NCBI GenBank assembly: GCA_030018435.1 | Contig: JASEEY010000001.1 | Location: forward strand, 11,038-75,037 | Origin: Methanocellales archaeon | GTDB taxonomy: Archaea; Halobacteriota; UBA148; JAUWXC01 | DNA: 64,000 bases | Direction: 5' to 3' | Shown: one piece after another, positions 1 through 64,000 of the stretch | How the letters are laid out: each line of letters begins with the position of its first letter | How positions within the stretch are numbered: position 1 is the stretch's first letter | The notes under the pieces: generated by a model | Databases searched by the model: none | What the model saw: the letters and a program-made list of their open reading frames with translations, nothing else | What the model was told of the DNA's origin: nothing | Position numbers and translations under genes: made by a program

Positions 1-458
1 TTCAGCTTGACCGGCGTTAAATCGTTGGCAATTGCCGCCTCTACCCCATTAATCGCTTGCTGTAGGCAGTCTCTGCCTGTGATTATTTCGTATTTCTCAG
101 CATCTAATACATCAAGGCTGATGTTGACCCTGCGCAGACCAGCATCTTTCAGACCACTCGCGCAATGGTCTAGCAATGCTCCATTGGTGGTCATCGATAT
201 CTCCTTCATATAATTGGATGCGCGCCGAATGACCTCGCAGATATCATCCCGCAAAAGCGGCTCTCCGCCGGTCAGTTTAAGCTTTTCAATTCCAACTTTG
301 CCCCCAATCTCCACGATTTTCTCAATCTCGGCCGGACTCATCTCTCCCTTGGAGGAGTTTTGTCCTTCGTTGTGACAGTAGAAGCAGCGCAGATTACATC
401 GCTGTGTAACTGAGATACGCAGGCTGTTGACCTCTCTGCTGAATCTATCCTGCATGTG
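1..458 (-). CDS. moaA: GTP 3',8-cyclase MoaA (molybdenum cofactor biosynthesis, radical SAM); 3' part runs off window start
   Basis: Own translation of minus strand from ATG at 456-458: MQDRFSREVNSLRISVTQRCNLRCFYCHNEG...GGEPLLR...TTNG. CNLRCFYC is the MoaA-type radical SAM motif. The frame stays open to position 1. Confidence 0.8.
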
Positions 459-568
459 GATATGCTAAACTCAGCATAACGGTTAAACTTTTCTATTTTG
501 ATCGACCATTCTCGAAAAAGAGAAAAGATAATATAAGCGAATGACAATCACTTTGTCAAGGTGGTAGG

Positions 569-805
569 ATGGTCAAGGGCATAAAGATGGAGAAGGGCGA
601 CAAATTCTATGTGATTGCATTGTTGCTGGCGGCGCTGGGCGTACTCTGTGTCTTGGGATTTTTGGTGCATGAATCGCTTACTACTGTGATGGTGGCGGGC
701 GCAGGCTTTGGTTTGATCTCCCTAGGAGTGCTTTCACTGTTGTGGGGCATATACTCAGAGTATAAAGAAACGGGATCCATCAAAGAGGCATTGGGCTTAG
801 AGTAG
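569..805 (+). CDS. small hypothetical membrane protein (2 TM)
   Basis: 78-aa ORF with two hydrophobic helices. AAGGTGGTAGG lies immediately upstream of the ATG. Confidence 0.4.
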   Translation: MVKGIKMEKGDKFYVIALLLAALGVLCVLGFLVHESLTTVMVAGAGFGLISLGVLSLLWGIYSEYKETGSIKEALGLE

Positions 806-947
806 GTCGGCGGATACGCTCACTCATGCTAATAATCGATAACATATTTTGATTAATATCGCTAGGTTAATATTTGGACTAAATCTTAAACCTTACATAC
901 CTTCACCTTATACTTCTTTTATTTGAGCAGACCTATTGGTAATTGCC

Positions 948-963
948 ATTGATGGTTATCAAT
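948..963. promoter_or_regulatory. perfect inverted repeat ATTGAT-N4-ATCAAT 20 nt upstream of the hydrogenase small-subunit start; candidate operator
   Basis: Seen directly as attgatggttatcaat. An A/T-rich TATA-like stretch (ttttattt) lies about 30 nt further upstream. Confidence 0.35.
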
Positions 964-983
964 TTAAACTTGGGAGGGATTAA

Positions 984-1286
984 ATGGAAGATTTAAGACA
1001 TCTCGACATCCTAAAATTGGACAGGCGTACATTTCTCAAAGTTGCAGCGAGCATGGGTGCTTCTGTTTTTCTGGGAACTTATAAAGCGGACATCGTAAAA
1101 GCACTTGAATCGAGTGGTACAAATGTTGTGTGGTTGGAGGGTGCAGATTGTTGTGGTTGCTCAGAATCGTTCCTCAACGCTGCATATCCAGATGTCATAC
1201 AGGCAATCACAAAACTAAGCGTACACGTTGGTTATCATGAAACCCTGATGATGCAGCAAGGCATTTTCGTGGACGAAACCTGGTGA
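984..1286 (+). CDS. vhtG: [NiFe] hydrogenase small subunit, N-terminal fragment (Tat signal plus first Cys cluster); reading frame ends at TGA 1284-1286
   Basis: RRTFLKVAASMGASVF twin-arginine signal. VVWLEGADCCGCSES and HVGYHETLMM match small-subunit N-terminal motifs. Confidence 0.8.
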   Translation: MEDLRHLDILKLDRRTFLKVAASMGASVFLGTYKADIVKALESSGTNVVWLEGADCCGCSESFLNAAYPDVIQAITKLSVHVGYHETLMMQQGIFVDETW

Positions 1287-2104
1287 ATACTTCTGAGTTA
1301 AACGCAGAGTTGGCTCTTGAGGAATATATGACCGGAGAAAAGCCACTGGGTGTATTGGTCATAGAGGGTGCCATTGCGGATGGACCAGAGGGCTCGGGCA
1401 AGTACACCACAGTAGGAGGAAAGCCGTTCAAGGAAATGGTCCAGCGATGTGCTGCCAAAGCCTCATACGTTGTCGCTTTTGGCATGTGCGCGACATACGG
1501 CGGCATTCCGGCGGCGAGAGGCTCTGTAACGGACAATATGGGAGCACAATTCTTACAAACGACGAAAGGCGGAATTCTCGGTGCTGGCTATACATCTGGA
1601 GCAGGTCTGCCAGTAGTAAACATTCCTGGTTGCCCAGCACATCCAGACTGGATAATGTTAACGTTGGCAGCGATCATTCTTGGCAAGGGCGGGCTCATCG
1701 AATTGGATGAGTACAACAGACCAACTGCGTTCTTCCCACCAGATTACACCATACATGAGAACTGTCCAAGGCGTGGTTTCTATGATATAGGTCAATTGGA
1801 CACTGAATTTACTGAAGGGCACTGTCTATGGAAACTGGGATGCAAGGCACCATATACGCACGCAGACTGTGCGACGCGTTTGTGGAATAATCATCTGAAC
1901 ATGTGCACCCAAGCAGGGTCACCATGTATCGGTTGCGTGCAACCAGGATTCCCAGATAGTACAAGTCCGTTCTATGTGGAAATGGAGAAAGTACCGACGC
2001 TGGTAGGCGTGGACATAAATACCATAGCCAAAGCGGCTATAGGCGCAGCCGCAATTGGCGTGGGAGCGCATGCAGCGCGCAGAATAGGCATGAAGGAGGA
2101 ATGA
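1283..2104 (+). CDS. vhtG: [NiFe] hydrogenase small subunit, C-terminal part in the -1 frame relative to 984-1286 (apparent frameshift)
   Basis: GVLVIEGAI...VAFGMCATYGGIPAA...NIPGCPAHPDW...ENCPRRG...CLWKLGCKAPYTHADC...GSPCIGC are distal and medial FeS-cluster motifs of the small subunit. Frame 2 is open from 1241 and overlaps frame 0 by 45 nt. Confidence 0.8.
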   Translation: MNTSELNAELALEEYMTGEKPLGVLVIEGAIADGPEGSGKYTTVGGKPFKEMVQRCAAKASYVVAFGMCATYGGIPAARGSVTDNMGAQFLQTTKGGILGAGYTSGAGLPVVNIPGCPAHPDWIMLTLAAIILGKGGLIELDEYNRPTAFFPPDYTIHENCPRRGFYDIGQLDTEFTEGHCLWKLGCKAPYTHADCATRLWNNHLNMCTQAGSPCIGCVQPGFPDSTSPFYVEMEKVPTLVGVDINTIAKAAIGAAAIGVGAHAARRIGMKEE

Positions 2105-2108
2105 GCAA

Positions 2109-3917
2109 ATGGCAACAGTAGTAGTTGATCCACTGACAAGGATTGAGGGACACCTGAGACTCACAGCTGAAGTCAGCGATGGCGTAATTACGAATGCGCA
2201 CAGCTCTGGGACTATGTACAGGGGATTTGAACAGATTCTCAAGGGCAGGGATCCAAGGGATGCATCCAGGATAACACAAAGGATCTGCGGAGTATGTCCT
2301 ACCGGTCATGCAATGACATCGGTCAATGCATTGGATGATGCGTTCGGTCTAGCGGAATACATACCAAAGGATGCGCTGGTTGTGAGAAACATCGTGCAGT
2401 GTCTGAATACCATAGCCAGTCATGCGACGCATATATACGTGCTCTGGTTGCTGGACCTAGCGAACCCAGCATACAAGACGATCCTGGAGACGATAAACCT
2501 GAAGCCAGTCTGGGACGAACTCGTGGGCAGATTTGCACCGATCAGTCACTCCATAGAAGGTAAGGCAGTTCCACCAGGAAGTTCTTACTTGGCAGCCATC
2601 CCAGAGAAGAAGGCGCTACAAGAGGCGATAGCGGTGTTTGGAGGCAAGATGCCCATTCAGATGACCTCCATTGTAGGAGGAGTCACTTGCACTCCCACCG
2701 TCGCAGACATAGGCAGGATCGCATCCTACTACGTAAGGGTCATGGAGTTTGTCAACCATTACGTGCTAGGACTGGATGCGCTTGGCATAACAAGCGACCC
2801 GTTGGAAACCGCCGATAAATGGCTCGAACTCACACACGACGTCAGCAAGGACAAGGCAGTGGCAAACGTGTTGGACATATTGGGTGGTTTGCCAACCGAT
2901 GACTTCTCTCGAGCAGCGGGATGGAGCGATGTTGCATTGCTCGCAGCATTCGGCTCAGAACTCATAGGAGAAACGTTGCTGGGACTGCCAGCCAGCCTGA
3001 AGTTTGACACGATAGGTGGATATCCAGTGGACCCAACGAAGATCGGTTTCCTTTCATATGGCGTGTTCTATGCCATCAAAGAAGGATACGATCCAACCAG
3101 CCCGAAGGGTGAACGCTTCATCACATCCGGCTTCACAAGCGGCGATCTCAAGTATGAGGAGTTCAATCATCACAATGTGACAGAGCATGTGGCGCACTCA
3201 TTCTACACGAGCGGCAACGATTTGCATCCATGGGGCGGAGAAACCGAACCGGTTAAAACAACAGCGACGATCAAATACGATGATCCAGCCGCAAAATACA
3301 GCTGGCTCAAAGCACCGAGGTACAAGCAAATACCATGCGAAGTAGGACCACTAGCGAGAATGATCAATGCTAAAGAGCCTTTGGTCACGGGACTGGCAGA
3401 GACGTTCTTAGCCAACTGCTACTCGCCTGCAAACGTCTACACGAGGATGCTGGCAAGGGCACAAGAGACCATCATTCTTGCACGCGAATTAAAGAAATGG
3501 GTACTAGTCGACTTGGATTCAAATGGCAAATTCTACACGCATGCAGATCTATCGATGGCCAAGAACAGCCAGGGCGTAGGTCTCTGGGAAGCTCCAAGAG
3601 GCGCATTAGGACACTGGATCGTGACCGATGGAGCATCAAAGATAGCAAACTACCAGCCAGTTGTTCCTTCGACATGGAACCTTTGTCCCAGAGATACCAA
3701 CGGCAAACTGGGCCCGGTCGAGCTAGCGCTTGTGGGCAGTAAGGTCGGTCCGGTTGGCAACGTGCTTAGCACATTGGGCGCGATACCGCTATCCAAGGAA
3801 AACGAGAATCCAACAGGCATATTCCACGTAGGTAGATCGTTCGACCCATGCATCGCTTGTGCGGTGCACACGATCGACATGAACACCAACAAGAAATACG
3901 AGCTCAGAATACTCTAG
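2109..3917 (+). CDS. vhtA: [NiFe] hydrogenase large subunit with cleavable C-terminal extension
   Basis: 602 aa. N-terminal RICGVCPTGH and C-terminal DPCIACAVH Ni-Fe binding motifs. A 15-aa tail follows the His, which is the usual site for the maturation protease. Confidence 0.9.
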   Translation: MATVVVDPLTRIEGHLRLTAEVSDGVITNAHSSGTMYRGFEQILKGRDPRDASRITQRICGVCPTGHAMTSVNALDDAFGLAEYIPKDALVVRNIVQCLNTIASHATHIYVLWLLDLANPAYKTILETINLKPVWDELVGRFAPISHSIEGKAVPPGSSYLAAIPEKKALQEAIAVFGGKMPIQMTSIVGGVTCTPTVADIGRIASYYVRVMEFVNHYVLGLDALGITSDPLETADKWLELTHDVSKDKAVANVLDILGGLPTDDFSRAAGWSDVALLAAFGSELIGETLLGLPASLKFDTIGGYPVDPTKIGFLSYGVFYAIKEGYDPTSPKGERFITSGFTSGDLKYEEFNHHNVTEHVAHSFYTSGNDLHPWGGETEPVKTTATIKYDDPAAKYSWLKAPRYKQIPCEVGPLARMINAKEPLVTGLAETFLANCYSPANVYTRMLARAQETIILARELKKWVLVDLDSNGKFYTHADLSMAKNSQGVGLWEAPRGALGHWIVTDGASKIANYQPVVPSTWNLCPRDTNGKLGPVELALVGSKVGPVGNVLSTLGAIPLSKENENPTGIFHVGRSFDPCIACAVHTIDMNTNKKYELRIL

Positions 3918-3925
3918 GTGGTATC

Positions 3926-4645
3926 ATGGCAGAGCAAGTAGTAGAAAGATGGAACAAACCAATGATGGCCATGCACTGGATTCACATGGTCACATGCCTG
4001 ATACTGATCATCACCGGCTTCCGCATCTACCTAGGATGGGGGCTCCCCTCTGCCTATTCACAGGCAAGGGCATTGCACATGGTTGCAGTGGTAGGATTTC
4101 TAATAGCAAACCTCATACTCCTTCCATACGGCATGGTCCTGGAGGCCCTGGAGGGTATCAAACACTACGGTATTAAGCAGGGCATCAAACACTTCATGAA
4201 AGCGAACCTGTTCGGTATGGAAGATGCGCGCAGGCTCAAAGCCATTTTACTCAACTTCTTTGGAAAGCAAAAGGGGTATCCAGCGCTCACGATATACGAT
4301 GAAAAGGCAGGGCTTTATGCGAACAGGAGCCATCCAGTGACGAAAATCCTCATACCACTGGAGGGGATTTTCATCCTGCTCATAACCCTGTCTGGAATCG
4401 TCTTGTATAACATCAACTGGACAATTGTGGGACTCAACATAGGTGCTTTCCTGAGAAGCATTGCGACGGTGACGTTCTGGAGAACGTTGCATCTCGGCTC
4501 GATGTACTACTTCATCTTAGACCTGTTCATACACGTTGGCATATTACAGGCAGATACAAAGCTCAAGCATGCATGGAAAGCGATGTTTCTTACGGGCAAA
4601 GAAGACATAAAAACATCAGGGTACGCCAAAATTGTAAAGAAATAA
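3926..4645 (+). CDS. vhtC: hydrogenase cytochrome b membrane anchor subunit (Vht/Vho C-like)
   Basis: Polytopic membrane protein directly downstream of the large subunit. ATG at 3926 is preceded by GGTGGT, which favours it over the longer track start at 3848 that overlaps vhtA. His residues sit in the transmembrane helices. Confidence 0.7.
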   Translation: MAEQVVERWNKPMMAMHWIHMVTCLILIITGFRIYLGWGLPSAYSQARALHMVAVVGFLIANLILLPYGMVLEALEGIKHYGIKQGIKHFMKANLFGMEDARRLKAILLNFFGKQKGYPALTIYDEKAGLYANRSHPVTKILIPLEGIFILLITLSGIVLYNINWTIVGLNIGAFLRSIATVTFWRTLHLGSMYYFILDLFIHVGILQADTKLKHAWKAMFLTGKEDIKTSGYAKIVKK

Positions 4646-4680
4646 AGGGGAAAATTCTCCCCTTTCTTTTTATTTTTAAT
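4646..4680. terminator. bidirectional terminator between convergent vhtC and echF: GGGGA-AAATTC-TCCCC hairpin followed by a T-rich run
   Basis: Seen directly: aggggaaaattctcccctttctttttatttttaat. A T-rich tract after a hairpin is the typical archaeal termination signal. Confidence 0.6.
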
Positions 4681-4991
4681 TAATTCGTACTCCCTGCCTC
4701 TTGTTTCCTAATCAAGACCCCAAATCTACAAGCACCGATGCACAGATTGCACCGTATGCACCTGCCCACGTTTATCACTGGTATCAGCTTCTCATCTATA
4801 TGTGAGAGCGTAATCGCTCCTGGTACTGGGCAGACCGTCACGCACGCCTTACATTCTGTACATTCTCCTACCACAACCGGAAAATCCCTAAATCTCGGTG
4901 GGGTTGGCACTGGTTTCGTTTTTGCGAACAGGAATTTCTTAATCCATTCCGATCGTGCGAATTCGTGTAGATACCATATGAGTGAAGACAT
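4680..4991 (-). CDS. echF: 2x[4Fe-4S] ferredoxin subunit of Ech-type hydrogenase (EchF-like)
   Basis: CTECKACVTVCP and CIRCNLCIGACRFG are two CxxCxxCxxxCP ferredoxin motifs. It is the last gene of the ech-like operon. Confidence 0.75.
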   Translation of the reverse strand: MSSLIWYLHEFARSEWIKKFLFAKTKPVPTPPRFRDFPVVVGECTECKACVTVCPVPGAITLSHIDEKLIPVINVGRCIRCNLCIGACRFGVLIRKQEAGSTN

Positions 4992-4994
4992 GAA

Positions 4995-6089
4995 TCATCC
5001 CTCTGTGCACGCTATACATGGGTCGATGCTGGCGTAAATCGCCACGGCATCGGCTATTGACGGAGACCCTGCAAGCATATACCTAGCACAAGTTTCTAGG
5101 TTTAGTCTGGTGGGAGTTCTAATCGTGATGTCATCGATTTTTCCAGCACTGTCTGTCTTTACGAAGTATTTGAGCTCGCCTCTGGGTGCCTCACCACTGT
5201 GGAAACCCTCACCAGCCTTCACCCTGCCCTTATTTTGGATATTTCCTTTTGGCAGGTTATCTATGGCATCTCTGATGAGGTTCATGGACTGGAAGATCTC
5301 GTCAAATCTTACCAGGACTCTTGCTGTATTGTCTCCCTCTTTTCTTGAGATTGCCTTGAAGTCGAAGATATCTCTATATGTGGGATGTCTGAGTCTCCAG
5401 TCGGATTCTGGGTGACCCGAGCCCCTGGCAACAGGACCCACTGCGGGAACTTTTACCGCATCCTCATAGGAAAGAACGCCGATGCCCCTTGACCTGAGCT
5501 GCAGCAGCGGCCCATGTTCGAACATCCCCATATATCTCCTTATTCTCGGCTCCATCCTGTCAAGCATCTCCAATATCGTTTTCAAATGATGATCTTCAAT
5601 GTCCCATCTCACGCCGCCAAGGACGTTCCAGGACATGTGTACTCTGTTGCCGCTTACCATCTCCAATAAATCCATCGAATTCTCCCTAACGTCAAGCGTG
5701 TACATCGCAAGCGTTTCGTGCTCGATCCCGAGGAAATAAGACACGTTTGCTATGAGGTGGCTCTGTATCCTATCCAGCTCGTTAACGATGACGCGCAGAT
5801 ATTTTGCCCTGGGCGTCGGCTCGACATCGGAAATCTTCTCAAGGGTCTCTATGAACGTCATGCAATGGATATTGGAACATATGCCGCAGACTCTTTCTGC
5901 GAGATAGACGGCTTTGTTCCAGGGTTTGCCTTTTAGGATTCTCTCTATCCCCCTATGCATATATCCCAGTTCCACCTCAGCATCGACCACTCTCTCGCCC
6001 ACTGTGTGCAATTTAATCCTCAACGGCTCTTTTAGCGCTGGATGTAGAGGACCGATTGGTATGGATACGTCAACATTTTTTTCAATCAC
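4995..6089 (-). CDS. echE: group 4 [NiFe] hydrogenase large subunit (EchE/HycE/NuoD-like)
   Basis: 364 aa. N-terminal RVCGICSNIH and C-terminal DPCIACTEG Ni-binding Cys pairs. There is no C-terminal extension. Confidence 0.85.
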   Translation of the reverse strand: MIEKNVDVSIPIGPLHPALKEPLRIKLHTVGERVVDAEVELGYMHRGIERILKGKPWNKAVYLAERVCGICSNIHCMTFIETLEKISDVEPTPRAKYLRVIVNELDRIQSHLIANVSYFLGIEHETLAMYTLDVRENSMDLLEMVSGNRVHMSWNVLGGVRWDIEDHHLKTILEMLDRMEPRIRRYMGMFEHGPLLQLRSRGIGVLSYEDAVKVPAVGPVARGSGHPESDWRLRHPTYRDIFDFKAISRKEGDNTARVLVRFDEIFQSMNLIRDAIDNLPKGNIQNKGRVKAGEGFHSGEAPRGELKYFVKTDSAGKIDDITIRTPTRLNLETCARYMLAGSPSIADAVAIYASIDPCIACTEG

Positions 6090-6547
6090 TTGTTTGCCTC
6101 CTTTTTGTCATAGTCCTTGAATACGATAGGTGCCACTCCCAGAATTGCATCCAGGATTTCACTCGGCCTGGGCGGACATCCCGGTACCTCGGCAGCCACG
6201 GGTATGAAGTTTTTAATGGGAGGATAAACCCGCTTACCCTCCTGGTCGAATATACCTCCCGAGCACGCGCACGATCCAACGGCGACGACCACTTTCGGCT
6301 CTGGAATTTTATCATAAAGCTCCTTCAGCTTCGTCTTCCACTGCTCGGTAACGCAACCGGTTATTATCAGGATATCTGCTTCTCTTGGATTCGGGTGGTG
6401 TACGAAGATGCCATATTGCTCTATATCATATCTCGGACAAATGGTTGCAAGAACCTCGATGCTACAGCCATTACAACTACCAGCATCGGCGTAAGTCACG
6501 TGGAACGATTTGCGGCGTACGAAATTTTTGAGCTTATCGAAGATCAT
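6086..6547 (-). CDS. echC: group 4 hydrogenase small subunit (EchC/NuoB-like, proximal 4Fe-4S)
   Basis: 153 aa. CNGCSIE...ITGCVT...GSCACSGG Cys pattern of NuoB/HycG-like subunits. 4-nt overlaps with neighbours on both sides. Confidence 0.85.
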   Translation of the reverse strand: MIFDKLKNFVRRKSFHVTYADAGSCNGCSIEVLATICPRYDIEQYGIFVHHPNPREADILIITGCVTEQWKTKLKELYDKIPEPKVVVAVGSCACSGGIFDQEGKRVYPPIKNFIPVAAEVPGCPPRPSEILDAILGVAPIVFKDYDKKEANK

Positions 6548-6945
6548 TTTAGTATCCCCCTTATTCTCTCTCGAACTACATCCTTGGCAGCTTCTAGTGC
6601 TTTTTCATAGGGCTTGCCAGACCACACCACACTTTCCACCAGGTCCTTCGTTATCTCCGCCACATCCTCTTCTGAGATTAGATTTAGAGCATCGCATAGT
6701 AGGGTCAATCGTAAATCGAGGTCCACTTTTTTCTCTAGGCAGGCGCTCCAGTTCTGCTCTGCCCTGGAGTGAATGCCCATCAATCCTGCCATGTCGAGTT
6801 TTTCCATTATGCAATTTTCAAGCTTCTCCTTTGGAATTTTGTACAGCTTCGCGAGAGGCTCGATGACATCCTTTTGATATCTGTAACTTTTCAGCTTCCA
6901 TCTCTTCATCTCCGTAAGGTCGTAACTCTTCGCTATGGACTTCAT
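6544..6945 (-). CDS. small hydrophilic subunit of Ech-type hydrogenase (EchD-like position); function unknown
   Basis: ATG at 6943-6945 forms an ATGA stop-start overlap with the upstream 88-aa gene. The longer track ORF running to 7002 overlaps that gene. No recognisable motif. Confidence 0.45.
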   Translation of the reverse strand: MKSIAKSYDLTEMKRWKLKSYRYQKDVIEPLAKLYKIPKEKLENCIMEKLDMAGLMGIHSRAEQNWSACLEKKVDLDLRLTLLCDALNLISEEDVAEITKDLVESVVWSGKPYEKALEAAKDVVRERIRGILK

Positions 6946-7208
6946 GTCGCCACCCCCCATACGAAGTACGAGGCTAATACAAATCCACCCAGCACCAGCC
7001 ACATGAACAAGACCTCCAGTTTCTCAGAGAACTTTGCTCCGCTCTCTGAAAGGGGCGCCGTTAACAGGAGCAAAACTCCCGCTAGCACTATGCACGCGAT
7101 CATTGCCGGAGCGCGATATATGCTTCCATAGGATCTCACTACTTCTGCCACTGCTACCAGGAACGGTATCGCTGCAACCAAGATGCTCATGGAGACGAAC
7201 CTTCTCAT
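6942..7208 (-). CDS. 88-aa 3-TM membrane subunit, possibly NuoK/MnhC-like, in the ech-like operon
   Basis: Three hydrophobic helices. Translationally coupled to both neighbours with 4-nt overlaps. Confidence 0.45.
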   Translation of the reverse strand: MRRFVSMSILVAAIPFLVAVAEVVRSYGSIYRAPAMIACIVLAGVLLLLTAPLSESGAKFSEKLEVLFMWLVLGGFVLASYFVWGVAT

Positions 7209-8062
7209 AGGATCACTCCCTTTAGTAGATAGTACAACACCGCCACGCTGGCAATTGAGGCTTCGACCATTACTGAATGATACGGTGCCAGCATGGGGGT
7301 TAGTGCGCTAATGAAAGATAGTGAGGCAAGCAATAGGACGAATCCCAGCGCATAACCCCATAACGGAGCCGGACCAATGTATACCAACATGAACAGCGAC
7401 ATTAGCACGAATATCTCTATGCTTTCGCCGGTCAAAATGCCCGCTCTTAGAACTCCAAAGTGCTCCGTCTTGTATCCGGTGACTATGTCCTTCGCCATTA
7501 CTATGGCCAATGGGGAGTGGTGGATCTTGGATAGCATTATGGTATAGGTTGCAAGTGCGCACAGCGGAAGCTGGAACAGGAGCGGTCCATGGGTGCTCTG
7601 ATATGCTACTATGTCCGAGATCATCAACGAGTTCGTTTTAAGATAGACGATGGCCAAAACGGCAAATAATGGGAGCTCAGCAGTTGCAGAGTACACCGAT
7701 CTTACGCCGCCAAACTTTCCATAGGGGGAGCCGGATGATAGTCCAGCTCCATGCTCGACTAGCTTGTGTAGCATCAGCACCGCCAGTAATATCAGGAAGT
7801 TATATCCATTGGTGACAACGACCAATCCGAGTATCCAGGCTCCTATGAGAAGTGCGACCACTCCGAAATATACCGGCTTGCAGGCCGTTTCTGGAGCGGT
7901 CATCTCCTTTACGAAGAACTTCAATAGATGATAGAGTTCCTGCTGTATTGGCGGGCCAGGTCGACCCTGTATTCTTGCGATGATCTTCCTATGCAGTCCT
8001 AGGAACATTATGCCGACCAGGAATGCAACTGGTATCATGAGCAAGGTTCTAATCAAGAGCAT
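7205..8062 (-). CDS. echB: NuoH/HycD/EchB-like integral membrane subunit of Ech-type hydrogenase
   Basis: 285 aa, polytopic. The LHRKIIARIQGRPGP motif is typical of NuoH/HycD. It is the first gene of the operon. Confidence 0.75.
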   Translation of the reverse strand: MLLIRTLLMIPVAFLVGIMFLGLHRKIIARIQGRPGPPIQQELYHLLKFFVKEMTAPETACKPVYFGVVALLIGAWILGLVVVTNGYNFLILLAVLMLHKLVEHGAGLSSGSPYGKFGGVRSVYSATAELPLFAVLAIVYLKTNSLMISDIVAYQSTHGPLLFQLPLCALATYTIMLSKIHHSPLAIVMAKDIVTGYKTEHFGVLRAGILTGESIEIFVLMSLFMLVYIGPAPLWGYALGFVLLLASLSFISALTPMLAPYHSVMVEASIASVAVLYYLLKGVIL

Positions 8063-8086
8063 ATTCTTAACTCTTTAGTATCCTTA

Positions 8087-8128
8087 GTGTATCCATCTGA
8101 TACACGATATATGTATTGATTGATACAC
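8087..8128. promoter_or_regulatory. cluster of GTGTATC/GATACAC half-sites upstream of the ech-like operon, divergent from the RHH regulator gene
   Basis: gtgtatc-catct-gatacac palindrome at 8087-8105, plus another gatacac at 8122-8128 inside gtattgattgatacac. A TATA-like ttaagtatataa sits at about 8160. Confidence 0.35.
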
Positions 8129-8293
8129 TCGACTATACCAGAAACATAACGATAAATCGTTAAGTATATAAGGGGGGAATTCTTGTGTTGCTATAGACAC
8201 CTTTGATAAATCAGACAAATAACTTAGGAAATAGGGTAACTTTGGGAGGCGTTTTTGATACACCATGACACCACGACGGTTGCGAAAAAGACC

Positions 8294-8464
8294 ATGAGCG
8301 ACGTGAGGATAAAAATGCCTAAACCGATGTTAGAAGCCATTGACTTGGCAATTGAGATAGGACAGGCTGGCACCAGATCCGACTTTATTAGGATGGCGAT
8401 AGCCAACCAACTTAGAGAGACAACTATCACAGGAGAAATGAAGAAAAGAAAATTTGAGAAGTAA
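8294..8464 (+). CDS. ribbon-helix-helix (CopG/NikR-N-like) DNA-binding protein
   Basis: VRIKMPKPMLEAIDLAIEIGQAGTRSDFIRMAIANQL has the RHH beta-alpha-alpha pattern. It is divergent from the ech-like operon. The track start is 8255; the internal Met at 8294 is more likely. Confidence 0.5.
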   Translation: MSDVRIKMPKPMLEAIDLAIEIGQAGTRSDFIRMAIANQLRETTITGEMKKRKFEK

Positions 8465-8610
8465 GTGGAAAGATTTTACCTGATAATTTTTACTTGTCCA
8501 ACTACTGATATAGTGAAATAGGATTTTTCAGTACCAATTTTCAAGTCTCGTCTACATCCGCTCATCAAACATAAATATCATCAAAATAAACATCATTAGG
8601 AGGTATTTCA

Positions 8611-8838
8611 ATGACTTGTTTAACGGCTTGTTTAACTTGCACGGTCTGGGATGTCATTGGAGTTCTCCTAATCATTGGAGGAGTAATACGGTTGACGGCA
8701 CCAGCATGGTGCAAGAAGAAGGGGATCTGCTTCGCAGAATGGTTGATGAAGTGGATACCAAAATGGAGCGATAATATGGTAAGGCTTCTGGGCCTGGTGT
8801 TGATAGTAATCGGTGCAGCGCTTGTATACTTTCAATAG
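8611..8838 (+). CDS. hypothetical 2-TM membrane protein
   Basis: 75 aa. Strong AGGAGGT Shine-Dalgarno 7 nt upstream of the ATG. Confidence 0.5.
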   Translation: MTCLTACLTCTVWDVIGVLLIIGGVIRLTAPAWCKKKGICFAEWLMKWIPKWSDNMVRLLGLVLIVIGAALVYFQ

Positions 8839-8843
8839 GTGGC

Positions 8844-9092
8844 TCATTTCGTCTTATTCACGCCAGCTTCATCAAGCAAAGCTTTAAGCTCATCTATTTT
8901 CGCTACAGGCATACTGATGCCTTGCTTTGTATATCCAGTGTAGCGCTCTGTTTCTACGAATTTACGAATGTCTACGCGCTGCTCACTCTTCCACTCCGTC
9001 AGCCTAACTATAATCTTAGTGGATTTGTCCAATTCAATTTTTCCGATTTCCTTATCGACCATGTTTATCACCCTGCTATTCATGGCATGCAT
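8844..9092 (-). CDS. putative PC4-like ssDNA-binding protein
   Basis: RVDIRKFVETERYTGYTKQGISM resembles the PC4-family core (DIREyy...KGIsL). Weak call. Confidence 0.35.
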   Translation of the reverse strand: MHAMNSRVINMVDKEIGKIELDKSTKIIVRLTEWKSEQRVDIRKFVETERYTGYTKQGISMPVAKIDELKALLDEAGVNKTK

Positions 9093-9194
9093 TTTAAACG
9101 TTTAAAGTTTAATAGTTTAAAGAACTTGGCATTTATTAAAAAGGTGACCAAACAATTAATAGCAGTAAATCACAATATCGCATGGAGGAATGAA

Positions 9195-9551
9195 ATGGAG
9201 GACGTAACCAACATATTTGAAAATACGGGCTCCAGCCTGATAAAAGGCATCATAGAGAGGGGTGGTGTCGTTTTAGGAGAGAAAATCGAGGGTTTTGCCG
9301 GCGTTCTGGTAGAGGACAAGGTGTACGCGGATGAGTTGCAAAAGAAAGTGGAAGAGCAAACAGGGGTGAAAGGCTACATTTCAACTGACGAGCTGCCTGC
9401 CTATGGAATCTCCAAGGAGGAAAAAGAGGCGGTAGAAGGCAGATTTGGTGTTAAAGGAAACGATGTCATCATCCTGGTGGCGGACGAAGAGAGCAAAGCA
9501 AGAAGGGCACTGGAAGTGATAAAAAAAGATATTTCCAAGCAAAAACGTTAG
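9195..9551 (+). CDS. hypothetical protein (118 aa)
   Basis: Internal ATG at 9195 with GGAGG upstream. The longer track ORF from 8922 overlaps the minus-strand gene at 8844-9092. Confidence 0.45.
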   Translation: MEDVTNIFENTGSSLIKGIIERGGVVLGEKIEGFAGVLVEDKVYADELQKKVEEQTGVKGYISTDELPAYGISKEEKEAVEGRFGVKGNDVIILVADEESKARRALEVIKKDISKQKR

Positions 9552-9552
9552 A

Positions 9553-10179
9553 CTAAATCCTCGTCCGGATATATTCCCGAATCTTACCCATCACTTCCTC
9601 TTCCATTGTATGCAGGTCCTTTTCAGCATCTATCTTAACGATTCTCCTTGGGGATTCGTCTGCCAATTTGAGATAATTCGCCTGTACCTTTTTCATGAAT
9701 TCGATATCTTCAAACTTTGTCGTTTTCTTCCTAGCATTGCACCTTTTTAGTGCTACGCTTGGAGAGACGAGCAGTAAAAACGTTAAATCGGGCGGTATCG
9801 TCCATCCCGCATGTATTCTCTTAACCCAGTCGATAGGATTCGCAAAACGATCTGCAAGCGTCGCGCCCTGGTACGCATATCTGCTATCGGAGTAGCGGTC
9901 TGATATGACGATCTTGCCCTCATCCAATGCAGGCTTGATCACCTTGGCGACATGCTCTGCATGATCTGCCACAAAAAGGAACAGCTCCGCCAATGGGTTC
10001 ACATCAGAGACAATCGACTTGCGAACGACGTCTCCTATCCATCCCAGCGTTGGTTCTGTTGTTAGTGTGATGTCGTAATCGTTTCCCAGATGTGCTGCAA
10101 TCCTCTTTGCCATGGTGCTTTTCCCAGACCCATCGATGCCTTCAAAGGTTATGAGGATGCCTTTTTGCAACCGACCCAT
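9553..10179 (-). CDS. tmk: thymidylate kinase
   Basis: GILITFEGIDGSGKST P-loop. 208 aa with Tmk-like overall layout. Confidence 0.85.
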   Translation of the reverse strand: MGRLQKGILITFEGIDGSGKSTMAKRIAAHLGNDYDITLTTEPTLGWIGDVVRKSIVSDVNPLAELFLFVADHAEHVAKVIKPALDEGKIVISDRYSDSRYAYQGATLADRFANPIDWVKRIHAGWTIPPDLTFLLLVSPSVALKRCNARKKTTKFEDIEFMKKVQANYLKLADESPRRIVKIDAEKDLHTMEEEVMGKIREYIRTRI

Positions 10180-10327
10180 GCATCACTTTTTAGCACCCAA
10201 GTGCTTTAAGGTTTCTAATTTACAAACTTTAAAGTAACAATGCATAGATTTGATGGTAAAACCGATGATGCAACAAAAGGGGTAGCAACTCCTTCAACCA
10301 AACCTGCCACAAAATACAAACCATCCA

Positions 10328-10570
10328 TTGGCGGCGTTATATTCACCGCATTCAACCCCCTTTCCCAGTATTATGGGCGTGGTCTTTTTGATCTTGGGAC
10401 ACTGGATATCCGATATGTCCTGGTGCTCGTTTGTTTCATACAGCACGAACAAAGCGAGAGAATTTTTAGATTCGACAAAATACAGAATAATTGCAGGTAT
10501 CCTCGGCGCCATCATGATGGCATTTGGTCCTTACCTATTCGTCAAATATGGAATGCCATTGTACCTCTAA
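10328..10570 (+). CDS. hypothetical small membrane protein
   Basis: 80-aa ORF with two hydrophobic helices. Preferred over the overlapping 10240-10578 frame. Confidence 0.3.
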   Translation: MAALYSPHSTPFPSIMGVVFLILGHWISDMSWCSFVSYSTNKAREFLDSTKYRIIAGILGAIMMAFGPYLFVKYGMPLYL

Positions 10571-10640
10571 CCCTTTAGGCAAACAAAAGCTTCATTAGGA
10601 AAAAAGTGCTATTAGACCAGAAAGGGTACAGGTGTGAAAC

Positions 10641-12116
10641 GTGTTTACGAAGAAACTGGATGCCCCCGTAGGAGTTACTTTTGAAGATGTGCTGCTTCTG
10701 CCTGGCAAATCCAGGGTCGAGCCAAACCAGGCGAATGTCACGTCACGATTTTCAAAAAATATCTCACTCAACATTCCGATTGTGAGTGCTGCCATGGATA
10801 CGGTTACCGAGGCAAACATGGCAATTGCCATTGCCAGGGAGGGCGGCATAGGCGTAATTCACAGAAACATGAGCAAGGAGCAGCAAGTGGCGCAGATCAG
10901 GGAAGTTAAGAAGGCAGATGAATTGTTGGTAAGAGAAGTGGTTACCGTCAAGCCTGATGTCCCTATCCAAGCGGTATGGCGCCTCATGACCGAGGAAGAG
11001 GTTAGTGGTATTTCGGTTGTTGATAGCGCTGGCAAATTAGTTGGAATCGTCAGCCGGAGAGATGTGAGGCCTATCATAGAGTCTGAACCGACAAAAAGCG
11101 TGAAAGAGGTGATGACAAAAGACGTGGTCACAGCACACGAGAGCATATCCTTGGAAGGTGCGCTGGACAAAATGTATGAGCACAAGGTAGAGCGGTTGCC
11201 GATTGTAGATAAAAAGGGCAACCTTAAGGGTATAATATCTATGCAAGAACTCCTCCAGCGACGTCAGCATCCTCTGGCAATTAGGGATAATGAGGGGTTG
11301 CTCATGGTCGCAGCTGCGGTAAGCCCATTCGATGTAGATAGAGCGGTCGCCCTGGATAATGCTGGAGCTGATGTGCTCTTGGTGGACTGCGCTCATGCAC
11401 ACAATATGAATGTTGTAGACGGTGCCAGAAAGATCAAGAAAAAGGTCGATGCGGATGTGATAGTGGGGAATATCGCAACGGCAGAAGCGGCAAAGGAACT
11501 GGTTGATTTTGTAGACGGTGTCAAGGTCGGCGTAGGTCCTGGTTCGATTTGCACGACGAGGGTGGTAGCAGGAGTTGGCGTACCACAGATCACAGCGGTT
11601 GCGTCGGTAGCGGATGTTACGAGCAAATACGATGTTCCAGTGATTGCAGATGGTGGGATCAGATACTCGGGGGATATCGCAAAGGCGATTGCTGCCGGTG
11701 CCAACGTTGTCATGCTTGGCAACTTGCTCGCTGGTACAGATGAGGCCCCCGGCAAGCCGATTACAATCAAGGGACGGCGATACAAACAGTATAGAGGTAT
11801 GGGCTCTCTTGGAGCAATGACCGGCGGTGAGAGTATGGATCGATATCTCCGGAAGAGAGTAGAGGCAATCGGAGCAACGAAGTTCGTGCCAGAGGGGATC
11901 GAAGGGGCGATACCATACTCTGGAACCGTCAAGGATATGCTGTACCAATTGATTGGTGGATTGCGCTCTGCAATGGGATATGTTGGAGCGGGGAACATCG
12001 CAGAGATGCATAAAAAGGCGAAATTCATCAGAATCACGCCATCAGGATACATAGAGGGCCATCCACACGACGTCCTAATCACGGATGAAGCGCCAAACTA
12101 CCCCATGAAGGATTAA
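10641..12116 (+). CDS. guaB: IMP dehydrogenase with CBS pair
   Basis: GGIGVIHRN, CBS pair, catalytic GVGPGSICTTR, GGIRYSGD, MLGN. 491 aa. Confidence 0.95.
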   Translation: MFTKKLDAPVGVTFEDVLLLPGKSRVEPNQANVTSRFSKNISLNIPIVSAAMDTVTEANMAIAIAREGGIGVIHRNMSKEQQVAQIREVKKADELLVREVVTVKPDVPIQAVWRLMTEEEVSGISVVDSAGKLVGIVSRRDVRPIIESEPTKSVKEVMTKDVVTAHESISLEGALDKMYEHKVERLPIVDKKGNLKGIISMQELLQRRQHPLAIRDNEGLLMVAAAVSPFDVDRAVALDNAGADVLLVDCAHAHNMNVVDGARKIKKKVDADVIVGNIATAEAAKELVDFVDGVKVGVGPGSICTTRVVAGVGVPQITAVASVADVTSKYDVPVIADGGIRYSGDIAKAIAAGANVVMLGNLLAGTDEAPGKPITIKGRRYKQYRGMGSLGAMTGGESMDRYLRKRVEAIGATKFVPEGIEGAIPYSGTVKDMLYQLIGGLRSAMGYVGAGNIAEMHKKAKFIRITPSGYIEGHPHDVLITDEAPNYPMKD

Positions 12117-12163
12117 TTTTATATATCAATATCACTAACTAAAAGTTAGTAACCTAAAGTTAG
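12117..12163. promoter_or_regulatory. promoter of the heat-shock operon: TATA-like tttatatat plus CTAAC-N5-GTTAG palindrome (12135-12149) and a second GTTAG half-site (12159-12163)
   Basis: Seen directly: atcaCTAACtaaaaGTTAGtaacctaaaGTTAGtgag. From memory, this palindrome is the binding site reported for the A. fulgidus heat shock regulator HSR1. Confidence 0.55.
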
Positions 12164-12171
12164 TGAGAAAA

Positions 12172-12807
12172 ATGGATTCAGCGCAGCTATTAGACATCCT
12201 TGGCAACGAGAATAGAAGGAGAATACTCCAATTGCTTTCGCGTAGACCGTACTATATATCTGAGATTTCAGATCGATTAGACGTCGGTCCCAAAGCCATC
12301 ATCGAGCATCTGGATTTGCTCTCAAGTGTTGGTCTCGTTGAATTTCACACCGATAATCAGCGGCGCAAGTACTGCCACATTGCCCATAACGTCAGATTAG
12401 ATGTATTCGTTTCCCCACATTCATACGAGGTTGAGAGTGAGCCGGTAGAGATCGACACGAAAGAGCGGAAGCGATTGCGCCAAGAGTATGGCTCCATCAA
12501 TGCATTGTCAAACTTTAGCGATGAATTACAACGACTGATGTCCTTGCGCCAAGAATTGATGCTTGCACAGCGATCTACCCAAGCGATGATTTCAGAGTTA
12601 ATGGATGTGTGCGCTGAAACCATCGAACGCATCTCATCAGATTATTTAGAGGGCGAAATACTATTGTCCTTGATGAGGGGGGGGCAAACAACAGAAGCGC
12701 TTTCTGAGGAGCTGAACATTCCTCTATACGAAGCCAAAAAAGGATTATATCAACTGAAAGAAAAAGGAATTATCAAAAAAGATCGGGAGAAGTGGCACGT
12801 TAGATAG
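12172..12807 (+). CDS. winged-HTH (ArsR-like) transcription regulator, HSR1-like heat-shock regulator
   Basis: NENRRRILQLLSRRPYYISEISDRLDVGPKAIIEHLDLLSSVGLVEF is an ArsR-type HTH. It is the first gene of the regulator-cdc48-hsp20 operon. ATG at 12172; the track uses GTG at 12163. Confidence 0.7.
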   Translation: MDSAQLLDILGNENRRRILQLLSRRPYYISEISDRLDVGPKAIIEHLDLLSSVGLVEFHTDNQRRKYCHIAHNVRLDVFVSPHSYEVESEPVEIDTKERKRLRQEYGSINALSNFSDELQRLMSLRQELMLAQRSTQAMISELMDVCAETIERISSDYLEGEILLSLMRGGQTTEALSEELNIPLYEAKKGLYQLKEKGIIKKDREKWHVR

Positions 12808-12811
12808 GTGA

Positions 12812-15004
<2,193 letters not shown>

Positions 15005-15022
15005 AATGAGAGGAGGAATAAA

Positions 15023-15529
15023 ATGAAGAAGAAAAGAAGAAGCCCGTTTGACATATTCGGTGAGGACTGGCCTGATATATTTGGCGATGATTTTTACGAG
15101 AGATGGAAGAATTTGATAGAGAGAATGATGTCAGGAGAATTGGAAGGACCTGGTATCTATGGGTTCTCTGTGACAAGCCGACCAGGAGAGGAGCCGGAGA
15201 TTAGGGAGTTCGGAAATATACGCCCCTATGCTGGTGACATTGAGATAGGCGAACGCCGCCCCATCGTTGACGTGTTCGAATCAGATGAGGAGGTACAAGT
15301 GGTAGCGGAAATGCCAGGCGTCGAGAAAGATGACATCAAATTAGATGCAACCGAGACTTCGTTGGATATCAGCGCCAAAACGAGAGACAGGGAGTATTCT
15401 GAGCGCGTAGCCCTTCCGGCAAGAGTGGATCCCAACTCGGCAAAAGCCAGCTACAAGAACGGTGTGCTTGAAGTAATTCTCATGCGGGTTGAACCAAAAG
15501 AGAAGAGGCCCCCCATCAAAGTGGAGTGA
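15023..15529 (+). CDS. hsp20: small heat shock protein Hsp20 (alpha-crystallin domain)
   Basis: [19 protein letters not shown]...NGVLEVIL is the alpha-crystallin core. 18 nt downstream of cdc48 with a GAGGAGGA RBS. Confidence 0.85.
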
Positions 15530-15561
15530 GAGCTCACTTTTTCTTTTTTGCTGACATTAAA

Positions 15562-15790
15562 TAGCGGGGAGTGGATTTGAACCACTGATCTACGGGTATC
15601 CCACGATTTTCGAAAGGGGCGATCGTTTAGTACACTGCTTCAGGTGCACTTTCTTTTTTTGTATTTATAATCATAGTACTGTTGAATGAAGCGAATGTAG
15701 CACATTTTGACTAAATTGTTTTTGATCAACCTTTTTCTTAAAAAGGTTGGTTATGAGCCCGTCGGGATCTCCTGACTACCCCACCCCGCT
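15562..15790 (-). tRNA. tRNA-Met(CAU), initiator-like (A1:U72, three G:C pairs in the anticodon stem), with intron of about 154 nt (15598-15751) at 37/38
   Basis: Hand-folded from the reverse complement. 5' exon: AGCGGGGUGGGGUAGUCAGGAGAUCCCGACGGGCUCAUA. 3' exon: ACCCGUAGAUCAGUGGUUCAAAUCCACUCCCCGCU-A. Anticodon stem ACGGG/CCCGU, loop CUCAUAA, GGUUCAAAUCC T-loop. Confidence 0.7.
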
Positions 15791-15811
15791 ATGGTGTTAT
15801 ATAAGCCACAT

Positions 15812-16120
15812 CTATGTCTTGATGCTCTCTCGTTTGCTCAGCGTTGCCTGAATCTCGTCCAGCAACTCGTCCTCGGTCTTACCCTCGGTGGCAATGCCAA
15901 GCTCCTCTGCCATCTTTATTACCTTGCCTTTCTTCGCTCCCTTTGGTGCAGCTTCTAGGGATCGTTCAAACTCGCTCAATTCTTTCTCAGCTTCTCTCTG
16001 CGCCTTCTTGAACTCACCCATGGATTTGCCTACCGAGCGAGCCAGCTCTGGCAACTTCGACGCTCCAAAGAGGAGGATGATGATTACGCCTATGATCATT
16101 ATCTCATTTGGACCGATCAT
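15812..16120 (-). CDS. tatA: Tat translocase TatA/E-family protein
   Basis: N-terminal TM helix MIGPNEIMIIGVIIILLFGASKLPE followed by an amphipathic helix and an acidic tail. Confidence 0.85.
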   Translation of the reverse strand: MIGPNEIMIIGVIIILLFGASKLPELARSVGKSMGEFKKAQREAEKELSEFERSLEAAPKGAKKGKVIKMAEELGIATEGKTEDELLDEIQATLSKRESIKT

Positions 16121-16157
16121 TGATTTTCCACCTCATTCCAATATCTTGTCAACAATA

Positions 16158-16466
16158 TTAAACGTTCTGTTCCTCGGCTCGCTTCCTCAACTCTTTTTGA
16201 ATCTCATCCAGCAGTTCATCGTCAGTCTTGCCCTCGGTTTTGATTTTCAACTCCTCGGCCACCCTCTTTATCCTATCAACTTCCCCTTTTTCGGCCGCCC
16301 TCTTGGAGTACTGGAACTCGCTTAACTCGTACTCCGCTTCTTTCTGCGCCTTCTTGAACTCACCCATCGCCTTACCCATCGCCCTTGCCATCTCTGGTAG
16401 TTTATCTGTACCGAACAGCAGCAGTATTATTACAAATATCAGCAGTGTCTCCGTTGGTCCTATCAT
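16158..16466 (-). CDS. tatA: Tat translocase TatA/E-family protein (tandem paralog)
   Basis: MIGPTETLLIFVIILLLFGTDKLPEMARAMGKAMGEFKKAQKE has the same architecture as 15812-16120. Confidence 0.85.
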   Translation of the reverse strand: MIGPTETLLIFVIILLLFGTDKLPEMARAMGKAMGEFKKAQKEAEYELSEFQYSKRAAEKGEVDRIKRVAEELKIKTEGKTDDELLDEIQKELRKRAEEQNV

Positions 16467-16585
16467 CGAAACTACTCTTTCTGTTCAACTTTGACTTAAG
16501 GATTTTGGATATAAAAGGGCAAAGCGATGGAATGTATTACCGCATCGCTAAAACACGTAGGATAGATGCGCCTAAATCAAAGCGC

Positions 16586-16726
16586 CTATACGCCAATTCT
16601 AAATACCTTGGTGCCGCATCTGGGGCAAGTTCCCTTTGTCGCTCTCCTCTTGTTTTTCATGGTTACTTGCTGCGGATTCTGCATCGTCACTTTCTTCTTA
16701 CACTTCACACAATAGGCCTCTACCAT
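16586..16726 (-). CDS. 46-aa zinc-ribbon protein (CxxC...CPxCG), below the ORF-track cutoff
   Basis: Own translation: MVEAYCVKCKKKVTMQNPQQVTMKNKRRATKGTCPRCGTKVFRIG. AGGAGGT lies 5 nt upstream of the ATG and an A/T-rich box sits further upstream. Confidence 0.6.
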   Translation of the reverse strand: MVEAYCVKCKKKVTMQNPQQVTMKNKRRATKGTCPRCGTKVFRIGV

Positions 16727-16782
16727 TGTATACCTCCTTTTTTATTTTTAGAATGATGCCACCCATTAAAAACATTTCTCAA

Positions 16783-17103
16783 TCACTTAACTATCTCTGG
16801 AACGAATTTTGAGGCCCTGTACATTTGCACGCCCCTTCCGGCTACCCAAGAGGCACAATAACCCATAACGTATAAAAAGCCCACTTTGATCATCGCGCTA
16901 ATCACTCCGCCAAAAAGGTCTTGCGGGTCGGATTCAATAATGGACCCTGGAGACATGATCGAGGAGTATGCTATGTAGAACACCGTGCAGAGCAGGACGA
17001 TCCCAAATAAGAATACTGCAATGCCTAGAAACTTGCCGTGCACATCAATCTCAATTTTTTGCTTGACCGTCTTGGGTTTAGCCTTATCAACGCTCTCTTT
17101 CAT
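16783..17103 (-). CDS. hypothetical membrane protein (106 aa)
   Basis: The internal start MKESVDK avoids overlap with the upstream PurM-like gene. Two hydrophobic helices. Confidence 0.4.
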   Translation of the reverse strand: MKESVDKAKPKTVKQKIEIDVHGKFLGIAVFLFGIVLLCTVFYIAYSSIMSPGSIIESDPQDLFGGVISAMIKVGFLYVMGYCASWVAGRGVQMYRASKFVPEIVK

Positions 17104-17113
17104 ACTACCCCCG

Positions 17114-18442
17114 TCACTTATTCCGCTCAAGAATAAATTTGATTGCGTCCATCTTCTTTTGCACTGCACTCTCAGCCGCCCTGTCCACCTTGGCGCGCAT
17201 CTCTGAAACGTCGAGACTGGCTGACTCGCCCACGACCTTCTTGATGGGCGTATAGGCGGACTCCCTGAATTTTGGAGTAAGATCGATGCGCTTATCATCC
17301 CTGATAAGCTGGGCTCCTGCGCCTCTTTCGACGCGCCCCACTATGTCAGCTGCGATACCATGCTCTCGCAACAATTGCAGCGCGTGCATCACCACCTCAG
17401 GTGGAGCAATTACTAAAAGCGCATCCAGCGAGACGCCCAAATAATCGACGCTCAACTCGTCCAACATCCCCAGCACAGCGGGATTGACAAGCGAGCGGAG
17501 TTTCTCCTCCTCAAAAACGAGTTTTGCTCCGCTGACTTTTGAGATTTCGGCTGCATCTCCTCTAATCCCGCCGTTGGTAACATCGGTCATTGCGTGTATT
17601 TTTGGAGCAAATCCTGCATCCAACAGCACCAGGCATGCTCTCAAAAATCTCACATTTAGCGTTTCGCGCACGATGTGCGACCGACCAAAGTAGAGGGCTG
17701 TGGTGGAGATGGTACCTCCGCCAGCACCTTCAGTCATCAAAATTAGATCGCCGGGTCGCGCATCTTTGCGGGGCGTCAAATTATCGGCGATGCCAACCGC
17801 GCCGACACAACCAGTCATCCTGTCGCCGATTACCATGTCTCCTCCAATGCGAAGCGTACTTCCCGTGATCAGCGGTACGTTGACTAGTTCTGATACAGCA
17901 GCAGCACCAGCCGTATAATCGAATATCTTGGCAATATCGCCATCATCGGCTAGATGAACATCTGAGAAGAGCGCAACCGGGCGGGCACCCATGACGTAGA
18001 TATCGCGCAGCGCCGCCCTCGTAACATGAAACCCAGCCAAGAAGGGGAAATCGCTTAACCGCGAATGCATTCCGTCGACCGTTACAACTACATATTTTCC
18101 ATTCACGGAGACTACGCCAGAATCGTCCAGCTGACGAGAGTCGATAAATGCTCCAGTATCTCCGATGATCTCAGCGATCTTTTTGTGTGTGTAAAAATCA
18201 CCTTCGCCCCTGGAGCCAACACCAAATTCGCCCATCGTGATACCAGAGGGTGCGAACGAGATCAAATCATCTTCCAGATGAGACGTCGTCTCCACCTCCC
18301 CTAGGATGGCTTTGGCCAAGGCTTGAGCTTCGCTGGGGGATATATCCTTAATCTCAATGATGCGATCTGTCAGTTTTTTAAGAACGGTGTTATAACTTTC
18401 GCCCCTACGCAGAGCCCTTCTAGCATAGCCTTCAAGATCCAT
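17114..18442 (-). CDS. PurM/HypE-superfamily (AIR synthase-related) protein with N-terminal extension
   Basis: 442 aa. PurM-like N and C domains (DDSGVV, GDMVIGD-like regions). The specific family is not resolved. Confidence 0.6.
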   Translation of the reverse strand: MDLEGYARRALRRGESYNTVLKKLTDRIIEIKDISPSEAQALAKAILGEVETTSHLEDDLISFAPSGITMGEFGVGSRGEGDFYTHKKIAEIIGDTGAFIDSRQLDDSGVVSVNGKYVVVTVDGMHSRLSDFPFLAGFHVTRAALRDIYVMGARPVALFSDVHLADDGDIAKIFDYTAGAAAVSELVNVPLITGSTLRIGGDMVIGDRMTGCVGAVGIADNLTPRKDARPGDLILMTEGAGGGTISTTALYFGRSHIVRETLNVRFLRACLVLLDAGFAPKIHAMTDVTNGGIRGDAAEISKVSGAKLVFEEEKLRSLVNPAVLGMLDELSVDYLGVSLDALLVIAPPEVVMHALQLLREHGIAADIVGRVERGAGAQLIRDDKRIDLTPKFRESAYTPIKKVVGESASLDVSEMRAKVDRAAESAVQKKMDAIKFILERNK

Positions 18443-18453
18443 CTTTTCCTCAA

Positions 18454-18528
18454 TGCTCCGGTGGGGATTTGAACCCCAGTCTTGGGAGTGAGAGTCCCAA
18501 ATGATTGGCCGAGCTACACTACCGGAGC
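18454..18528 (-). tRNA. tRNA-Glu(CUC), no intron
   Basis: Reverse complement: GCUCCGGUAGUGUAGCUCGGCCAAUCAUUUGGGACUCUCACUCCCAAGACUGGGGUUCAAAUCCCCACCGGAGC. Anticodon stem UGGGA/UCCCA, loop CUCUCAC. Confidence 0.8.
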
Positions 18529-18609
18529 AATAACACCAAAGTAGTTAGGTAATAATTAGTCTTTCGTCTCAAAACTTTTATGTCATAAGCGATAAGGTTC
18601 TCCTAGGAA

Positions 18610-18900
18610 GTGACATCATTGGGCAAACCCATATTAATCGATTTCTATGCAGACTGGTGCCCGCCATGCAAGGCGCAGACGCCGATCATAGAGGAGTTGG
18701 AGAGCAAATTCGGCAACAGGGTGACGTTCAGGAAGGTAAACGTGGATAAAGACAGACAAATGGCAACGAGATACGGCGTGCGCAGCATCCCAATGCTGGT
18801 CATTGAAGTCGATGGCAAAATAGTCAAACAATTTGTCGGACTTACACAGGCTGATGCACTAGAGACCGTACTTAATGAGGCGTTATCATCGTCTAAATGA
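18610..18900 (+). CDS. trx: thioredoxin
   Basis: WCPPCK active site in a Trx fold of about 96 aa. Confidence 0.85.
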   Translation: MTSLGKPILIDFYADWCPPCKAQTPIIEELESKFGNRVTFRKVNVDKDRQMATRYGVRSIPMLVIEVDGKIVKQFVGLTQADALETVLNEALSSSK

Positions 18901-18969
18901 ATTCTTGCCTTTGATACACTTATATATACATTGAGATACAACTCCCTCTGAGAGAGGGGTGGGAGCCTT

Positions 18970-19947
18970 TTGAATAGGTTGATCGATCTCGGTGTATTGC
19001 CCATAAGAATTAAAGGATTTAGAGGGTATAAACCACATTTCTCGGTACTGTTTAGATTTGGGCGCCAGCGCGTATTTGGGGTCGATACGTCTTATTCCCC
19101 CAATGTGGAGCAGTTCCTTCTGATCACGCACGCGCACTCGGATCACCATGGTAACTCGGCAATGCTCTCTCCCAAATCCGTGGCATCTGAAAAGACGGCT
19201 AAAGCGCTTGAAATCAGGTATAAGCGCAGGTTTACTGGAATGACATTCAAGACCGGCGAGGTTATAGACATAGATAGTGTCAAAGTCCACACCTATACAA
19301 CTGGGCACACCATCGGCGCGACGGCTTTTTCTTGGGAAAACGAAGTTGGAGCGCGTATACTGGCAACAGGAGATGTGAAGGATATATCGCGTCTCCCAAA
19401 ATGCGAGGTTCTGATTACGGAGGCAAATTACGGCGATCCTCTAAATCCCCAATGCAGATTTGAGGACGACACAGAGGGCTTTAAGGCTGCCATCAGAGAG
19501 GGTGTAGCGTTTGGCGCATATCCATTTGGTAAAGCGCAGAGAGCTATTGAATTACTCAGGCATTTTGGCTATCACGATGAGGTCGAGATGGAGCACGAAT
19601 CCCTGGAGCTGACCAGACAATTGATGGAGGGCACTGGACCACTGGTCTGCCTGGGAGAGAACGGGGGTAAAATGGGCATCGTTCCTCCATGGTATTTACA
19701 CCGCTTGCCAGATCGTCTTGACAAATTCGTTTTGACTGGACGAGGGTGTCGGCCACATAAGCGAATTAGAATAAGCGACCACCTCGATTTCAATGGTCTG
19801 GTGAAAATGGTGGAAAAGTGCAGCCCAGAGATGACAATTGTATATCACCCAACGGGAGACATGCCAGCAAAATTCGTCCGGTATCTGAACGAAAACGGAT
19901 TTACAGCAATCTCTATAGACGAAATCACGAACGTGGTCTTCGCATGA
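18970..19947 (+). CDS. metallo-beta-lactamase fold hydrolase
   Basis: HAHSDHHG metal-binding motif. 325 aa. Confidence 0.65.
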   Translation: MNRLIDLGVLPIRIKGFRGYKPHFSVLFRFGRQRVFGVDTSYSPNVEQFLLITHAHSDHHGNSAMLSPKSVASEKTAKALEIRYKRRFTGMTFKTGEVIDIDSVKVHTYTTGHTIGATAFSWENEVGARILATGDVKDISRLPKCEVLITEANYGDPLNPQCRFEDDTEGFKAAIREGVAFGAYPFGKAQRAIELLRHFGYHDEVEMEHESLELTRQLMEGTGPLVCLGENGGKMGIVPPWYLHRLPDRLDKFVLTGRGCRPHKRIRISDHLDFNGLVKMVEKCSPEMTIVYHPTGDMPAKFVRYLNENGFTAISIDEITNVVFA

Positions 19948-20584
19948 GATCTGCTTTTGTCGCGTCACAAAAGGTATCCCAGTTTAAGGTGGTAGAGACA
20001 CACCCATCCCTGTCTAATAATATGCCAATGGCTGGTACGCCAAACCGATGGCATAGCTCCAATCCACCTTTGACCTCGGGAATGCATCCCACGCCCAAAA
20101 TCGCTTCTGGTTTATATTCTTTGATCATTCGCTTGATGAAACTCGATCCAGGGACAATGAAAACCATGTATCCCATTTCCTCTAAAATTTTCTTCGTCCC
20201 CCCGATATCACACTGACCACAATTTATGCACTGGATGCCCTCAGGGGAGAGTTTGGCCGGACAGTTTGTTGAGCGCAAACATTGTGGCAAAAATATCGCT
20301 TTCTTGTCAAAGGGCAAATTCTCAAATTGTTTCAACGAGATTTTGTTCTTTAACTGAACGATGACGTTATCCGCTATCGAATCATCTACGTTCAACAGTC
20401 GGAAAAACGCTTTGACAAAACCCTCTAAAACCAGTATACCGGAGAGCATCAGGTTTGGGAACGGGAAAAACCCCGTCTTGAAAGAGTGTGCAATCAAAAT
20501 CGCGATGACAACAGTTGCTACCAGGAGTATTGCAAACAAGTAGACGACGATTTGTCCGATTATCGGGTAAAAGGACTCAAGCAT
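19925..20584 (-). CDS. DUF116-family membrane protein
   Basis: N-terminal TM helices plus C-terminal Cys-rich LPQCLRSTNCP...CINCGQCDIGG, typical of archaeal DUF116. Confidence 0.55.
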   Translation of the reverse strand: MLESFYPIIGQIVVYLFAILLVATVVIAILIAHSFKTGFFPFPNLMLSGILVLEGFVKAFFRLLNVDDSIADNVIVQLKNKISLKQFENLPFDKKAIFLPQCLRSTNCPAKLSPEGIQCINCGQCDIGGTKKILEEMGYMVFIVPGSSFIKRMIKEYKPEAILGVGCIPEVKGGLELCHRFGVPAIGILLDRDGCVSTTLNWDTFCDATKADLMRRPRS

Positions 20585-20648
20585 GCTACTAACGTCTAAA
20601 CCATTTTAGAAGCATTTATAGTTTGTCAGCACATCAAACTCATAGATT

Positions 20649-21476
20649 ATGTGCAGGATAGTTGCCAAAAAAGAGCTTGCTCCGACCGTTAAATCGCTCA
20701 CGATAGATGCCCCTCTGATTGCTAAGAAAGCCAGACCAGGACAATTCATAATTATCAGGATAGATGAGAAAGGGGAGAGAATTCCTCTAACGATTGCTGA
20801 CTTGGATGTTCTGCAGGGAACGATAACGACCATTTTTCTGGAGGTTGGCAAGACCACCAAGCATTTGGGAAGTTTAAATGATGGGGATGTGCTAGCGGAT
20901 TTAGCAGGCCCGCTGGGAAAACCAACTGAGATCAAAAAATATGGTAAGGTGATCTGCGTCGGCGGTGGTGTAGGAGTGGCTCCACTCTATTTAGAGGCCA
21001 AGGCCTTGAAAGACGCTGGTAATAAAGTCATTTCCATCATAGGGGCCAGGACCAAAGAATTGCTGATTCTCGAAAAGGAGATGCGACGAATAAGCGACGA
21101 ACTTTATATTACAACAGATGATGGCTCTAGGGGGCATCACGGCTTTGTTACGGATGTTTTGCAAGGGCTAATCACAAAGCAAAAGATCGACATGGTCTTA
21201 GCAATAGGGCCGACTGTGATGATGAAGGCGGTCGCAAAGATGACAAAAAACTACAACATAAAAACTATTGTCAGCCTGAATCCGATCATGGTGGACGGGA
21301 CTGGGATGTGCGGCACTTGCAGGGTTACGGTTGGTGGTGAGACGAAATTCACGTGCGTGGACGGTCCTGAATTTGACGCTCATCTTGTTGATTTTGAAGA
21401 ACTGATGAACAGGCAGCGAACGTATCTTGAGGAGGAAAAGGTGGCATTGGAGAGGTGGGAAAGGTGTCATCACTGA
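20649..21476 (+). CDS. nfnA: NfnA/SudB-like FAD/[2Fe-2S] subunit (PyrK family)
   Basis: PyrK-like FAD/NAD domain with C-terminal CGTCRV...C cluster. Overlaps the next gene by 22 nt. Confidence 0.8.
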   Translation: MCRIVAKKELAPTVKSLTIDAPLIAKKARPGQFIIIRIDEKGERIPLTIADLDVLQGTITTIFLEVGKTTKHLGSLNDGDVLADLAGPLGKPTEIKKYGKVICVGGGVGVAPLYLEAKALKDAGNKVISIIGARTKELLILEKEMRRISDELYITTDDGSRGHHGFVTDVLQGLITKQKIDMVLAIGPTVMMKAVAKMTKNYNIKTIVSLNPIMVDGTGMCGTCRVTVGGETKFTCVDGPEFDAHLVDFEELMNRQRTYLEEEKVALERWERCHH

Positions 21477-22840
21477 AGAAGCAACCAATGCCAGAGCAAG
21501 AGCCCGAGAAGCGCATCCGCAATTTTGATGAAGTGGCATTAGGTTACGGCGCAGGGCAGGTTGTTTCAGAGGCAAAAAGATGTCTGCAATGTGCGAAACC
21601 GGGATGTGTACAGGGATGCCCTGTTGGAATTGATATTCCTGCGTTTGTTAAGTGCATTGCCGAGGAGAATTTTGATGGTGCGATCGAAGTCATCAAAAAG
21701 AAAAACAATCTACCGGCAATCTGCGGTCGCGTGTGTCCATACGAGGATCAGTGTGAGAAGTTTTGCGTGCTGGGCAAAAAAGGAGAGCCGGTGGGAATTG
21801 GTCGACTTGAGAGATTCGTGGCAGATGATGAAAGGAAAAAAGGTATGAGAGTTCCAGAAAAAGCAAACGCATCAAGCAAAAAAGTGGCAATCGTTGGCTC
21901 TGGGCCTGCTGGGCTTACAGTAGCAGCAGATTTGGCTAAACTTGGACATGATGTTATCATATATGAGGCGTTGCACAAACCCGGCGGCGTGCTCGTGTAC
22001 GGCATCCCGGAGTTCAGGCTGCCAAAGGAAATAGTTGGGGCTGAGATCGAGTACGTAAAGCAATTGGGCGTTGTCATTCAGACAGATGTGGTCATCGGTA
22101 AAACGATCACGATAGATGAACTTAGAGGAGAATTCGATGCCATATTTATCGGAACGGGTGCAGGTCTGCCGCACTTCATGAATATACCAGGTGAGAACCT
22201 CTGTGGCATCTATTCCTCCAATGAATTCCTAATCAGAACGAATTTGATGCGAGCGTATAAGTTTCCGGAGTATGATACGCCGATCAAGGTTGGCAAGAAG
22301 GTAGCAGTTGTAGGCGCGGGCAACGTCGCCATGGATTCGGCGAGAGTTGCCTTACGATTGGGCGCAAAAGATGTGTTCATCGTGTACAGAAGGTCAGAAA
22401 AGGAGATGCCTGCAAGGGCGGAGGAGATTGCACATGCTAAAGAAGAGGGCATTATGTTTAAGGTCCTCACCAATCCGATAAGAATGGTTGGCGATGAGAA
22501 CGGCTGGGTGAAGAAGTTGGAATGCGTAAGAATGAAATTGGGGGAGTCGGACAAAACTGGGCGAAGGAGGCCGATTCCAATAAAAGGATCAAAGTTTGCA
22601 CTGGATGCTGATACCGTAGTCGTCGCAATAGGACAAAAACCAAATCCGCTGATTGCAAAAACGACGAAAGGATTGCGAATCACAGAACAGGGTACCATTT
22701 GGGCTGATAAGAATGGCAAAACATCCATGGAAGGCATATTCGCCGGAGGAGACATCACTACAGGAACCGCAACGGTAATCGAAGCCATGGGCGCAGGAAA
22801 AAGAGCTGCAATGGCGATTCATGAATATATCTCGCAATGA
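21455..22840 (+). CDS. nfnB: NfnB/SudA-like glutamate synthase small-chain homolog (NADPH oxidoreductase)
   Basis: Two Cys clusters (CLQCAKPGC...C), VAIVGSGPAGL and VAVVGAGNVAMD dinucleotide motifs. 461 aa. Confidence 0.85.
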   Translation: MGKVSSLKKQPMPEQEPEKRIRNFDEVALGYGAGQVVSEAKRCLQCAKPGCVQGCPVGIDIPAFVKCIAEENFDGAIEVIKKKNNLPAICGRVCPYEDQCEKFCVLGKKGEPVGIGRLERFVADDERKKGMRVPEKANASSKKVAIVGSGPAGLTVAADLAKLGHDVIIYEALHKPGGVLVYGIPEFRLPKEIVGAEIEYVKQLGVVIQTDVVIGKTITIDELRGEFDAIFIGTGAGLPHFMNIPGENLCGIYSSNEFLIRTNLMRAYKFPEYDTPIKVGKKVAVVGAGNVAMDSARVALRLGAKDVFIVYRRSEKEMPARAEEIAHAKEEGIMFKVLTNPIRMVGDENGWVKKLECVRMKLGESDKTGRRRPIPIKGSKFALDADTVVVAIGQKPNPLIAKTTKGLRITEQGTIWADKNGKTSMEGIFAGGDITTGTATVIEAMGAGKRAAMAIHEYISQ

Positions 22841-23442
22841 AGATGATGGACATTTACAACGAACTTCTGGAGAAGTTAGGCAAGCAAAAATGGTGGCCTG
22901 CAAAAACTCCTTTTGAGGTCGTGGTTGGCGCCATACTAACACAGCGCACAAAGTGGGAGAACGTGGCAAAGGCGATTCACGAACTTAAAAAGAACGATTT
23001 ATTGAGTCCTGATGCACTGTCCAGCGTGGATAAAAGCACGTTAGAGTCGCTGATCAAATGCACCGGATTTTACAAACAGAAGGCAGAGCGCCTGCAAGCC
23101 GTCTCGAAATATTTCGCGAAGAATGATTTATCTTCGCTTGCTGAAAAGTCAACTAGAGCTCTTCGTAATGAGTTGCTCTCGCTAAAAGGCATCGGAAAGG
23201 AGACAGCGGATAGCATTTTGCTCTATGCGCTGAACAGGTCAAAGTTCGTCATAGACGCATACACGGTGCGAATTTGCAAATGCCTGGGCATATCAGGAGG
23301 GTATGATCACCTGCAGGAGAGATTTGAGAGTGCGCTACCCAAAGATGTCGCGCTCTTCAAGGAGTTTCACGCGTTGCTCGTGGAATATGGGAAGCAATAT
23401 TGTAATAAAAATAGATGTGAGGAGTGCGTTCTCAAATGTTAA
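22837..23442 (+). CDS. HhH-GPD base-excision DNA glycosylase (EndoIII family)
   Basis: LLSLKGIGKETADSILLYAL helix-hairpin-helix, catalytic Asp region IDAYTVRI, C-terminal CNKNRCEECVLKC cluster. Confidence 0.7.
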   Translation: MKMMDIYNELLEKLGKQKWWPAKTPFEVVVGAILTQRTKWENVAKAIHELKKNDLLSPDALSSVDKSTLESLIKCTGFYKQKAERLQAVSKYFAKNDLSSLAEKSTRALRNELLSLKGIGKETADSILLYALNRSKFVIDAYTVRICKCLGISGGYDHLQERFESALPKDVALFKEFHALLVEYGKQYCNKNRCEECVLKC

Positions 23443-24536
23443 AAAGTATGCATAAAAACGTTGCCTGCGCAATTGTGTTTCTACTCATAATCGCCTCTTG
23501 TAGTGGCTGTATTATGCCTGAAATAAAAACGATGCCAACATCAACACCCGCCCCCACTGCTTCGCCAGCAACAGCAACGCCAACCATGACACCCATACCA
23601 GTAGGAGAAATCGCCCCGCCTGCGCAGTCCACAGAAATTATCAAAAGGCATTACGAATGGAAGTATGACGGAACAACTTGGACGTTAGACTTGAGCATAC
23701 CCGAAGCTCTATATGAGCACTACAGAAACAAACCAAGACCTACAACCACTGACTATTCTGTTTATGTTACCGATCCTTATGACGACCACTATCTAGAGAC
23801 ATTAGCAGAAAAATTCGAAGAAATCGCAAACACGCAAAAATATGATCGGTACGAGGAGGCTTGCTTCGTGCTGTCATTTGTGCAGGATCTTCCATATGCT
23901 ACTGACGATATAACTACGCCTTTTGACGAGTATCCGAGATACCCCATCGAAACCTTGGTTGATATGACCGGAGATTGCGAAGATACTTCGATATTAGCAG
24001 CGGCATTGCTCGACATGATAGGCTATGATATCGTGTTGATTGAGCTGCCTAACCACATGGCACTCGGAATCGCTGGTGGAGAGGAATTTTATGGCACATA
24101 TTACCTTGACAACGGAACAGAGTATTTCTACGCGGAAACAACAGGTGCCGGCTGGGAGATTGGCGTAATCCCAGATGAGCATAAATATACCTCTGCCATC
24201 CTGCACCATCTCATCTCAAAGCCGATACTTACGCACAGCTGGAATGCCACGAGAACGCGGACCATTTTCACTGACACAATTACATTAGTGGTAAGAGTTG
24301 AAAATGTTGGCACCGCCCTTGCGACCAATGCCAAGGTTGTAGCAGGATTTGATGCCGGAGATGGTAAATGGTACAATCCAGAAGAGAGCAGTGCGTTCGA
24401 CCTGGACATCAACGAGTATGCAAACGCGACGCTAACATTGAACACTCCGCGAAACAAATACACAAGACTTGTCATCTACATACTCTACGATGGACAAGTG
24501 GTTGATAAAAGTACATCCGTATGGTTCCAGACATGA
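23424..24536 (+). CDS. lipoprotein with Thr/Pro-rich linker and transglutaminase-like cysteine protease core
   Basis: Signal/lipobox-like ...IIASCSGC. TPAPTASPATATPTMTP linker. GDCEDTSILAAALLDMIGYD...NHMALG is a Cys-His core. Confidence 0.55.
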   Translation: MRSQMLKSMHKNVACAIVFLLIIASCSGCIMPEIKTMPTSTPAPTASPATATPTMTPIPVGEIAPPAQSTEIIKRHYEWKYDGTTWTLDLSIPEALYEHYRNKPRPTTTDYSVYVTDPYDDHYLETLAEKFEEIANTQKYDRYEEACFVLSFVQDLPYATDDITTPFDEYPRYPIETLVDMTGDCEDTSILAAALLDMIGYDIVLIELPNHMALGIAGGEEFYGTYYLDNGTEYFYAETTGAGWEIGVIPDEHKYTSAILHHLISKPILTHSWNATRTRTIFTDTITLVVRVENVGTALATNAKVVAGFDAGDGKWYNPEESSAFDLDINEYANATLTLNTPRNKYTRLVIYILYDGQVVDKSTSVWFQT

Positions 24537-24581
24537 CCGAAAAACATAATGAACAAGAAGTCTATTTAAAATACGAAGTGT

Positions 24582-25544
24582 ATGACCAAAACCCAATTCA
24601 TCAAGGACCTAAAAAGTGGAGATATCGTAGATAGCACCTTTGCGGTCAAATACAAAAAGCCACCAAAGACGTATACATCCGGTTTCTCTTTTGAGTTCAG
24701 AGCCAGCGATAAAACAGGCGAGATGACGGCAAAGTACTGGGGTGATAGGAACGAGACTGGTGTAAAAGAGGTCTACGAAAGATTTCAGACGGGCGATGTC
24801 ATCCACATCACCGGCAGGGTTGGCGAGTTCAAGGATAAGTTGGAGATGGCGCTGGATACCACGAGCACCTTGAGAAGGTGTGCATCAACCGAATACGACA
24901 TCGAGGACTTCGTGGCAAAGACTGATAAAAACGTGGAATCCATGATGGGCGAACTCATGAGTATAATCAATTCCATCAAGAACCCGCACCTGAGCGCATT
25001 GCTGAACTCATTTTTCCATGACACAAATTTCGTCGAGAAATTCAAACGCTGCCCTGGTTCTATGCACAGGCATCAGAATTACATTGGTGGTTTGCTAGAA
25101 CACACGCTGAATGTGGTTAAACTATGCAACACGATGTATGCCGTACATCCCTCGCTGGATAGAGACCTGCTTCTGACCGGTGCGATACTCCATGATATAG
25201 GGAAGACAAGGGAGTATGCTGTAACGACGAGTATCGATGTTTCCGAAGAAGGAATGTTGATAGGTCACCTGGTCATAGGAGAACAAATGGTGCTGGATAG
25301 AATTAAGATGCTTGAGAACTTTCCCGAAGTTCTCAGGATGAAGGTAGCGCACATCATGCTGAGCCATCACGGATTAAACGAGTACGGGTCGCCGAAAAAT
25401 CCGCAGTTTCCAGAGGCGTTCGCGATCTATTATGCAGACGAATGCGATGCCAAGGTGGATCTCTGCATCAGGCTGAAAAAAGAGGCGGAGACGGAAGACC
25501 CCTGGGTTTATACAAAGGATTTCAAGCATATATATCTGCGATAA
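24582..25544 (+). CDS. OB-fold plus HD-domain nuclease (YhaM/CBF-like 3'-5' exonuclease family)
   Basis: N-terminal OB-like region. HD motifs: HTLNV...HDIGK...HHG...D. Confidence 0.7.
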   Translation: MTKTQFIKDLKSGDIVDSTFAVKYKKPPKTYTSGFSFEFRASDKTGEMTAKYWGDRNETGVKEVYERFQTGDVIHITGRVGEFKDKLEMALDTTSTLRRCASTEYDIEDFVAKTDKNVESMMGELMSIINSIKNPHLSALLNSFFHDTNFVEKFKRCPGSMHRHQNYIGGLLEHTLNVVKLCNTMYAVHPSLDRDLLLTGAILHDIGKTREYAVTTSIDVSEEGMLIGHLVIGEQMVLDRIKMLENFPEVLRMKVAHIMLSHHGLNEYGSPKNPQFPEAFAIYYADECDAKVDLCIRLKKEAETEDPWVYTKDFKHIYLR

Positions 25545-25614
25545 AGCTCTGCAGTACTTGTGTTGCCTCGCTACGCTCGGTCACTTAAACATATCGAAAA
25601 GGAGAGCAAGAGAT

Positions 25615-26196
25615 ATGGAGGAAACTAGTACAACTACAAAATTAAATGAAACGCTAAAATCATTGGAAGAAACAATGGACGAACTAAAGGAGTTGGGGTA
25701 TCCAATAGGAAGAGTTAGATCAATTTATGGGGAGCTATATACCGCAAAGAAACTTATTGATTTACAGCCGCAAGTAGGTAGGGATAGAGAATATACAAGG
25801 GCAGATATCTATTTAAGCAAGATATGTAAGTTGGTAGAAGTTAAGTCATGTGAAAAAAATAAGATGACCGAGAATGCTACTTGGGTGTGGACTTTTGGAG
25901 AAAAACAAATAACAAAATTTGATTACGCCGTTCTCATAGGTTTCGGGGAAAATTCTTTTGATATTGAAAAAGTGTTCGTTCTAAGCCATAATGAACTGGA
26001 GGGTTGGCCCGTAAGAAAAGATAATGTAAGGAAAAAAGGGACAGTGTATATCTCTTATTATGATAATTTCGAGGATTATGAAAAAGATGTAGAAGAAGAT
26101 GTAAAAAAAGGTGTAAAAAACGCAGAGATAGAAATTGAAAAAGAATTAAATAAATATTCCGAAAAATTTGAAAATAGATGGGACAAAATTAGATAA
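25615..26196 (+). CDS. PD-(D/E)xK nuclease-fold protein, Hjc-like core with acidic C-terminal tail; AT-rich gene
   Basis: ADIYL...LVEVKS matches the D...ExK catalytic pattern of Hjc and restriction-endonuclease folds. AGGAGA RBS before ATG 25615. Local GC is well below the window average. Confidence 0.5.
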   Translation: MEETSTTTKLNETLKSLEETMDELKELGYPIGRVRSIYGELYTAKKLIDLQPQVGRDREYTRADIYLSKICKLVEVKSCEKNKMTENATWVWTFGEKQITKFDYAVLIGFGENSFDIEKVFVLSHNELEGWPVRKDNVRKKGTVYISYYDNFEDYEKDVEEDVKKGVKNAEIEIEKELNKYSEKFENRWDKIR

Positions 26197-26318
26197 CAAA
26201 AAGACTCGCTTCGTTCGCCCAAATCCTGCTTTGTAGGACTTCATATATGCTCGAGACTTTATGCGAAATCGTAGAGACAGATATACCTTTATAAAGCTGG
26301 AATCGAAATAAGAACAAG

Positions 26319-26534
26319 ATGAGACAAATAAAAATAATAGTTGAAAAACATCCAGAGGGATACGTAGCATATCCCCTTGGATTAAAAGGCGTGGTGGTCG
26401 GAGAAGGTGATACCTACGAGGAGGCGCTCGCAGATGTAAAGTCAGCTATCAAATTCCATATGGAAACTTTTGGAAAAGAGGCTCTTGAAACGAAAGAGAT
26501 CATAGAAACCTTTGTTGCAGAAGTGGCAGTGTAA
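26319..26534 (+). CDS. hicB: HicB-family antitoxin
   Basis: 71 aa with HicB/UPF0150-like layout (MRQIKIIVEKHPEGYVAYPLGLKGVVVGEGDTYEEALADVKSAI). Confidence 0.7.
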   Translation: MRQIKIIVEKHPEGYVAYPLGLKGVVVGEGDTYEEALADVKSAIKFHMETFGKEALETKEIIETFVAEVAV

Positions 26535-26535
26535 T

Positions 26536-26772
26536 ATGAAATTTCCAAAAGATGCACCAAAACGCAAGGTCATAAAAACTTTTGAAAAACTGGGATTTAA
26601 AATCGTAAGAGTGGGAAATCACATTTCGATGGTTAGAGAAAATCCAGATGGTAGCAAAACACCCTTAACCATGCCAAACCATGAGAGAATAAAAGGCTCT
26701 ACCTTAAGAACGATTTGTAGGCAATCTGGAATACCAAGAGAGAAGTTTTTAAAAATCTATGGGAGCGTATAA
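26536..26772 (+). CDS. hicA: HicA-family mRNA interferase toxin
   Basis: MKFPKDAPKRKVIKTFEKLGFKIVRVGNHISMVRENPDGSKTPLTMPNHERIKGSTLRTICRQSGIP has the YcfA/HicA signature. It follows hicB after 1 nt. Confidence 0.75.
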   Translation: MKFPKDAPKRKVIKTFEKLGFKIVRVGNHISMVRENPDGSKTPLTMPNHERIKGSTLRTICRQSGIPREKFLKIYGSV

Positions 26773-26803
26773 AGTTACAACTTTGTTTATCGTAAAATTC
26801 AAA

Positions 26804-27889
26804 TCACTTCTCCATCACAAGCGTAACAACATCCTCATCCAGCAAAACATGCTCAAGACCTACCCTTTGCCCTTCGTATTTTACGGATTTCCCCCATACC
26901 AGGGCGTACCTGAACTTTTGCCTTGCATCCCTGTGGATGCGAGCGCATACCTCGCTGACGGTTGCGCCTTCTTTGAGAATCAGCGGCTCTTCTTTGTCGG
27001 GTGGGCTACCAGGCCGTTTCATGTATATGCGGATGAACTCCAACCTGTCAAAAATAGCATTCCTGAGTTCATCAAGACCCCAGCCGTTCTCTGCGGAAAT
27101 CAGGATGGCGCCCTCCGGAATTGCCAGACCCTTTAGAGCCTTATTATCCACTAAATCCAACTTGTTCACCACTATCAATGCAGGCACATACTTTCTATTT
27201 GCCATAATCGCATCGATGAGTTGGTCCAGCGTTATGCTCTCACGAATAAGCACATCAGCATTATGGATTTTATGCTCATTTAATATGGAACGCATCGTCG
27301 CCTCATCGATATCGCATTCCACCGTTTTGCTGATGGCGAGGCCTCTCGTATTTTTTCGATGAATGGCGATGGCAGGAGGTGTTTCGTTGATGCGTACTCC
27401 TGCATCATGCAGTTCCTTTTTAATCACATTTAGATGGTCTGGATGGAAAACATCGGTGATCAGCAATAAGAGGTCTGCGTTTCGAATAACTGACAGTACC
27501 TCCCTCCCTCGCCCTTTGCCGGCGGCAGCGCCTTCGATCAGGCCGGGGATGTCAAGCAGCTGTATATGCGCCCCCGTATGGACAAATGCCCCAGGGATGA
27601 CTTTCAGTGTGGTAAAATCGTAGTCAGCAACTGGAGACTGCGCATTGGTGAGTTTGTTGAGCAGTGTCGATTTCCCAACAGAGGGAAAACCTACTAAGAT
27701 AACGGTAGCATCGCCGGATTTTTTGACTGAATAACCAGTTCCTTCGTGTTTCCCGGAAGATTTTTGAAGCTCATCCCTCAACCTGGCCAGCTTCGCCTTT
27801 AATCGACCAATATGAAGTTGTGTCGCCTTATTATAGGGAGTTTTCCGAATCTCATCCTCGATTGCTTTGATATCATCTTCGATGCCCAT
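26804..27889 (-). CDS. Obg/DRG-family GTPase with C-terminal TGS domain
   Basis: GFPSVGKSTLLN, DIPGLIEGA, NKLD and a TGS-like C-terminus. 361 aa. Confidence 0.85.
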   Translation of the reverse strand: MGIEDDIKAIEDEIRKTPYNKATQLHIGRLKAKLARLRDELQKSSGKHEGTGYSVKKSGDATVILVGFPSVGKSTLLNKLTNAQSPVADYDFTTLKVIPGAFVHTGAHIQLLDIPGLIEGAAAGKGRGREVLSVIRNADLLLLITDVFHPDHLNVIKKELHDAGVRINETPPAIAIHRKNTRGLAISKTVECDIDEATMRSILNEHKIHNADVLIRESITLDQLIDAIMANRKYVPALIVVNKLDLVDNKALKGLAIPEGAILISAENGWGLDELRNAIFDRLEFIRIYMKRPGSPPDKEEPLILKEGATVSEVCARIHRDARQKFRYALVWGKSVKYEGQRVGLEHVLLDEDVVTLVMEK

Positions 27890-27916
27890 GGACGCCCGCC
27901 CTAATAAAAATTGTAA

Positions 27917-28348
27917 CTACCCTTGCCGTTGTACAACCCCGGTGTTCACGAGGAGTTGCTTTTTGGCACCCGTGTTTTTGTCCCTGACCTCGACTAAATA
28001 TACGTCAGGATATTTAGATACTATGTACTCCATCCAGACGTTGAAGAGTTCGCTGTATTCTGGAAGTTTGCTGGATCCTCTCCTAGCTCTAAGCTCATTG
28101 ACATGGTGCATGAAGTCAACCATGGACATGCGCGCAACACCTGATTTGTAGCCTATATTATCTGACCACCATTTAGGCAGCTCTGCCTCCATCTCCTCTA
28201 TGAATCCTCCAGGTGGCAGTTTCCTTTTGATGTCGTCGATAATATTGATGTCGTAATCTTTCGCACTTTCTTCATTTATTCCAAAATAACATTTCGCTGC
28301 AAGAAATGCCAAATCGTTGTCACTCATCTTGTTAGTCGTCTTTTTCAT
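27917..28348 (-). CDS. hypothetical protein (143 aa)
   Basis: ORF with normal codon usage. No recognised motifs. Confidence 0.4.
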   Translation of the reverse strand: MKKTTNKMSDNDLAFLAAKCYFGINEESAKDYDINIIDDIKRKLPPGGFIEEMEAELPKWWSDNIGYKSGVARMSMVDFMHHVNELRARRGSSKLPEYSELFNVWMEYIVSKYPDVYLVEVRDKNTGAKKQLLVNTGVVQRQG

Positions 28349-28420
28349 ACAATATATAAATGGGTCTCTTGATACATTAACCTCTCGTTTTATTATATCC
28401 GATGACGAAACAGAGAGACG

Positions 28421-28873
28421 ATGCAGATAGCCGTAATTGGAAGTGAAGAGGCTTCAGAAGAGCTCAAATGCACAGCAAAGGAGGTTGGTCGGCTCATTGC
28501 AAAGAGTGGAGCCGCTTTGCTCTGCGGGGGGCTCGGTGGAGTGATGGAATACGCCGCTCTTGGGGCGAGAGAGGCTGGCGGCCAGACTGTCGGCATTCTG
28601 CCGGGAGTTAATAGGCGAGAGGCAAATCCTTACATCGACATAGCGATAGCAACTGGAATGGATCACGCCAGAAACGTCATTCTCGTACGGTCGTCAGATG
28701 CTGTCATAGCGGTCGGCGGAGGATACGGCACCTTATCTGAGATCGCGCTTGCATTGAAGATGAAGAAGCCAGTAGTAGCCATAAAAGGCGGCTGGGAAAT
28801 CGATGGCGTGATGGTCGCTAGAGATGCAACAGAAGCGGTAAGACTCGCCATTGAACGCATAAAAAGTTTATAA
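28421..28873 (+). CDS. LOG/TIGR00725-family Rossmann-fold protein
   Basis: IAVIGSEEA...LLCGGLGGVMEYAALGAREAGGQTVGILPG...AVIAVGGGYGTLSEI matches the LOG-family pattern. Confidence 0.7.
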   Translation: MQIAVIGSEEASEELKCTAKEVGRLIAKSGAALLCGGLGGVMEYAALGAREAGGQTVGILPGVNRREANPYIDIAIATGMDHARNVILVRSSDAVIAVGGGYGTLSEIALALKMKKPVVAIKGGWEIDGVMVARDATEAVRLAIERIKSL

Positions 28874-29185
28874 CCTTGAGAGCCACCTGCTCAGAGGAAC
28901 GCAGTACTCCGAAACGCACTCCTCGGTGCAACCGCAGCATGGCGCAATCACGTCGTTCGCCATCAGCAATCCATGTCTGGACAGTATCCTGTAGGTCCTC
29001 CTACCGTTGGCTACTTCTGATTTCTTGTATACAAGCCCCTTTTGCTCCAGATTCGCTATAATTCTGGAGCACTTCCTGCTGTCGATGCCAAACTTTTTCC
29101 AGATATCGCTCTGAAGAGCTCCTTTTTGACGGGAGCTAATAAAGTCTAAAACCTTTTCCTCGAGCATCATCCCATCCTCACTCAT
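28868..29185 (-). CDS. winged-helix regulator with C-terminal Cys cluster (CCGCTEECVSEYC)
   Basis: wHTH-like SDIWKKFGIDSRKCSRIIANLEQKGLVYK. C-terminal PCCGCTEECVSEYCV is a putative metal or redox site. Confidence 0.5.
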   Translation of the reverse strand: MSEDGMMLEEKVLDFISSRQKGALQSDIWKKFGIDSRKCSRIIANLEQKGLVYKKSEVANGRRTYRILSRHGLLMANDVIAPCCGCTEECVSEYCVPLSRWLSRL

Positions 29186-29402
29186 TAACAGGGTTGATGA
29201 GAATGATGTTATTTCCCCGCACGATGACCGAGCCTAGTGTCCTTGACTTCTCGCCGTTGATGATTTCGGTCGTGTTCACAAGATGTAAGTTCAAATAATC
29301 ATCTACACTTTCCAATACACCCTCAAGAATGCTTTCTTCGCCCTTCATTTCGACCTGGATCTTTGTGCCAACCAAACCCTGGACTTTCTTGCTAGGAAAC
29401 AA
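29178..29402 (-). CDS. Sm-like archaeal protein (SmAP)
   Basis: 74 aa with Sm1/Sm2 motifs (GTKIQVEMKGEESILEGVLESVDDYLNLHL...IVRGNNIILI). Confidence 0.8.
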   Translation of the reverse strand: MFPSKKVQGLVGTKIQVEMKGEESILEGVLESVDDYLNLHLVNTTEIINGEKSRTLGSVIVRGNNIILINPVNE

Positions 29403-29419
29403 AACAAATCCTCTCTTGC

Positions 29420-29659
29420 TTAGGGGCGTTCAATGCCTAAAAACTTTTTTGCCCTTTCGAGCATATCGCTCTTTAGCCCGATAAAGACTCCGCCTTCCTT
29501 GCCCGAACAAAATGTACTTTCACCAGGTCTTATGACCTTATTGATGTCTGGATGTTCGATGTCGATGTGTATTATTCTGGACCTGGTGCTGGGGTCTTGT
29601 TTGTGGATATATACCTTCGCATTTTTCAACTCGATCTTGCTCTCAGCAGGGCCGGTCAT
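29420..29659 (-). CDS. hypothetical small protein (about 80 aa) co-oriented with the Sm gene
   Basis: The longest frame starts at 29668 and overlaps the tRNA-Gln 3' end by 1 nt. The second Met at 29659 avoids the overlap. Confidence 0.4.
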   Translation of the reverse strand: MTGPAESKIELKNAKVYIHKQDPSTRSRIIHIDIEHPDINKVIRPGESTFCSGKEGGVFIGLKSDMLERAKKFLGIERP

Positions 29660-29667
29660 TTTTACCA

Positions 29668-29791
29668 TAGCCCGGCACGGATTCGAACCGCGGTCACAAG
29701 GTATCTCCCCTTTCTTCCGTCAACGCTTTTGCGCGAAGCGGAAAAGGGTTGGTCCAGAGCCTTGTATGATTGACCACTACACCACCGGGCT
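29668..29791 (-). tRNA. tRNA-Gln(CUG) with 51-nt intron (29703-29753) at 37/38
   Basis: Reverse complement, 5' exon: AGCCCGGUGGUGUAGUGGUCAAUCAUACAAGGCUCUGG. 3' exon: ACCUUGUGACCGCGGUUCGAAUCCGUGCCGGGCU-A. Anticodon stem CAAGG/CCUUG. Confidence 0.75.
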
Positions 29792-29843
29792 GCTAAATAC
29801 GTTCTCCGTGATACGTATTTAAGCTAACGATGATGTTTCGCGC

Positions 29844-30653
29844 TTAGGTCTCATCTTTCTCGTCATGTGCCTTGACGTTTGGCTGTGAAGCGAAGACGTT
29901 CATATACAAACATTCCTCTAGAGATAGATTCATCTTCTCTGCTGGCTCTCTGGTCAACTTGACCGGCGCTCCTCTTATGAGAACCATCGGCGTCCGTTCA
30001 TCGGCTTCCCCCATGAGGAGTTGTGCCGCAGATGCTAAATCGTCGGCTATTGCCCTGAATGTCACCTGCAATTTCCTTCCGAACAGGTCTTTCCTGCCCC
30101 TGACGTCCTCAACTGGCTCTATGCCCGCTGTCGCCAGAGCAACGCCTATCACGCCTTTTTTAAGTGGAATGGTCCTGCTGTCAGCGATTATGACGCCTAT
30201 ATCTTTACCAGACCTTTTTTCAACGCCATTTCTGATCTGCTCTGCTGTCTCTTCTGGTCTTTCAGGCTGCAGCACCACATGACCGGGCGGAGCATTGGAT
30301 ACGTCCACGCCTGCATTGGCAGTAAACCAGCCGTTCTTCGTCGTCAGCAAAATCTTTTTCGTACCACCAAAAATCTCATCGGCTTCCTGCAGGATTATTT
30401 CAACGATGCGCGGATCCATCTCATGCTTAGTTGCCATTTTCCTCGCTTTATCGGAGGGGTTAACCTCATCCAGTTTTCGCAATCTTCCCTGTGCGGTAGC
30501 AACTGCTGACTCGGCAATGACGATAACGTCCCCATTCTCAAGATTCAATCGTTCTTTTTCCAGCACATCCGTTAATATCTCAATCAAATCGTCGCCTGGC
30601 CTAATCAAAGGCGTTTTGAGAGGATATAGAATCATGCGGCCCAAGACCTTCAC
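29844..30653 (-). CDS. cofE: coenzyme F420:L-glutamate ligase
   Basis: 269 aa with CofE-like sequence throughout (ADSRTIPLKKGVIGVALATAG, VLIRGAP). Confidence 0.8.
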   Translation of the reverse strand: MKVLGRMILYPLKTPLIRPGDDLIEILTDVLEKERLNLENGDVIVIAESAVATAQGRLRKLDEVNPSDKARKMATKHEMDPRIVEIILQEADEIFGGTKKILLTTKNGWFTANAGVDVSNAPPGHVVLQPERPEETAEQIRNGVEKRSGKDIGVIIADSRTIPLKKGVIGVALATAGIEPVEDVRGRKDLFGRKLQVTFRAIADDLASAAQLLMGEADERTPMVLIRGAPVKLTREPAEKMNLSLEECLYMNVFASQPNVKAHDEKDET

Positions 30654-30663
30654 CTATATCGAA

Positions 30664-31908
30664 TTACATCCGTTTTTCAACCCGAGAATAACGATAGTTC
30701 AGATCGTCCTCTTTTTCCATCAACTCTTCCAACAAATCGCCGATCTGGGGCAGATTGAGCGCTTGCATTCTCAGCTTGTGAATCAAACTCTGGATCTGCG
30801 CTACCGTGCCGATGATGAGTACATCCACTGGATTTTTTTCTCCCAATATCGCCTCCCTTGACGTGGCTGCATCTCCTCCTCTGGCCAGCATTTCTTGCTT
30901 GATGATCAAAGCCTCTGGCGCAGCGACGTTTTGGAGAAGTATTAGTTTCGAGACGGTTTTGTTTTTCATGATGTCCGCGCCTGTATCGGTCACGTTAATA
31001 GAGCGCATCAGTTCGATAGAATCCTCTGGCTTTTTCACGTAATCGATTATGATCGCCTGATAATTTTTCCTTTCTCCTGTGATTTGTCTGCCCCTAACGG
31101 CTTCTGCCATTCTGATTATGTCCTTGGTTTCCCTCACGTCATGCGTTCGTATGATGTGTGCGCCTTTGTACACGGCTATTGCTGTGCAGGCAAGGGTTCC
31201 GGCCAGCCTATCATATGGATTTTCTATACCGAGAACGTCACCGATGAAGGATTTGCGTGATATGGCAACTAAAACCGGTCTTTCAAGAGCTCTGAGCCTT
31301 TCAAGGTCGTTTATGATTGCCAGGTTAAACTCGTACGTCTTCTCTGACGTCCATCTACCAATGCCAGGATCGACGATGATTTTGTCTATTCCACTCTTTT
31401 CAGCCAATGTGATGCTGTCGATTAAAGACGTCTTAATTTCTTGAAAGGTGAGACAGTCGCCCGGTTTTTTCTTAGATGCCATTAACACAACCGGCACATC
31501 AAAATCGGATATGACGTTTACCATGTTGGGATCTGTTTTCAGCCCGCTGATGTCATTGATGATGTGTGTGCCCATGCGAAGCACTTTCTCTGCAATGTCG
31601 GCATACTGCGTATCAACTGAAACCGGCACATCGACTGCATCCAAAACGTTTCTTAAAGCAGGAAAAAGTCGTTTCTCTTCCTCCTCCACTGAGATGGGTT
31701 TCACACCTGGAGCGGTGGAGCGCGCGCCGACGTCAAGCATATCAGCGCCTCCTTCAACCATCTTTGTTGCTATCTCCGCAACCTGCTCTGCTCTAACAAT
31801 CGAACCCTTGTAAAACGATTCCTCGCTTAGATTGATCACGCCCATGATCCTGGATGGGCAGAAATCGCCTATTTTAATACTAGCAATCTCGGCATCGATG
31901 GGTAGCAT
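30664..31908 (-). CDS. dihydropteroate synthase-like pterin-binding protein with C-terminal extra domain
   Basis: RIMGVINLSEESFYKGS and GADMLDVGARSTAPG are DHPS pterin-binding motifs. 414 aa. Confidence 0.7.
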   Translation of the reverse strand: MLPIDAEIASIKIGDFCPSRIMGVINLSEESFYKGSIVRAEQVAEIATKMVEGGADMLDVGARSTAPGVKPISVEEEEKRLFPALRNVLDAVDVPVSVDTQYADIAEKVLRMGTHIINDISGLKTDPNMVNVISDFDVPVVLMASKKKPGDCLTFQEIKTSLIDSITLAEKSGIDKIIVDPGIGRWTSEKTYEFNLAIINDLERLRALERPVLVAISRKSFIGDVLGIENPYDRLAGTLACTAIAVYKGAHIIRTHDVRETKDIIRMAEAVRGRQITGERKNYQAIIIDYVKKPEDSIELMRSINVTDTGADIMKNKTVSKLILLQNVAAPEALIIKQEMLARGGDAATSREAILGEKNPVDVLIIGTVAQIQSLIHKLRMQALNLPQIGDLLEELMEKEDDLNYRYSRVEKRM

Positions 31909-31916
31909 GATATCGC

Positions 31917-32858
31917 CTAATGCCTGAAGTGTCTTACACCTGTAAAGATCATCGCCATATCATGTTCATCGGCTGCCTTGATCACTTCCTCATCTCTGAC
32001 AGAGCCACCTGGTTGAATGATGGCCGCGACTTTGGCTTTGGCGGCGACATCTATCGCATCCCTGAACGGAAAGAAGGCGTCTGAAGCCAGACAGCTTCCT
32101 TTTGACCGTTCTCCTGCCTTTCTCACCGCTATCCCTACGGCATCAATCCGGCTCATCTGTCCCGCGCCGATGCCAACCGTTTGCTCATCCTTGGCAAGGA
32201 TGATCGCATTGGATTTCACGTGCTTGACGACTTTCCAGGCGAAGAGCATGGCATCCATCTCTTCCTCGTCCGGCGCCCTCTTCGTAACGGTTTTCAAATC
32301 GCCAACATCTAGTACATCTCGATCTTGAACCAACAATCCGCCAACGATCTTTCTCATATCCTTTTCAGTTGTTCTGCTGAGAGCTCCTACCTCCAGCAGC
32401 CTTAGATTCTTTTTTTGTTTCAAAATTTCCAGCGGTGCATCAGCATAACCTGGGGCAATTACTGCTTCTTTGAAGGTCGATGTAATTTCTTTCGCCGTCT
32501 TGATATCACATTCTCTGTTCAGCGCAACGATGCCACCAAACGCAGAGAGTGGGTCGCATGCATGTGCTTTTTGATATGCCTCTAAAATCGTTTCACCGCA
32601 TGCAGCACCGCACGGATTGGTATGTTTGATGATCGCAGCCGCAGGTTTTTCAAATTCTTTCACGAACTCGAGAGCGGCATCTAGATCAACGATGTTGTTG
32701 AACGATAACTCCTTTCCGTGAAGTTGGGTTGCGTTAGTTACGCATGCCCCCTTGAATTCGGAGTCGCGATATAGGATGGCTTTCTGATGTGGATTTTCAC
32801 CATACCGTAGCGCTCTAACCTTTTCAAATGCTAGAGTTAAACGTTCCTTTTTAGGCAT
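31917..32858 (-). CDS. purH: AICAR transformylase (PurH AICARFT domain only)
   Basis: YGENPHQKA motif and AICARFT-like sequence. 313 aa with no IMP cyclohydrolase/MGS domain. Confidence 0.8.
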   Translation of the reverse strand: MPKKERLTLAFEKVRALRYGENPHQKAILYRDSEFKGACVTNATQLHGKELSFNNIVDLDAALEFVKEFEKPAAAIIKHTNPCGAACGETILEAYQKAHACDPLSAFGGIVALNRECDIKTAKEITSTFKEAVIAPGYADAPLEILKQKKNLRLLEVGALSRTTEKDMRKIVGGLLVQDRDVLDVGDLKTVTKRAPDEEEMDAMLFAWKVVKHVKSNAIILAKDEQTVGIGAGQMSRIDAVGIAVRKAGERSKGSCLASDAFFPFRDAIDVAAKAKVAAIIQPGGSVRDEEVIKAADEHDMAMIFTGVRHFRH

Positions 32859-34106
32859 TTACAAATCAACCCCAAGGTACCGATCCATGAGCTCCAGAGC
32901 ACAGTATTCTCCGCACATCGTGCATCCTTTGGCCTGAGGATGAATTTCTCGCGCCCTTTCTCCATCGAGAGCGAGCTCGAACTGTCCCTTCCAGTCGCGT
33001 CGTCGACGCATCTTGGCCAGTTCGAGATCCCTAGCAGATGGGCCATATTTCAATGAATCTCCTATGTGAGCGGCGATGCGAAAAGCGATCGTGCCCTCCC
33101 TAACCTGATCGAGATTCGGCAGGGCGAGGTGCTCAGATGGTGTGATATAGCATAGATAGTCAGCACCCGCTCCACTTGCGATACTGGCGCCGACACATGC
33201 GGCGATGTGATCGTAGCCCACTGCGACATCGATGGGCAGCGGTCCAGCAACAAAAAGCGGTCGGTTGTCGATGATCTTCTTGTGATACTTGACGTATTTT
33301 TCGATGTCGCCGATCCAGACATGACCACCCATACCCTCAATGATTGCCTGAACCCCCATCCTATTGGCACGGTCTGCAAGTTCTGCGTTCGCTCTTATCT
33401 CCAACGATTGTGGATCGTCTCTTATGTCGTGTATGCACCCGCTTCTCATCGCATTTCCCAATGAAAGCACCGTATCCCTAGCACGCAAAATCTCAAGTAT
33501 CTCATCGAAACGCTCCAAGAACGGATTCTCGCTCTCGTGCTCGATCATCCAGGCTGATGTGAGCGATCCTCCTTTGGAGACCATTCCCATGACGCGCTGC
33601 GCCTCTCTCAACATTGATAGCATCTTCAACGTGAGACCGGCATGTATGACCACCGAGTTCACTCCCTCTCTCACTTGTTTTCGAATGGTTTCGATGATGT
33701 CTTCCTGAGTTATGGGACGAAATGAGCCGTGCTCCGCAACGGTTTGATAGACCGGCACCGTCGTCAGCGGCACGGGAACTGCCTGTAAGACACTTCGCCT
33801 TATCCGAACAATATCACCGCCCATCGATAGATCTGATATGGTATCTGCGCCATATTTCACGGCGATAATCGCCTTTTGAACTTCCAACTCTGGGTCAACC
33901 GCCACCGAGGACGTGCCGATGTTTGCGTTGATCTTCGTCCTGAGCCCTCTGCCAATGCCGATGGGATGTTGATGACTCATGATGACAACTTCACCATTGG
34001 CTACACCCCGTCGTATGATGTGCGCATCGACTCCTTCTTCGAGCGCAACGTGCCTCATTTCCTTCGTAACTATGCCCTGAGCGGCGCTCTCAATTTGCGT
34101 TTTCAT
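32859..34106 (-). CDS. thiC: phosphomethylpyrimidine synthase ThiC
   Basis: 415 aa. C-terminal CTMCGEYCAL is the CX2CX4C motif. Start is 1 nt after the purH stop. Confidence 0.8.
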   Translation of the reverse strand: MKTQIESAAQGIVTKEMRHVALEEGVDAHIIRRGVANGEVVIMSHQHPIGIGRGLRTKINANIGTSSVAVDPELEVQKAIIAVKYGADTISDLSMGGDIVRIRRSVLQAVPVPLTTVPVYQTVAEHGSFRPITQEDIIETIRKQVREGVNSVVIHAGLTLKMLSMLREAQRVMGMVSKGGSLTSAWMIEHESENPFLERFDEILEILRARDTVLSLGNAMRSGCIHDIRDDPQSLEIRANAELADRANRMGVQAIIEGMGGHVWIGDIEKYVKYHKKIIDNRPLFVAGPLPIDVAVGYDHIAACVGASIASGAGADYLCYITPSEHLALPNLDQVREGTIAFRIAAHIGDSLKYGPSARDLELAKMRRRRDWKGQFELALDGERAREIHPQAKGCTMCGEYCALELMDRYLGVDL

Positions 34107-34210
34107 GTCACACTTTATAACTATGTGACATCTCTTAAAATTTGGTATTTCGCACGTGCCAGCGATTCCTGAGGCGATTAGAAGAGAAATATCGCTGAAT
34201 TTGTGATCAT

Positions 34211-35053
34211 TTACTTTAGCGCATTCTTGGCTGCGGTTACGGTATTTTTCATGAGCATAGCTACGGTCATGGGACCCACGCCCCCGGGTACGGGCGTTAT
34301 GGTCGATGCCTTTTCCTTCACGCGTTCAAAGTCAACATCGCCATATAGTTTGCCACCCACCCTGTTGATCCCAACATCGATGACTGCTACGCCGTCCTTC
34401 ACCATTTCTTCGGTTATAAATTTTGCACGTCCAATGGCGACGACCAATATGTCCGCCTGTCCGGTATACCGCTCTAAATCCTTCGTCTTTGAGTGGCAAA
34501 TCGTGACCGTTGCATCCCTGTTCAGGAGCATCGCCGCCACGGGCTTGCCAACGATGTTGCTTCGTCCGACAACAACGGCGTGCTTGCCCGCGATCTTGAT
34601 GCCGGTTTTCTCCAACAGCGTTATGATGCCCGACGGAGTGCAGGGTGGCGTGCTCTCGTCGCCGGCCAGTAACCTGCCCATGTTGGCAGGATGAAATCCG
34701 TCCACGTCTTTCTCTGGGGCAATGCTGCACAGTACCGAGGGTTCATTCAGGTGAGATGGGAGGGGGAGCTGCACCAAGATTCCGTGAATCTTCTCATCCT
34801 GGTTCAATTTTTGAATAAGGCGAATCACATTTTCCTCTTTAACGTCTCCCGGAAAAGTGTGCTCCTCGTAATGAATGCCGATCTTTTCACACGCCTTCTT
34901 CTTCATCGATACATATATTCTGGAGGCGGGATCATCACCGACCAAAATGGTTGCCAGTCCTGGAGTCAAATGATGTTTATCCTTTAACTGTTTGACCTCA
35001 TGAATTAGCTCTTCCTGAATGCCAGCAGCAATTTGAGTACCGTCGATGATCAT
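34211..35053 (-). CDS. folD: methylene-H4-folate dehydrogenase/methenyl cyclohydrolase FolD
   Basis: 280 aa. KDVDGFHP, VVVGRSNIVGKP, PVPGGVGPMT. Confidence 0.9.
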   Translation of the reverse strand: MIIDGTQIAAGIQEELIHEVKQLKDKHHLTPGLATILVGDDPASRIYVSMKKKACEKIGIHYEEHTFPGDVKEENVIRLIQKLNQDEKIHGILVQLPLPSHLNEPSVLCSIAPEKDVDGFHPANMGRLLAGDESTPPCTPSGIITLLEKTGIKIAGKHAVVVGRSNIVGKPVAAMLLNRDATVTICHSKTKDLERYTGQADILVVAIGRAKFITEEMVKDGVAVIDVGINRVGGKLYGDVDFERVKEKASTITPVPGGVGPMTVAMLMKNTVTAAKNALK

Positions 35054-35062
35054 GACAAATCC

Positions 35063-36292
35063 TCAGTACAGTGGGAACCTGTTGCACAGTTCTGCAACCT
35101 CTTTTTTAATCCTATCCCTCGTCGCATTATCGCCAATGTTGAGTAGAACGTCGCTGATCATTTCTGCTATCCTTCTCATCTCCTCCTCTTTCAGCCCTCT
35201 CGTGGTAACGGCAGGCGTGCCTATTCGTATGCCAGAGGTGATGAACGGGCTCCTGGGATCAAAAGGAATGGTATTCTTGTTGACAATGATGTCCACCTCG
35301 CCCAGCGCCTCCTCCGCCTCCTTGCCCGTAATTCCCTTATCAGTTAGGTCGACCAATAGCAGATGGTTATCAGTTCCACCTGAAACGAGAGTGAATCCAC
35401 TATCCATCAACGTCTCAGCCAGCACCTTGGCGTTCTTGACAACCTGTCTCTGATATTCTTTAAAATCCTTGGTCATCGCCTGCTTGAATGTCACTGCTTT
35501 GGCAGCAATGGCATGCATCAGCGGACCGCCTTGAACGCCCGGGAAGACGGTTTTATCAATGACCTTGGCGAACTCCTCCTTGCAGAGAATAAAGCCACCT
35601 CTTGCGCCGCGCAACGTTTTGTGCGTCGTGCTCGTGACGAAATGCGAATGCGGCACGGGATTTTGATGTAGTCCGGCAGCTATCAATCCAGCGATGTGAG
35701 CCATGTCTACCATCAAGTATGCGCCAACCTCATCGGCAATTTTCCTAAACTCAGCAAAGTCAATCTCCCTTGGGTATGCACTGGCACCCGCTATGATGAG
35801 TTTTGGCTTGTGCTCTTTCGCCAATTTTCTTACCTGATCGTGGTCGATTCTCTGTGTCTCCCTGTCCACACCATACGAAACGGCATTGTAGAATTTCCCT
35901 GAGAAGTTCACAGGGCTGCCGTGCGTCAAATGTCCACCATGGGAAAGTTCCATGCCCATAATGGTATCGCCCACGTCTAGCACGGCAAAATAGACGGCCA
36001 TGTTGGCTTGTGCCCCCGAATGTGGTTGAACGTTCGCATACTCGGCGCCAAAAAGTTTCTTCGCCCTTTCGATGGCTAAATTCTCTACCACGTCCATGTA
36101 TTCGCAGCCGCCATAATATCTCCTCGACGGATAGCCTTCAGCATATTTATTCGTCATGACAGAACCTTGCGCCTCCAGCACCGCCTCGATCGCAAAGTTC
36201 TCAGAAGCGATCAACTGCAACCCAGACCTTTCACGCGTCTTTTCGGCAGCAATGGCTTTCGCCACCTCTGGATCTACCTCATTTAATTTCAA
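35063..36292 (-). CDS. glyA: serine hydroxymethyltransferase
   Basis: 409 aa. [12 protein letters not shown] (PLP Lys region), and SHMT-like throughout. Confidence 0.95.
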
Positions 36293-37818
36293 ATCGTTTC
36301 ACCTTTGCTGTGCCGCTTTCCCCATTCCTCTAGAGGGATGCTGTATTTTCGCTCGATTATGTCTCTAAAAGTTGGACCTGAATTATACGCGCAGAATGGG
36401 ATTATCCTTCGCTCTGGGTCTGGCGTGGCATAATGAATCACGCATCTCTTCACCCTCTCAATATCGTAATTATATGCATCCTGGAAGTGCATCGCACCTA
36501 TGAACAGCGCATTCCAGTGAAACTCTCCCAGCGATTTATAGTCCTGTTCCTTCAGCACTCGCTTGAGAACCGATTTGAGGTGTAAATCTTTTGGTTGCTT
36601 GTCATCATGTATGCATCTATTCAACGCCTTCAAACCCTTCATTAGAGCCCTAGTCTTAGCAAACCACCCGGAAGTCTTTAAGATGTCTACCGTATCATCA
36701 ACTGATGAAAAGAATTTATCCACATCTACGAATCGATTGATGGGAATGATATTACCATTGCTTACAAACGCATATGTCGCCACACCACAATGAGGATGCG
36801 CGCTGAACTCGATCTGTGGTTCTTTCCTGTATGCCTCAACCAGTTTAGATAACGATACAACGGATGGAACTGGATAGAAATCGGTTTTCCTGATCGCTCC
36901 GTCCGTTTGCTTTTCTATCCTATCCGCAAGATCGGGGATCGTAAACCTCTGCCGTTTTATATCATCAGCAGACGCCGCACCCGTGAATGCAATGGGCTGA
37001 AAATTAACACCCCGTATCACGTCGATGTTCTCCGCCGCAAAATAGAGGGTATCCCCTATTTCATGATCGTTAACGCCGTTGATGATGGTTGGAACGAGAA
37101 CGACACCTTGCCTTGCCTTTCTACAATTTTCAATCGCCTTCTTTCTGATCTCCAACAAGGGTTCCGTCTTTTTAGATGTCCCATCAAAGTGCAGATAAAC
37201 CGTGCTCAGCCCGGCATCTCTCAACGTCTGGGCCAACTCTGGCTCCCTTCCAAGCATGATGCCATTGGTCGCCATCTGTACCTGCAAGAAGCCCATTTCC
37301 TTGGCCATCTTGATCATATCAGGAAGGTCATCTCTGAGCGTTGGTTCTCCGCCAGAGAACTGAACCGCTATGGCAGGCACCGGTTGTTCGTTTCTTAAGG
37401 CAGAGAGCATCTCTCTTATCTGCTCCAACGACGGCTCATACACATATCCTCGCACGTTAGCATTGGCGAAGCAAAAATCACAAGATAAATTACACCTGTT
37501 GGTCACGTCGATGTTTGCCAAACACGTCGAACTTACGTGAAGGTTGCAGAGACCACAATCATCCGGGCAAGAAGAGGCCGTAATCTGGGGATTCTGAACG
37601 CCACTGCCGTCATATGCGTAATTCTCAGCCCTGAGATACATATCAACGTCTGACCAGTAAATGCCCTCAAAATATCCGTGAGCAGGGCACTCCTTGGACA
37701 TCCAGACGGCACCATCTCTCTCAAAGATATCCGCTTCTATAACTTTTCGACACTCGGGACATAAGGAGCTCGTTTTTTTAGGCAGTCCGCGTGGGAGTTT
37801 ACTTTGATATAAAGTCAT
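36289..37818 (-). CDS. radical SAM protein (509 aa) with N-terminal Cys-rich zinc-ribbon-like region; candidate cofactor-modifying enzyme
   Basis: [12 protein letters not shown] radical SAM motif. N-terminal CPECRK...CPAHG. 4-nt overlap with glyA. Confidence 0.7.
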
Positions 37819-37891
37819 GTCATTCCTCTTGTTACATACCTTATTAGGAGATTAACATTTCCGAATAATTTAAAGCTCATAATGTCCATCA

Positions 37892-38449
37892 GTGCGTAGG
37901 CAAAAAACATTTTCGGTGTTGACGTTGCTCGAAATAATAACGACCGCGATCTGGCTGATGCTACCAGCATACGTTCCTAACACATGCGCCGCTCTGGTTG
38001 GAGGTGGCACTGCAATCGATTTTGGAAAAACGTTTAGAGATGGCAGACGTATTCTAGGAGATGGAAAGACCTATAGAGGATTTGTATTGGGGGTACTTAC
38101 TGGAGTTGTCGTCGGTATAGGGCAAAACCTTGTTGCTCCAGACATTGAATACCCTGTTTTCGCCACCTCTGCGTTGATTTTCCTGCCTTTGGGCGCGATG
38201 ATAGGAGATCTCGTAAAGAGCTTTTTAAAGAGGAGGGCTGGATTCGAGCAAGGTGCGCCGTTGCCGCTGATAGATCAATTGGATCTGGTTCTCGGCGCAT
38301 GGGCATTCACCTACGTCTTCTCTCACGAGTGGTTCGTTACCAATTTCACCTTGTGGGTGATGATTTTAGTAATAATTATCACTCCGGTTTTACACATAAT
38401 AGTTAACATCATTGGCTACAAATTGGGAAAGAAGGATGTACCATGGTAA
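37892..38449 (+). CDS. carS: CDP-archaeol synthase
   Basis: Multi-TM protein of about 180 aa with the conserved DGKTYRG motif and a basic C-terminal region of the CarS/DUF46 family. Confidence 0.7.
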   Translation: MRRQKTFSVLTLLEIITTAIWLMLPAYVPNTCAALVGGGTAIDFGKTFRDGRRILGDGKTYRGFVLGVLTGVVVGIGQNLVAPDIEYPVFATSALIFLPLGAMIGDLVKSFLKRRAGFEQGAPLPLIDQLDLVLGAWAFTYVFSHEWFVTNFTLWVMILVIIITPVLHIIVNIIGYKLGKKDVPW

Positions 38450-38613
38450 ATGGTGTTTCAGACCGTTGTGAAATATGCCATAAAAAGACGCAGACCAGAA
38501 TATGTATGCTGTGTGGCAAGAGCGTATGTGCATCCCATTTCTATCCCATGTTGAGCGCGTGCACGGATTGTGTGAGCGATGAGATGAGTAAAGGTGATGA
38601 AGATGAAACGTGA
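38443..38613 (+). CDS. 56-aa zinc-ribbon protein (4 Cys pairs), overlapping carS stop and pyrE start; below the ORF-track cutoff
   Basis: Own translation: MVNGVSDRCEICHKKTQTRICMLCGKSVCASHFYPMLSACTDCVSDEMSKGDEDET. CxxC x8 CxxC ... C..H ... CxxC. Confidence 0.5.
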   Translation: MVNGVSDRCEICHKKTQTRICMLCGKSVCASHFYPMLSACTDCVSDEMSKGDEDET

Positions 38614-39112
38614 ACTGATGAACGCGCTAAAAAAGGCTGTCAGGTTTGGCGATTTTACGCTGTCGTCCGGCAGGAAGAGCAATTACTACGTCGATAAATA
38701 CATCTTCGAGACCGATCCGGAGTGTTTGAGAATTCTAGGCGAGGAGATAGCAAAGATGATTCCACCCGGCACACAGAGGCTTGCTGGTATTGAGCTGGGG
38801 TCGGTCCCCCTGGCAGCGGTGGCCAGCATTCAGAGCGGGTTGCCCTATATTATAGTGAGAAAGGAGAAAAAGGGATACGGGACGCGCAAAAAGGTCGAGG
38901 GAGAGTTCGCTGCCGGAGATATGGTCGTCGTAATCGAGGATGTCGCAACCACTGGAGCTGAGGCGGTTAGAGCGGTCGAGACATTACGCGAGCTCGGAGC
39001 GATCATAGATACTGTCATCGTGGTCGTGGATAGAGAAGAGGGCGCGGAGGAGAATTTGAGAGAGATGGGCGTTTCATTCGTACCCATGGTAAAAGCAAAG
39101 GAGTTGTTGTGA
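38594..39112 (+). CDS. pyrE: orotate phosphoribosyltransferase
   Basis: 172 aa. PRPP-binding VVVIEDVATTGAE. Confidence 0.85.
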   Translation: MMKMKRELMNALKKAVRFGDFTLSSGRKSNYYVDKYIFETDPECLRILGEEIAKMIPPGTQRLAGIELGSVPLAAVASIQSGLPYIIVRKEKKGYGTRKKVEGEFAAGDMVVVIEDVATTGAEAVRAVETLRELGAIIDTVIVVVDREEGAEENLREMGVSFVPMVKAKELL

Positions 39113-40488
39113 TGGAAAAGGTCGGCGTTTTGCTCGTTAGCTATGGCTCAAGAGCGGCTGCCATTGCCGATGCCTTGCACAGGAGCGAAAGTTACGATGT
39201 GAGCATTTTCGATGCGGACAAACAGAAAAATCCATTTATACTTGAGAGGGCGGCGGCGCAGGAAATCGGACTCGACACAGAAAAGATATGCGACTTTGCC
39301 AAAAAACATCAAGACAAAATCGACTTTGGAATCGTCGGTCCCGAGGGTCCTATAATAGCTGGCATTAGAGATGTCATCGAGAAGAAGACAAAAATCCCGA
39401 TGATCTGTCCCACGAAAGAACATGCCATTGAAAGAAGCAAGGTATTGCAACGCCGCCTGCTTGAAAAGTGCTGTCCAAGCGCCAATCCAAGATTTAGGGT
39501 ATTTGATCCTAAAGCGTACGCTAGCAAGGATAAATTAAAAAAAGATATATGGGCATGGCTGGATGAACTTGAAAATAGTGCGGTTGTAAAGCCAGACGCC
39601 CCTGCGACGGGCAAGGGCGTAGGCGTCTGGGGAGACCATTTCTCCACCAGAGAGGAATTATTTAACCACTTTCTTACCTGTTATGAGCATGGTCCTGTGA
39701 TAATAGAGGAAAAGGTTGACGGCGAGGAGTTCAGCCTGCAATTCTTTTCCGACGGAAAGCACCTCATCGCGACGGATGCTGTACGGGATTACAAAAGGGC
39801 GTTCGATGGTGATTTAGGAATGAACACCGGCGGCATGGGCTCTTATAAAGATTCCGACAACAAACTGCCCTTCATGGACCAGAAGGACTGGGATGATGCG
39901 CTGGGGATCGGCAAAAGGATATTCGATGAACTGAAAGGCGAGGGAGATGGTCCTTTCTTGAGAGGTATTCCTCTATATATGGCATACACCTGCGCAAAAG
40001 ACGGTGTCAAGGTATTCGAAATCAACTCCCGCCCGGGAGACCCGGAGATAATCAATCTGCTCCCGATTTTGGAGGATGACTTCGTGGACGTCTGTTTCCG
40101 CATGCTGGACGGCTCTCTAACGAAGCTGGACTTTGCCAAGAAGGCGAGCGTCATCACCTATGCAGTACCAATGACCTATGGTGGATACAGGAAGGCCTTC
40201 TCAGGCGACAGGAGGATTGACCTCAGCAAAGCATATGAACTTGATAAAAAATACCATGACAGCATCAGAATCTATCCTGGGTCCATGGAACTTCGTGGAA
40301 AAGAAACGTTTGCGCTGGGTTCGAGAGTCGTGTGCACGGTTGGCATTGGAGATGACATAGAAGCCGCGCGAAACATCTCGCTGGACGGCATCGTCAGCAT
40401 CGACGGAGCATTATGGAACAGGTGGGATATCGGTTCGAAAGGGCATATAAAGAAAAGTATAGAGCATATGAAATCGTTGAGGAGATGA
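39109..40488 (+). CDS. purD: phosphoribosylamine-glycine ligase (ATP-grasp, divergent N-terminus)
   Basis: 459 aa. ATP-grasp motifs VVKPDAPATGKGV, IIEEKVDGEEFSLQFFSDG, FEINSRPGDPE. Confidence 0.75.
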   Translation: MMEKVGVLLVSYGSRAAAIADALHRSESYDVSIFDADKQKNPFILERAAAQEIGLDTEKICDFAKKHQDKIDFGIVGPEGPIIAGIRDVIEKKTKIPMICPTKEHAIERSKVLQRRLLEKCCPSANPRFRVFDPKAYASKDKLKKDIWAWLDELENSAVVKPDAPATGKGVGVWGDHFSTREELFNHFLTCYEHGPVIIEEKVDGEEFSLQFFSDGKHLIATDAVRDYKRAFDGDLGMNTGGMGSYKDSDNKLPFMDQKDWDDALGIGKRIFDELKGEGDGPFLRGIPLYMAYTCAKDGVKVFEINSRPGDPEIINLLPILEDDFVDVCFRMLDGSLTKLDFAKKASVITYAVPMTYGGYRKAFSGDRRIDLSKAYELDKKYHDSIRIYPGSMELRGKETFALGSRVVCTVGIGDDIEAARNISLDGIVSIDGALWNRWDIGSKGHIKKSIEHMKSLRR

Positions 40489-41390
40489 AAATGAACCTCA
40501 TTTCGATGGGCGATTTAACCCCCGAGGACGTTATCGACATACTGGAAAAGGCAGAAGAGCTAAAGGAAAAACGAAAGAGGGGCAAGACGCTGGACGTGCT
40601 GAAGAACAAAAGTCTGGCGATGTTATTCGAGAAGCCGTCCACCAGGACAAGGGTCTCATTCGAGGTCGCGATGTCTTCGCTGGGTGGCGATGCACTATAT
40701 CTCAACTGGCAGGACCTGCAGCTTGGGAGAGGGGAGCCGATAAAGGATACCGCACGCGTCCTGTCTGGATATGTGGATTGTGTCGTAATCAGGGGAGGTC
40801 ATGATGTGGTGGTTGAGTTCGCAAAACAGGCAACCATTCCAGTTATTAATGGATTAACAGAAGTTGAGCATCCCTGCCAGTCTCTCGCGGATCTGTTGAC
40901 GATCTACGAGCTAAAGAAGGATTTCGCAGGATTAAAATTTGGATGGATTGGAGATGGCAACAACGTCTGCAACTCCTCCATCTTGGCGGGCGCATTGGTT
41001 GGAATGAACGTCGTGGTGGCATGCCCGAAGGGATATGAACCGAAGAAGGAAATCGTGAGCAGGGCAAAGAAGCTCGGAGGAAATACTCAAATCACACATA
41101 ACCCAAAAGATGCCGCCAAAGATGCAGACGTGCTCTACACGGACGTCTGGGTTTCGATGGGCGATGAGGCGCAGAAAAAGAAAAGGATGCGCGACTTCAA
41201 GGGATTCCAGATCAATGATGATGTCGTGAAGATGGCAAAAGATGATGTCATCGTCATGCACTGCCTGCCCGCGCACAGGAGCGAGGAAATCACGGATGAC
41301 GTTTTAGAGGGCGCACATTCAGCAATCTTCAAGCAGGCAGAAAACAGGTTGTATGCGCAGATGGCGCTCTTAGTCAGAGTTTTGGGATGA
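40485..41390 (+). CDS. argF: ornithine carbamoyltransferase
   Basis: STRTRVSFE carbamoyl-phosphate motif, HPCQ, and HCLPAH, which is OTCase-type. Start at the MKMNL Met; the track ORF from 40413 overlaps purD. Confidence 0.85.
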   Translation: MKMNLISMGDLTPEDVIDILEKAEELKEKRKRGKTLDVLKNKSLAMLFEKPSTRTRVSFEVAMSSLGGDALYLNWQDLQLGRGEPIKDTARVLSGYVDCVVIRGGHDVVVEFAKQATIPVINGLTEVEHPCQSLADLLTIYELKKDFAGLKFGWIGDGNNVCNSSILAGALVGMNVVVACPKGYEPKKEIVSRAKKLGGNTQITHNPKDAAKDADVLYTDVWVSMGDEAQKKKRMRDFKGFQINDDVVKMAKDDVIVMHCLPAHRSEEITDDVLEGAHSAIFKQAENRLYAQMALLVRVLG

Positions 41391-41396
41391 AGCTTT

Positions 41397-41792
41397 TTAC
41401 GCAACCTTACGAGGGCAAAGAGGAGATTTGAATGAACGAAGTAGATTCCGTCGTCTATCGAAGGGGAGGTTTTGTGCGTCCGCCACCCTGAATTCAACCC
41501 TATTCTCCACGCCCTCTCTTTTCGCCCTTTCTTTTGCCCTATCGACCATCCTTTCAGAAATGTCCACACCAACCACTCTACAGCCGTACATTTTTGCAAC
41601 GTAGCAGGGAGTTTTTCCAACGCCGCAACCGACGTCCAGGACGTATTTGCCTTTGTTTATATGGCATAACTCAATCAGCTCTCTTGTGGCCTTTAAGCCC
41701 CCCATATGTTTTGTTACACCCCAGTAAGCCTGCAATTCGAAGTAGGAAGATTCTACCTCTGAAATCTCTTCTGATAATTGTTTTGTCCCCAT
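41397..41792 (-). pseudogene. class I SAM-dependent methyltransferase, truncated and frameshifted after motif LPFD (pseudogene or remnant)
   Basis: LDVGCGVGKT (motif I), VGVDISERMVDRA and ADAQNLPFD are present. The expected motif continues in another frame as (D)DGIYFVHSNLLFAL and then runs antisense into argF. Confidence 0.5.
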
Positions 41793-41841
41793 TTTCTCAC
41801 TAGGAATGAATGACTTTTGATACTTAAAAAGATAAGATACA

Positions 41842-41971
41842 AGCCTCGGGAGGGATTTGAACCCTCGACCTAGTGATATCTTGCAACCGTCCTACCGAAG
41901 GTGGACAAACGATCAACCCTTTTGAGAGTTGCTACAAGTCACTCGCTCTAGCCAGACTGAGCCACCGAGGC
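41842..41971 (-). tRNA. tRNA-Thr(UGU) with 55-nt intron (41878-41932) at 37/38
   Basis: Reverse complement, 5' exon: GCCUCGGUGGCUCAGUCUGGCUAGAGCGAGUGACUUGUA. 3' exon: AUCACUAGGUCGAGGGUUCAAAUCCCUCCCGAGGC-U. Anticodon stem AGUGA/UCACU. Confidence 0.75.
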
Positions 41972-42002
41972 ATCTTCTATATTAGTTATGACAGAATAAA
42001 AA

Positions 42003-43232
42003 TTATCGCTTGGATTTGAATCGTTTCGCAGATTCGTTCAGCGCGGCTATAGCAGGCAGCGTTCTTCCAGCCAGAAACTCAATACATGCGCCCCCACCCG
42101 TGCTCATGTGTGCAACCCTCTTTTCCAGCCCCACCTTCCGCATCGCCGCACCACTGTGACCGCCGCCTATGACTGCGAACCTGGATTTTGTCGCCGCTTC
42201 TAACGTCTCGAAGGTTCCCAGCGCAAATTCCTCATCCTCAAACACGCCAGCCGAACCGCTCAGAATCACGACATTCGCATCCCTGATCTCATCGCAGAAT
42301 TTCATGATAGTAGCGAGACCGATATCAAAAATGGGATACTTGGCTGGCAGCGCCTTGGTCTTCATCTCAACCCTTTTGCCTTTTTTATTCACCGCCACAT
42401 CCACTGGCATCTCTATCTTCTTGCCAAATTTTTTAGCCAATGCCTTTGCCTTGGGAATCATATCTAAATACCCTTGCTTTTCAATCAGCTGCAGACTCGG
42501 CGCACCTATATCTATCCCAGATGCAGCCATGAACACGTTTGCTACAACGCCCGTTACAAGCACTTTATCTGCGATTTTCTTTGGCAGGACATGTTGTATA
42601 ACGTCGATCGAATTCTCGATCTTCGTCCCGCCAAGGACGAATATGCATGGGTGGTCGGCGCTGGTAAGGACCTTATTCAACATCGTCACCTCTTTCTCCA
42701 TCAACCTCCCAGCTGCGGATGGCAGCACGGGCGTGAACCCCACCAGGGATGCGTGAGATCTATGTGCGGATCCAAATGCATCATTTATAAACAAATCGAG
42801 CTTCGGGGCAAGGTTCTTTATGAGGTGCGTTCTGGCGTGCTCCTCTGGGCTCTGCTCAACTACTTCCTCCGAGTAAAACCGCACGTTCTCAAGGAGCAGC
42901 AGCTCGCCAACATCCATCTTGTCGATCGAACGCTGCGCATATGACCCAAATATGTCATCTACATACGTCACGTCCTGTCGCACAATTCTGCTCAGCAGCC
43001 TGGCATGAGGCTGCATCGTGGTAAAGTCCCTCTTCCCCGGCCGACTTTGATGCGCGAGTACAACCGTCTTCGATTTCTCCAGTTCTCTCAGCGTGCCAGC
43101 ATGACTCCTGAATCGCTTGTCATCAAGTATCTTTCCCGTGTGCGGGTCTATCGGTGAGTTCAGGTCAAGTCGAATTAAAACAGTTTTTCCCTTTACGTCA
43201 AGATCATCCATCGTGAGATAGGCTGGTTTCAT
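42003..43232 (-). CDS. pgk: phosphoglycerate kinase
   Basis: About 410 aa from the internal Met MKPAYLTMDDL. Archaeal Pgk-like along its length. The track ORF extends to 43304. Confidence 0.8.
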   Translation of the reverse strand: MKPAYLTMDDLDVKGKTVLIRLDLNSPIDPHTGKILDDKRFRSHAGTLRELEKSKTVVLAHQSRPGKRDFTTMQPHARLLSRIVRQDVTYVDDIFGSYAQRSIDKMDVGELLLLENVRFYSEEVVEQSPEEHARTHLIKNLAPKLDLFINDAFGSAHRSHASLVGFTPVLPSAAGRLMEKEVTMLNKVLTSADHPCIFVLGGTKIENSIDVIQHVLPKKIADKVLVTGVVANVFMAASGIDIGAPSLQLIEKQGYLDMIPKAKALAKKFGKKIEMPVDVAVNKKGKRVEMKTKALPAKYPIFDIGLATIMKFCDEIRDANVVILSGSAGVFEDEEFALGTFETLEAATKSRFAVIGGGHSGAAMRKVGLEKRVAHMSTGGGACIEFLAGRTLPAIAALNESAKRFKSKR

Positions 43233-43309
43233 GCACACACCGTGTATGATAGGTAGTAGAGATATAAGTAATAGTGATATAATATTTACTCGTTCCAGGG
43301 GCAAAAATC

Positions 43310-43789
43310 ATGAAAGAGATACTTGAAATAATGGAGAACGACGCTAGAATCGGCATAGATGAGATCGCAGCTATGACCGGCATCCCTGAGTCTCAGGTAA
43401 AGAAGGCGATCAAAGAGGCTGAGGAGAAGGGCATCATCCGGAAATACAAGACCGTAATCGACTGGGAGAAATTCGGAGAGGAATATGTGTATGCAATAGT
43501 AGAATTAAAGGTGTCACCCGAGAGGAGCACAGGTTATGATGCGATAGCGAAGCGCATCGCCAAATTTCCAGAAGTGATATCGGTTAGGCTGGTCTCAGGA
43601 GATCATGACCTATCGCTATTGGTGAAAGGCAGGACGATGAAGGATGTCGCGTTTTTCGTCGCAGAAAAGGTAGCGCCACTTGAAAGGGTGCAGAGCACCG
43701 AGACCCATTTCATACTTAAAACCTACAAGCAGGATGGCGACATCTTTTATGAAAAGGAAGAGTCCAAGAGGTTGGCGATAACTCCATGA
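43310..43789 (+). CDS. Lrp/AsnC-family transcription regulator
   Basis: N-terminal HTH (IDEIAAMTGIPESQVKKAIKEAEEKGII) plus RAM domain. 159 aa. Confidence 0.8.
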   Translation: MKEILEIMENDARIGIDEIAAMTGIPESQVKKAIKEAEEKGIIRKYKTVIDWEKFGEEYVYAIVELKVSPERSTGYDAIAKRIAKFPEVISVRLVSGDHDLSLLVKGRTMKDVAFFVAEKVAPLERVQSTETHFILKTYKQDGDIFYEKEESKRLAITP

Positions 43790-44937
43790 TAGCAGAGAAA
43801 GTTCAGCGAATCCCACCATCTGGAATTCGTAAATTCTTCGAGATGGTCACAGGGATGGATGATGTGATATCATTGGGCGTCGGCGAGCCTGATTTTGTTA
43901 CGCCATGGCCCGTCAGGGAGGCTTGCATCTACTCTCTAGAAAAAGGATACACATCGTACACATCCAACTGGGGACTGCAGGAGTTGAGGGATGAGATAGC
44001 TCATGCCGTTGCCTCGGACTACGGCATTGCCTATAGCCCAGAGGATCAAATTTTAGTTACCACTGGCGTGAGCGAGGCGATAGACCTGGCAATGCGCGCC
44101 ATCACAAATCCCGGCGATGAAATCATCGTTGTGGAGCCTTGCTACGTATCGTATAACCCATGCGTGACATTGGCTGGAGGAAAACCCGTATCCGTCGCAA
44201 CGGACCCGTCAACTCACTTCAGGGTCACCCCGGAGCAGATAGAGGACAAAATAAAAGAGAAAACCAAAGCGGTCGTTTTGAATTATCCGAACAATCCAAC
44301 CGGAGCGATCATGAAGAAGAAGGATTTGGAGGCGGTGGCAGATGTGGTTGTGGAGCACGATCTTATCGTGATATCCGATGAGGTGTATGATAAATTGACA
44401 TATGATGGAAAGCACATGTGCTTTGCCTCACTAAATGGCATGCAGGATAGGACTATCTTACTCAACGGCTTCTCAAAGTCGTATGCGATGACTGGGTGGC
44501 GCATTGGCTATGCCGCCTCCACACCGGAGATAATAGGTGCAATGCTAAAAGTTCATCAGTATACGATGCTTTGCGCTCCAATTACGGCGCAGATGGCTGC
44601 CATTGAGGCACTGAGAAACGGCAGAGAAGATATGCTTGTCATGGTGAGGGAATACGACAGGAGGAGAAAACTCATCGTTAAGGCGCTCAACGCACTTGGA
44701 TTAGATTGTCTTGAGCCAAAAGGGGCGTTCTACGCGTTTCCATCGATAAAAAGCACGAGCATGAGTTCGGATGAATTTGCCGAGAAACTGCTGAAGGAGC
44801 AAAAGGTAGCAGTCGTGCCTGGAAACGTGTTTGGTGCATGTGGTGATGGGTTCATCCGATGCTCATATGCAACATCAAGAGATGCAATAAAAGAGGCGTT
44901 GGAGCGCATGGAGACGTTTTTAACTCCGAAAGGTTAA
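43786..44937 (+). CDS. class I/II PLP-dependent aminotransferase (aspartate aminotransferase family)
   Basis: 383 aa. SKSYAMTGWRIGY with the PLP-lysine region. NYPNNPTG. Confidence 0.85.
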   Translation: MIAEKVQRIPPSGIRKFFEMVTGMDDVISLGVGEPDFVTPWPVREACIYSLEKGYTSYTSNWGLQELRDEIAHAVASDYGIAYSPEDQILVTTGVSEAIDLAMRAITNPGDEIIVVEPCYVSYNPCVTLAGGKPVSVATDPSTHFRVTPEQIEDKIKEKTKAVVLNYPNNPTGAIMKKKDLEAVADVVVEHDLIVISDEVYDKLTYDGKHMCFASLNGMQDRTILLNGFSKSYAMTGWRIGYAASTPEIIGAMLKVHQYTMLCAPITAQMAAIEALRNGREDMLVMVREYDRRRKLIVKALNALGLDCLEPKGAFYAFPSIKSTSMSSDEFAEKLLKEQKVAVVPGNVFGACGDGFIRCSYATSRDAIKEALERMETFLTPKG

Positions 44938-45095
44938 TTAAGTAGTTCGACGAAAAGTGATGCAAACCTGAGGGGATAGTAATATGAGCAAAGATGAGTT
45001 CTGGGCACTATATTCTCAGCGGGATGAAGCGGGCAGACGAAGAATGCTGACGAGCGACATAAATAACGTAGAGCTCTGAACGCTGAAGCACGCCT

Positions 45096-46232
45096 TTACC
45101 ACAGCTCCCCGTTGAGGACAGACATGGTCTTGTCGTTTGTGCTCTGGTAGAGTCGCTTGATTTTGACCAGGTAACCCCCATCCACTTTTTCTGGTTCTTC
45201 AAATACAGCGTCAATGCCCATCCTATTCAGATGAGCTTCAAATTCTCGCGCCGTCTCTAAATATTTGACCTTGATCTGAACATTCTCACCGATTTGTTCA
45301 CCTCTTTTCCTGCTCTTGATTGTATACACCATCGGCTTCAGAATGCTCTCCCCAAGCTGCAGGCATCTTTCTCTTAACTCTTCCTCAGACTCATTCCACT
45401 CAACAGCCTGAAATCCTTCGCGTACAATTCTCGTGAAAAAGAATGGTCTTCCATAGTCGTTGTAAAACCTGAAACCATCTCTAAGGTCGCCACAGTTGCT
45501 CTGGGAACTCGTGTATTTGATGGGCGGTATCTTCGTCTGAGGATCCTTGATGACGATGCCTTCATGATTTTGTCTGCCAAGCTCCTTTACAATTTCCCTC
45601 GCTGCCGCACTCGCCTCGTTCACAGGATATTCGCCGAATATGCGCACCGATTTTATATTGTATTCCTCCACCAATCTCAGTCGCTGTGCTATTGGCAGAG
45701 AGGCGCCGGAGGCCTTCTTCTTGATGTCAAACAGAAAGAAGTCCAGTGAAGGAATGTCGTAGATGTCTTTTGGTACATACGGATTGTCCGGACCCACCAT
45801 CTCGCCGCAAAGAACCAAATCAGGATTATCCTTGAAAAATGCATCTCCGATTATGTCTCTTGCCTTCTCGGTGGTGTACGGGCAGACCAGTCCGCCCCTT
45901 GTGAGCCCAAAGATTTCCCCACCGATAGAGGCAATCCTCACGTTATACCCGTTCATCTTCTCTTCTATCATCACAGTAGGACAATCAAAATGGCGTTTAA
46001 TCGTCGGATCGAGTATCATCGCCCTTCTGATCTTCGGGAATCCCCTCACAATATCGATTTTCTCGTGAACGAATATCGCCGTTCCATTCTCGATGGCGCC
46101 ACACTCTTTGTCGAACCTAAACAAGTGTGGATGCTCCCCTTCCACCTCTTTGATAATTCCTCTGTCAATCAATTCGCGCAGTTGAGCACTGGGTATGTTA
46201 AGCTTCTCCGCAATCTCCTCAATCATCTCCAC
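45096..46232 (-). CDS. ATP-dependent RNA ligase (archaeal Rnl3/Pab1020-like)
   Basis: KMNGYNVR is the KxNG nucleotidyltransferase motif I. 378 aa in the layout of the archaeal homodimeric RNA ligase family. Confidence 0.7.
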   Translation of the reverse strand: MEMIEEIAEKLNIPSAQLRELIDRGIIKEVEGEHPHLFRFDKECGAIENGTAIFVHEKIDIVRGFPKIRRAMILDPTIKRHFDCPTVMIEEKMNGYNVRIASIGGEIFGLTRGGLVCPYTTEKARDIIGDAFFKDNPDLVLCGEMVGPDNPYVPKDIYDIPSLDFFLFDIKKKASGASLPIAQRLRLVEEYNIKSVRIFGEYPVNEASAAAREIVKELGRQNHEGIVIKDPQTKIPPIKYTSSQSNCGDLRDGFRFYNDYGRPFFFTRIVREGFQAVEWNESEEELRERCLQLGESILKPMVYTIKSRKRGEQIGENVQIKVKYLETAREFEAHLNRMGIDAVFEEPEKVDGGYLVKIKRLYQSTNDKTMSVLNGELW

Positions 46233-46995
46233 ACCTAATGATATTCCTACGGGTGATCATTCCTACCACATTATCCCGCAAATCAAGGACTGGTACGCCA
46301 CCTATATTCCCTTTCAGCATCATATCAACGACCTCTTGCAAAGGCGTATTAGGCCTGACAAATTTGACATTTACGCTCATTATATCGCTGATGATTAAAT
46401 TCCTGATCCGCATCTCCTGCTGATGCCCAGGAACCATGTCGCGAAAAGCCCTCATTGCCCTTGCGATATCGCTTTCCGTGACCATTCCCACTAATTGATC
46501 ACCATCCACAACAGGCATCCTGCCGATGGCCTCTTTATACATACGCCTTCTGACATGCACCACCCTCTCACTGGGCGTCGCGGTGATGGGATTTTTCATG
46601 ATCCTCCCGGCATATCCTTTTGGATGCAGGATGGCAAGCACTTCGTTGGGAGTTACCCACCCAACTAGGCTGTCATCCATAACCGCTAAAATATCTTCAC
46701 CTTGGAGCAGTTGAACGGCTTTCTCCGCGTTATCATCTGGCGAAATCATCATCAAGTGCTCGTCCATCGCTGTAGTCACATGCAAGGATGATGCCGGCAA
46801 GTTCGATTTTTTTCTGGTGCCAAGCGCCCTTGCAATCCCGCGCTGCGTCACCACTCCAATTAATTCATCGTCCTTTGTGACCAACAAACGCCTAACATCG
46901 TGTTTTTCCATCAAATCAAGGGCATGAGACAACATCTCCGACTTATCAATGGTCAGCGCTTTCGTCATTATATCCCTAACCTTGTGCCCTTTCAT
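46219..46995 (-). CDS. CBS-domain protein (4 CBS)
   Basis: Tandem CBS repeats and nothing else. Confidence 0.8.
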   Translation of the reverse strand: MKGHKVRDIMTKALTIDKSEMLSHALDLMEKHDVRRLLVTKDDELIGVVTQRGIARALGTRKKSNLPASSLHVTTAMDEHLMMISPDDNAEKAVQLLQGEDILAVMDDSLVGWVTPNEVLAILHPKGYAGRIMKNPITATPSERVVHVRRRMYKEAIGRMPVVDGDQLVGMVTESDIARAMRAFRDMVPGHQQEMRIRNLIISDIMSVNVKFVRPNTPLQEVVDMMLKGNIGGVPVLDLRDNVVGMITRRNIIRCGDD

Positions 46996-46998
46996 CGT

Positions 46999-47895
46999 TT
47001 ACCCCCACAGCATCCTGATGATATCGGTCTTAGCGATAACGCCTGCTAATCCCTTATCCATCACGGGCATCCCCTCGATTTTATGTTCTATTAGCATTTT
47101 TGCGGCATTGACTGCAAGCTCGTCCTTGCTCACGGTTATTAGAGGAGAGGACATGACATCTTCGGCAACGAGCCCTTTTTTTTCTATGTCCCTAAATCGC
47201 TTACGTCCTGCAGGGCTGTCCTTTCTAGTCATCTTTATCCCCTTCTCTGACATCTCGCCCCTTTCATCCTCTAATTCGGTAAACGCTAAATTTGACGATG
47301 TGATAATGCCAACCGGCGTATCATCATCTTCCATTACAATTACCCTATGCACTTCGTTTTTCTGCATCTCGTCTATCACGTGAGCTATCGAGTGATGGCG
47401 ATGAACCGTTACGACGAAATCGCTCATTATATCGCCAACTCTGACCCTTGACTTGGTGCTGGAAAACTGGCGAACTATGTCAAATTTGCTGATCATGCCA
47501 ACTAATCCCTTATCCATGACCGGCAATCCGCTGATGTTGTTTTCCAGCATCAACTCTTCAACTTCTTCCAGTAAGGCATCGGGATACGTGGTGATCGGAT
47601 TTTCACTCATCACCACCCTGACCGGGATATGATCAATTGATCGCCTGCGCCACATGGATCCTGCTTGCCTAAGTTTCCACATCAGGTCGGATTTTGTGAC
47701 TATTCCTATGGCTTTTTCATCATCAACGACCACTAACCTGCCTATCCCGTGCTTAAGCATCAGACGTCTCGCATGCGCGATCGTCTCCTCTGGAGCGATT
47801 ACGCGCACTGGCGAGCTCATAACATCCTTCACCTTCATACCATCATCCTGACACTTTAGTTTAAGCTTCGCGGTATACCTTGGTTTAAGTTTCAC
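46999..47895 (-). CDS. CBS-domain protein (4 CBS)
   Basis: Tandem CBS repeats. Confidence 0.8.
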   Translation of the reverse strand: MKLKPRYTAKLKLKCQDDGMKVKDVMSSPVRVIAPEETIAHARRLMLKHGIGRLVVVDDEKAIGIVTKSDLMWKLRQAGSMWRRRSIDHIPVRVVMSENPITTYPDALLEEVEELMLENNISGLPVMDKGLVGMISKFDIVRQFSSTKSRVRVGDIMSDFVVTVHRHHSIAHVIDEMQKNEVHRVIVMEDDDTPVGIITSSNLAFTELEDERGEMSEKGIKMTRKDSPAGRKRFRDIEKKGLVAEDVMSSPLITVSKDELAVNAAKMLIEHKIEGMPVMDKGLAGVIAKTDIIRMLWG

Positions 47896-48835
47896 GTAAT
47901 GCCCGTAAGATGTCCCTCTCGGTGAGTATGCCCATTAGAAAGCCGTCATCAATGACCGGCAGCGATCCCACCTTTTTATCCATCATGAGTTTGGCGGCAT
48001 CGCCTAAGTCTACATCGGAGGTTGTGGTGACGACATTGGGCACCATAATCGTCTTAATTGCGGGCTCTAACGCCTCCTGAATGTGTCCAGTAACCAGTTT
48101 GTCAAATGCTTTTCCTCCGCCAAGATATTTCACGATGTCGGTGGCGGTGACGATCCCCAGCAACACATCATCTCTTATAACTGGTAGTCTCCTAAATCCG
48201 TTGGAAACCATCGTTTTGGCAGCCTCCCCTATGGAGATGTCGGGCGGTGTGGTTACCACCCTTCTGCTCATGTAATCCCCTACAATCTTTCCAGTTTTCA
48301 CATCGGCAATCAGATATGCAAAATCGCTTTCGGAAATGATGCCTACAACCCTATGCCTATCATCCACAATGGGTAGCCCACCTATATTCTGTATAAGCAT
48401 CGTGTTCAGCGCGTCCTCTAATGACTGGCGATCGCTCAGCGTTATCACATCGACTTCCATGATCTCCCGGACGTCTCCGTTGATTGCAGCAAGCAGGTTC
48501 CCACCATATCTCTTTTTGACTAAATTGTGTCGTTCGCCGCCTCCCAAGAAATCAATCAAATCAACGCTCGTGATAATCCCAACAAGCCTATTCGTGCCCG
48601 GGTCTGCAACGGGGACCTTCCTTAAGCCATATGTCATCATCGTTTTTATTGCCCCCATAATCGTCATGGTCGGCGGAATCTTGATCACTTCTCTAGATGC
48701 AATCGTCATCACATCGCCTGGGCGTGATGATATACGGGATTTGAATTCCACCGGCCCCCTGTCGAGCACAGCTTCGCTCGCATCGTTTGCGAGTCTTGCA
48801 CCCCTTTTTATCCCATTATGGCGTCTTCTCATCAC
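47885..48835 (-). CDS. CBS-domain protein (4 CBS)
   Basis: Tandem CBS repeats. Confidence 0.8.
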   Translation of the reverse strand: MMRRRHNGIKRGARLANDASEAVLDRGPVEFKSRISSRPGDVMTIASREVIKIPPTMTIMGAIKTMMTYGLRKVPVADPGTNRLVGIITSVDLIDFLGGGERHNLVKKRYGGNLLAAINGDVREIMEVDVITLSDRQSLEDALNTMLIQNIGGLPIVDDRHRVVGIISESDFAYLIADVKTGKIVGDYMSRRVVTTPPDISIGEAAKTMVSNGFRRLPVIRDDVLLGIVTATDIVKYLGGGKAFDKLVTGHIQEALEPAIKTIMVPNVVTTTSDVDLGDAAKLMMDKKVGSLPVIDDGFLMGILTERDILRALRET

Positions 48836-48836
48836 A

Positions 48837-49661
48837 TCACACCCTGATATAACCCCTGATCAAATCATATCTGTCTACGATGCCGACTAGCTTGTCGTTC
48901 TCGATAACGGGCAATCTTCCAATATCGTGCGTCAACATCAGCTCAGCTGCCTCTTTCAAACTGGTCCCAGGATGGACAGTGTATACAGGCGTGCTCATTA
49001 TCTTCTCCACCGGTGGTGAACTGCTCATTCGTCCGCCGTGTTCGTTCTCCTTGCCCATCCTGGCATAACCAGCCTTGATGATATCCCGACGGGTGACCAT
49101 TCCTATGAGTTTTCCTCTTTTGACAACCGGAAATCCACTATATCCGAATTCATCCATGTTTGCCCAAACTTTAGAAACAGGATCTTTAGGATGACACACC
49201 TTTACGTCTGTGCTCATCACTTCGCCAACCATTTTGACCGGTACTCTATCTAGATTTATGTGTTTGAATATGTCAACGATGCTGATGATGCCAACCAATG
49301 TCCGATCATGAACCGATTTTACCACTGGCAATCTTCCCAATTTCGCTGTAAGCATGATCTGGGCCACCTCCAGCATATCCATATCCGGTGTAATTGTTGG
49401 GCATTCCAAGGCAAACCCATCGACGGTCACGTTGGACTTTGTAGACGTTACCCTCAATACATCTTGTCTGGTTATGAGCCCCATCACTCGTTTTTCGTCA
49501 TCAACAACCGGCAAACTCCTGAAATGACGGTCCCGAATCAACTGGCGCGCTTTGGTCATGAATTCGGTACCTTTGATAAATACGGGACTTTTGGACATCA
49601 CATCCTGTACTTTTATGAGAATCCTCCTCCTATCGGGATACCTCGTCTTTACAACTTTCAC
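48837..49661 (-). CDS. CBS-domain protein (4 CBS)
   Basis: Tandem CBS repeats. Confidence 0.8.
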   Translation of the reverse strand: MKVVKTRYPDRRRILIKVQDVMSKSPVFIKGTEFMTKARQLIRDRHFRSLPVVDDEKRVMGLITRQDVLRVTSTKSNVTVDGFALECPTITPDMDMLEVAQIMLTAKLGRLPVVKSVHDRTLVGIISIVDIFKHINLDRVPVKMVGEVMSTDVKVCHPKDPVSKVWANMDEFGYSGFPVVKRGKLIGMVTRRDIIKAGYARMGKENEHGGRMSSSPPVEKIMSTPVYTVHPGTSLKEAAELMLTHDIGRLPVIENDKLVGIVDRYDLIRGYIRV

Positions 49662-50184
49662 AAACCAGTATCCCGTTCACCATTTCCAGAGCATCTGAGA
49701 GCTCTCCGCATCTCTCACAAATGCCTTGTTCGAGTCCTTTTACGGGCCTGAATGAAATATGCTCGCGATTCATCTCGATTAAATTTGAAAGAATGTCAGC
49801 AAGTCCAGAGGAAACTGCAATCATGTCGGTATCGGTGACGATGCCAACCAGTTTGCCATTCTCGATAACGGGCAATCTTCTGATGTCCAATTCTGCCATT
49901 TTTCGCGCAGCCTTGTCTACGCTGTCATCTGGCGATACGGTAACAAGTGGCCGCGTCATCAGATCCTTGAGCGTGGCAGAACTGGGCTTTAGGTCTTTCG
50001 AGACAATTGTTCGCACCATATCTCGCTCTGTCACGATGCCCACGGGTTTGCCCTTGTCAGTTATGATAAGAGTTCCTACATTGTGTGCGATCATCTTTTT
50101 TCCTGCATCCGAGGCTTTCATATCGCTTTCGGCTGTGATGACACCTTTTGTCATGATCTCTCGCACTGGCATTCTGGTTTCCAT
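49630..50184 (-). CDS. CBS-pair protein with C-terminal zinc ribbon
   Basis: Two CBS repeats followed by CERCGELSDALEMVNGILVCESC. Confidence 0.8.
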   Translation of the reverse strand: METRMPVREIMTKGVITAESDMKASDAGKKMIAHNVGTLIITDKGKPVGIVTERDMVRTIVSKDLKPSSATLKDLMTRPLVTVSPDDSVDKAARKMAELDIRRLPVIENGKLVGIVTDTDMIAVSSGLADILSNLIEMNREHISFRPVKGLEQGICERCGELSDALEMVNGILVCESCKDEVSR

Positions 50185-50316
50185 GTCATCTTCCTCCTTG
50201 TCACCATTTATTATTCCGTGCTTTACCTATAAAACAATCGCGACTGTTCGGTGCAATAAAAATATATATGGCGACCAGGACATATACCTATATGATGTCT
50301 TCTCTAGAGGGGGATA

Positions 50317-50952
50317 ATGGGAGTAATAGAAAAAATTAAGAAAAATTTGCCCTCTTGGGTCAAAAAGATTTTTAAGAAGAAGAGGGCACGCATCGGCATT
50401 TATGGTCCGCCAAATGCTGGAAAAACCACCCTTGCTAATAGAATCATCAGGGATTGGAGCGGGGATGCAATAGGTCCTGTATCGGAAATACCACACGAAA
50501 CCCGCAGGGCGAAGAGGAAAGAGGGGATTGTGGTCAATGCCAACGGCGCAGCCATAACCTTGGATGTCGTAGACACACCCGGTTTGGCGACAAAGATCGA
50601 TTTTCACGATTTTATGGCTTATGGATTAGATGAAGCAGAAGCTAAGCGTAGGGCAAAGGAGGCGACGGAGGGGGTGATAGAAGCGATCAAATGGCTGGAT
50701 GATTTGGATGGGATCCTATTAATCATGGACGCAACTGAGGACCCATTTACGCAGGTCAACGTCACGGTCATTGGCAACATGGAGGCAAGAGAGTTGCCCT
50801 TGTTAATCGTAGCGAATAAGATAGATTTGCCAGAAGCTTCACCGGCGAGAATTAAAAGTGCATTTCCACAACATACCGTAATTCCCATATCCGCCCTTGA
50901 AGGATACAACGTGGACAAACTTTATGAATCGATAGCAAATCACTTTGGGTGA
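50317..50952 (+). CDS. small P-loop GTPase
   Basis: GPPNAGKTT (G1), DTPG (G3), NKID (G4). Confidence 0.75.
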   Translation: MGVIEKIKKNLPSWVKKIFKKKRARIGIYGPPNAGKTTLANRIIRDWSGDAIGPVSEIPHETRRAKRKEGIVVNANGAAITLDVVDTPGLATKIDFHDFMAYGLDEAEAKRRAKEATEGVIEAIKWLDDLDGILLIMDATEDPFTQVNVTVIGNMEARELPLLIVANKIDLPEASPARIKSAFPQHTVIPISALEGYNVDKLYESIANHFG

Positions 50953-50958
50953 TGTAGG

Positions 50959-51375
50959 ATGAGCAAGAAGAAAACTAAGAAGAGACGGACTGAAAAGTCA
51001 AATGCCCACGAAGGAATTAGAATAGATATCATCTCGAAGGATCGTATTTCAACTATGGCACCAATGGAAAAGATCAGGCTCATCCTCGATATGGTCCGAG
51101 ATGGCAGCATTGTGATTCTCGAGAGAGGTCTTACTCCAGAAGAGGAGGCGAAATTGATCGAGATGACCATGACCGAGATCACACCAAACGACTTTTCTGG
51201 CATTGAGATCGAAAGCTATCCCTGCAAACAGAGAACCACCTTTCTGGGCAAACTTTTGGGCAAAACGATGTTCGAAACGCGGCTTACCGTAGTCGGGGCG
51301 GCGGACCAACTCAAGACCCTGAAGAGGGATCATGATTTTATCAGCGCACTAGTATCTGTGCGTTCACGGGGGTAG
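50959..51375 (+). CDS. DUF2073-like archaeal protein
   Basis: 138 aa with a basic N-terminus. Immediately downstream of the GTPase. Confidence 0.45.
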   Translation: MSKKKTKKRRTEKSNAHEGIRIDIISKDRISTMAPMEKIRLILDMVRDGSIVILERGLTPEEEAKLIEMTMTEITPNDFSGIEIESYPCKQRTTFLGKLLGKTMFETRLTVVGAADQLKTLKRDHDFISALVSVRSRG

Positions 51376-51376
51376 A

Positions 51377-51748
51377 ATGCCGCACAAATGCACCAGATGT
51401 GGAAAAATATTCAAGGAGGGTGCATCCGAAATTTTAAGCGGGTGCCCCAGTTGCGGATGGAATAAATTTCTTTATGTAACTGGTGCTGAGACGTCAGAAT
51501 CAGAAGCAATAGACATCGAGGAACTGATAAGCAAAGTGGAAGTCGAAGAGAGAGAAAAACCCAAAGACGTCGATTCTCACAAGGTTGAGAGCGTAAAAAT
51601 AGTCGGTCCTGGTTCATATGAACTTAACATAGAGTCGCTTCTTGATAGGCCAGAGATCATCATGGCGTTGAAAGAAGAGGGGACATACATGGTTCACCTG
51701 CCATCTATTTTTGAGAGTAGAAGCAAGAAACGTAAGCGCAAGAAATGA
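51377..51748 (+). CDS. zinc-ribbon protein (DUF2072-like)
   Basis: N-terminal CTRCGKIF...CPSCGW zinc ribbon and an acidic/basic C-terminus. Confidence 0.5.
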   Translation: MPHKCTRCGKIFKEGASEILSGCPSCGWNKFLYVTGAETSESEAIDIEELISKVEVEEREKPKDVDSHKVESVKIVGPGSYELNIESLLDRPEIIMALKEEGTYMVHLPSIFESRSKKRKRKK

Positions 51749-52210
51749 CTATAGGAGAATCATGTAAAATGCCGTGTAACTGGTATGTGCAAGCGATGGT
51801 ATCGCATCGACGGACCTGAGCGTAATTGTATAATCGTCCGGAAATGTTATGACAAGTGTGTCAACACTCTGGCCCAGTTGGTGCGGTCCTACATAATATC
51901 TCCCATTATTGTATGTCATCACATCACTGGCAATAATCACGGCCTCATCGCATGATATCTCTACAATTTGAATTTGAAAATCGGCAAATGTGCTCTCCAG
52001 ATTTTGTTTTATGACATCTGGCCCCAGTAGCCACATATAAAGTTTGGCAAATAGATTATCGACACTATACTCTACGATGATGTTCGCATCTGCTCCGTCA
52101 AACGTCATCACCACGCTCTCAATATGGATGTACCCTGCATCTTCAGCAGCAGATACCATAGGTAGCATTAGGAGCAGCGCTACTGAAATCGCAAACACCC
52201 GTCTGAACAT
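51749..52210 (-). CDS. secreted hypothetical protein
   Basis: N-terminal signal peptide MFRRVFAISVALLLMLPMVSAAED. Confidence 0.5.
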   Translation of the reverse strand: MFRRVFAISVALLLMLPMVSAAEDAGYIHIESVVMTFDGADANIIVEYSVDNLFAKLYMWLLGPDVIKQNLESTFADFQIQIVEISCDEAVIIASDVMTYNNGRYYVGPHQLGQSVDTLVITFPDDYTITLRSVDAIPSLAHTSYTAFYMILL

Positions 52211-52259
52211 TAAACCTCCTATAGGGGATTTGTAGTCACTATTAGTATTTATATATGTT

Positions 52260-52448
52260 TCACTTTAGTCCCAAGAACGATGAGAAAAGCAAGAAGAATG
52301 CCAGCACGATGAACGCTATGAATATCAACTTTTGTCTCTTTTGAGCGTCATTGTATTGCTTTTTACACTTATCAGAGCAGAACATCTCCTCGGGCACAAT
52401 CGACTTTCCACACATTGTACAATGTCTATGGGGCAGGATCTTTACCAT
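52260..52448 (-). CDS. small zinc-ribbon plus C-terminal TM protein (DUF2116-like)
   Basis: CTMCGKSIVPEEMFCSDKCK followed by one TM helix. The internal start MVKILP is favoured. Confidence 0.5.
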   Translation of the reverse strand: MVKILPHRHCTMCGKSIVPEEMFCSDKCKKQYNDAQKRQKLIFIAFIVLAFFLLFSSFLGLK

Positions 52449-52543
52449 TAGATCACCTGACTGGAGATACATCATTTACCCATGCTCAGATAAACCTTTT
52501 CAAATCGAAACCCCTTAATACTTCAGGCAACAAGGGGGAATGC

Positions 52544-53218
52544 ATGATAGTGGTGATATCAATCGGCGGCTCCATCCTCGCACCCAAGTTGGATTCAAGA
52601 AACTTTGGGAAATATGCGGAGGCGGTTAAGGAAGTCGCCAAGAAACACACAGTTTTCGTCGTCACTGGCGGTGGCGCCATCGCAAGAGAGTACATTCAAG
52701 TGGCGCGCCACCTAGGTGCAAACGAGGCGAACTGCGACACTGTTGGCATTGACGTGACGAGGTTAAATGCACGTCTGTTGATATCCGCTCTGGGGAAAGA
52801 TGCACACCATGAGCCTCCATCTGATTATAAAGAGGCTGAACACGCTGCATCGTCCGGAAAAATAGTCGTGATGGGGGGTGTCGCGCCCGGGCAAACCACA
52901 GATGCGGTCGCGGCGATCTTGGCTGAATATGTTCAAGCGGATTTGCTCGTCAACGCGACATCCGTTGATGGCATTTATACCGCAGATCCGAAGAGTGCGG
53001 GCGCTAAAAAGTTGGACAGGATCACGCCAGGGCAGTTAGTGGACATCGTCATGAAAAGTGAAATGAGAGCGGGGGCCCAGTCAATCATGGATCCGCTGGC
53101 AGCAAAAATCATTGAAAGATCCAAGATTCGCACGATCGTACTGAATGGTTCTAATCCCAAGAGCATTGTAGATGCGATTCTTAAGGGAAAACATGGGGGA
53201 ACAGAGGTAACACCTTAG
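52544..53218 (+). CDS. pyrH: uridylate kinase (archaeal UMP kinase)
   Basis: MIVVISIGGS...VFVVTGGGAIAREY...VVMGGVAPGQTTDA from the internal Met. The track ORF from 52415 has an implausible N-terminus. Confidence 0.85.
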   Translation: MIVVISIGGSILAPKLDSRNFGKYAEAVKEVAKKHTVFVVTGGGAIAREYIQVARHLGANEANCDTVGIDVTRLNARLLISALGKDAHHEPPSDYKEAEHAASSGKIVVMGGVAPGQTTDAVAAILAEYVQADLLVNATSVDGIYTADPKSAGAKKLDRITPGQLVDIVMKSEMRAGAQSIMDPLAAKIIERSKIRTIVLNGSNPKSIVDAILKGKHGGTEVTP

Positions 53219-53274
53219 GATTGGGCATACGATATAAATTGAGACTAAAAATTTAATTTGATGGGATGTGAGGC

Positions 53275-53739
53275 TTGATGATGAGAATACACGTGCTCGG
53301 CTGTGGGAATTTGCTCGTTGGTGATGATGGCTTTGGTGTACACGTTCTAAAGGAACTGGAGAAAAGGGATTTGCCAAGCAACATCGAGTTGATTGAGGCT
53401 GGCACAGGAGGATTGGACATCCTAAACCTGATCGAGAGTACTGACAAGGCCATCATTATCGATGCCGTAAAAAGCGGTGGGAAAATTGGAAATGTGTATC
53501 GCTTTACCGAAAAAGACCTGCCTCCTTCAAATATGTCACTGCTGTCCCTTCATGACCTTGGTCTGGCCGATGTCCTGAAAACTGGTAGAATCATCCAGCC
53601 AAAGAGGATGCCAAAGGAGATTATCATCATCGGCTGCGAGGTTCAACAGGCAGACGAAATCAGGTTGGAACTGAGTCCCGATGTAGCCAAGGCGGTACCA
53701 GTTGTCGTGGATATGGTCTTAAAAGAGGTTGGTAATTAG
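53275..53739 (+). CDS. hydrogenase maturation endopeptidase (HycI/HyaD family)
   Basis: MMMRIHVLGCGNLLVGDDGFGVHV...IIIDAV matches the protease family. Confidence 0.85.
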   Translation: MMMRIHVLGCGNLLVGDDGFGVHVLKELEKRDLPSNIELIEAGTGGLDILNLIESTDKAIIIDAVKSGGKIGNVYRFTEKDLPPSNMSLLSLHDLGLADVLKTGRIIQPKRMPKEIIIIGCEVQQADEIRLELSPDVAKAVPVVVDMVLKEVGN

Positions 53740-54746
53740 CACACCCTCGGCACAGGATCGCCCATGGGAGTTTCCACAAACCTGGTACCACCTATTTCCG
53801 TTCTCATTATCACCCGCTTCCCCTTTTGGACTTCGCCGATGATTGCAGCATCTTTGCCATAGCGCGTTTTTCTGATCGCGGCCAGCACATCCTCCGCAGA
53901 CGTCTCCTCCACGCCGATGATGGCTTTGCCCTCATTGGCCATCTCAAGTGGGTCAATGCCAAGCATCTCGGATGCCGCCCTGACAGCGGGATTTATGGGA
54001 ATTGTCCCCTCCTCTATGACGATTCGCACCCCGCTCTTTTTCGCCATCTCGTTGAGGGCATTCGCTACGCCCCCGCGCGTAGGATCTTTCATGGCCGTTA
54101 TCCCCCCAACCTGCAACCCTGCTTGAATAGTGGACCAGATCGGTGATACGTCCGATATTAGATCGGTTTCAAAGTTGAATCCTTCCCTGTGCGCCAGTAT
54201 GGCAAAACCATGATCACCGATTGTGCCGGTTGTAATGATTTTGTTGCCGGGGCGCAATCCAGAATCCATAATTGGCTTTTCTGCAATCCCAATCCCGGTA
54301 GTGTTGATCATGATCCCATCGAACGCACCTTTTTCAACGACTTTCGTATCACCCGTCACAATCGCTCCACCCACCTCGCACATCGTCTCGTCCATGGAGT
54401 TCACGATTTTTCTTAGGTCCTCTATGAAAAATCCATCCACCATCACCATCGCGCTCGAAAGTGCGAGGGGTTTAGCACCCATCACCGCCAAGTCGTTAAT
54501 CGTGCCAGAAACTGCCAGACGCCCTATGTCGCCACCAGGAAAGAAGATTGGCTTGACCACATGGCTATCGGTCGTCAGCACGAGCGAGGTGTTATCTAAG
54601 GAGATGATCGCACCATCATCCAGTGCTTCTAATCCCATGCCGCCTGGCGTTTTTGTGTTTTTAAAACGCGCAAGAACGTTCACAATGAGTTCATGCATTA
54701 GCTCGCCACCTGCGCCATGAATGAGCGTTACCTCTTTCACTATCAC
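53736..54746 (-). CDS. hypE: hydrogenase maturation factor HypE
   Basis: 336 aa PurM-like. N-terminal TLIHGAGGELMHELI. C-terminus ends PRVC. Confidence 0.85.
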   Translation of the reverse strand: MIVKEVTLIHGAGGELMHELIVNVLARFKNTKTPGGMGLEALDDGAIISLDNTSLVLTTDSHVVKPIFFPGGDIGRLAVSGTINDLAVMGAKPLALSSAMVMVDGFFIEDLRKIVNSMDETMCEVGGAIVTGDTKVVEKGAFDGIMINTTGIGIAEKPIMDSGLRPGNKIITTGTIGDHGFAILAHREGFNFETDLISDVSPIWSTIQAGLQVGGITAMKDPTRGGVANALNEMAKKSGVRIVIEEGTIPINPAVRAASEMLGIDPLEMANEGKAIIGVEETSAEDVLAAIRKTRYGKDAAIIGEVQKGKRVIMRTEIGGTRFVETPMGDPVPRVC

Positions 54747-55075
54747 ACCTCAATTTCGACGTTTCTCACGTAGATCTCTCTTCCATGCAGGATCTTTGGG
54801 GGCGTCCCACACTTAGGGCATGTGAACCCTGCCGCGTTCCCTAGATGGCCGCAAGAGCAACTGACTTTGACTGGGATGGAATCAATCTCTAGCTTGGTGC
54901 CATCCAACTCGGTTTCGCTTGTAATGGCCTCGAATGAGAATTTGAGTTGCTCGGGATTGACAAACGTTAGCTCCCCTACTTCGACGTTAACCTTTAACAC
55001 CTTCTTTGCATTGTTTTGTCTTGCAACCTCGCGCACGGTATTAACTATGTCGTAAGCGATGCCGTATTCGTGCAT
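54743..55075 (-). CDS. hypA: hydrogenase nickel insertion protein HypA
   Basis: MHEYGIAYDIV N-terminus and zinc site CSCGH...CPKCG. Confidence 0.85.
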   Translation of the reverse strand: MHEYGIAYDIVNTVREVARQNNAKKVLKVNVEVGELTFVNPEQLKFSFEAITSETELDGTKLEIDSIPVKVSCSCGHLGNAAGFTCPKCGTPPKILHGREIYVRNVEIEV

Positions 55076-55076
55076 T

Positions 55077-55298
55077 TCACTCCTCTGTGCTTTCGGCCAG
55101 CTCATTGAACAACCTTATCGTCTCCTTGGCTTCCTCTTCATCAATCGTTTGAATCGCGTATCCTACATGCACCAATACATAATCGTTTTCCTTGGCATCC
55201 ACCAGGTCGAGTAGGATCTCCTGCTCCAACCCGCCAAAATCGGCGATTGCCTTGTGCCCATCTATCTTGATTATTTTTGCTGGAATCGCAAGACACAT
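55077..55298 (-). CDS. hypC: hydrogenase maturation factor HypC
   Basis: MCLAIPAKI N-terminus. 73 aa. Confidence 0.9.
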   Translation of the reverse strand: MCLAIPAKIIKIDGHKAIADFGGLEQEILLDLVDAKENDYVLVHVGYAIQTIDEEEAKETIRLFNELAESTEE

Positions 55299-55406
55299 GG
55301 TCTACCTCAGTTGCGCATAATTGTCCCCTCGTATACTAATATATCTTATGGTGTCCTTATTGGACAAACCATTTTAACCTATAAACCCATTTATGTGAGA
55401 GCACAA

Positions 55407-56630
55407 ATGCTGGACGCTTATAAAAAATACGAATTTAAACGAAAATTAGAGGAGCTGAGGGAAAAGACCGGAAAAGGGACGGAGCTGGTCACGATTTACA
55501 TCCCTCCAGATAAGCAGATTTCCGATGTCGTAGCGCAGCTGAGGGATGAGCGCGGCCAAGCTGCGAACATCAAGTCGAAATCCACCAGGATCAACGTTCA
55601 GAGCGCATTGGACTCCATCATGGCCAGGCTCAAGTATTTTAAGGCACCGCCTAAGAATGGGGTGGCAATCTTTTGCGGAACCATCTCCCTCGGAGGGGAT
55701 AAGACTGAACTGGAGACGGCAATTCTCGAACCGCCAGAACCCATTACGACGTACATGTACCGCTGTGGCTCTGAATTCGTGCTCACACCATTAGAGGACA
55801 TGCTCAGGGAGAAAAAGACGTTCGGCTTGCTCGTGTTAGATAGAAGGGAGAGCACCATAGGGTTGCTCAGAGGCAAGTATATTGAACCGATAAGGCATCT
55901 GACATCCAACGTGCCGGGCAAACAGAGAAAAGGCGGTCAGTCAGCACAGCGATTCCAGCGATTGCGATTGATTGCCATCAATGAGTTCTACGAGAGAATT
56001 GGCAAAGCAGCCAGCGAGGTGTTTCTCAACGTGGATAGGAAGGATTTTCAAGGTTTGTTGGTTGGAGGCACAAGTCCTACGAAAGAAGAATTCGTCAGTG
56101 GCGAGCATCTTCATCATGAATTGCAATCGAAGATCCTCGGATTGTTTGATGTATCATACACGGATGAGTCTGGGCTGTATGAATTGGTAGATGCCGCTTC
56201 TAACACGCTACAAGACTTGGACCTCGTCAAAGAAAAACGCATGATGGACAGATTCATGAAAGAGCTTGTGAGCGACCGAGGACTGACCGCCTATGGAGAG
56301 GAAGAGGTTAGAAGAAACCTCAAACTGGGTGCAGTTGACACGCTATTGCTCTCCGAGGATTTGCGCAGGATTAGAGTGCATATGCGTTGCACTAGCTGCG
56401 ATTTTCAGCAGGAAAAAACGGTTCAAAAGCTGGATGTGGGAGCGTGTCCAAAATGTGGCGCTAACCTGGAAGTAGAAAAAAGTGCAGATATCGTTGCAGA
56501 GTTATCAGAGATAGCAGAACAAATGAACACCACCGTAGAATTCATCTCGACCGATTTCGAGGAAGGAGAGCAGCTAATGAACGCATTTGGAGGGATCGCC
56601 GCCATCCTGAGGTTCAGGACTGGTGCTTGA
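55407..56630 (+). CDS. prf1: peptide chain release factor aRF1
   Basis: NIKS and GGQ motifs (AANIKSKS, KGGQSAQRFQRLR). 408 aa from the MLDAYKKY Met. Confidence 0.9.
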   Translation: MLDAYKKYEFKRKLEELREKTGKGTELVTIYIPPDKQISDVVAQLRDERGQAANIKSKSTRINVQSALDSIMARLKYFKAPPKNGVAIFCGTISLGGDKTELETAILEPPEPITTYMYRCGSEFVLTPLEDMLREKKTFGLLVLDRRESTIGLLRGKYIEPIRHLTSNVPGKQRKGGQSAQRFQRLRLIAINEFYERIGKAASEVFLNVDRKDFQGLLVGGTSPTKEEFVSGEHLHHELQSKILGLFDVSYTDESGLYELVDAASNTLQDLDLVKEKRMMDRFMKELVSDRGLTAYGEEEVRRNLKLGAVDTLLLSEDLRRIRVHMRCTSCDFQQEKTVQKLDVGACPKCGANLEVEKSADIVAELSEIAEQMNTTVEFISTDFEEGEQLMNAFGGIAAILRFRTGA

Positions 56631-56671
56631 TTCACCAATAAATTTAAATTAGGATAGGGTGAGTCTTTGCC

Positions 56672-57274
56672 ATGGCTGAAAAAATGTTTTATGAATCACT
56701 GCGGCTAACCATAGACCACATATCCTCTCTTTACGATAAAATACATGAGGTGCAGGTCAAGGAGTTCGTCGAAAACCTACATAGATTAGATGATGAGGGG
56801 AAATACACATATGTTTACGGTGCAGGTCGCTCTGGCCTCATAGGAAAGGCGTTGGTAACGAGACTTACCAATCTAAAGTATAACGCCTTTTTCATAGGGA
56901 GTGAGTCGGCGCCGGCAATGAATGAAGGAGATGCGGTAATTTTGATTTCGGGTTCTGGTGAGACGGCGGATGTCGTCAATAGGGCCAAGACCTCTAAAGA
57001 GTTGCATGCAGTCGTCTTTGGAGTGACCTCCCGTCCAGAGTCCAGATTGGCAAAATACTGCGACCATATCTTAGAGGTACCAGGAAAAACAAAAATGGAT
57101 GTGCCAACGGGTAATTACCTTGACAGGGAGCAAAAGGGATTGCATGCCCCACTCAGCCCACTCGGAAATCTCTTTGAGTGCAGCGCACTCATAGTCCTGG
57201 ATTCGATCATTTCCGATCTTGCCAAAATGAAGGGGATCACCGAGGAGGAAATGAAAAAGGTACATTTTGAATAA
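56672..57274 (+). CDS. SIS-domain protein (6-phospho-3-hexuloisomerase-like)
   Basis: VYGAGRSGLIGKA...ILISGSGET SIS motif. 200 aa. Confidence 0.7.
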   Translation: MAEKMFYESLRLTIDHISSLYDKIHEVQVKEFVENLHRLDDEGKYTYVYGAGRSGLIGKALVTRLTNLKYNAFFIGSESAPAMNEGDAVILISGSGETADVVNRAKTSKELHAVVFGVTSRPESRLAKYCDHILEVPGKTKMDVPTGNYLDREQKGLHAPLSPLGNLFECSALIVLDSIISDLAKMKGITEEEMKKVHFE

Positions 57275-57330
57275 ATGGATTTTACATCAACACAAACTAT
57301 AATTATCGAGCGCATCTAAGTGATATAGGC

Positions 57331-59037
57331 ATGTTTCTCAAGTTTGAGAGCGAGGTGGGGTCTCTACTGCAAGATGCCATCAAAGCAGCTGGTTATGAAG
57401 TAGAGATGCTGTGCTTGGAAACGTCGGATTATGCCGATCTCGCATCGTCTGTTGCGTTCAAACTCGCGCCGAAGTATGAGAAGTCCCCCAAGCGCATCGC
57501 AGAAGATATATCGCGAAAAATTCGAATTCCCAAGAAGACGTTGATTGATAGGGTAGAGGTCAAAGGACCGTACATCAATTTTTACGTCAACAGGGAATTC
57601 CTGAATCAAACAATTCTACAGATTCTCAAAGAAGGCGAGAGATATGGGTCGCTCCCTAAGAAACGTCAGCGCATCATTCTAGAGCACACCTCTGCAAATC
57701 CAACTGGACCGTTGCATGTCGGCAGAGGGCGCAACCCCATAATAGGGGATACTCTCGTTAGGATGCTCAGGTGCGCCGGCTACGACGTCGAGGTGCAGTA
57801 TTACGTGAATGATATGGGTAAACAGGTTGCTGCAATTGTTTGGGGCTATGATAACGTAGAGCGAAATGCATTGCCGAAATTGGAGAGGGACAAACCCGAT
57901 CATGACGTTGTGCGATACTATCGGAAGGCGACCGAAATCATTGCCGAACGTCCTGACGTGGATTCTCAAATTGCCCAAATACTGAGCAGATATGAATTAG
58001 GCGATTCAAACACGATTGAGAGGTTCAAGAGGGTGGTGAATAAATGCATTGATGGGCAAAAACGAACCCTGGAGCGGCTCGATATCGCCTTTGACAGATA
58101 TGTATGGGAATCCCAATTTGTGATGGACGGCTCTGTGGATAAGGTCCTTGGGAAATTGAAAAAGACCAAGTACATAAAACAGGAGGATGGTGCGCTAGTG
58201 CTTGACCTAACCTCATTCGGAGTGGAAAAGGACTTTGTATTGACACGCTTCGATGGGACCACGCTCTACACAACAAGAGACATTGCCTACCATCTCTGGA
58301 AGTTTGATCACGCAGATATCGTGATAAACGTGCTCGGTGAGGATCAGAAGTTATCGATGGAACAGCTTAGATGCGCTCTCAAGATACTCGGATTAAGGAA
58401 AGAGCCTAAGATGATATTCTATTCATTTGTCTCGCTGCCAGAGGGGAGGATGTCCACGCGCAAGGGCGTTGTAGTCGACCTGGATGATTTACTGGACGAG
58501 GCATGCGAGAGAGCATACATCGAAGTCCAGAAAAGAAGACCTGAGTTATCTGAAAAGGAGAAGCGAAGGATCGCTGAGATCGTCGGCATGGGCGCAGTTA
58601 GGTTCGATATCATCAAGGTTGCTCCGGAAAAAATGATGACGTTTAAATGGGAGGAGGCGCTGGACTTTGAGAAACAGGGGGCGCCGTTCATCCAGTATTC
58701 CCACGCAAGGGCGTGCAGCATTTTGAAAAAGGCGAGAAAAATCGGGCATGGATTCGATTCTTCTCTGCTTACAGCACCAGAGGAGGTAGAACTAATCAAG
58801 AAGATGGCACTTCTCCCGAGCATAGTGGATTCGGCGGCGCAAGACCTGAAACCGTACGTCGTGGCAACCTATGCAAGGGAGCTGGCTGAGACGTTTAATC
58901 AATTCTATCGCGCAGTGCCGGTGCTAAAGGCAGAGGAGGCACTGAGAGATGCAAGATTGTCCCTTGTGAACTGCACAAGGATCGTTTTAGCTAATGTGCT
59001 GAATCTGCTGGGCATTACGGCTCCAGAGTCGATGTAG
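57331..59037 (+). CDS. argS: arginyl-tRNA synthetase
   Basis: 568 aa class I enzyme with PTGPLHVGRGRN and a C-terminal anticodon-binding domain. Confidence 0.9.
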   Translation: MFLKFESEVGSLLQDAIKAAGYEVEMLCLETSDYADLASSVAFKLAPKYEKSPKRIAEDISRKIRIPKKTLIDRVEVKGPYINFYVNREFLNQTILQILKEGERYGSLPKKRQRIILEHTSANPTGPLHVGRGRNPIIGDTLVRMLRCAGYDVEVQYYVNDMGKQVAAIVWGYDNVERNALPKLERDKPDHDVVRYYRKATEIIAERPDVDSQIAQILSRYELGDSNTIERFKRVVNKCIDGQKRTLERLDIAFDRYVWESQFVMDGSVDKVLGKLKKTKYIKQEDGALVLDLTSFGVEKDFVLTRFDGTTLYTTRDIAYHLWKFDHADIVINVLGEDQKLSMEQLRCALKILGLRKEPKMIFYSFVSLPEGRMSTRKGVVVDLDDLLDEACERAYIEVQKRRPELSEKEKRRIAEIVGMGAVRFDIIKVAPEKMMTFKWEEALDFEKQGAPFIQYSHARACSILKKARKIGHGFDSSLLTAPEEVELIKKMALLPSIVDSAAQDLKPYVVATYARELAETFNQFYRAVPVLKAEEALRDARLSLVNCTRIVLANVLNLLGITAPESM

Positions 59038-60076
59038 AAACTCCCGCACCTGCGAACGTAGCCATTTCTTTCAATATCTTTGTGCTCGCTTCCACAATGC
59101 TTATCCCAAGAGCTGCTCCAGTCCCCTCCCCCAGTCGCATGCGTAGGTCGAGAAGTGGCCTCAAGCCCATTCTTTCTAACATGACCCTGTGACCTATCTC
59201 GACCGAATTGTGAGAGGCAATTATATACTGCTTTGCCAGAGGGGCGAGTTCTGTTGCAAGAAGGGCGCCAGCAGTGGAGATAAATCCATCTGTTACCACC
59301 GGTATCCTATGGGCCGCTGCACCCAAGACTACACCAGCCAATCCACCAATCTCAAAGCCTCCAACTTTTGCCAGAACATCTAAAGGGTCATTTTTGTCTG
59401 GAGAGTTGACCTTCAGTGCCTTTTTAATCACCCGTACCTTAGCCTCCAGCGCAGTATCATCAATTCCCGTTCCCCTGCCAGTAACTCTTTCAACTTTTTC
59501 CCCTGTGACGGCGGCCACGATTGCGCTGGATGGAGTTGTGTTTCCAATGCCCATGTCCCCTGTTCCCACGACATCCAGGCCTTTCTCCAACTCCTCTTCA
59601 AAGACTTCTATCCCTGCTTCAATCGACCTCACCGCTTGTTCGCTACTCATAGCCGGGCCCTTAGTCATGTTTTTCGTTCCATAGTCCACTTTTTTATTCA
59701 CTAGATTCTGATGCTCCATGTCAGCAGCCACACCCATATCGACAACTACAACTCTGGCACCAACATGTCTAGCTAGAACATTTATACCCGCCCCGCCCCT
59801 AATGAAATTATAAACCATCTGAGGAGTCACTTCCTGAGGATATGCGCTTACTCCTTCTTCGACCACACCATGATCACCAGCCATCGTTATGATCACTTTA
59901 TCACGTATTCTGGGCATGGAATTTCTTGTAATCCCTGCCACTTGAATTGATAAATCTTCTAGTATCCCTAAACTCTCCTTGGGCTTGGTCAGGAGGTCTT
60001 GCCTTTCCTTGGCAAGTCTCATTGCCCTTTCATCCAGCGACTCAATTTGATCAATCGTTTCTCTGATTTTCTGCAT
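59015..60076 (-). CDS. cobT: archaeal CobT-like nicotinate-nucleotide-dimethylbenzimidazole phosphoribosyltransferase homolog
   Basis: 353 aa with CobT-family sequence (GDMGIGNTT). Confidence 0.7.
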   Translation of the reverse strand: MQKIRETIDQIESLDERAMRLAKERQDLLTKPKESLGILEDLSIQVAGITRNSMPRIRDKVIITMAGDHGVVEEGVSAYPQEVTPQMVYNFIRGGAGINVLARHVGARVVVVDMGVAADMEHQNLVNKKVDYGTKNMTKGPAMSSEQAVRSIEAGIEVFEEELEKGLDVVGTGDMGIGNTTPSSAIVAAVTGEKVERVTGRGTGIDDTALEAKVRVIKKALKVNSPDKNDPLDVLAKVGGFEIGGLAGVVLGAAAHRIPVVTDGFISTAGALLATELAPLAKQYIIASHNSVEIGHRVMLERMGLRPLLDLRMRLGEGTGAALGISIVEASTKILKEMATFAGAGVSTSTLEP

Positions 60077-60085
60077 ATTATCCTC

Positions 60086-60703
60086 TTAAGACTGCACCCT
60101 CTCCAGCACGGTATATGCCGCTGCCCATGCTGCCAGGTTTGCCTCCTCCTCGGTCTCACCGGTCCCTACTACCAAGACGTCGCCCTCTTTCATTTTCATG
60201 TCCTCGCAGAGTACTCTCATGCGCATCCGCATGCGTTCATCAGCGGTGATTGCAGGAATCCTTGGGCCGTCTTTGTCAAATACGAGCGTGGATGCACCCA
60301 TGGTACCTGCTGAAATTGCGGCATCCCTCTGTTCCATTCCAGATTTTATGAGCCTAGCAACGTCTCTGATGAGGACTGCACTGTTCGCTTTTCCAAGCGT
60401 TATCATGCCCGTTTCTATCTTTGGCTGATATGAGACCATCTTTTTGAAATTTGCCAGCATTTCATTCCCTTTTTCGGTTAGCTGACATCCAGTTGGAGAG
60501 GCACAGACCAACCCTTGATCTTGCAACTTCCTGATCAGAGTGCGTACTGTTCCCTCACCCACGTCAAGACGTCCTGCCAATGTCTTTCTACCCATCGGAT
60601 TTTCCCCAAGAATGAAGAAGGCCATGACCACGTGAAACTCCGAATAGTTAGGTGACAAACCCCTCTTTGGTGTGCCCAGCTCCTTTGCAATCTTTACGAT
60701 CAT
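60086..60703 (-). CDS. hypothetical protein with winged-helix-like segment
   Basis: RKTLAGRLDVGEGTVRTLIRKLQDQGLV. The start is uncertain; the track ORF to 60772 overlaps the ATPase gene. Confidence 0.4.
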   Translation of the reverse strand: MIVKIAKELGTPKRGLSPNYSEFHVVMAFFILGENPMGRKTLAGRLDVGEGTVRTLIRKLQDQGLVCASPTGCQLTEKGNEMLANFKKMVSYQPKIETGMITLGKANSAVLIRDVARLIKSGMEQRDAAISAGTMGASTLVFDKDGPRIPAITADERMRMRMRVLCEDMKMKEGDVLVVGTGETEEEANLAAWAAAYTVLERVQS

Positions 60704-60710
60704 ATCATAC

Positions 60711-61997
60711 TCACCTCGCCATTTTTTCGATGATTGGTAAAACCTCTTCTGGGCTATGCAGAACAATTGCACCGTTACTTTTTAGCCTAGTGTAGATTTT
60801 CTTTGCCTCGCCATGGGTAAAGTCTCTTTGCTCGATAGGCGTCTCCTCTATGAGAAGTACTGGCTTGTTTTCCAAAGCGAGTTCGGCTGCTTCTAGGTTT
60901 TTTAAGTTACCATAGCCAAATGGTATATTCGTCAACACAACTACATCTGCTTGATCAATTAGTCCTAGATTGGCTTCGTGCATCTCGCAAGAAATGGGAG
61001 AGAAAGGGGCCTCGCTAACTATGGGAATACCTAGACGCTGATGCGTTTCGTGATCGGTATCTATTGCATTAAGCACACCTGCGGTTACCTGGTGCCCTTT
61101 CTCGATGAGAAGATGCATCAACTGCGAGCCAGTACCAGCGCCACATATTATGTGAATGACAAATGGGCTTCGCCCTTTTGAAACCCCCTCATGGAAGGGG
61201 GTCGAGGGAAGTAAAGTAACATATATCGAATTGGTTGCAGGATGTCTTTTCACTAACACCTCTGCATCATATACCCTTTTGATGTTTTCAGCCGTCAGAA
61301 CTTTTTCTGGCGAGCCAAGAGAAAATATCTTCCTCTGATGAAGTAACATGAGAAGATCGCAGTAGAGGGCAGCCAAATTAAGGTCATGGAAGACCGCTAT
61401 GATGATCATCTTTTCTTCCCTGTTCAACCTTTTGATCAAGTTTAATATCTCTATCTGGTGGTTGATATCTAGATGCATGGTGGGTTCATCTAGAAGAAGG
61501 ACTTTGGGTTCTTGTGCGAGAGCCCTAGCAATGACGATCCGTTGTCTTTCCCCTCCACTTAACTCAGTGATCGGTCTTTGGGAAAGGTGGCGTGTATTGG
61601 TTAACTTCATGGCCTTTTTGGCTATGGCTAAATCCTTAGCGCTTTCGATCTCAAATCTACCTAGGTGGGGGGTGCGCCCCATGAGCACGATCTCCAACGC
61701 CGTAAAGTCAAAACTTATTGGCGATTCCTGAGGTACAACAGCTAAATTTCTGGCCACCTCTTTGCTGGGCAGAGCATAAATATTTTTTTCGTTCAAAAGA
61801 ACCGTTCCTATGTGGGGACGCATCGTCCTGCTAATACTCCTGAGCAAAGTCGTTTTGCCCGATCCGTTTGGTCCCAACACACCTACAAAGTCGCCTCCAC
61901 TGGCGGAGAACTCAATGTTCTCCAGAATCTCGGCGCTCTCATAGCGACAAGCGATGTTATTAATTTTTAGCGTAATGAATGACATTATTATCACCAC
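60711..61997 (-). CDS. ABC transporter ATP-binding protein (BtuD/FecE type) fused to a C-terminal domain of about 175 aa with unknown function
   Basis: GPNGSGKTTLL, LSGGERQR, LLLDEPT, then a Rossmann-like FVIHIICGAGTGSQ... extension. Confidence 0.8.
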   Translation of the reverse strand: MVIIMSFITLKINNIACRYESAEILENIEFSASGGDFVGVLGPNGSGKTTLLRSISRTMRPHIGTVLLNEKNIYALPSKEVARNLAVVPQESPISFDFTALEIVLMGRTPHLGRFEIESAKDLAIAKKAMKLTNTRHLSQRPITELSGGERQRIVIARALAQEPKVLLLDEPTMHLDINHQIEILNLIKRLNREEKMIIIAVFHDLNLAALYCDLLMLLHQRKIFSLGSPEKVLTAENIKRVYDAEVLVKRHPATNSIYVTLLPSTPFHEGVSKGRSPFVIHIICGAGTGSQLMHLLIEKGHQVTAGVLNAIDTDHETHQRLGIPIVSEAPFSPISCEMHEANLGLIDQADVVVLTNIPFGYGNLKNLEAAELALENKPVLLIEETPIEQRDFTHGEAKKIYTRLKSNGAIVLHSPEEVLPIIEKMAR

Positions 61998-63044
61998 CTA
62001 GAACATCGACCTCTTTCTCCTGCGCAAAAGGTAAACGAAGAACGGAGCGCCAAAGAGCGCCGTGATGATGCCCACTGGTATCTCTGTAGGGGCGATGATC
62101 GTTCTAGCAAGGGTGTCTGCCCAGACCAAGAAAATTCCTCCTACAAGAGCAGAGCTAGGAAGAAGAATTCGGTGGTCCGGTCCAACTAAAATTCTCACAA
62201 TGTGGGGAATTATCAGGCCAACGAACCCGATTATTCCACTAACAGCCACTGCCGCTGCGGTAATCAAAGAAGCTGAGACCATCATGACCTTTTTCAGGGC
62301 CTCCACCTCTATTCCCAGATGCTGAGCTGGCTCTTCGCCTAGAAGCATTACATTCAAATCCCGAGCGAAGATGTAGATGACCGACGTGCCAACACAGATC
62401 CAGGGAAGGACCATCCAAACACGATCCCATGAGCTGGCCCACAATCCCCCCATCAACCAAAAGACGATCCCATGTAATCTCTCGCCGGAGATGTACATCA
62501 TAAATGAAGTGATGGCTGATAGAAAAAGGCTCACTGCTATCCCAGCAAGTAGTAATGTTCCTACAGGCAGCCTTCCTCCCACGCTTGCGATATTATAGAC
62601 AAGAAAGATAGCACCCACGGCGAAGATAAAAGCCATCAAGGGCATGGTGTACACGCTCATGTGAGCAAGTCCAAGCATGGCTAAGGTCGCCCCCAGAGCG
62701 GCGCCAGAGGAGATTCCAATTATGTAGGGATCTGCCATGGGATTTTTGAATAGTCCTTGCATCGTCGCACCAGCGACGCTAAGTGCCCCTCCTACCAATA
62801 TTCCCAAGAGGATCCTAGGTAGTCGAATCTGAAGAACTATGGTTTCCTCGGCAATAGACCTAGAGGGGGCAACCAAGCCATTTACCAAAGGCAATCTACT
62901 GATTAGTATCTTTAAAACAACTAGGGGGGCTATCTGCGCAGGACCCAAGGTTGTCGCTAGGACAATAGTCAACCCTAAGATCCCCGTTAGGTAAACTACA
63001 ATTAATCTCCATTGTAGAACCTTTTCGAGATAATTTTTATACAA
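61998..63044 (-). CDS. FecCD/BtuC-family ABC permease
   Basis: 348 aa, about 10 TM helices, BtuC-like. Confidence 0.85.
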
Positions 63045-63717
63045 TCCTCACAACCTCGTACTTTAAACTTTCATCGCCTTTTAAACAAGATACATTGCGC
63101 AGGTACTTTCTTGCTATGTTTACAGCGCTCTCTACTTCTTCTTTCATTGGAGCTCTCCAAGGGGTTTCTGGAACGGGGGTGTATGCGTCTATCCTATATG
63201 GAATGCTTGGGTCGACGCTGGCTATAAACCGAGCAATGTTTTCGATTTCATCGCAACCGATGTAGTTTGGTATAAGGATGCTTTCCGATCTTAGCCTGAC
63301 ACCGGACCGATAGAGATTCACAAAATTTTCCAATACTTTTTTATTCGATTTTCCTGTGAAGTCTTTGTGCAGGGTGTTGCTATGGGCTTTTAAACTTAGA
63401 CACACCTCATCTATATCATCGAGCGACGGAAGAAAGAAACCATTCGTGAGTAAGATATTATATGCGTGGAGCTCACAATGAATTAACTCTGCCAACTCCT
63501 GCAATTGAGGGTCTATGGTGGGTTCCCCACCCATGAAAACAACTTTTTCGATTTCTAGATTTCTCAAGTTGTCGATTACCTCCTTTAAGTCAAGAAGCAG
63601 GGTTTTTGTCGCCAAATCTTTTTTACGGATGCATCCTCTGCAATCGAAGTTACAGCCCCAGAAATACAGACAAACCGTTTTAGTGGTAGGAGCATAAGTG
63701 ATGTGGTAGATGTTCAT
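63037..63717 (-). CDS. small radical SAM protein (QueE/NrdG-like organic radical activase family, 226 aa) embedded in the transporter operon
   Basis: GCNFDCRGC is a CxxxCxxC motif. FMGGEPT. Overlaps both neighbours. Confidence 0.7.
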   Translation of the reverse strand: MNIYHITYAPTTKTVCLYFWGCNFDCRGCIRKKDLATKTLLLDLKEVIDNLRNLEIEKVVFMGGEPTIDPQLQELAELIHCELHAYNILLTNGFFLPSLDDIDEVCLSLKAHSNTLHKDFTGKSNKKVLENFVNLYRSGVRLRSESILIPNYIGCDEIENIARFIASVDPSIPYRIDAYTPVPETPWRAPMKEEVESAVNIARKYLRNVSCLKGDESLKYEVVRIV

Positions 63718-64000
63718 TGATAACCGCCTCCCTCGAATAATTCTGGGTGTATATACCTAGCCATCTCCTCTAGCCCATCCACTATCCTAGGTCCGGCCCT
63801 AGCAACGAGATCTGTATCTATCCCATGGATTCGATCGCTCCTAGCAGCAGATATGTTTGTGTCTTGCAACAAAACCCTCATATTCTCAACCGTCGGTCCT
63901 CCAGCACCGTGCCTTGAAGAAACTATGATGATATCTGGATTGCGCTCAATCAGCATCTCCAAGCTGTAGACAGGATATTCTGTTTTAGCATCGCCAGCGA
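63714..64000 (-). CDS. periplasmic substrate-binding protein of BtuF/FecB type, C-terminal part; 5' end beyond the window
   Basis: The frame is open to the window end. ...NPDIIIVS... resembles class III SBPs. Confidence 0.55.
   Translation of the reverse strand, partial: AGDAKTEYPVYSLEMLIERNPDIIIVSSRHGAGGPTVENMRVLLQDTNISAARSDRIHGIDTDLVARAGPRIVDGLEEMARYIHPELFEGGGYQ

Follow-up and report, generated by a model that had tools for sequence, protein, structure and literature searches.

Enzymes of the BisI type read methylation within their cleavage site, and cleavage needs several 5mC or 5hmC bases within GCNGC. PvuII is, to our knowledge, always paired with its methyltransferase M.PvuII and a controller protein, and the Holliday-junction resolvase Hjc is encoded by a compact core gene, for a protein of about 120–140 aa. 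In the BisI-family enzyme Eco15I the active-site motifs are E, 'AD', 'QIK', and FDY, and helix alpha0 mediates dimerisation; NhoI has QVK where Eco15I has QIK, and the BisI enzymes as a family have QxK (PMC11347163). The gene of I-Ssp6803I sits within a group I intron of a tRNA gene in a cyanobacterium, and the enzyme works as a tetramer, with a target site of 23 bp (PMC3384342).

The islet described here lies in a 64-kb stretch of a Methanocellales MAG (the window; an earlier note, made from the sequence alone, had wrongly named Archaeoglobales) and contains a nuclease gene followed by hicB and hicA. Positions 25558–26772 are the lowest-GC 1.2-kb stretch of the window (GC 0.361 vs a mean of 0.475, sd 0.025 in 1.2-kb windows; z = −4.6), and a k-mer scan, as proposed in that note, puts the top 4-mer atypicality of the window at the islet as well (25545–26803; tetranucleotide distance z 6.7). 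GC equals 0.328 in the nuclease gene, 0.412 in hicB, and 0.359 in hicA, with 0.476 in the remainder of the window outside the nuclease gene; GC3 equals 0.28, 0.35, and 0.32, respectively, vs 0.46–0.59 in the adjoining genes. The sharp drop in base composition reported earlier is thus reproduced, as are the long A-runs and GAAAAA repeats: the nuclease gene has seven GAAAAA (window mean 0.54 per 582 nt; P = 0.0005 in mononucleotide shuffles of the same gene) and nine runs of five or more A (window mean 1.3 per 582 nt).

Two flanking core genes mark the insertion site and lie outside the islet, namely a gene for an OB-fold and HD-domain protein on the left (24582–25544, forward strand; Pfam HD E 1.3e-15) and a gene for a DRG-type GTPase (MMR_HSR1 and TGS in Pfam) on the right (26804–27889, reverse strand). 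Orthologues of the HD/OB gene in Methanocellales MAGs are 75–88% identical. In two sister Methanocellales (L012 and L013) the HD and DRG genes are convergent and abut, their stop codons being only 2 nt apart; hence, the islet is an insertion. A third locus, L014, has at this slot only a truncated, decayed hicB remnant and no nuclease; in the spacer alignment the window matches L014 from about 26259 on. The nuclease cassette (25545–26258, forward strand) is missing at the slot in L012, L013, and L014, as seen from the spacer alignment and the empty-site sequences, and among these four genomes only the present one has the nuclease gene there, which is accordingly not universally syntenic. Low GC and atypical 4-mers bear out the foreign origin proposed in the earlier note. 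Its further proposal, a remnant of an integrated element, found no support, as no integrase, transposase, tRNA, or intron was found within or adjoining the islet; a scan of positions 25300–27000 against Rfam gave no family at E <= 1, and an intron or ncRNA host for the nuclease was rejected on this result. As judged from these alignments, the HD/DRG gap is a small variable slot between convergent core genes, and two independent horizontal acquisitions, the nuclease and hicB–hicA, filled it. The islet is real but fairly ordinary mobile/defence DNA and does not overturn current understanding; the locus is a clean case of a 2-nt convergent core-gene gap used repeatedly as a landing slot for small foreign modules.

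The nuclease gene (25615–26196, forward strand) encodes a solitary, predicted PD-(D/E)xK endonuclease of 193 aa from an unnamed family, with predicted catalytic residues E40, D64, E75, and K77. The longest ORF reading starts at TTG 25558; ATG 25615 agrees with the deposited protein (P0001), and a putative ribosome-binding motif, AGGAG, lies 10 nt 5' of it (25600–25604, forward strand). The repeat search yielded a 12-nt tandem duplication (AGATGTAGAAGA / AGATGTAAAAAA; 26085–26118, forward strand) in the part encoding the C-terminal charged helix region, at a 5-residue indel in the pairwise alignment with protein P0002. A 73%-identical homologue has the same GC as 25615–26196 and comes from a contig with a GC of 37%; the two match at the nucleotide level (82.6%) within the ORF only, which likewise points to a foreign origin.

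The family set comprises 58 cluster representatives, nearly all of about 180–215 aa, and 53 sequences were aligned. E40, D64, E75, and K77 are invariant across these 53 members (27% mean column identity); R58, Q98, D103, and E175 are nearly invariant. The D...ExK core noted earlier (ADIYL...VEVKS) is confirmed in this way, since it holds D64, E75, and K77, and the pattern of the PD-(D/E)xK superfamily, with Glu in alpha1, Asp starting beta2, and (D/E)xK in beta3, is present. Only one close homologue was found among 5.8 billion clusters, and a second search with the family profile added two proteins (P0060 and P0061). Pfam (nothing at E <= 1), NCBIfam, PADLOC, and PHROGs gave no family match for the nuclease, and the Pfam scan of the 53 members gave scattered single weak matches only; nothing significant was found among PDB sequences by phmmer and the profile, and no nuclease relatives came up when viral sequences were scanned with P0001 or a sub-alignment, or in phage and plasmid sequences by tblastn. 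Hosts of the family are archaeal-looking and low-GC. This is a rare, solitary, unnamed family, mostly on archaeal-looking contigs, i.e., a new family of a known kind.

The structure was predicted from the 53-sequence alignment; with two aligned sequences, pLDDT reached only 45.9. The monomer model has helices at residues 2–26, the alpha0 position, and 32–46. Residues 150–193, described earlier as a long acidic tail, are of mixed charge, with 15 acidic and 10 basic residues (net −5); they are not a disordered tail, since two helices are confidently predicted here, with the conserved E175 and a C-terminal RWDKI motif. According to the model, the nuclease is a stand-alone single-domain PD-(D/E)xK fold with the layout of PvuII, the BisI family, and I-Ssp6803I: N-terminal alpha0, alpha1 with Glu40, a beta-sheet with Asp64 and Glu75-x-Lys77, and two C-terminal helices. 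The viral fold search in BFVD returned generic PD-(D/E)xK phage proteins only. Comparison with the BisI family gave a non-significant E 0.66 in the database search, and E 8.7e-5 and probability 60% in pairwise hhalign, with the catalytic columns aligned; in the profile and hhalign alignments with Eco15I, E40, D64, E75xK77, and D103 fall on E, 'AD', 'QIK', and FDY, respectively. The two families differ in that the nuclease family has an invariant E (EVK, ExK) in place of the first residue of QxK, and in that BisI-family hosts are bacterial; the methyl-binding pockets and GCNGC specificity of BisI enzymes cannot be read off the nuclease sequence.

Genomic neighbourhoods of the family often contain defence or mobile genes, e.g., an R-M island (L001), a Type IIG R-M enzyme (L051), a 2TM SLATT effector (L002; E 8e-49), an LmuB/PtuA-like ATPase (L036), a terminase with a RES toxin and a PD-T4-6-like protein (L047), an IS3 transposase (L043), and integrases (L006 and L062). 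No neighbour family occurs in more than two of the 33 independent locus groups, and an MBL-fold neighbour, DUF2779, an integrase, and a DRG GTPase reach two each. Small ORFs are found upstream of the nuclease in seven loci, but they are mutually unrelated and mostly domain-free; with no neighbour beyond two locus groups, the hypotheses of a conserved partner were rejected. No methyltransferase recurs beside the gene in the 33 locus groups, and phmmer searches using four methylase families, as well as a motif scan, detected none in the 64-kb window.

The absence of a linked methyltransferase or partner, the defence and mobile surroundings, and the modification dependence of the nearest relatives detectable by sequence, the BisI-type enzymes, make a solitary restriction-type defence nuclease the most likely assignment. 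The explanation that we favour for the whole islet, with about even confidence, is a slot filled twice, by a methyltransferase-independent restriction-type endonuclease, possibly modification-dependent, and by a separate hicBA pair. The nuclease would form an alpha0-mediated homodimer, with Mg2+ probably bound by E40, D64, and E75 and with K77 as the putative catalytic lysine, and would cleave duplex DNA specifically at a short site, probably in defence. Since the host would be spared without a cognate methylase, the enzyme would be modification-dependent, similar to Type IV or Type IIM enzymes. The family adds an unnamed, structurally well-predicted member to the restriction-endonuclease-like nucleases. 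If it is modification-dependent with a canonical ExK, it may supply enzymes of new specificity with which to map DNA modifications. It would then also exemplify restriction without a methylase among archaea related to methanogens, a group whose defences have been little explored.

The main rival, which we consider improbable, is a free-standing homing (selfish) endonuclease that cuts one long target near its insertion point in genomes without it and is copied there by repair. Homing would account for two unrelated contexts having essentially only the ORF in common. Shared synteny via the DUF1699 gene of L001 and a 143-aa ORF of the window was rejected, as there is no likeness beyond the nuclease ORF and the 143-aa ORF protein has no DUF1699 match in Pfam. 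I-Ssp6803I (PDB 2ost) has a similar fold and 14% residue identity with the nuclease; however, it is intron-borne, whereas the nuclease gene has no intron and occupies the intergenic space that separates the HD stop from the hicB promoter. A pattern search found a 13-nt imperfect direct repeat, with an upstream copy (CTCGCTACGCTCG; 25567–25579, forward strand) and a downstream copy (CTCGCTTCGTTCG; 26205–26217) overlapping a 16-nt motif (TTCGCCCAAATCCTGC; 26214–26229; together 26205–26229, forward strand). The 13-nt pattern has three matches in the window vs 0.16 expected, a number attained in none of 100 shuffles. The 16-nt motif recurs downstream of the L001 homologue, and the exact 13-mer TTCGCCCAAATCC is common only to the window and L001 (8440–8452). 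It is likewise improbable that the nuclease is the founder of another, archaeal line of PD-(D/E)xK homing enzymes, the second of its kind, outside introns and inteins; as a bare ORF it would enter gaps between genes of cellular chromosomes, and its insertion junctions would be marked by the 13-nt direct repeats and by the downstream motif that L001 shares. An integron, att, or terminal-repeat role of the 13-nt repeats could not be established, the motif being absent from other family loci save a degenerate form in L001.

With a similarly low probability, the nuclease may be an orphaned or decaying Type II endonuclease, its methyltransferase being elsewhere or lost and the enzyme being tolerated as weakly expressed, inactive, or siteless. 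The PvuII-like fold with its canonical D...ExK and the relaxed dN/dS in the nuclease gene are consistent with this, as are the methyltransferases found at three loci, in a Type IIG R-M enzyme 190 nt 5' of the nuclease gene in L051 and at distances of 2.4–6.6 kb in L001 and L009. However, the nearby methylases of L001 either are already paired with an endonuclease of the MvaI/BcnI type or, as Type ISP/IIG enzymes, are complete in themselves, and neither a methylase nor a controller, both linked to PvuII, is linked to the nuclease here; again, no methyltransferase recurs among the 33 locus groups. The invariance of the four catalytic residues in 53 divergent sequences argues for maintained nuclease activity.

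An Hjc-like Holliday-junction resolvase, if the structural analogy of the earlier note is taken at its word, or another structure-specific repair nuclease is very unlikely. Hjc ranks only 24th in Foldseek (E 0.04), and no Hjc Pfam match was seen at E <= 1 for the nuclease or among the 53 members; the nuclease is longer (193 aa), with alpha0 and two C-terminal helices that are missing in Hjc. Its gene is sporadic and horizontally acquired, being absent from the slot in sister genomes and having the single close homologue mentioned above, and its foreign composition is unlike that of a core recombination gene.

The second module (26319–26772) is a conventional toxin–antitoxin cassette with a probable promoter of its own and a separate arrival. 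The hicB-type antitoxin gene (26319–26534, forward strand; 71 aa) was identified by tblastn and encodes a short form without a DNA-binding domain, the Pfam match to HicB_lk_antitox being sub-threshold (E 0.03). After a 1-nt gap between stop and start it is followed by the hicA toxin gene (26536–26772, forward strand; 78 aa), with a full-length match to Pfam HicA_toxin (E 3.1e-13; PF07927 covered at 2–58 of 58); in the comparison with a HicA of known structure (PDB 9svk; E 0.009), GNH is aligned with GSH, the position of the GxH histidine. HicB is 72% identical (tblastn) to an ORF on a plasmid of the cyanobacterium Crinalium, where an annotated HicA comes next, and 44% identical (tblastn) to plasmid genes of Campylobacter whose annotation reads HicB family antitoxin, so that the pair reported in the earlier note stands, HicA by Pfam and HicB by its plasmid homologues. 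A cassette with a HicB this close to a cyanobacterial plasmid copy is among the modules received by the landing slot. It resembles known HicAB modules in the hicB–hicA order, the 1-nt spacer, the full-length HicA, and the short HicB, and differs from them in the missing DNA-binding domain, the below-threshold Pfam match, and the high cross-domain similarity.

The hicB upstream region (26259–26318, forward strand), kept in the L014 alignment (7008–7066), contains an archaeal TATA-like box, TTTATAAA (26288–26295), about 27 nt before ATG 26319, which probably acts as the hicB promoter. The hicB region is 90% identical to the L014 copy, compared with 82–85% for the flanking core genes; L013, the sister of L014, has no hicB. 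From sequence comparison, hicB–hicA arrived separately and is functionally independent of the nuclease, because L014 has hicB without the nuclease and plasmid hicBA pairs also occur without it. That the three genes form one unit, with the nuclease as an effector under HicAB control, is hardly credible: they lie side by side on one strand and are all low in GC, but the trio seen in the earlier note is broken up in L014, on plasmids, and at all other locus groups of the family (about 32–33), which have neither hicA nor hicB nearby, and hicB, with a conserved, probable TATA-like promoter of its own, lies 123 nt past the nuclease stop. One of the homologous plasmid hicBA pairs sits inside a Type I R-M operon.

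The nuclease gene of the AT-rich islet at 25558–26772 is intact and was acquired horizontally; it encodes a PD-(D/E)xK protein with a complete and invariant catalytic set, and it has no conserved partner. The islet carries three ORFs, all on the same strand: the nuclease (25615–26196, +, 193 aa), hicB (26319–26534, +, 71 aa), and hicA (26536–26772, +, 78 aa). The longest form of the nuclease ORF opens at TTG 25558; the deposited protein begins at ATG 25615, preceded by AGGAG at 25600–25604 (+). The database entry with 100% identity to the 193-aa product is a "hypothetical protein" from a Methanocellales archaeon MAG; the taxon is hence Methanocellales and not Archaeoglobales, the group assumed in the earlier note.

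The sharp compositional drop reported in the earlier note is confirmed: GC is 0.361 against a window mean of 0.475 (z = −4.6), the minimum among all 1.2-kb stretches, and the tetranucleotide distance to the window average peaks at the islet (z 6.7). GC3 equals 0.28, 0.35, and 0.32 in the nuclease, hicB, and hicA genes, respectively, versus 0.46–0.59 in neighbouring genes. The A-runs are likewise real, with seven GAAAAA and nine runs of at least five A in the nuclease gene (window means 0.54 and 1.3); the GAAAAA excess is significant relative to the shuffled gene (P = 0.0005), and the A-run richness reflects AT-rich codon use for a Glu/Lys-rich protein. A 12-nt tandem duplication lies inside the gene at 26085–26118.

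The nuclease has no match in Pfam, NCBIfam, PADLOC, or PHROGs. Searched exhaustively with HMMER, 1.84 billion cluster representatives yield 58 relatives (E ≤ 1e-3), nearly all of 180–215 aa and matching end to end; those with any name are "hypothetical protein". In a 53-member alignment (mean column identity 27%), E40, D64, E75, and K77 are invariant, and L47, R58, V76, Q98, D103, and E175 nearly so. The closest relative, P0002, shows 73% identity and resides on a metagenomic contig of 37% GC (locus L001); nucleotide homology between the two loci (82.6%) covers only 25638–26203, essentially the ORF, and in GC content the gene equals this homologue (0.328 and 0.326) and not its present host. 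The dN/dS ratio for this pair is 0.62, and about 0.4–0.5 across alignment codons 31–184; purifying selection is thus present, though weak. The nuclease ORF is flanked by the two copies of an imperfect 13-nt direct repeat (25567–25579 and 26205–26217), and a 16-nt motif, TTCGCCCAAATCCWGC (26214–26229), is common to the 3′ side of the two closest homologues; the corresponding stretches of L001 are 8440–8455 and 8536–8548.

The fold was assessed on an AlphaFold model built from the 53-row alignment (pLDDT 93.7, pTM 0.90), used instead of a two-sequence model, which was useless (pLDDT 46). The predicted elements are helix α0 (residues 2–26); helix α1 (32–46), bearing E40; strands 52–54, 65–67 (D64 at the start), 72–80 (E75, K77), 90–95, 104–110, 117–124, and 143–148; and C-terminal helices 152–164 and 173–180. 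What had been described as a long acidic tail (150–193; 15 acidic and 10 basic residues, net charge −5) is thus a confidently predicted helical element with the conserved E175 and a terminal RWDKI motif. Fold matches identify the protein as a PD-(D/E)xK nuclease. Structure comparison gives the highest scores to the homing endonuclease I-Ssp6803I (11.9), NhoI (10.8), and the N-terminal domain of Eco15I (9.8), followed, further down, by Fusellovirus D212 (7.6), PvuII (7.2), MspI (6.7), and DpnI (6.4); Foldseek ranks NhoI (E 1e-5), PvuII (3e-4), and Eco15I (6e-4) at the top. The match to Eco15I is non-significant in a database search (E 0.66), with a pairwise hhalign E of 8.7e-5 at a probability of 60%; all catalytic positions of the family profile are in register with it (YAE/YAE, aD/AD, EVK/QIK, FDY/FDY). 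The active-site motifs of Eco15I are "AD" and "QIK"; in the BisI family, α0 is the dimerisation helix, and the nearest canonical Type II relative of this family is PvuII (PMC11347163). The islet nuclease falls outside the BisI family, because it has ExK rather than QxK. It would act as an α0-mediated homodimer and cleave duplex DNA, with Mg2+ presumably held by E40, D64, and E75, and K77 as the putative catalytic lysine.

Genomic context was analyzed for 46 loci with a family member, forming 33 non-redundant groups, with neighbours within 4 kb clustered all-against-all. No neighbour family recurs in more than two groups, and therefore no methyltransferase, antitoxin, regulator, or host intron/intein gene is linked to the family; small ORFs abutting the gene upstream in several loci are mutually unrelated, and in the window no intron or other Rfam family is found around the nuclease gene. 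Family genes are frequently located in defence or mobile neighbourhoods. L001 encodes an MvaI/BcnI endonuclease with an N4/N6 methylase, a Type ISP enzyme, and, 48 nt directly upstream of the P0002 gene, a 331-aa protein (6739–7734, +) with a C-terminal HSDR_N_2 nuclease domain, an N-terminal domain of about 190 aa without annotation, and no PADLOC match; this protein may be a Type IV-like reader-nuclease. In L051, a Type IIG restriction-methylase lies 190 nt upstream of the family gene. In L002, a 2TM SLATT-type effector (994–1503, +; PADLOC E 7.7e-49), overlapping the end of a partial 333-aa gene, is about 330 nt upstream of the family nuclease (49% identity), so that a defence system adjoins the family gene. 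Other neighbours are an LmuB/PtuA-like ATPase (L036), an IS3 transposase (L043), integrases (L006 and L062), and, at about 5.4–6.6 kb, Vsr with a C5 methylase (L009). In L047 (26–9992), a provirus-like block encodes a ParB-type DNA methyltransferase and the large terminase subunit (E 7e-106); the accessory region after it carries the family nuclease along with PD-T4-6/PDC-M43B-like proteins, a HEPN/RES toxin, and a Cas4-like DUF2779 protein. A few loci (L035, L010) have a housekeeping appearance. Wherever markers of the host can be seen, they are of archaeal type (RNase P Rpp14/p30, ribosomal L30 and S27e, one Nitrososphaerales MAG), and sequence searches of viral contigs, phage records, and plasmids recover no member. 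The family, unnamed and uncharacterised, thus shares fold, chemistry, and genomic behaviour with known solitary restriction-like nucleases of the mobilome.

Neither phmmer, run with four types of methylase, nor motif scanning detects a DNA methyltransferase in the window; a restriction-type nuclease without one must spare host DNA in another way. Since, moreover, its only sequence-detectable relatives are modification-dependent, we rank first a solitary, probably modification-dependent defence endonuclease. This statement as a whole has roughly even chances; its insertion and nuclease parts are held with much higher confidence, and modification dependence, taken separately, is tentative, somewhat short of even. 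Type II enzymes are among the structural matches; given the missing methylase, an orphaned Type II enzyme seems unlikely by comparison with a solitary defence endonuclease.

A resolvase, suggested by the original description as Hjc-like, is far less probable than a solitary defence endonuclease. The PD-(D/E)xK fold part of that description holds, and I-Ssp6803I, PvuII, and Hjc are structural neighbours of one another (PMC3384342); three Hjc structures score 8.0–8.4, Hjc first appears at Foldseek rank 24, and the resemblance is closer to the PvuII/BisI/I-Ssp6803I group than to the Hjc family, to which the protein does not belong.

The islet separates two core genes, the HD gene (OB-fold and HD domain, 24582–25544), with orthologues in several Methanocellales genomes (75–88% protein identity), and a DRG-type GTPase gene (26804–27889, −). 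In the related genomes L012 and L013 these genes are convergent, with 2 nt between stop codons, so that the site is cleanly empty. The complete MAG chromosome L014 (CP061209.1) has in this gap a spacer of about 100 nt and hicB, and no nuclease gene; its hicBA has decayed, a deletion having taken hicA completely and hicB in its last ten codons. The orphan HicB-like ORF of 69 aa that is left (7066–7275) terminates just within the convergent DRG gene, at the 3′ end of the latter. Alignment between the window and L014 starts at about 26259, in the region upstream of hicB, which includes a TTTATAAA box at 26288–26295 (+); for 25545–26258, where the nuclease gene lies, L014 has no counterpart. L014 and L013 form a sister pair (nucleotide identity 93% for HD, 90% for DRG), and the window is nearly equidistant from all three (82–86%); since the hicB genes of the window and of L014 nevertheless share 90% identity, hicBA postdates the divergence of these genomes. 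The module reached, or was exchanged at, this slot laterally, and the nuclease cassette is an additional acquisition, private to this genome. Hence, the "trio" of the earlier note is co-location rather than a unit, and a HicAB-coupled system, contradicted by hicB without the nuclease in L014, is the least credible reading. The empty-site series is instructive, not surprising, and so is the repeated landing of modules in a gap of 2 nt between convergent genes.

HicA matches Pfam over its full length (E 3.1e-13) and retains the catalytic-region histidine when aligned to a solved HicA structure; HicB, with E 0.03, falls short of the Pfam threshold and finds no sequence match in PDB. In tblastn against plasmids, HicB is 44% identical to Campylobacter genes labelled HicB-family antitoxin, with HicA next, and 72% identical to that on Crinalium epipsammum plasmid NC_019737.1, where hicB and the annotated hicA (21822–22279) lie inside a Type I R-M operon between hsdM (N-6 methylase) and hsdS. 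The pair is therefore an ordinary, conventional, mobile HicAB cassette. The 72% identity is a striking cross-domain likeness for a toxin–antitoxin cassette.

Elsewhere in the window, the next most atypical tetranucleotide region is 1401–3000 (z 2.4–2.9), much weaker than the islet. About 550 nt at 8063–8610, bordered by a membrane-protein gene on one side and by small ORFs on the other, have no ORF of at least 70 aa, no Rfam match, and the second-lowest GC in the window (0.37–0.38 in 600-nt windows). ARAGORN finds only tRNA-Glu (18453–18529); Rfam adds a second tRNA at 41842–41971 (−; 55 bits), whose 130-nt span on the full model (1–71) implies an intron-containing tRNA gene.

Follow-up and report, generated by a model that had tools for sequence, protein, structure and literature searches.

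A conserved array of CBS-domain genes in a Methanocellales archaeon very probably encodes orthologs of the ribosome hibernation factors SriA-D, beside a predicted Rnl3-family RNA ligase

What is the function of five tandem genes whose products are CBS-only proteins, and how did these genes come to stand side by side? The question is raised by a 64,000-nucleotide stretch of DNA from a Methanocellales archaeon (contig JASEEY010000001.1), referred to here as the window. The original prediction, made from the sequence alone, described five minus-strand genes encoding four proteins of four CBS repeats each and one of two CBS repeats with a four-cysteine ribbon, and proposed that they were either a sensor battery or the result of recent tandem amplification. 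Open reading frames and Pfam searches confirmed the description, including the stand-alone nature of the proteins: CBS (PF00571) was the sole family found in genes A to E, in 2+4+4+4+4 stretches (E 8e-33 for the two in gene A; E 4e-45 to 6e-59 for the four in each of genes B to E). In the order of transcription, and with the names assigned below, the genes are A (CBS-Zn, 49630-50184, 184 aa), B (sriA, 48837-49661, 274 aa), C (sriB, 47885-48835, 316 aa), D (sriC, i.e. ARC-P, 46999-47895, 298 aa) and E (sriD, i.e. ARC-A, 46219-46995, 258 aa). These five genes lie where they had been placed, but the array does not end at 46219, because a sixth minus-strand gene, F (rnl, 45096-46232), had been overlooked. 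Gene F is the last of the block and overlaps the end of sriD by 14 nt, or by 8 nt when counted from ATG 46226. The zinc-ribbon gene, previously taken to be the last, is the first on this strand, i.e. transcriptionally upstream.

When the longest open reading frames were used, the packing was as tight as had been claimed (genes overlapping or no more than 3 nt apart), with a 32-nt overlap at the A/B junction, a 1-nt gap at B/C, an 11-nt overlap at C/D and a 3-nt gap at D/E. However, some of these longest-frame starts are probably too long. Alignment to Methanosarcina acetivorans SriC most likely puts the true sriC start at ATG 47838, in which case the C/D junction would be a 46-nt gap. The candidate starts for sriA are GTG 49661 (longest frame), a site near ATA 49616 just 3' of GGAGGAGG, and GTG/ATG 49601/49598; the N-terminus of M. 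acetivorans SriA aligns near residue 16 of the gene B product, right behind the GGAGGAGG motif. We consider it very likely that cbsZn (A), sriA, sriB, sriC, sriD and rnl form a compact six-gene minus-strand unit. Co-transcription of the tightly packed array, as first suggested, is judged probable, and all six genes are presumed to share a transcript, which would most likely start in the 132-nt intergenic region (50185..50316) between the CBS-Zn gene and oapA/arvA, common to this unit and the divergent oapABC/arvABC operon. Read directly from the sequence, this region contains the A/T-rich TATA-like stretches TTTTATAG and ATATATATTTTTAT, and a Shine-Dalgarno-like AAGGAGGAAG motif lies a few nucleotides upstream of the gene A ATG; it is likely to serve as a promoter region, although sigma-70 promoter scans of it are not applicable to archaea.

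The tandem four-CBS genes are explained by an array that is already known, sriABCD. SriA-D, whose first description dates from 2026 (Nissley et al., Nat Commun 2026, PMC13454478), are ribosome hibernation factors encoded in M. acetivorans by MA4648-MA4651 and by syntenic sriA-D genes in 529 species (PMC13454478). They make direct contact with the ribosome and obstruct its functional sites, as cryo-EM and genetics have shown (PMC13454478). They inhibit translation in M. acetivorans, where deletion of sriABCD leads to a longer lag and to loss of 30S subunits and 16S rRNA (PMC13454478). Ribosome binding, inhibition of translation and stationary-phase rRNA protection are known from M. acetivorans and Methanolobus only. 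The M. acetivorans ribosome structures 9ZNF, 9ZNG and 9ZNI contain 70S-SriA-SriB, 70S-SriD and 70S-SriC-SriD, respectively (PMC13454478). Each window protein was the specific best match of one of these chains, in the same gene order: B matched 9znf chain 4, which is SriA (E 7e-78, with the other Sri chains at 3e-18 or weaker), C matched 9znf chain 5, SriB (E 4e-87), D matched 9zni chain 6, SriC (E 2e-73), and E matched 9zni/9zng chain 7, SriD (E 1e-74). Cross-matches of B-E to non-cognate Sri chains had E values of 1e-11 to 4e-21. These assignments come from a best-hit test against PDB chains, whereas the published ones used a tree. Taken with the domain content, the gene order, the pocket motifs and the extension and loop that contact the ribosome, this one-to-one correspondence makes it highly probable that genes B-E are orthologs of sriA-D; their ribosome binding and physiological role in the source organism are predicted from that orthology. 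The window cluster is 46-49% identical to that of Methanosarcina sp. KYL-1, the figure on which the predicted Sri function in the source organism rests, and the support from the M. acetivorans Sri chains themselves consists of profile-level matches.

By orthology, SriA would be a large-subunit factor for the A and P sites. In M. acetivorans the SriB extension reaches into both the peptidyl transferase centre and the exit tunnel (PMC13454478), and window SriB likewise has about 40 residues ahead of CBS1, forming a basic N-terminal extension with the conserved LDRGPVEFKSRIS motif. SriB is recognised by more than 15 extension residues that align to M. acetivorans positions 27-56, and phmmer pairs window SriB residue 25 with M. 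acetivorans residue 44; in the length of this tail the window protein falls about 19 residues short of M. acetivorans SriB. SriC, putatively a small-subunit factor for the P and E sites and for the 3' terminus of 16S rRNA, carries between CBS3 and CBS4 a long basic loop (34 residues, with 11 K/R against 8 D/E) whose alignment to that of M. acetivorans (positions 191-225) is free of gaps. SriD would act on the small subunit at the A site and the mRNA channel, but there is no room in the window gene for the N-terminal extension found in M. acetivorans SriD. The SriB motif and the SriC loop are common to M. acetivorans and the window, as is a dual-CBS gene lying upstream. The spacing differs: the window genes overlap or are separated by no more than about 46 nt, compared with 160-470 nt in Methanosarcina sp. 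KYL-1.

Adenylate sensing, which had been suggested for these proteins, is plausible. The Methanolobus proteins ARC-P and ARC-A, which are orthologs of SriC and SriD, bind AMP and are freed from ribosomes by ATP (bioRxiv 10.64898/2026.01.19.700304). Examination of the ligand-binding residues found T/S-x-x-D in most CBS motifs of the array, including those that correspond to the motifs of these proteins. In SriC the canonical Asp is present in both GIVTKSDL (CBS1) and GMISKFDI (CBS2); in SriD, CBS3 has GMVTESDI (T-E-S-D), while CBS1 has GVVTQRGI, which lacks the Asp as it does in ARC-A. The ARC-P/ARC-A pocket pattern for AMP and ATP thus agrees with that of window SriC and SriD (bioRxiv 10.64898/2026.01.19.700304), and nucleotide binding by these two is plausible. 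The Methanolobus ARC was described as a two-protein complex, whereas window SriC and SriD sit in a full four-gene set.

Other CBS tetrads are also known as ribosome hibernation factors, namely Dri of Thermoproteota, with lobes homologous to SriA and SriC, and HibA/AHA, in which a SriA-like set of four CBS repeats is fused to HPF/RaiA (PMC13324472, PMC12934967). The window proteins are single tetrads and have neither the HPF domain of HibA/AHA nor the two-tetrad fusion of Dri. The four-CBS protein MJ1225 of Methanocaldococcus jannaschii (PDB 3KH5/3LFZ) was the second-best PDB match of window SriB (E 2e-65). Residue 5 of its 280-aa chain aligns to window SriB residue 42, so that MJ1225, like the short forms of SriB, has no N-terminal extension.

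Gene F encodes a predicted ATP-dependent RNA ligase of the Rnl3 family (MthRnl/Pab1020 type), a family that includes MthRnl (MTH1221) and Pab1020/TkoRnl. It scored 431.5 bits with TIGR01209 (cut-off 136.9), contains both domains of the family, RNA_ligase (PF09414, 4e-26) and Lig_C (PF18330, 1e-43), and matched MthRnl (PDB 5d1o) with E 1e-103. Its motif I, EEKMNGY, includes the family's adenylylation lysine (KxxG), and E90, E91, K92, M93, N94, G95 and Y96 are invariant among 10 orthologs. The gene is closely linked to sri. In samples made up of the best 80 matches per scan, and so not an unbiased survey, the CBS-Zn-sriABCD-rnl block was present in 33 of the 35 A-anchored genome loci with a full sri set and downstream room, and among 54 ligase-anchored metagenome loci, 52 had A-(SriA)-SriB-C-D immediately upstream of rnl. 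The order A-sriABCD-rnl is also that of Methanobacteriaceae loci. Identity to Methanosarcina is much the same for each of the six genes (45-50%), in keeping with co-inheritance. The rnl gene overlaps sriD in the window, but in Methanosarcina about 1.3 kb with a gene on the opposite strand separates the two, and the six genes therefore do not form one transcript there. The closest relatives (L001 and L002, whose five CBS proteins are 69-85% identical) and Methanocella keep A-sriABCD without rnl, which indicates that the ligase is dispensable for Sri function. No mention of the linkage was found in the hibernation-factor or Rnl3 literature searched; it is a conserved, testable side lead beyond the already-known array. 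The proposed physiological roles of Rnl3 differ, and include C/D box sRNA circularisation and action on rRNA fragments; RNA circularisation or 3'-deadenylation has been shown for MthRnl and TkoRnl only (PMC9014305, PMC5599603).

Gene A sits immediately upstream of sriA in almost every cluster locus and corresponds to M. acetivorans MA4647 by position and architecture. Both of its T-x-x-D ribose motifs are canonical, and the four cysteines of its C-terminal CxxC...CxxC (C156, C159, C175, C178) are invariant among 12 homologs; it has 3516 homologs, most of the matches listed being about 180-215 aa. In its AF2 model (pLDDT 84), β-strands occupy residues 166-175 after a low-confidence linker. The closest known architecture is that of Thermoplasma acidophilum TA0289 (PDB 1PVM and 2QH1, 'CBS-rubredoxin-like protein'), which likewise joins a CBS pair to a C-terminal four-cysteine ribbon. 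The TA0289 entries were the sole near-full-length PDB matches that include the ribbon: Foldseek aligned 168-175 columns of 2qh1_A and 1pvm at a query-normalised TM of 0.67-0.68 and 26% identity, with an overall rmsd of about 12 Å that reflects a different domain orientation, and the phmmer match (E 8e-12) covered residues 5-151 only, i.e. the CBS part. Metal binding by the TA0289 ribbon has as its sole support the title of PDB 2qh1 ('Fe+2-bound state'). The A-like genes of Thermoplasmata stand alone, with neither sri nor rnl as neighbours. The zinc-ribbon protein had been proposed as a terminal output, which does not suit an upstream gene whose M. acetivorans counterpart, MA4647, is not co-transcribed with sriABCD in exponential growth (PMC13454478).

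The tandem arrangement and similar gene lengths are all that speaks for a recent amplification of one CBS gene in the source lineage, and the identity matrix and synteny refute this explanation, to which we give almost no probability. The matrix had been proposed as a check for recent duplication and gave only 24-35% pairwise identity among the paralogs, against figures of 41-59% and 33-59% to positional orthologs in other orders. In Methanoperedens, Methanosarcina, Archaeoglobi, Hydrothermarchaeota and Methanobacteriaceae, the positional ortholog of each paralog resembled it far more than its neighbours in the array did, and every paralog has a separate same-order ortholog from Methanosarcinales to Methanobacteriaceae, Archaeoglobi and Hydrothermarchaeota. 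A search for the same array in relatives found the sriA-sriB-sriC-sriD order in 39 A-anchored and 49 Rnl-anchored loci, i.e. in more than 80. The paralogs are ancient and are held as a strictly ordered conserved operon; the original prediction had allowed for ancient paralogs that are dispersed in relatives, and of this the age stands but the dispersal does not. A generic battery of stand-alone adenylate sensors (AMPK-gamma/IMPDH-like), controlling unrelated enzymes and clustered by paralogy, is also very improbable. Adenosine ligands are common partners of CBS pairs, the T/S-x-x-D motif is canonical in most CBS motifs of the array, and NCBIfam gave generic, sub-threshold CBS matches only. However, such a battery does not agree with the one-to-one orthology of each four-CBS protein to a ribosome-bound Sri chain, with the conservation of the ribosome-contacting SriB tail and SriC loop, or with a strict gene order held across classes, and it misses the function of orthologs of proteins that block ribosome sites.

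We consider it unlikely, though less so than either of these, that the CBS proteins, or a core of CBS-Zn, a SriB-like protein and Rnl3, mainly regulate or target the RNA ligase, with ribosome occlusion secondary. Such a module would carry out energy-gated RNA repair or end editing, e.g. sealing of rRNA nicks or removal of tRNA 3'-A. No neighbour of the array is as constant as rnl, and Archaeoglobaceae and Geoglobus loci have lost sriA, sriC and sriD and retain only A, a short SriB and Rnl. The activities of MthRnl (ligation, 3'-phosphate cyclisation and 3'-deadenylation) are inhibited by excess ATP (PMC5599603), and aberrant rRNA fragments build up in a Thermococcus kodakarensis rnl knockout (PMC9014305). 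Against this, cryo-EM and genetic results show that the action of Sri proteins on ribosomes is direct and does not involve the ligase (PMC13454478), the Methanocellales-like relatives have sri genes without rnl, and in Thermococcales, unlike in the window, Rnl3 (TK1545) does not adjoin the CBS hibernation gene hibA (TK1186).

We therefore favour the hibernation-factor reading, under which the gene A protein and the Rnl3 ligase may be functional partners of the Sri system, the former most likely as a nucleotide- or metal-sensing regulator or an extra factor and the latter most likely in RNA-end repair or remodelling, with rRNA or tRNA as its target, in dormancy or after it. By orthology, SriA and the N-terminal tail of SriB would fill the 50S A and P tRNA sites as well as the peptidyl transferase centre and exit tunnel, and SriC and SriD the 30S P/E and A sites together with the mRNA channel and the 3' terminus of 16S rRNA. 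By analogy with the orthologs of Methanolobus, binding of SriC and SriD would go together with AMP in their CBS pockets, and ATP would release them. Through binding of the Sri proteins, idle ribosomes would be silenced and their rRNA protected over long starvation, and the lag on resumption of growth would be shortened as a result.

The ORF listing and Pfam searches confirmed that five consecutive minus-strand genes at 46219-50184 encode proteins in which CBS is the sole domain type (E-values of 8e-33 to 6e-59). Gene A (49630-50184 (-), 184 aa) has two CBS domains and a C-terminal CxxC...CxxC, and is followed by four genes with four CBS domains each, i.e. gene B (48837-49661 (-), 274 aa), gene C (47885-48835 (-), 316 aa), gene D (46999-47895 (-), 298 aa) and gene E (46219-46995 (-), 258 aa). 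When the longest ORF is taken, the A/B junction is a 32-nt overlap, B/C a 1-nt gap, C/D an 11-nt overlap and D/E a 3-nt gap. The original prediction had the zinc-ribbon gene as the last member; as the genes lie on the minus strand, it is actually the first. The series also extends beyond 46219, where a sixth gene (gene F, rnl; 45096-46232 (-)) overlaps gene E by 14 nt (8 nt if counted from the rnl ATG).

We assigned the four 4-CBS genes by sequence search of the PDB, with membership criteria taken from the methods of the paper on the single ribosomal subunit inhibitors (Sri) of M. acetivorans (PMC13454478). Genes B, C, D and E gave as best chains 9znf chain 4 (7e-78), 9znf chain 5 (4e-87), 9zni chain 6 (2e-73) and 9zni/9zng chain 7 (1e-74), and each matched the other three Sri chains at only 1e-11 to 4e-21. 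These entries, 9znf, 9zng and 9zni, are M. acetivorans 70S ribosomes with SriA-SriB, SriD and SriC-SriD, respectively (PMC13454478). They were also considered as a stand-alone CBS complex or a CBS-ligase complex; this was rejected, as the entries are 70S-Sri structures and the ligase had no 9ZN* match. The window's SriB (gene C) carries ~40 residues ahead of CBS1, including the motif LDRGPVEFKSRIS, which is kept in SriB of Methanosarcinaceae, Methanothrix, Methanoperedens, Methanobacteriaceae and Hydrothermarchaeota and is absent from the short SriB of Archaeoglobaceae. SriC (gene D) has the long basic CBS3-CBS4 loop (11 K/R and 8 D/E across 34 residues), which aligns without gaps to that of M. 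acetivorans. The ribose-binding motifs are canonical in SriC CBS1 (T-K-S-D) and CBS2 (S-K-F-D) and in SriD CBS3 (T-E-S-D), whereas SriD CBS1 lacks the Asp (T-Q-R-G) and SriC CBS3 and SriD CBS4 have Asn in its place; this is the pattern of ARC-P and ARC-A, the names given to SriC and SriD in an independent preprint. Compared with the M. acetivorans proteins, the SriB tail is ~19 residues shorter and SriD (gene E) has no N-terminal extension, while the genes are much more tightly spaced; these differences are small. The array is real, and its explanation is already known from the 2026 literature.

In that literature (Nissley et al., Nat Commun, June 2026; preprint January 2026; PMC13454478), four 4-CBS Sri proteins are encoded as an operon (MA4648-4651), and each of them inhibits translation in vitro. 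SriA, together with the N-terminal tail of SriB, occupies the A/P sites, peptidyl transferase centre and exit tunnel. On the 30S subunit, SriC and SriD take up the P/E and A sites along with the mRNA channel and the site of the 16S rRNA 3' end. After 28 days in stationary phase the lag of a quadruple sri deletion was 32% longer, and the deletion was depleted of 30S subunits and 16S rRNA; of the 1,636 archaeal species with sri genes, 529 have sriA-D in synteny (PMC13454478). The independent preprint places AMP in ARC-P CBS1/CBS2 and ARC-A CBS3 and reports that ATP triggers release of ARC from the ribosome (bioRxiv 10.64898/2026.01.19.700304). Orthology lends good support to the same mechanism for the window's four proteins: SriA-D would bind idle ribosomes as two pairs, blocking the tRNA, mRNA and catalytic sites and shielding the rRNA, with their on/off state probably set by adenine nucleotides.

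These results bear on the two explanations first offered for the array, i.e. a sensor battery with a terminal zinc-ribbon output, or a recent tandem amplification. The sensor battery is unsupported, as the four proteins are Sri orthologs and the ribbon gene lies upstream of them, while the proposed adenylate sensing is in line with the published mechanism (AMP bound, and release of the SriC/SriD orthologs triggered by ATP). Recent amplification was ruled out by the pairwise identity matrix together with the higher identities between orthologs. In all-against-all BLASTP the four 4-CBS proteins were 24-35% identical to each other, and the highest identity anywhere among the paralogs was 40% (A vs C, over one CBS pair), whereas same-position orthologs were 41-59% identical in Methanoperedens, Methanosarcina, an Archaeoglobi MAG and Hydrothermarchaeota, and 33-43% identical in Methanobacteriaceae. 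The identities thus indicate that the duplications behind the array are ancient. A role in defence was also rejected, as the scores against the NCBIfam 'DS11 CBS anti-phage protein' model (21-63 bits, with a cut-off of 260) reflect generic CBS similarity.

Gene A belongs to a well conserved family (3516 matches, most of the listed members being ~180-215 aa), and in an alignment of 12 homologs the four Cys of the CxxC...CxxC were invariant; both of its CBS motifs are canonical. Some homologs of 214-227 aa (P0066, P0080 and P0022, one of them labelled Halobacteriota) have two consecutive 4-Cys ribbons in place of one. Many CBS pairs match the AlphaFold model of gene A (pLDDT 84), and the only near-full-length PDB matches to include the ribbon were to Thermoplasma TA0289 (1pvm/2qh1; TM 0.67-0.68, 26% identity), which is titled 'CBS-rubredoxin-like protein, Fe2+-bound'. 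Gene A thus has a known, TA0289-like architecture, with orthology to TA0289 unproven. The Pfam match of the ribbon to DUF7573 (18 bits, cut-off 30.2) was not significant.

The product of the sixth gene scored 431 bits against TIGR01209 (cut-off 137), contains RNA_ligase and Pab1020 C-terminal domains (Pfam) and matched MthRnl (PDB 5d1o) with an E-value of 1e-103; on this basis gene F is predicted to encode an Rnl3-type ATP-dependent RNA ligase, a type first characterised in 2008. MthRnl circularises or ligates 5'-P/3'-OH RNA, cyclises 3'-phosphates and removes 3'-terminal adenosine, the last activity being inhibited by excess ATP (PMC5599603), and an rnl knockout accumulates rRNA fragments (PMC9014305).

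We analyzed the conservation of the six genes in two scans in which every ORF was classed by its best-scoring window protein: a genome scan anchored on gene A (best 80 species-level loci) and a metagenome scan anchored on the ligase (best 80 loci, 48-61% identity). A-SriA-SriB-SriC-SriD was present in 39/80 loci of the genome scan, and rnl came directly next in 33 of the 35 full-set loci with at least 5.2 kb downstream, usually with a 4-nt overlap or a gap of <40 nt after sriD; the exceptions (L040 and L044) were two Methanocellaceae (Methanocella-type) loci. In the metagenome scan A-(SriA)-SriB-SriC-SriD lay directly upstream of rnl in 52 of the 54 loci that had 4.6 kb or more of upstream sequence. 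All six genes have diverged from those of Methanosarcina to a similar extent (45-50% identity), which fits co-inheritance. Eleven loci of the genome scan, mostly from Archaeoglobaceae and Geoglobus, had a reduced form consisting of A, a short SriB and Rnl; at L053, L055, L058, L061, L066-L069 and L073 (Archaeoglobaceae, Geoglobus and MAGs) SriB has no N-terminal extension and sriA, sriC and sriD are missing. The distant A-like genes of Thermoplasmata, Bathyarchaeia and Nitrososphaerota were mostly solitary. One full cluster (CBS-Zn, sriABCD, rnl) with Methanosarcinaceae-like scores was on a contig labelled 'Candidatus Dojkabacteria bacterium' (PWFU01000072.1, locus L051), which is probably a mis-binned archaeal contig.

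No conserved seventh gene was found 3' of rnl, where the genes are lineage-variable (the largest family was present in 24/101 loci); HARP RNase P, which has been described as co-occurring with Rnl3, is not a conserved follower of rnl, and the window has a convergent aminotransferase gene at this place. In Thermococcales hibA (SriA-like, TK1186) and rnl (TK1545) are far apart, judging by locus tags. The window's closest relatives (L001, CP061209.1, 987 kb, and L002) keep oapCBA, the five CBS genes (proteins 69-85% identical) and the convergent aminotransferase-AsnC-PGK, but sriD is followed by the aminotransferase without an intervening rnl; rnl is therefore not required for Sri function. The window's Rnl had no relative above 61% identity among the 80 metagenome loci, although gene A has a 93% identical match in the closest public sequence, a Methanocellales MAG contig (L005).

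The start of sriA (gene B) is ambiguous within 49596-49661 (-). Its longest ORF begins at a GTG (49661) within gene A, the motif GGAGGAGG lies at the gene A stop codon and is followed by ATT/CTC/ATA codons, and the N-terminus of M. acetivorans SriA aligns to the ATA codon at 49616-49614, a hint that the start codon is non-canonical or else a GTG/ATG further downstream. Any plausible start lies at most ~30 nt from the gene A stop; because of this spacing and of GGAGGAGG, gene A and sriA are likely to be co-transcribed in the window, unlike in Methanosarcina, where the CBS-Zn gene and sriA are 227 nt apart and no read-through from the CBS-Zn gene (MA4647) into sriA was seen in exponential-phase M. 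acetivorans (Nissley et al., PMC13454478). All six genes may be transcribed as a single unit from the 132-nt region that gene A shares with a divergent operon (50317-51748 (+)) that encodes a small GTPase, OapB and OapC (Pfam), i.e. ArvA/B/C. A scan for bacterial promoters and terminators was uninformative for an archaeon. In Haloferax, the GTPase OapA/ArvA drives the formation of extracellular vesicles. The oapABC/arvABC operon was head-to-head with gene A in only 8 of the 57 genome-scan loci with room upstream (Methanocellales-like, one Archaeoglobi MAG and Methanohalarchaeum), and we treat it as a lineage-specific neighbor rather than part of the unit. The genomic context is that of ordinary chromosome, with the housekeeping genes PGK, OTCase, PurD, SHMT and aRF1 and a methanopterin-related radical SAM enzyme. 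The latter (36289-37818 (-)) has an HMPTM N-terminal zinc-ribbon domain, which is consistent with an archaeon of the methanogen or methanotroph type.

The conserved bracket of CBS-Zn and Rnl3 genes around sriABCD is a side lead that is unmentioned in the literature searched. The hibernation-factor and Rnl3 papers that we searched do not mention a link between sri and rnl: the word 'ligase' is absent from the Sri paper (PMC13454478) and the ARC preprint (bioRxiv 10.64898/2026.01.19.700304), 'RNA ligase' from the HibA and AHA papers, and 'CBS' from two Rnl3 papers, and the search found nothing on MTH1222-1226. We tentatively suggest that the true unit is the six genes, CBS-Zn, sriABCD and rnl3, and that Rnl3 and the CBS-Zn protein could be working parts of a ribosome dormancy/recovery pathway, acting in the same process as Sri. 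On this six-gene reading the link would have been masked by the arrangement in the model genus Methanosarcina, where rnl is split from sriD and the CBS-Zn gene is separately transcribed. In Methanosarcina sp. KYL-1 (L037) sriD and rnl are separated by an opposite-strand gene (15510-16325 (-), 271 aa) and every intergenic gap measures 160-470 nt, i.e. the compact unit has been broken up; the intervening gene could account for the link having been overlooked in the model organism. Given the published activities of Rnl3 and the rRNA fragments in the rnl knockout, RNA-end repair or end-capping by Rnl3 during dormancy or recovery is a reasonable hypothesis: it might seal or cap the ends of damaged rRNA in an ATP-gated manner, or remove the 3'-A of tRNA during dormancy for later repair, while the CBS-Zn protein might be a nucleotide- or metal-sensing switch.

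At this locus SriA-D can supersede the annotation 'CBS domain-containing protein'. The sri genes of several archaeal orders have a CBS-Zn gene at one end and an overlapping Rnl3 gene at the other; if this linkage is functional, it would give the hibernation system two further candidate components and archaeal Rnl3 a concrete, testable physiological setting. The array itself would keep idle ribosomes silent and intact during long starvation, which matters for slow-growing relatives of methanogens and methane-oxidisers.

What the first reader, a model, noticed from the sequence alone, without database searches (positions are those of the whole stretch)
59015..64000. BtuFCD-like importer operon with an embedded small radical SAM enzyme and an ATPase fused to an unknown 175-aa domain, next to cobT
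On the minus strand the order is substrate-binding protein, a 226-aa radical SAM (CNFDCRGC), permease, then an ABC ATPase with a C-terminal Rossmann-like extension (FVIHIICGAGTGSQ...). This is followed by a wHTH-containing protein and a CobT homolog. The radical SAM overlaps both the SBP and permease genes by 4 and 8 nt, so it is part of the transporter transcript. An organic-radical-activase or QueE-like enzyme inside a corrinoid or siderophore-type uptake operon is not a textbook arrangement. It could indicate coupled import and modification of a corrinoid or 7-deazapurine precursor. The fused domain on the ATPase is uncharacterised.
Basis: partly seen in the sequence, partly recalled or inferred. 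Interest (0 to 1): 0.65.

Follow-up and report, generated by a model that had tools for sequence, protein, structure and literature searches.

The report
Radical SAM enzyme inside B12 importer operon
A methanogen-related archaeon carries a vitamin-B12-type uptake operon with a small, uncharacterised radical SAM enzyme built into it; the same pairing recurs in about 70 other anaerobic bacteria and archaea, which suggests an unstudied enzymatic step in how microbes recycle B12-like cofactors.

Summary
On the minus strand, tightly packed or overlapping, lie a BtuF-like binding protein, a 226-aa radical SAM (rSAM) enzyme, a FecCD permease, an ABC ATPase with a ~155-aa C-terminal domain, a wHTH/DUF4443 protein and CobT.

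- **Its context:** I found 71 non-redundant loci from at least 12 phyla. The binding protein is present in 60, and nucleotide-loop assembly genes are common. A cobalamin riboswitch precedes 6 of 9 bacterial loci scanned.
- **Recurrent partners:** the PP-loop ATPase "DUF71-B12" (predicted in 2012 to act in B12 salvage, untested), an Asn-synthase-like protein, a CbiE-like methylase, CbiZ and a "cobopeptide" rSAM system.
- **The ATPase extension:** it is Pfam PF27219 (MJ0874), fused in all 120 best archaeal homologues. It is a generic Rossmann-like fold, not TOBE, CbiZ or DRTGG.

My best reading is a corrinoid importer coupled to a cytoplasmic radical processing step. The reaction itself is unknown. 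I class it as a new variant of a known kind, of moderate to high interest.

The parts
63714..64000 (-). 3' part of the BtuF-like substrate-binding lipoprotein gene. The gene continues beyond the window end; the full protein is 316 aa on contig L001.
   Evidence: The full protein has Peripla_BP_2. Its best PDB hit is the vitamin B12-binding protein 5ysc (E 6.5e-34), with E. coli BtuF at about 1e-23. NCBIfam BtuF NF002894 scores 127 bits, below the cut-off of 234. The N-terminus carries a lipobox, LSGC.
63037..63717 (-). Small single-cluster radical SAM enzyme, 226 aa, CX3CX2C at residues 22-29. It belongs to an unnamed PflA-like family linked to corrinoid importers.
61998..63044 (-). FecCD/BtuC-type permease, 348 aa, TTG start overlapping the rSAM stop by 8 nt.
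   Evidence: PF01032 at 334 bits. The best NCBIfam model is NF007081 'vitamin B12 ABC transporter permease BtuC' at 378.8 bits, below its cut-off of 461.
61215..61997 (-). ABC ATPase domain of the BtuD-like subunit (residues 1 to about 261).
   Evidence: PF00005 at 110 bits. The best NCBIfam model is NF007082 'corrinoid ABC transporter ATPase' at 353.8 bits, below its cut-off of 537; that alignment extends to residue 360 and so reaches into the extension. The best PDB hits, FhuC and HmuV, cover only residues 8-255.
60711..61181 (-). C-terminal MJ0874-type (Pfam PF27219) Rossmann-like domain fused to the ATPase (residues about 273-428, plus the stop codon).
60086..60706 (-). wHTH plus DUF4443 protein (PH0730-like), 206 aa. 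Candidate operon regulator.
   Evidence: PF14544 at 72.8 bits; PF22167 at 45.5; CggR_N at 43.1. PDB 2p8t (PH0730) at E 2.5e-14. The same gene sits in the same position in L081, L162 and L009, and next to the AsnS-like/rSAM/DUF71 genes in L028 and L029.
59015..60076 (-). CobT, nicotinate-nucleotide:dimethylbenzimidazole phosphoribosyltransferase. Last gene of the operon; its 3' end overlaps the 3' end of the convergent arginyl-tRNA synthetase gene (57331..59037).
   Evidence: TIGR03160 at 464.5 bits, above its cut-off of 319.3; PF02277 at 466 bits.

Best explanation
The region is the distal five and a half genes of a corrinoid (B12-family) uptake and late-assembly operon of a Methanocellales archaeon: (DUF71-B12)-BtuF-rSAM-BtuC-BtuD::MJ0874-wHTH/DUF4443-CobT. 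It is transcribed divergently from CobQ-like, CobD and CbiB genes.

Shown. BtuFCD is a type II ABC importer whose nearest characterised relatives carry corrinoids. The embedded rSAM is a bona fide SAM-cleaving, single-[4Fe-4S], minimal PflA-like enzyme. It belongs to a compact family whose genomic home across many anaerobic phyla is this kind of importer or salvage operon.

Inferred. The rSAM works in the cytoplasm on the corrinoid that has just been imported. It generates a 5'-deoxyadenosyl radical and uses it on the corrinoid, so that foreign or incomplete corrinoids can enter the CbiB, CobY/U, CobS/CobT nucleotide-loop pathway. In other genomes it acts together with the ATP-dependent carboxylate-activating enzymes DUF71-B12 and AsnS-like, CbiE-like methylases and CbiZ.

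My preferred specific version is radical remodelling or repair of the f-side-chain/nucleotide-loop or corrin periphery, a route parallel to CbiZ. Its close sub-rival is direct radical adenosylation of cob(II)-corrinoid.

The MJ0874 domain on BtuD is most likely a cytoplasmic nucleotide- or cofactor-binding module. It would either gate the importer (trans-inhibition, as the C-terminal domains of MetN and ModC do; that comparison is from my own knowledge) or receive the cargo.

The DUF4443 wHTH is most likely the operon's repressor. It would bind a TGGTTAAcTTAACCA palindrome placed just after the TATA box, taking the role that the cobalamin riboswitch plays in the bacterial versions.

Rough probabilities:
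- corrinoid importer operon: 0.9
- rSAM functionally tied to corrinoid salvage: 0.8
- corrinoid itself is the rSAM substrate: 0.5
- remodelling or repair chemistry: 0.3
- radical adenosylation: 0.15
- DUF4443 is the operon regulator: 0.45
- MJ0874 is regulatory or a cargo acceptor: 0.4
For: Transporter identity.

Translational coupling of the rSAM to the binding protein and the permease.

Conserved synteny.
- Binding protein-rSAM-permease-ATPase in Dehalococcoidia, Actinomycetota and a Methanocellales relative.
- In 71 non-redundant rSAM loci: binding protein in 60, directly adjacent in 45; permease in 50; ATPase in 49; DUF71-like in 39; CbiB and CobD in 34 each; AsnS-like in 29; CobA in 26; CobT in 24; TonB-dependent receptor in 21. 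Many contigs are short, so these are lower bounds.

Cobalamin riboswitch RF00174 lies directly upstream of the operons in 6 of 9 bacterial loci scanned, for example L002 6815-6958 before the binding protein at 7066.

Compact dedicated family: only 149 cluster representatives at E<=1e-10 among 1.84 billion.

Paralogue expansion inside cobamide clusters: three copies interleaved with CbiZ and CbiE-like genes in Dehalogenimonas L047, and a second paralogue next to CbiZ in L035 and L037.

DUF71-B12 was independently tied to BtuCDF and CbiB and proposed to give a CbiZ-like route (PMC3541065). The copy upstream of this operon has the GEAGEYH signature.

Binding protein and rSAM were exchanged together between two Methanocellales: 56% and 53% identity, against 84% and 86% for permease and ATPase.

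Regulator. The operator plus TATA box is conserved in L001, L081 and L162. No riboswitch was found in 8 archaeal loci.

MJ0874. It has a GxGxG loop plus an acidic residue after beta-2, as in nucleotide-binding Rossmann folds. Its nearest folds include sensor or carrier Rossmannoids: NmrA, Moco carrier protein and TrkA.
Against: - No biochemical or genetic datum exists for any member. The substrate is inferred from gene neighbourhood only.
- The closest relatives, the glycyl-radical-enzyme activases, act on proteins rather than small molecules.
- In 10 loci the rSAM directly follows a peptide-maturase system (CbpA/CbpB). That fits a peptide substrate.
- CobA adenosyltransferase sits in at least 26 of the same loci, which argues against the adenosylation version.
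- CbiZ co-occurs with DUF71-like and rSAM genes in L035, L047 and L072, which argues against a simple CbiZ replacement.
- The importer works without the rSAM in Bathyarchaeia. Remnant rSAM fragments in L075 and L076 show the gene can be lost.
- A mirror-tree test found no special co-evolution of the rSAM with the binding protein (r 0.53, against 0.52 and 0.50 for permease and ATPase).
- The window's copy lacks a 12-aa loop holding a D-x-H motif that is near-invariant in the family.
- The DUF4443 family at large is not cob-linked: only about 3 of 42 metagenome loci of at least 5 kb. The operator is conserved only among close Methanocellales.
Confidence: 0.5

Rival explanations
1. The rSAM is a protein or peptide maturase, as its PflA-like fold suggests. 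It would modify a ribosomal peptide (the 'cobopeptide' CbpA) or a component of the uptake system. The product would help capture or chaperone corrinoid or cobalt, rather than the enzyme touching the corrinoid itself.
For: PflA is the nearest structure and the only significant PDB sequence relative. In 10 loci the small rSAM lies immediately downstream of CbpB, which scores 501 bits on TIGR04163 'peptide-modifying radical SAM enzyme CbpB' against a cut-off of 375. A conserved 35-56-aa ORF with the core YRxKCxxxxxGLSH[YF]V lies directly upstream of CbpB in 9 of them. Asn-synthase-like enzymes are also used as peptide cyclases (lasso-peptide hits).
Against: CbpA/CbpB occur in only 10 of 71 rSAM loci. 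They are absent from the window and from all archaeal and Dehalococcoidia loci. The tightly packed window operon leaves no room for a precursor ORF. The binding protein is exported, so it is not an obvious cytoplasmic target.
Confidence: 0.18
2. The rSAM directly makes the cobalt-carbon bond. Its 5'-deoxyadenosyl radical recombines with imported cob(II)-corrinoid to give the adenosylated form that CbiZ, CbiB and CobU/Y need, bypassing the cob(I) requirement of CobA-type adenosyltransferases.
For: - Adenosylation is the first step after uptake in all known salvage routes (summarised in PMC3541065).
- The enzyme is minimal, with a single cluster and no auxiliary domain.
- No CobA gene lies in the archaeal operons seen here: the window, L081, L162, L009 and L048.
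Against: CobA is encoded in the same operon in at least 26 loci. Up to three rSAM paralogues occur in one cluster, and the recurrent amidoligase and methylase partners are not explained by a single adenosylation step.
Confidence: 0.15
3. The rSAM destroys the imported tetrapyrrole to release its metal, an anaerobic counterpart for cobalt of the ChuW/HutW haem-degrading rSAM enzymes found in haem uptake operons.
For: There is precedent, from my own knowledge, for an rSAM enzyme inside a tetrapyrrole uptake operon. Riboswitch repression when B12 is replete would fit a scavenging function. The ANME/Methanosarcinales locus L079 has binding protein-rSAM-permease-ATPase without cob genes.
Confidence: 0.05
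4. The rSAM is an ordinary housekeeping enzyme (QueE, NrdG or another glycyl-radical activase) that merely happens to lie in the operon.
For: Source databases label homologues 'pyruvate formate-lyase activating enzyme'. There are weak hits to NrdG2 (39.7 bits), YjjW activase (43.6) and QueE (23-25).
Against: All these scores are far below the curated cut-offs of 131-260 bits. No glycyl-radical enzyme, NrdD or queCDF gene lies in the window or in the 71 loci. The same position is kept across at least 12 phyla.
Confidence: 0.03

Closest known systems
BtuFCD corrinoid ABC importer (E. coli BtuFCD; Halobacterium sp. NRC-1 BtuFCD, the basis of NCBIfam NF007081/NF007082)
   Same: The three components are the same: a class III Peripla_BP_2 binding protein, a FecCD permease and an ABC ATPase. 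The best structural and family matches are the B12-specific members. The operon is clustered with cob genes, and in bacterial orthologous operons it lies behind a cobalamin riboswitch. The haloarchaeal ATPase model also covers the first ~90 residues of the C-terminal extension.
   Different: An rSAM gene is translationally coupled between btuF and btuC. All three components score below the curated equivalog cut-offs. No transport assay exists for this clade.
Pyruvate formate-lyase activating enzyme (PflA) and other glycyl-radical-enzyme activases
   Different: About 20% identity, and scores far below the family cut-offs. No glycyl-radical enzyme partner is present. The genomic context is corrinoid uptake. 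The family has its own invariant signatures: MN[IV]YHI[TA]Y at the N-terminus, and IPYRID.Y and PWR.P near the C-terminus.
DUF71-B12 subgroup of PP-loop ATPases (de Crecy-Lagard et al. 2012, PMC3541065)
   Same: The gene immediately upstream of this operon's btuF, just outside the window, belongs to that subgroup (PF01902 at 209 bits; GEAGEYH signature). As in that paper, it sits next to btuFCD and cbiB.
   Different: That study did not report the rSAM. Here the DUF71-type gene is a recent ~850-nt insertion, absent from a 93%-identical relative. DUF71-like and CbiZ co-occur in some of the loci found here, unlike the strict bacterial anticorrelation reported there.
CbiZ / CbiR cobamide-remodelling enzymes
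   Same: Same logical place in the pathway: between import and re-attachment of the nucleotide loop by CbiB, CobS and CobT. CbiZ genes are neighbours of the rSAM in 9-13 loci.
   Different: Those enzymes are hydrolases with unrelated folds. No activity is known for the rSAM. CbiR is cited from my own knowledge and from the title of PMC7733943.
C-terminal regulatory domains of ABC importer ATPases (MetN C2/NIL, ModC and MalK TOBE)
   Same: An extra cytoplasmic domain of about 100-160 aa follows the nucleotide-binding domain, which suggests regulation of transport by an internal ligand (my inference).
   Different: The fold is a Rossmann-like three-layer sandwich with a GxGxG loop, not a TOBE beta-barrel or an ACT-like C2 domain. 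The ligand is unknown.
PH0730 (PDB 2p8t) / DUF4443 archaeal wHTH proteins
   Same: Same two-domain architecture, aligned over residues 14-200 (E 2.5e-14).
   Different: The main family is housekeeping, next to a GPN-loop GTPase in 47 of 80 loci and archaeal SAM synthetase in 26 of 80. The operon copy is a diverged paralogue, 34-41% identical, recruited into cob/btu operons of Methanocellales and Hadarchaeota.

Membership tests
Radical SAM superfamily | CX3CX2C motif for the SAM-binding [4Fe-4S] cluster | tested here: met
   C22, C26 and C29 (CNFDCRGC) are invariant in 59 family members. PF04055 scores 57.2 bits against a cut-off of 29.5.
Radical SAM superfamily | SAM-binding motifs (GGE and others) and a partial (beta/alpha)6 barrel | tested here: met
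Radical SAM superfamily | Reductive cleavage of SAM demonstrated | not testable with these tools
   This needs anaerobic biochemistry.
Glycyl-radical-enzyme activases (PflA, NrdG, YjjW) | Score above the curated family thresholds | tested here: not met
   PFLA TIGR02493 scores 26.5 against 231.75. NrdG2 scores 39.7 against 131.15. NrdG scores 30.2 against 126.1. YjjW scores 43.6 against 250.2.
Glycyl-radical-enzyme activases (PflA, NrdG, YjjW) | A cognate glycyl-radical enzyme encoded nearby | tested here: not met
   None was found among the large ORFs of the window, or among the labelled and recurrent unlabelled neighbours in 71 loci.
Glycyl-radical-enzyme activases (PflA, NrdG, YjjW) | PflA-like minimal fold | tested here: met
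QueE (7-carboxy-7-deazaguanine synthase) | Score above the QueE thresholds, and queC/queD/folE context | tested here: not met
BtuFCD corrinoid importer | Peripla_BP_2 binding protein, FecCD permease and ABC ATPase in one operon | tested here: met
BtuFCD corrinoid importer | Equivalog-level similarity to characterised BtuF, BtuC and BtuD | tested here: inconclusive
   These are the best-scoring models but lie below their cut-offs: BtuC NF007081 at 378.8 against 461; BtuD NF007082 at 353.8 against 537; BtuF NF002894 at 127.4 against 234. The best PDB match of the binding protein is a B12-binding protein.
BtuFCD corrinoid importer | B12-related genomic or regulatory context | tested here: met
   CobT is in the operon. 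CobQ-like, CobD and CbiB genes are divergent. An RF00174 riboswitch lies upstream of orthologous bacterial operons.
BtuFCD corrinoid importer | Corrinoid transport demonstrated | not testable with these tools
   This needs uptake assays.
Pfam PF27219 (MJ0874 domain) | Match to the family model | tested here: met
   The precomputed annotation of the identical protein P0274 and of 120 of 120 best homologues carries it. The model is absent from the local Pfam copy.
CobT (NaMN:DMB phosphoribosyltransferase) | Score above the equivalog threshold | tested here: met
   TIGR03160 scores 464.5 against 319.3, and NF000996 scores 462 against 306.
DUF4443 / PH0730-like wHTH proteins | N-terminal wHTH plus C-terminal DUF4443 | tested here: met
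   PF22167 scores 45.5 against 30.2, and PF14544 scores 72.8 against 27. PDB 2p8t gives E 2.5e-14.
DUF71-B12 (gene upstream of the window, same operon) | ENGE[F/Y]H-type motif replacing the Dph6 EGGE/DxE motif; adjacency to btuFCD | tested here: met
   The protein has GEAGEYH. It scores below the Dph6 equivalog cut-off, 129.5 against 197.3. It overlaps the btuF start by 4 nt.

The most novel reading that the evidence does not exclude
The small rSAM founds a family of corrinoid-modifying radical enzymes. Together with DUF71-B12, an Asn-synthase-like ligase, CbiE-like methylases and sometimes a 'cobopeptide' system, it would form an unrecognised, B12-regulated salvage or remodelling pathway. Many uncultivated anaerobes (Dehalococcoidia, Omnitrophota, Nitrospirota, Hadarchaeota, Bathyarchaeia, methanogen relatives) would use it to turn foreign or damaged corrinoids into usable cofactor. 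In archaea the pathway would be controlled by a protein regulator (a DUF4443 paralogue) in place of the riboswitch.
Probability: 0.4. Interest if true: 0.8.

Novelty: new variant of a known kind. Interest (0 to 1): 0.62.

Why it matters
Most microbes that need B12-family cofactors cannot make them and depend on salvage. The known salvage enzymes (CobA, CbiZ, CbiR, CobU/Y, CbiB, CobS/T) do not include any radical enzyme.

A dedicated rSAM family sits in riboswitch-controlled salvage operons of dozens of anaerobic lineages. These include organohalide-respiring Dehalococcoidia relatives and methane-cycle archaea. That points to missing chemistry in cobamide recycling and remodelling, a process that shapes nutrient exchange in anoxic communities.

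The family also gives a concrete partner for the DUF71-B12 family, whose role has been open since 2012. The locus further supplies two testable leads. One is a candidate archaeal regulator with its operator, for an operon type that bacteria control with riboswitches. The other is a widespread extra domain on archaeal BtuD ATPases.

If the finding is wrong, the locus is still a well-annotated example of an archaeal corrinoid importer operon.

Tried and rejected
- **QueE, NrdG or other named rSAM families:** rejected on scores and context.
- **TOBE, CbiZ, CobK or DRTGG for the ATPase extension:** rejected.
- **Informative domain fusions of the rSAM family:** none found. The only one is a ThiS-like fusion in a distant relative, which probably belongs to the tungsten-cofactor maturase branch.
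- **CbpA-like precursor peptide in the window or in loci without CbpB:** none.
- **Asn-synthase-like, CobA or CbiZ genes in the window:** none by phmmer. The aminotransferase at 43786-44937 is a general one, not CobD.
- **Mirror-tree test for special co-evolution of rSAM and binding protein over 30 loci:** inconclusive (partial r 0.18).
- **DUF4443 as a generally B12-linked family:** rejected. The family at large is housekeeping.
- **The Methanocellales operator elsewhere:** absent from the window at up to 2 mismatches. Absent from the other 79 loci held at that point; it was later also found in L162. No comparable palindrome lies upstream in the Hadarchaeota loci.
- **A riboswitch in archaeal loci:** none.
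- **Literature:** searches for the rSAM, MJ0874, TIGR04163, DUF4443 or any rSAM in btu operons found nothing relevant except the DUF71-B12 paper.
- **Foldseek against AFDB50, to find cultured hosts:** the library was unavailable.
- **The word-index search with the C-terminal domain alone:** only 3 hits. The full-length ATPase search was needed instead.

Full report
**1. What is in the window**

The genes are:
- the 3' part of a binding-protein gene (>64000..63714);
- a 226-aa radical SAM (rSAM) gene (63717..63037) with C22-N-F-D-C26-R-G-C29;
- a FecCD permease (63044..61998);
- an ABC ATPase of 428 aa (61997..60711);
- a wHTH/DUF4443 gene (probable ATG at 60706, ending at 60086);
- cobT (60076..59015), which converges on an arginyl-tRNA synthetase gene.

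The junctions are a 4-nt ATGA overlap, an 8-nt overlap, a direct stop-start abutment, a 4-nt gap and a 9-nt gap. This is one transcription unit with translational coupling.

Family scans give Radical_SAM, FecCD, ABC_tran, DUF4443 with a PH0730-like wHTH, and CobT. Only CobT passes an equivalog threshold (TIGR03160, 464.5 against 319.3).

The rSAM protein is 100% identical to a protein from a Methanocellales MAG (P0001).

**2. What lies just beyond the window**

A public contig carrying the identical rSAM (L001) overlaps the window's last 1.3 kb. It shows the rest of the operon.
- The binding protein is a 316-aa lipoprotein (lipobox LSGC).
- It is preceded, with a 4-nt overlap, by a PP-loop ATPase of the Diphthami_syn_2 family.
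- Two CobQ-like genes without a glutaminase domain, CobD with its Cys-rich domain, and CbiB are transcribed divergently.

The binding protein's best solved relative is a vitamin B12-binding protein (5ysc, E 6.5e-34; E. coli BtuF about 1e-23). The permease and ATPase score best on the archaeal BtuC and 'corrinoid ABC transporter ATPase' models, although below their cut-offs. The locus is therefore a corrinoid uptake and late cobamide-assembly cluster.

**3. The radical SAM enzyme**

No curated family claims it. The best NCBIfam hits are tungsten-cofactor maturase, YjjW activase and NrdG2, all at about 1e-10 to 1e-12 and far below threshold. The QueE models score 23-25 bits against cut-offs of 206-260.

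A profile of the family finds only PflA in the whole PDB (E 2.4e-6). The GGE, TNGF and K..D..H....G.SN motifs are aligned. It is thus a genuine minimal, single-cluster, activase-like rSAM enzyme. It nevertheless fails the activase membership tests, both on score and on the absence of any glycyl-radical enzyme nearby.

The family is compact. Only 149 representatives reach E<=1e-10 among 1.84 billion cluster representatives. It is also strongly conserved, with invariant MN[IV]YHI[TA]Y, LLTNG, IPYRID.Y and PWR.P signatures.

**4. Conservation of the arrangement**

Homologues of 52-62% identity in Dehalococcoidia and Actinomycetota sit in the same order: binding protein, rSAM, permease, ATPase. 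They are followed by CobA, CobQ, CobT, CobS, CbiB, CobD or CobU.

A scan of one genome per species returned 68 loci. They come from Dehalococcoidia, Hadarchaeota, Bathyarchaeia, Nitrososphaeria, Altarchaeum, Methanomethylicia, Omnitrophota, Nitrospirota, Planctomycetia, Thermodesulfobacteriota, Calditrichales and Lentisphaera. Nearly all are MAGs.

I labelled all ORFs with reference proteins. Among 71 non-redundant rSAM loci the counts were:
- binding protein in 60, directly adjacent in 45;
- permease in 50 and ATPase in 49;
- DUF71-like PP-loop ATPase in 39;
- CbiB in 34 and CobD in 34;
- Asn-synthase-like protein lacking its glutaminase domain in 29;
- CobA in 26 and CobT in 24;
- TonB-dependent receptor in 21;
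- CbpB in 10, CbiZ in 9-13 and CbiE-like methylase in 6.

Two layouts dominate. One is binding protein-rSAM-permease-ATPase. The other is AsnS-like-DUF71-(CbpB)-rSAM-binding protein-permease-ATPase-CobA.

Cobalamin riboswitches lie directly upstream of the operons in 6 of 9 bacterial loci scanned. None occurs in 8 archaeal loci.

The family extends to an ANME/Methanosarcinales locus (31% identity, same N-terminus) with the same four-gene order but no cob genes.

Conversely, Bathyarchaeia have binding protein-permease-ATPase(MJ0874)-DUF71-CobT-CobS-CobY with no rSAM. Two Dehalococcoidia loci retain only rSAM fragments. The rSAM is therefore an accessory of the importer that can be dispensed with, whereas the rSAM itself essentially always travels with such an importer or with cob genes.

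**5. Prior knowledge**

Full-text searches found no paper on an rSAM in btu or salvage operons, on MJ0874, on TIGR04163 or on DUF4443.

The one relevant paper is de Crecy-Lagard et al. 2012 (PMC3541065). It defined the 'DUF71-B12' subgroup, of which 75 of 102 members lie next to BtuCDF. The subgroup carries the signature ENGE[F/Y]H and is anticorrelated with bacterial CbiZ. The authors proposed a CbiZ-like or alternative pseudo-B12 salvage role that remains untested. That paper does not mention the rSAM.

The PP-loop gene upstream of this operon has GEAGEYH and so belongs to that subgroup.

**6. Local evolution**

A 93%-identical relative (L162) has the same operon and promoter but no DUF71 gene. 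In the window's genome an insertion of about 850 nt brought in the DUF71-B12 gene together with a new signal-peptide coding start for btuF. It left a short remnant of the old start.

A more distant Methanocellales (L081) has a CbiE-like methylase between btuF and the rSAM. Its binding protein and rSAM are only 56% and 53% identical to the window's, while permease and ATPase are 84% and 86% identical. This indicates a cassette exchange of the binding protein together with the rSAM.

Across 30 loci, however, a mirror-tree test shows no special co-evolution of rSAM and binding protein.

The rSAM is under purifying selection (dN/dS 0.34 against 0.25 for the permease; few differences).

The loop after the cluster motif is indel-prone. 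The window and L162 carry different 12-aa deletions. The window's deletion removes a D-x-H motif present in more than 90% of the family.

**7. The ATPase extension**

Residues about 270-428 have no hit in the local Pfam copy. The identical database protein and all 120 best full-length homologues carry PF27219 'MJ0874'. These homologues come from Bathyarchaeia, Methanosarcinales, Methanophagales, Halobacteriota and Methanocellales.

The haloarchaeal corrinoid ATPase model also covers part of the extension. The fusion is therefore widespread and catalogued, but uncharacterised.

Conserved motifs are HxICGxGxG, TxG, DxD, PFSP, GxGNLxN and RDFTxG. The confident AF2 model (pLDDT 94.1) indicates a Rossmann-like nucleotide- or cofactor-binding fold.

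I infer a regulatory or cargo-accepting role, with modest confidence.

**8. The wHTH/DUF4443 protein**

It aligns with PH0730 (2p8t) over its whole length. It occupies the same operon position in L081, L162 and Hadarchaeota L009, and it neighbours the AsnS-like/rSAM/DUF71 genes in L028 and L029.

The divergent promoter, 1.9 kb beyond the window end, is conserved in three Methanocellales. It reads CTATATAAAG, then the perfect palindrome TGGTTAAcTTAACCA, then a second related site 21 bp downstream. This is a typical layout for an archaeal repressor.

The DUF4443 family at large is not cob-linked. Among 42 metagenome loci of at least 5 kb, only about 3 have cob or DUF71 neighbours. The usual neighbours are a GPN-loop GTPase and archaeal SAM synthetase. 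The operon copy is thus a recruited paralogue, and its role as a regulator is a hypothesis.

**9. Mechanism**

Shown:
- the operon is an importer of the corrinoid type;
- the rSAM has every sequence and structural hallmark of a SAM-cleaving enzyme;
- it has a tight, phylum-spanning, riboswitch-controlled association with corrinoid uptake and nucleotide-loop assembly genes.

Inferred: the enzyme acts in the cytoplasm on the imported corrinoid.

I favour a remodelling or repair role alongside DUF71-B12, AsnS-like, CbiE-like and CbiZ. These recurrent partners are all enzymes of the corrin periphery or the nucleotide loop. In addition, the family has expanded to up to three paralogues inside cobamide clusters, as expected if different paralogues handle different cobamides.

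Direct radical adenosylation of cob(II)-corrinoid is chemically attractive. It fits the lack of CobA in the archaeal operons. It is weakened by CobA being present in at least 26 of the loci.

A peptide or protein substrate remains a serious rival. The fold is activase-like. In 10 bacterial loci the rSAM also follows the CbpA/CbpB 'cobopeptide' system, whose conserved precursor-like ORF I identified. That system is absent here and from most loci.

**10. Verdict**

The transporter, CobT and the fused domain are known kinds. The embedded rSAM family and its conserved link to corrinoid salvage appear unreported in the literature I could search.

I classify this as a new variant of a known kind. 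Interest is 0.62. It is a solid, experimentally tractable lead into missing salvage chemistry, but no function has been demonstrated.

Noticed in passing
L034 6406-6567 and 6650-7999; also L031, L039, L049, L052, L056, L061, L068, L074: A 'cobopeptide' system lies inside B12-riboswitch-controlled salvage operons of Nitrospirota, Omnitrophota and relatives. A conserved 35-56-aa ORF (core [AS]YRxKCxxxxxGLSH[YF]V[LM]) sits directly upstream of a SPASM radical SAM enzyme. That enzyme matches TIGR04163 CbpB at 501 bits against a cut-off of 375. The small ORF has no NCBIfam hit. No paper was found.
   Followed up: partly
L001 3266-3310 (about 1.9 kb beyond window position 64000); L081 5562-5604; L162 about 905-950: The divergent promoter is conserved in three Methanocellales. 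It has a TATA-like CTATATAAAG, then the perfect palindrome TGGTTAAcTTAACCA, then a second related site (TGGATATATTA[T/A]CCA) 21 bp downstream. It is a candidate operator for the operon's wHTH/DUF4443 protein. No copy lies inside the window.
   Followed up: partly
L001 3369-4219 compared with L162 about 1011-1024: In the window's genome, an insertion of about 850 nt carries the DUF71-B12 PP-loop ATPase gene and a new signal-peptide coding start. It has been placed into the 5' end of btuF. A 93%-identical relative lacks it, and a remnant of the old btuF start remains at about L001 3334-3368.
   Followed up: yes
window 63600-63640 (rSAM residues about 33-45): The loop after the cluster motif differs between the window and its 93%-identical relative L162, through two different 12-aa deletions relative to longer homologues. 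The window form has lost a D-x-H motif that is present in more than 90% of the family and resembles the WDTH segment of PflA (the PflA comparison is from my own recollection).
   Followed up: partly
L047 4163-8741 (Dehalogenimonas sp. complete MAG chromosome CP139473.1): Three paralogues of the small rSAM (4909-5640, 6378-7199, 8001-8741) are interleaved with a DUF71-like gene, a CbiE-like methylase and a CbiZ gene; a second CbiZ and a second CbiE-like gene lie further downstream (13466-15841). A second paralogue of about 290 aa also sits next to CbiZ in L035 and L037.
   Followed up: no
L001 1835-3239 (minus strand); L081 4229-5535: Two adjacent CobQ-like genes (291 and 178 aa) match only the N-terminal ATPase half of cobyric acid synthase and lack the glutaminase domain. 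The Asn-synthase-like proteins in related loci also lack their glutaminase domain.
   Followed up: no
L025 12323-13048; L075 10265-10996; L077 3630-4277: An unknown protein of 215-241 aa, annotated PF27252 AF_1314_C on L077, recurs in corrinoid salvage loci. It has no hit in the local Pfam or NCBIfam copies.
   Followed up: no
L082-L161 (80 metagenome loci): The main DUF4443/PH0730 family is usually next to a GPN-loop GTPase (47 of 80 loci) and archaeal SAM synthetase (26 of 80). It therefore looks like a housekeeping archaeal gene whose function is unknown.
   Followed up: partly
window 30664-37818 (minus strand): A run of one-carbon, purine and lipid genes: a pterin-binding protein, PurH-like, ThiC, FolD, serine hydroxymethyltransferase and the tetraether lipid synthase Tes. 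ThiC passes the ThiC cut-offs and scores below the BzaB cut-off. Tes scores 712 bits. All are ordinary, and none is a glycyl-radical enzyme.
   Followed up: yes
L079 1-4991 (ANME/Methanosarcinales contig): Two very large binding proteins (more than 1173 aa and 654 aa) precede the rSAM-permease-ATPase(MJ0874) genes, with no cob genes nearby. The first carries PQQ-like beta-propeller repeats and the second a PGF-CTERM anchor.
   Followed up: no
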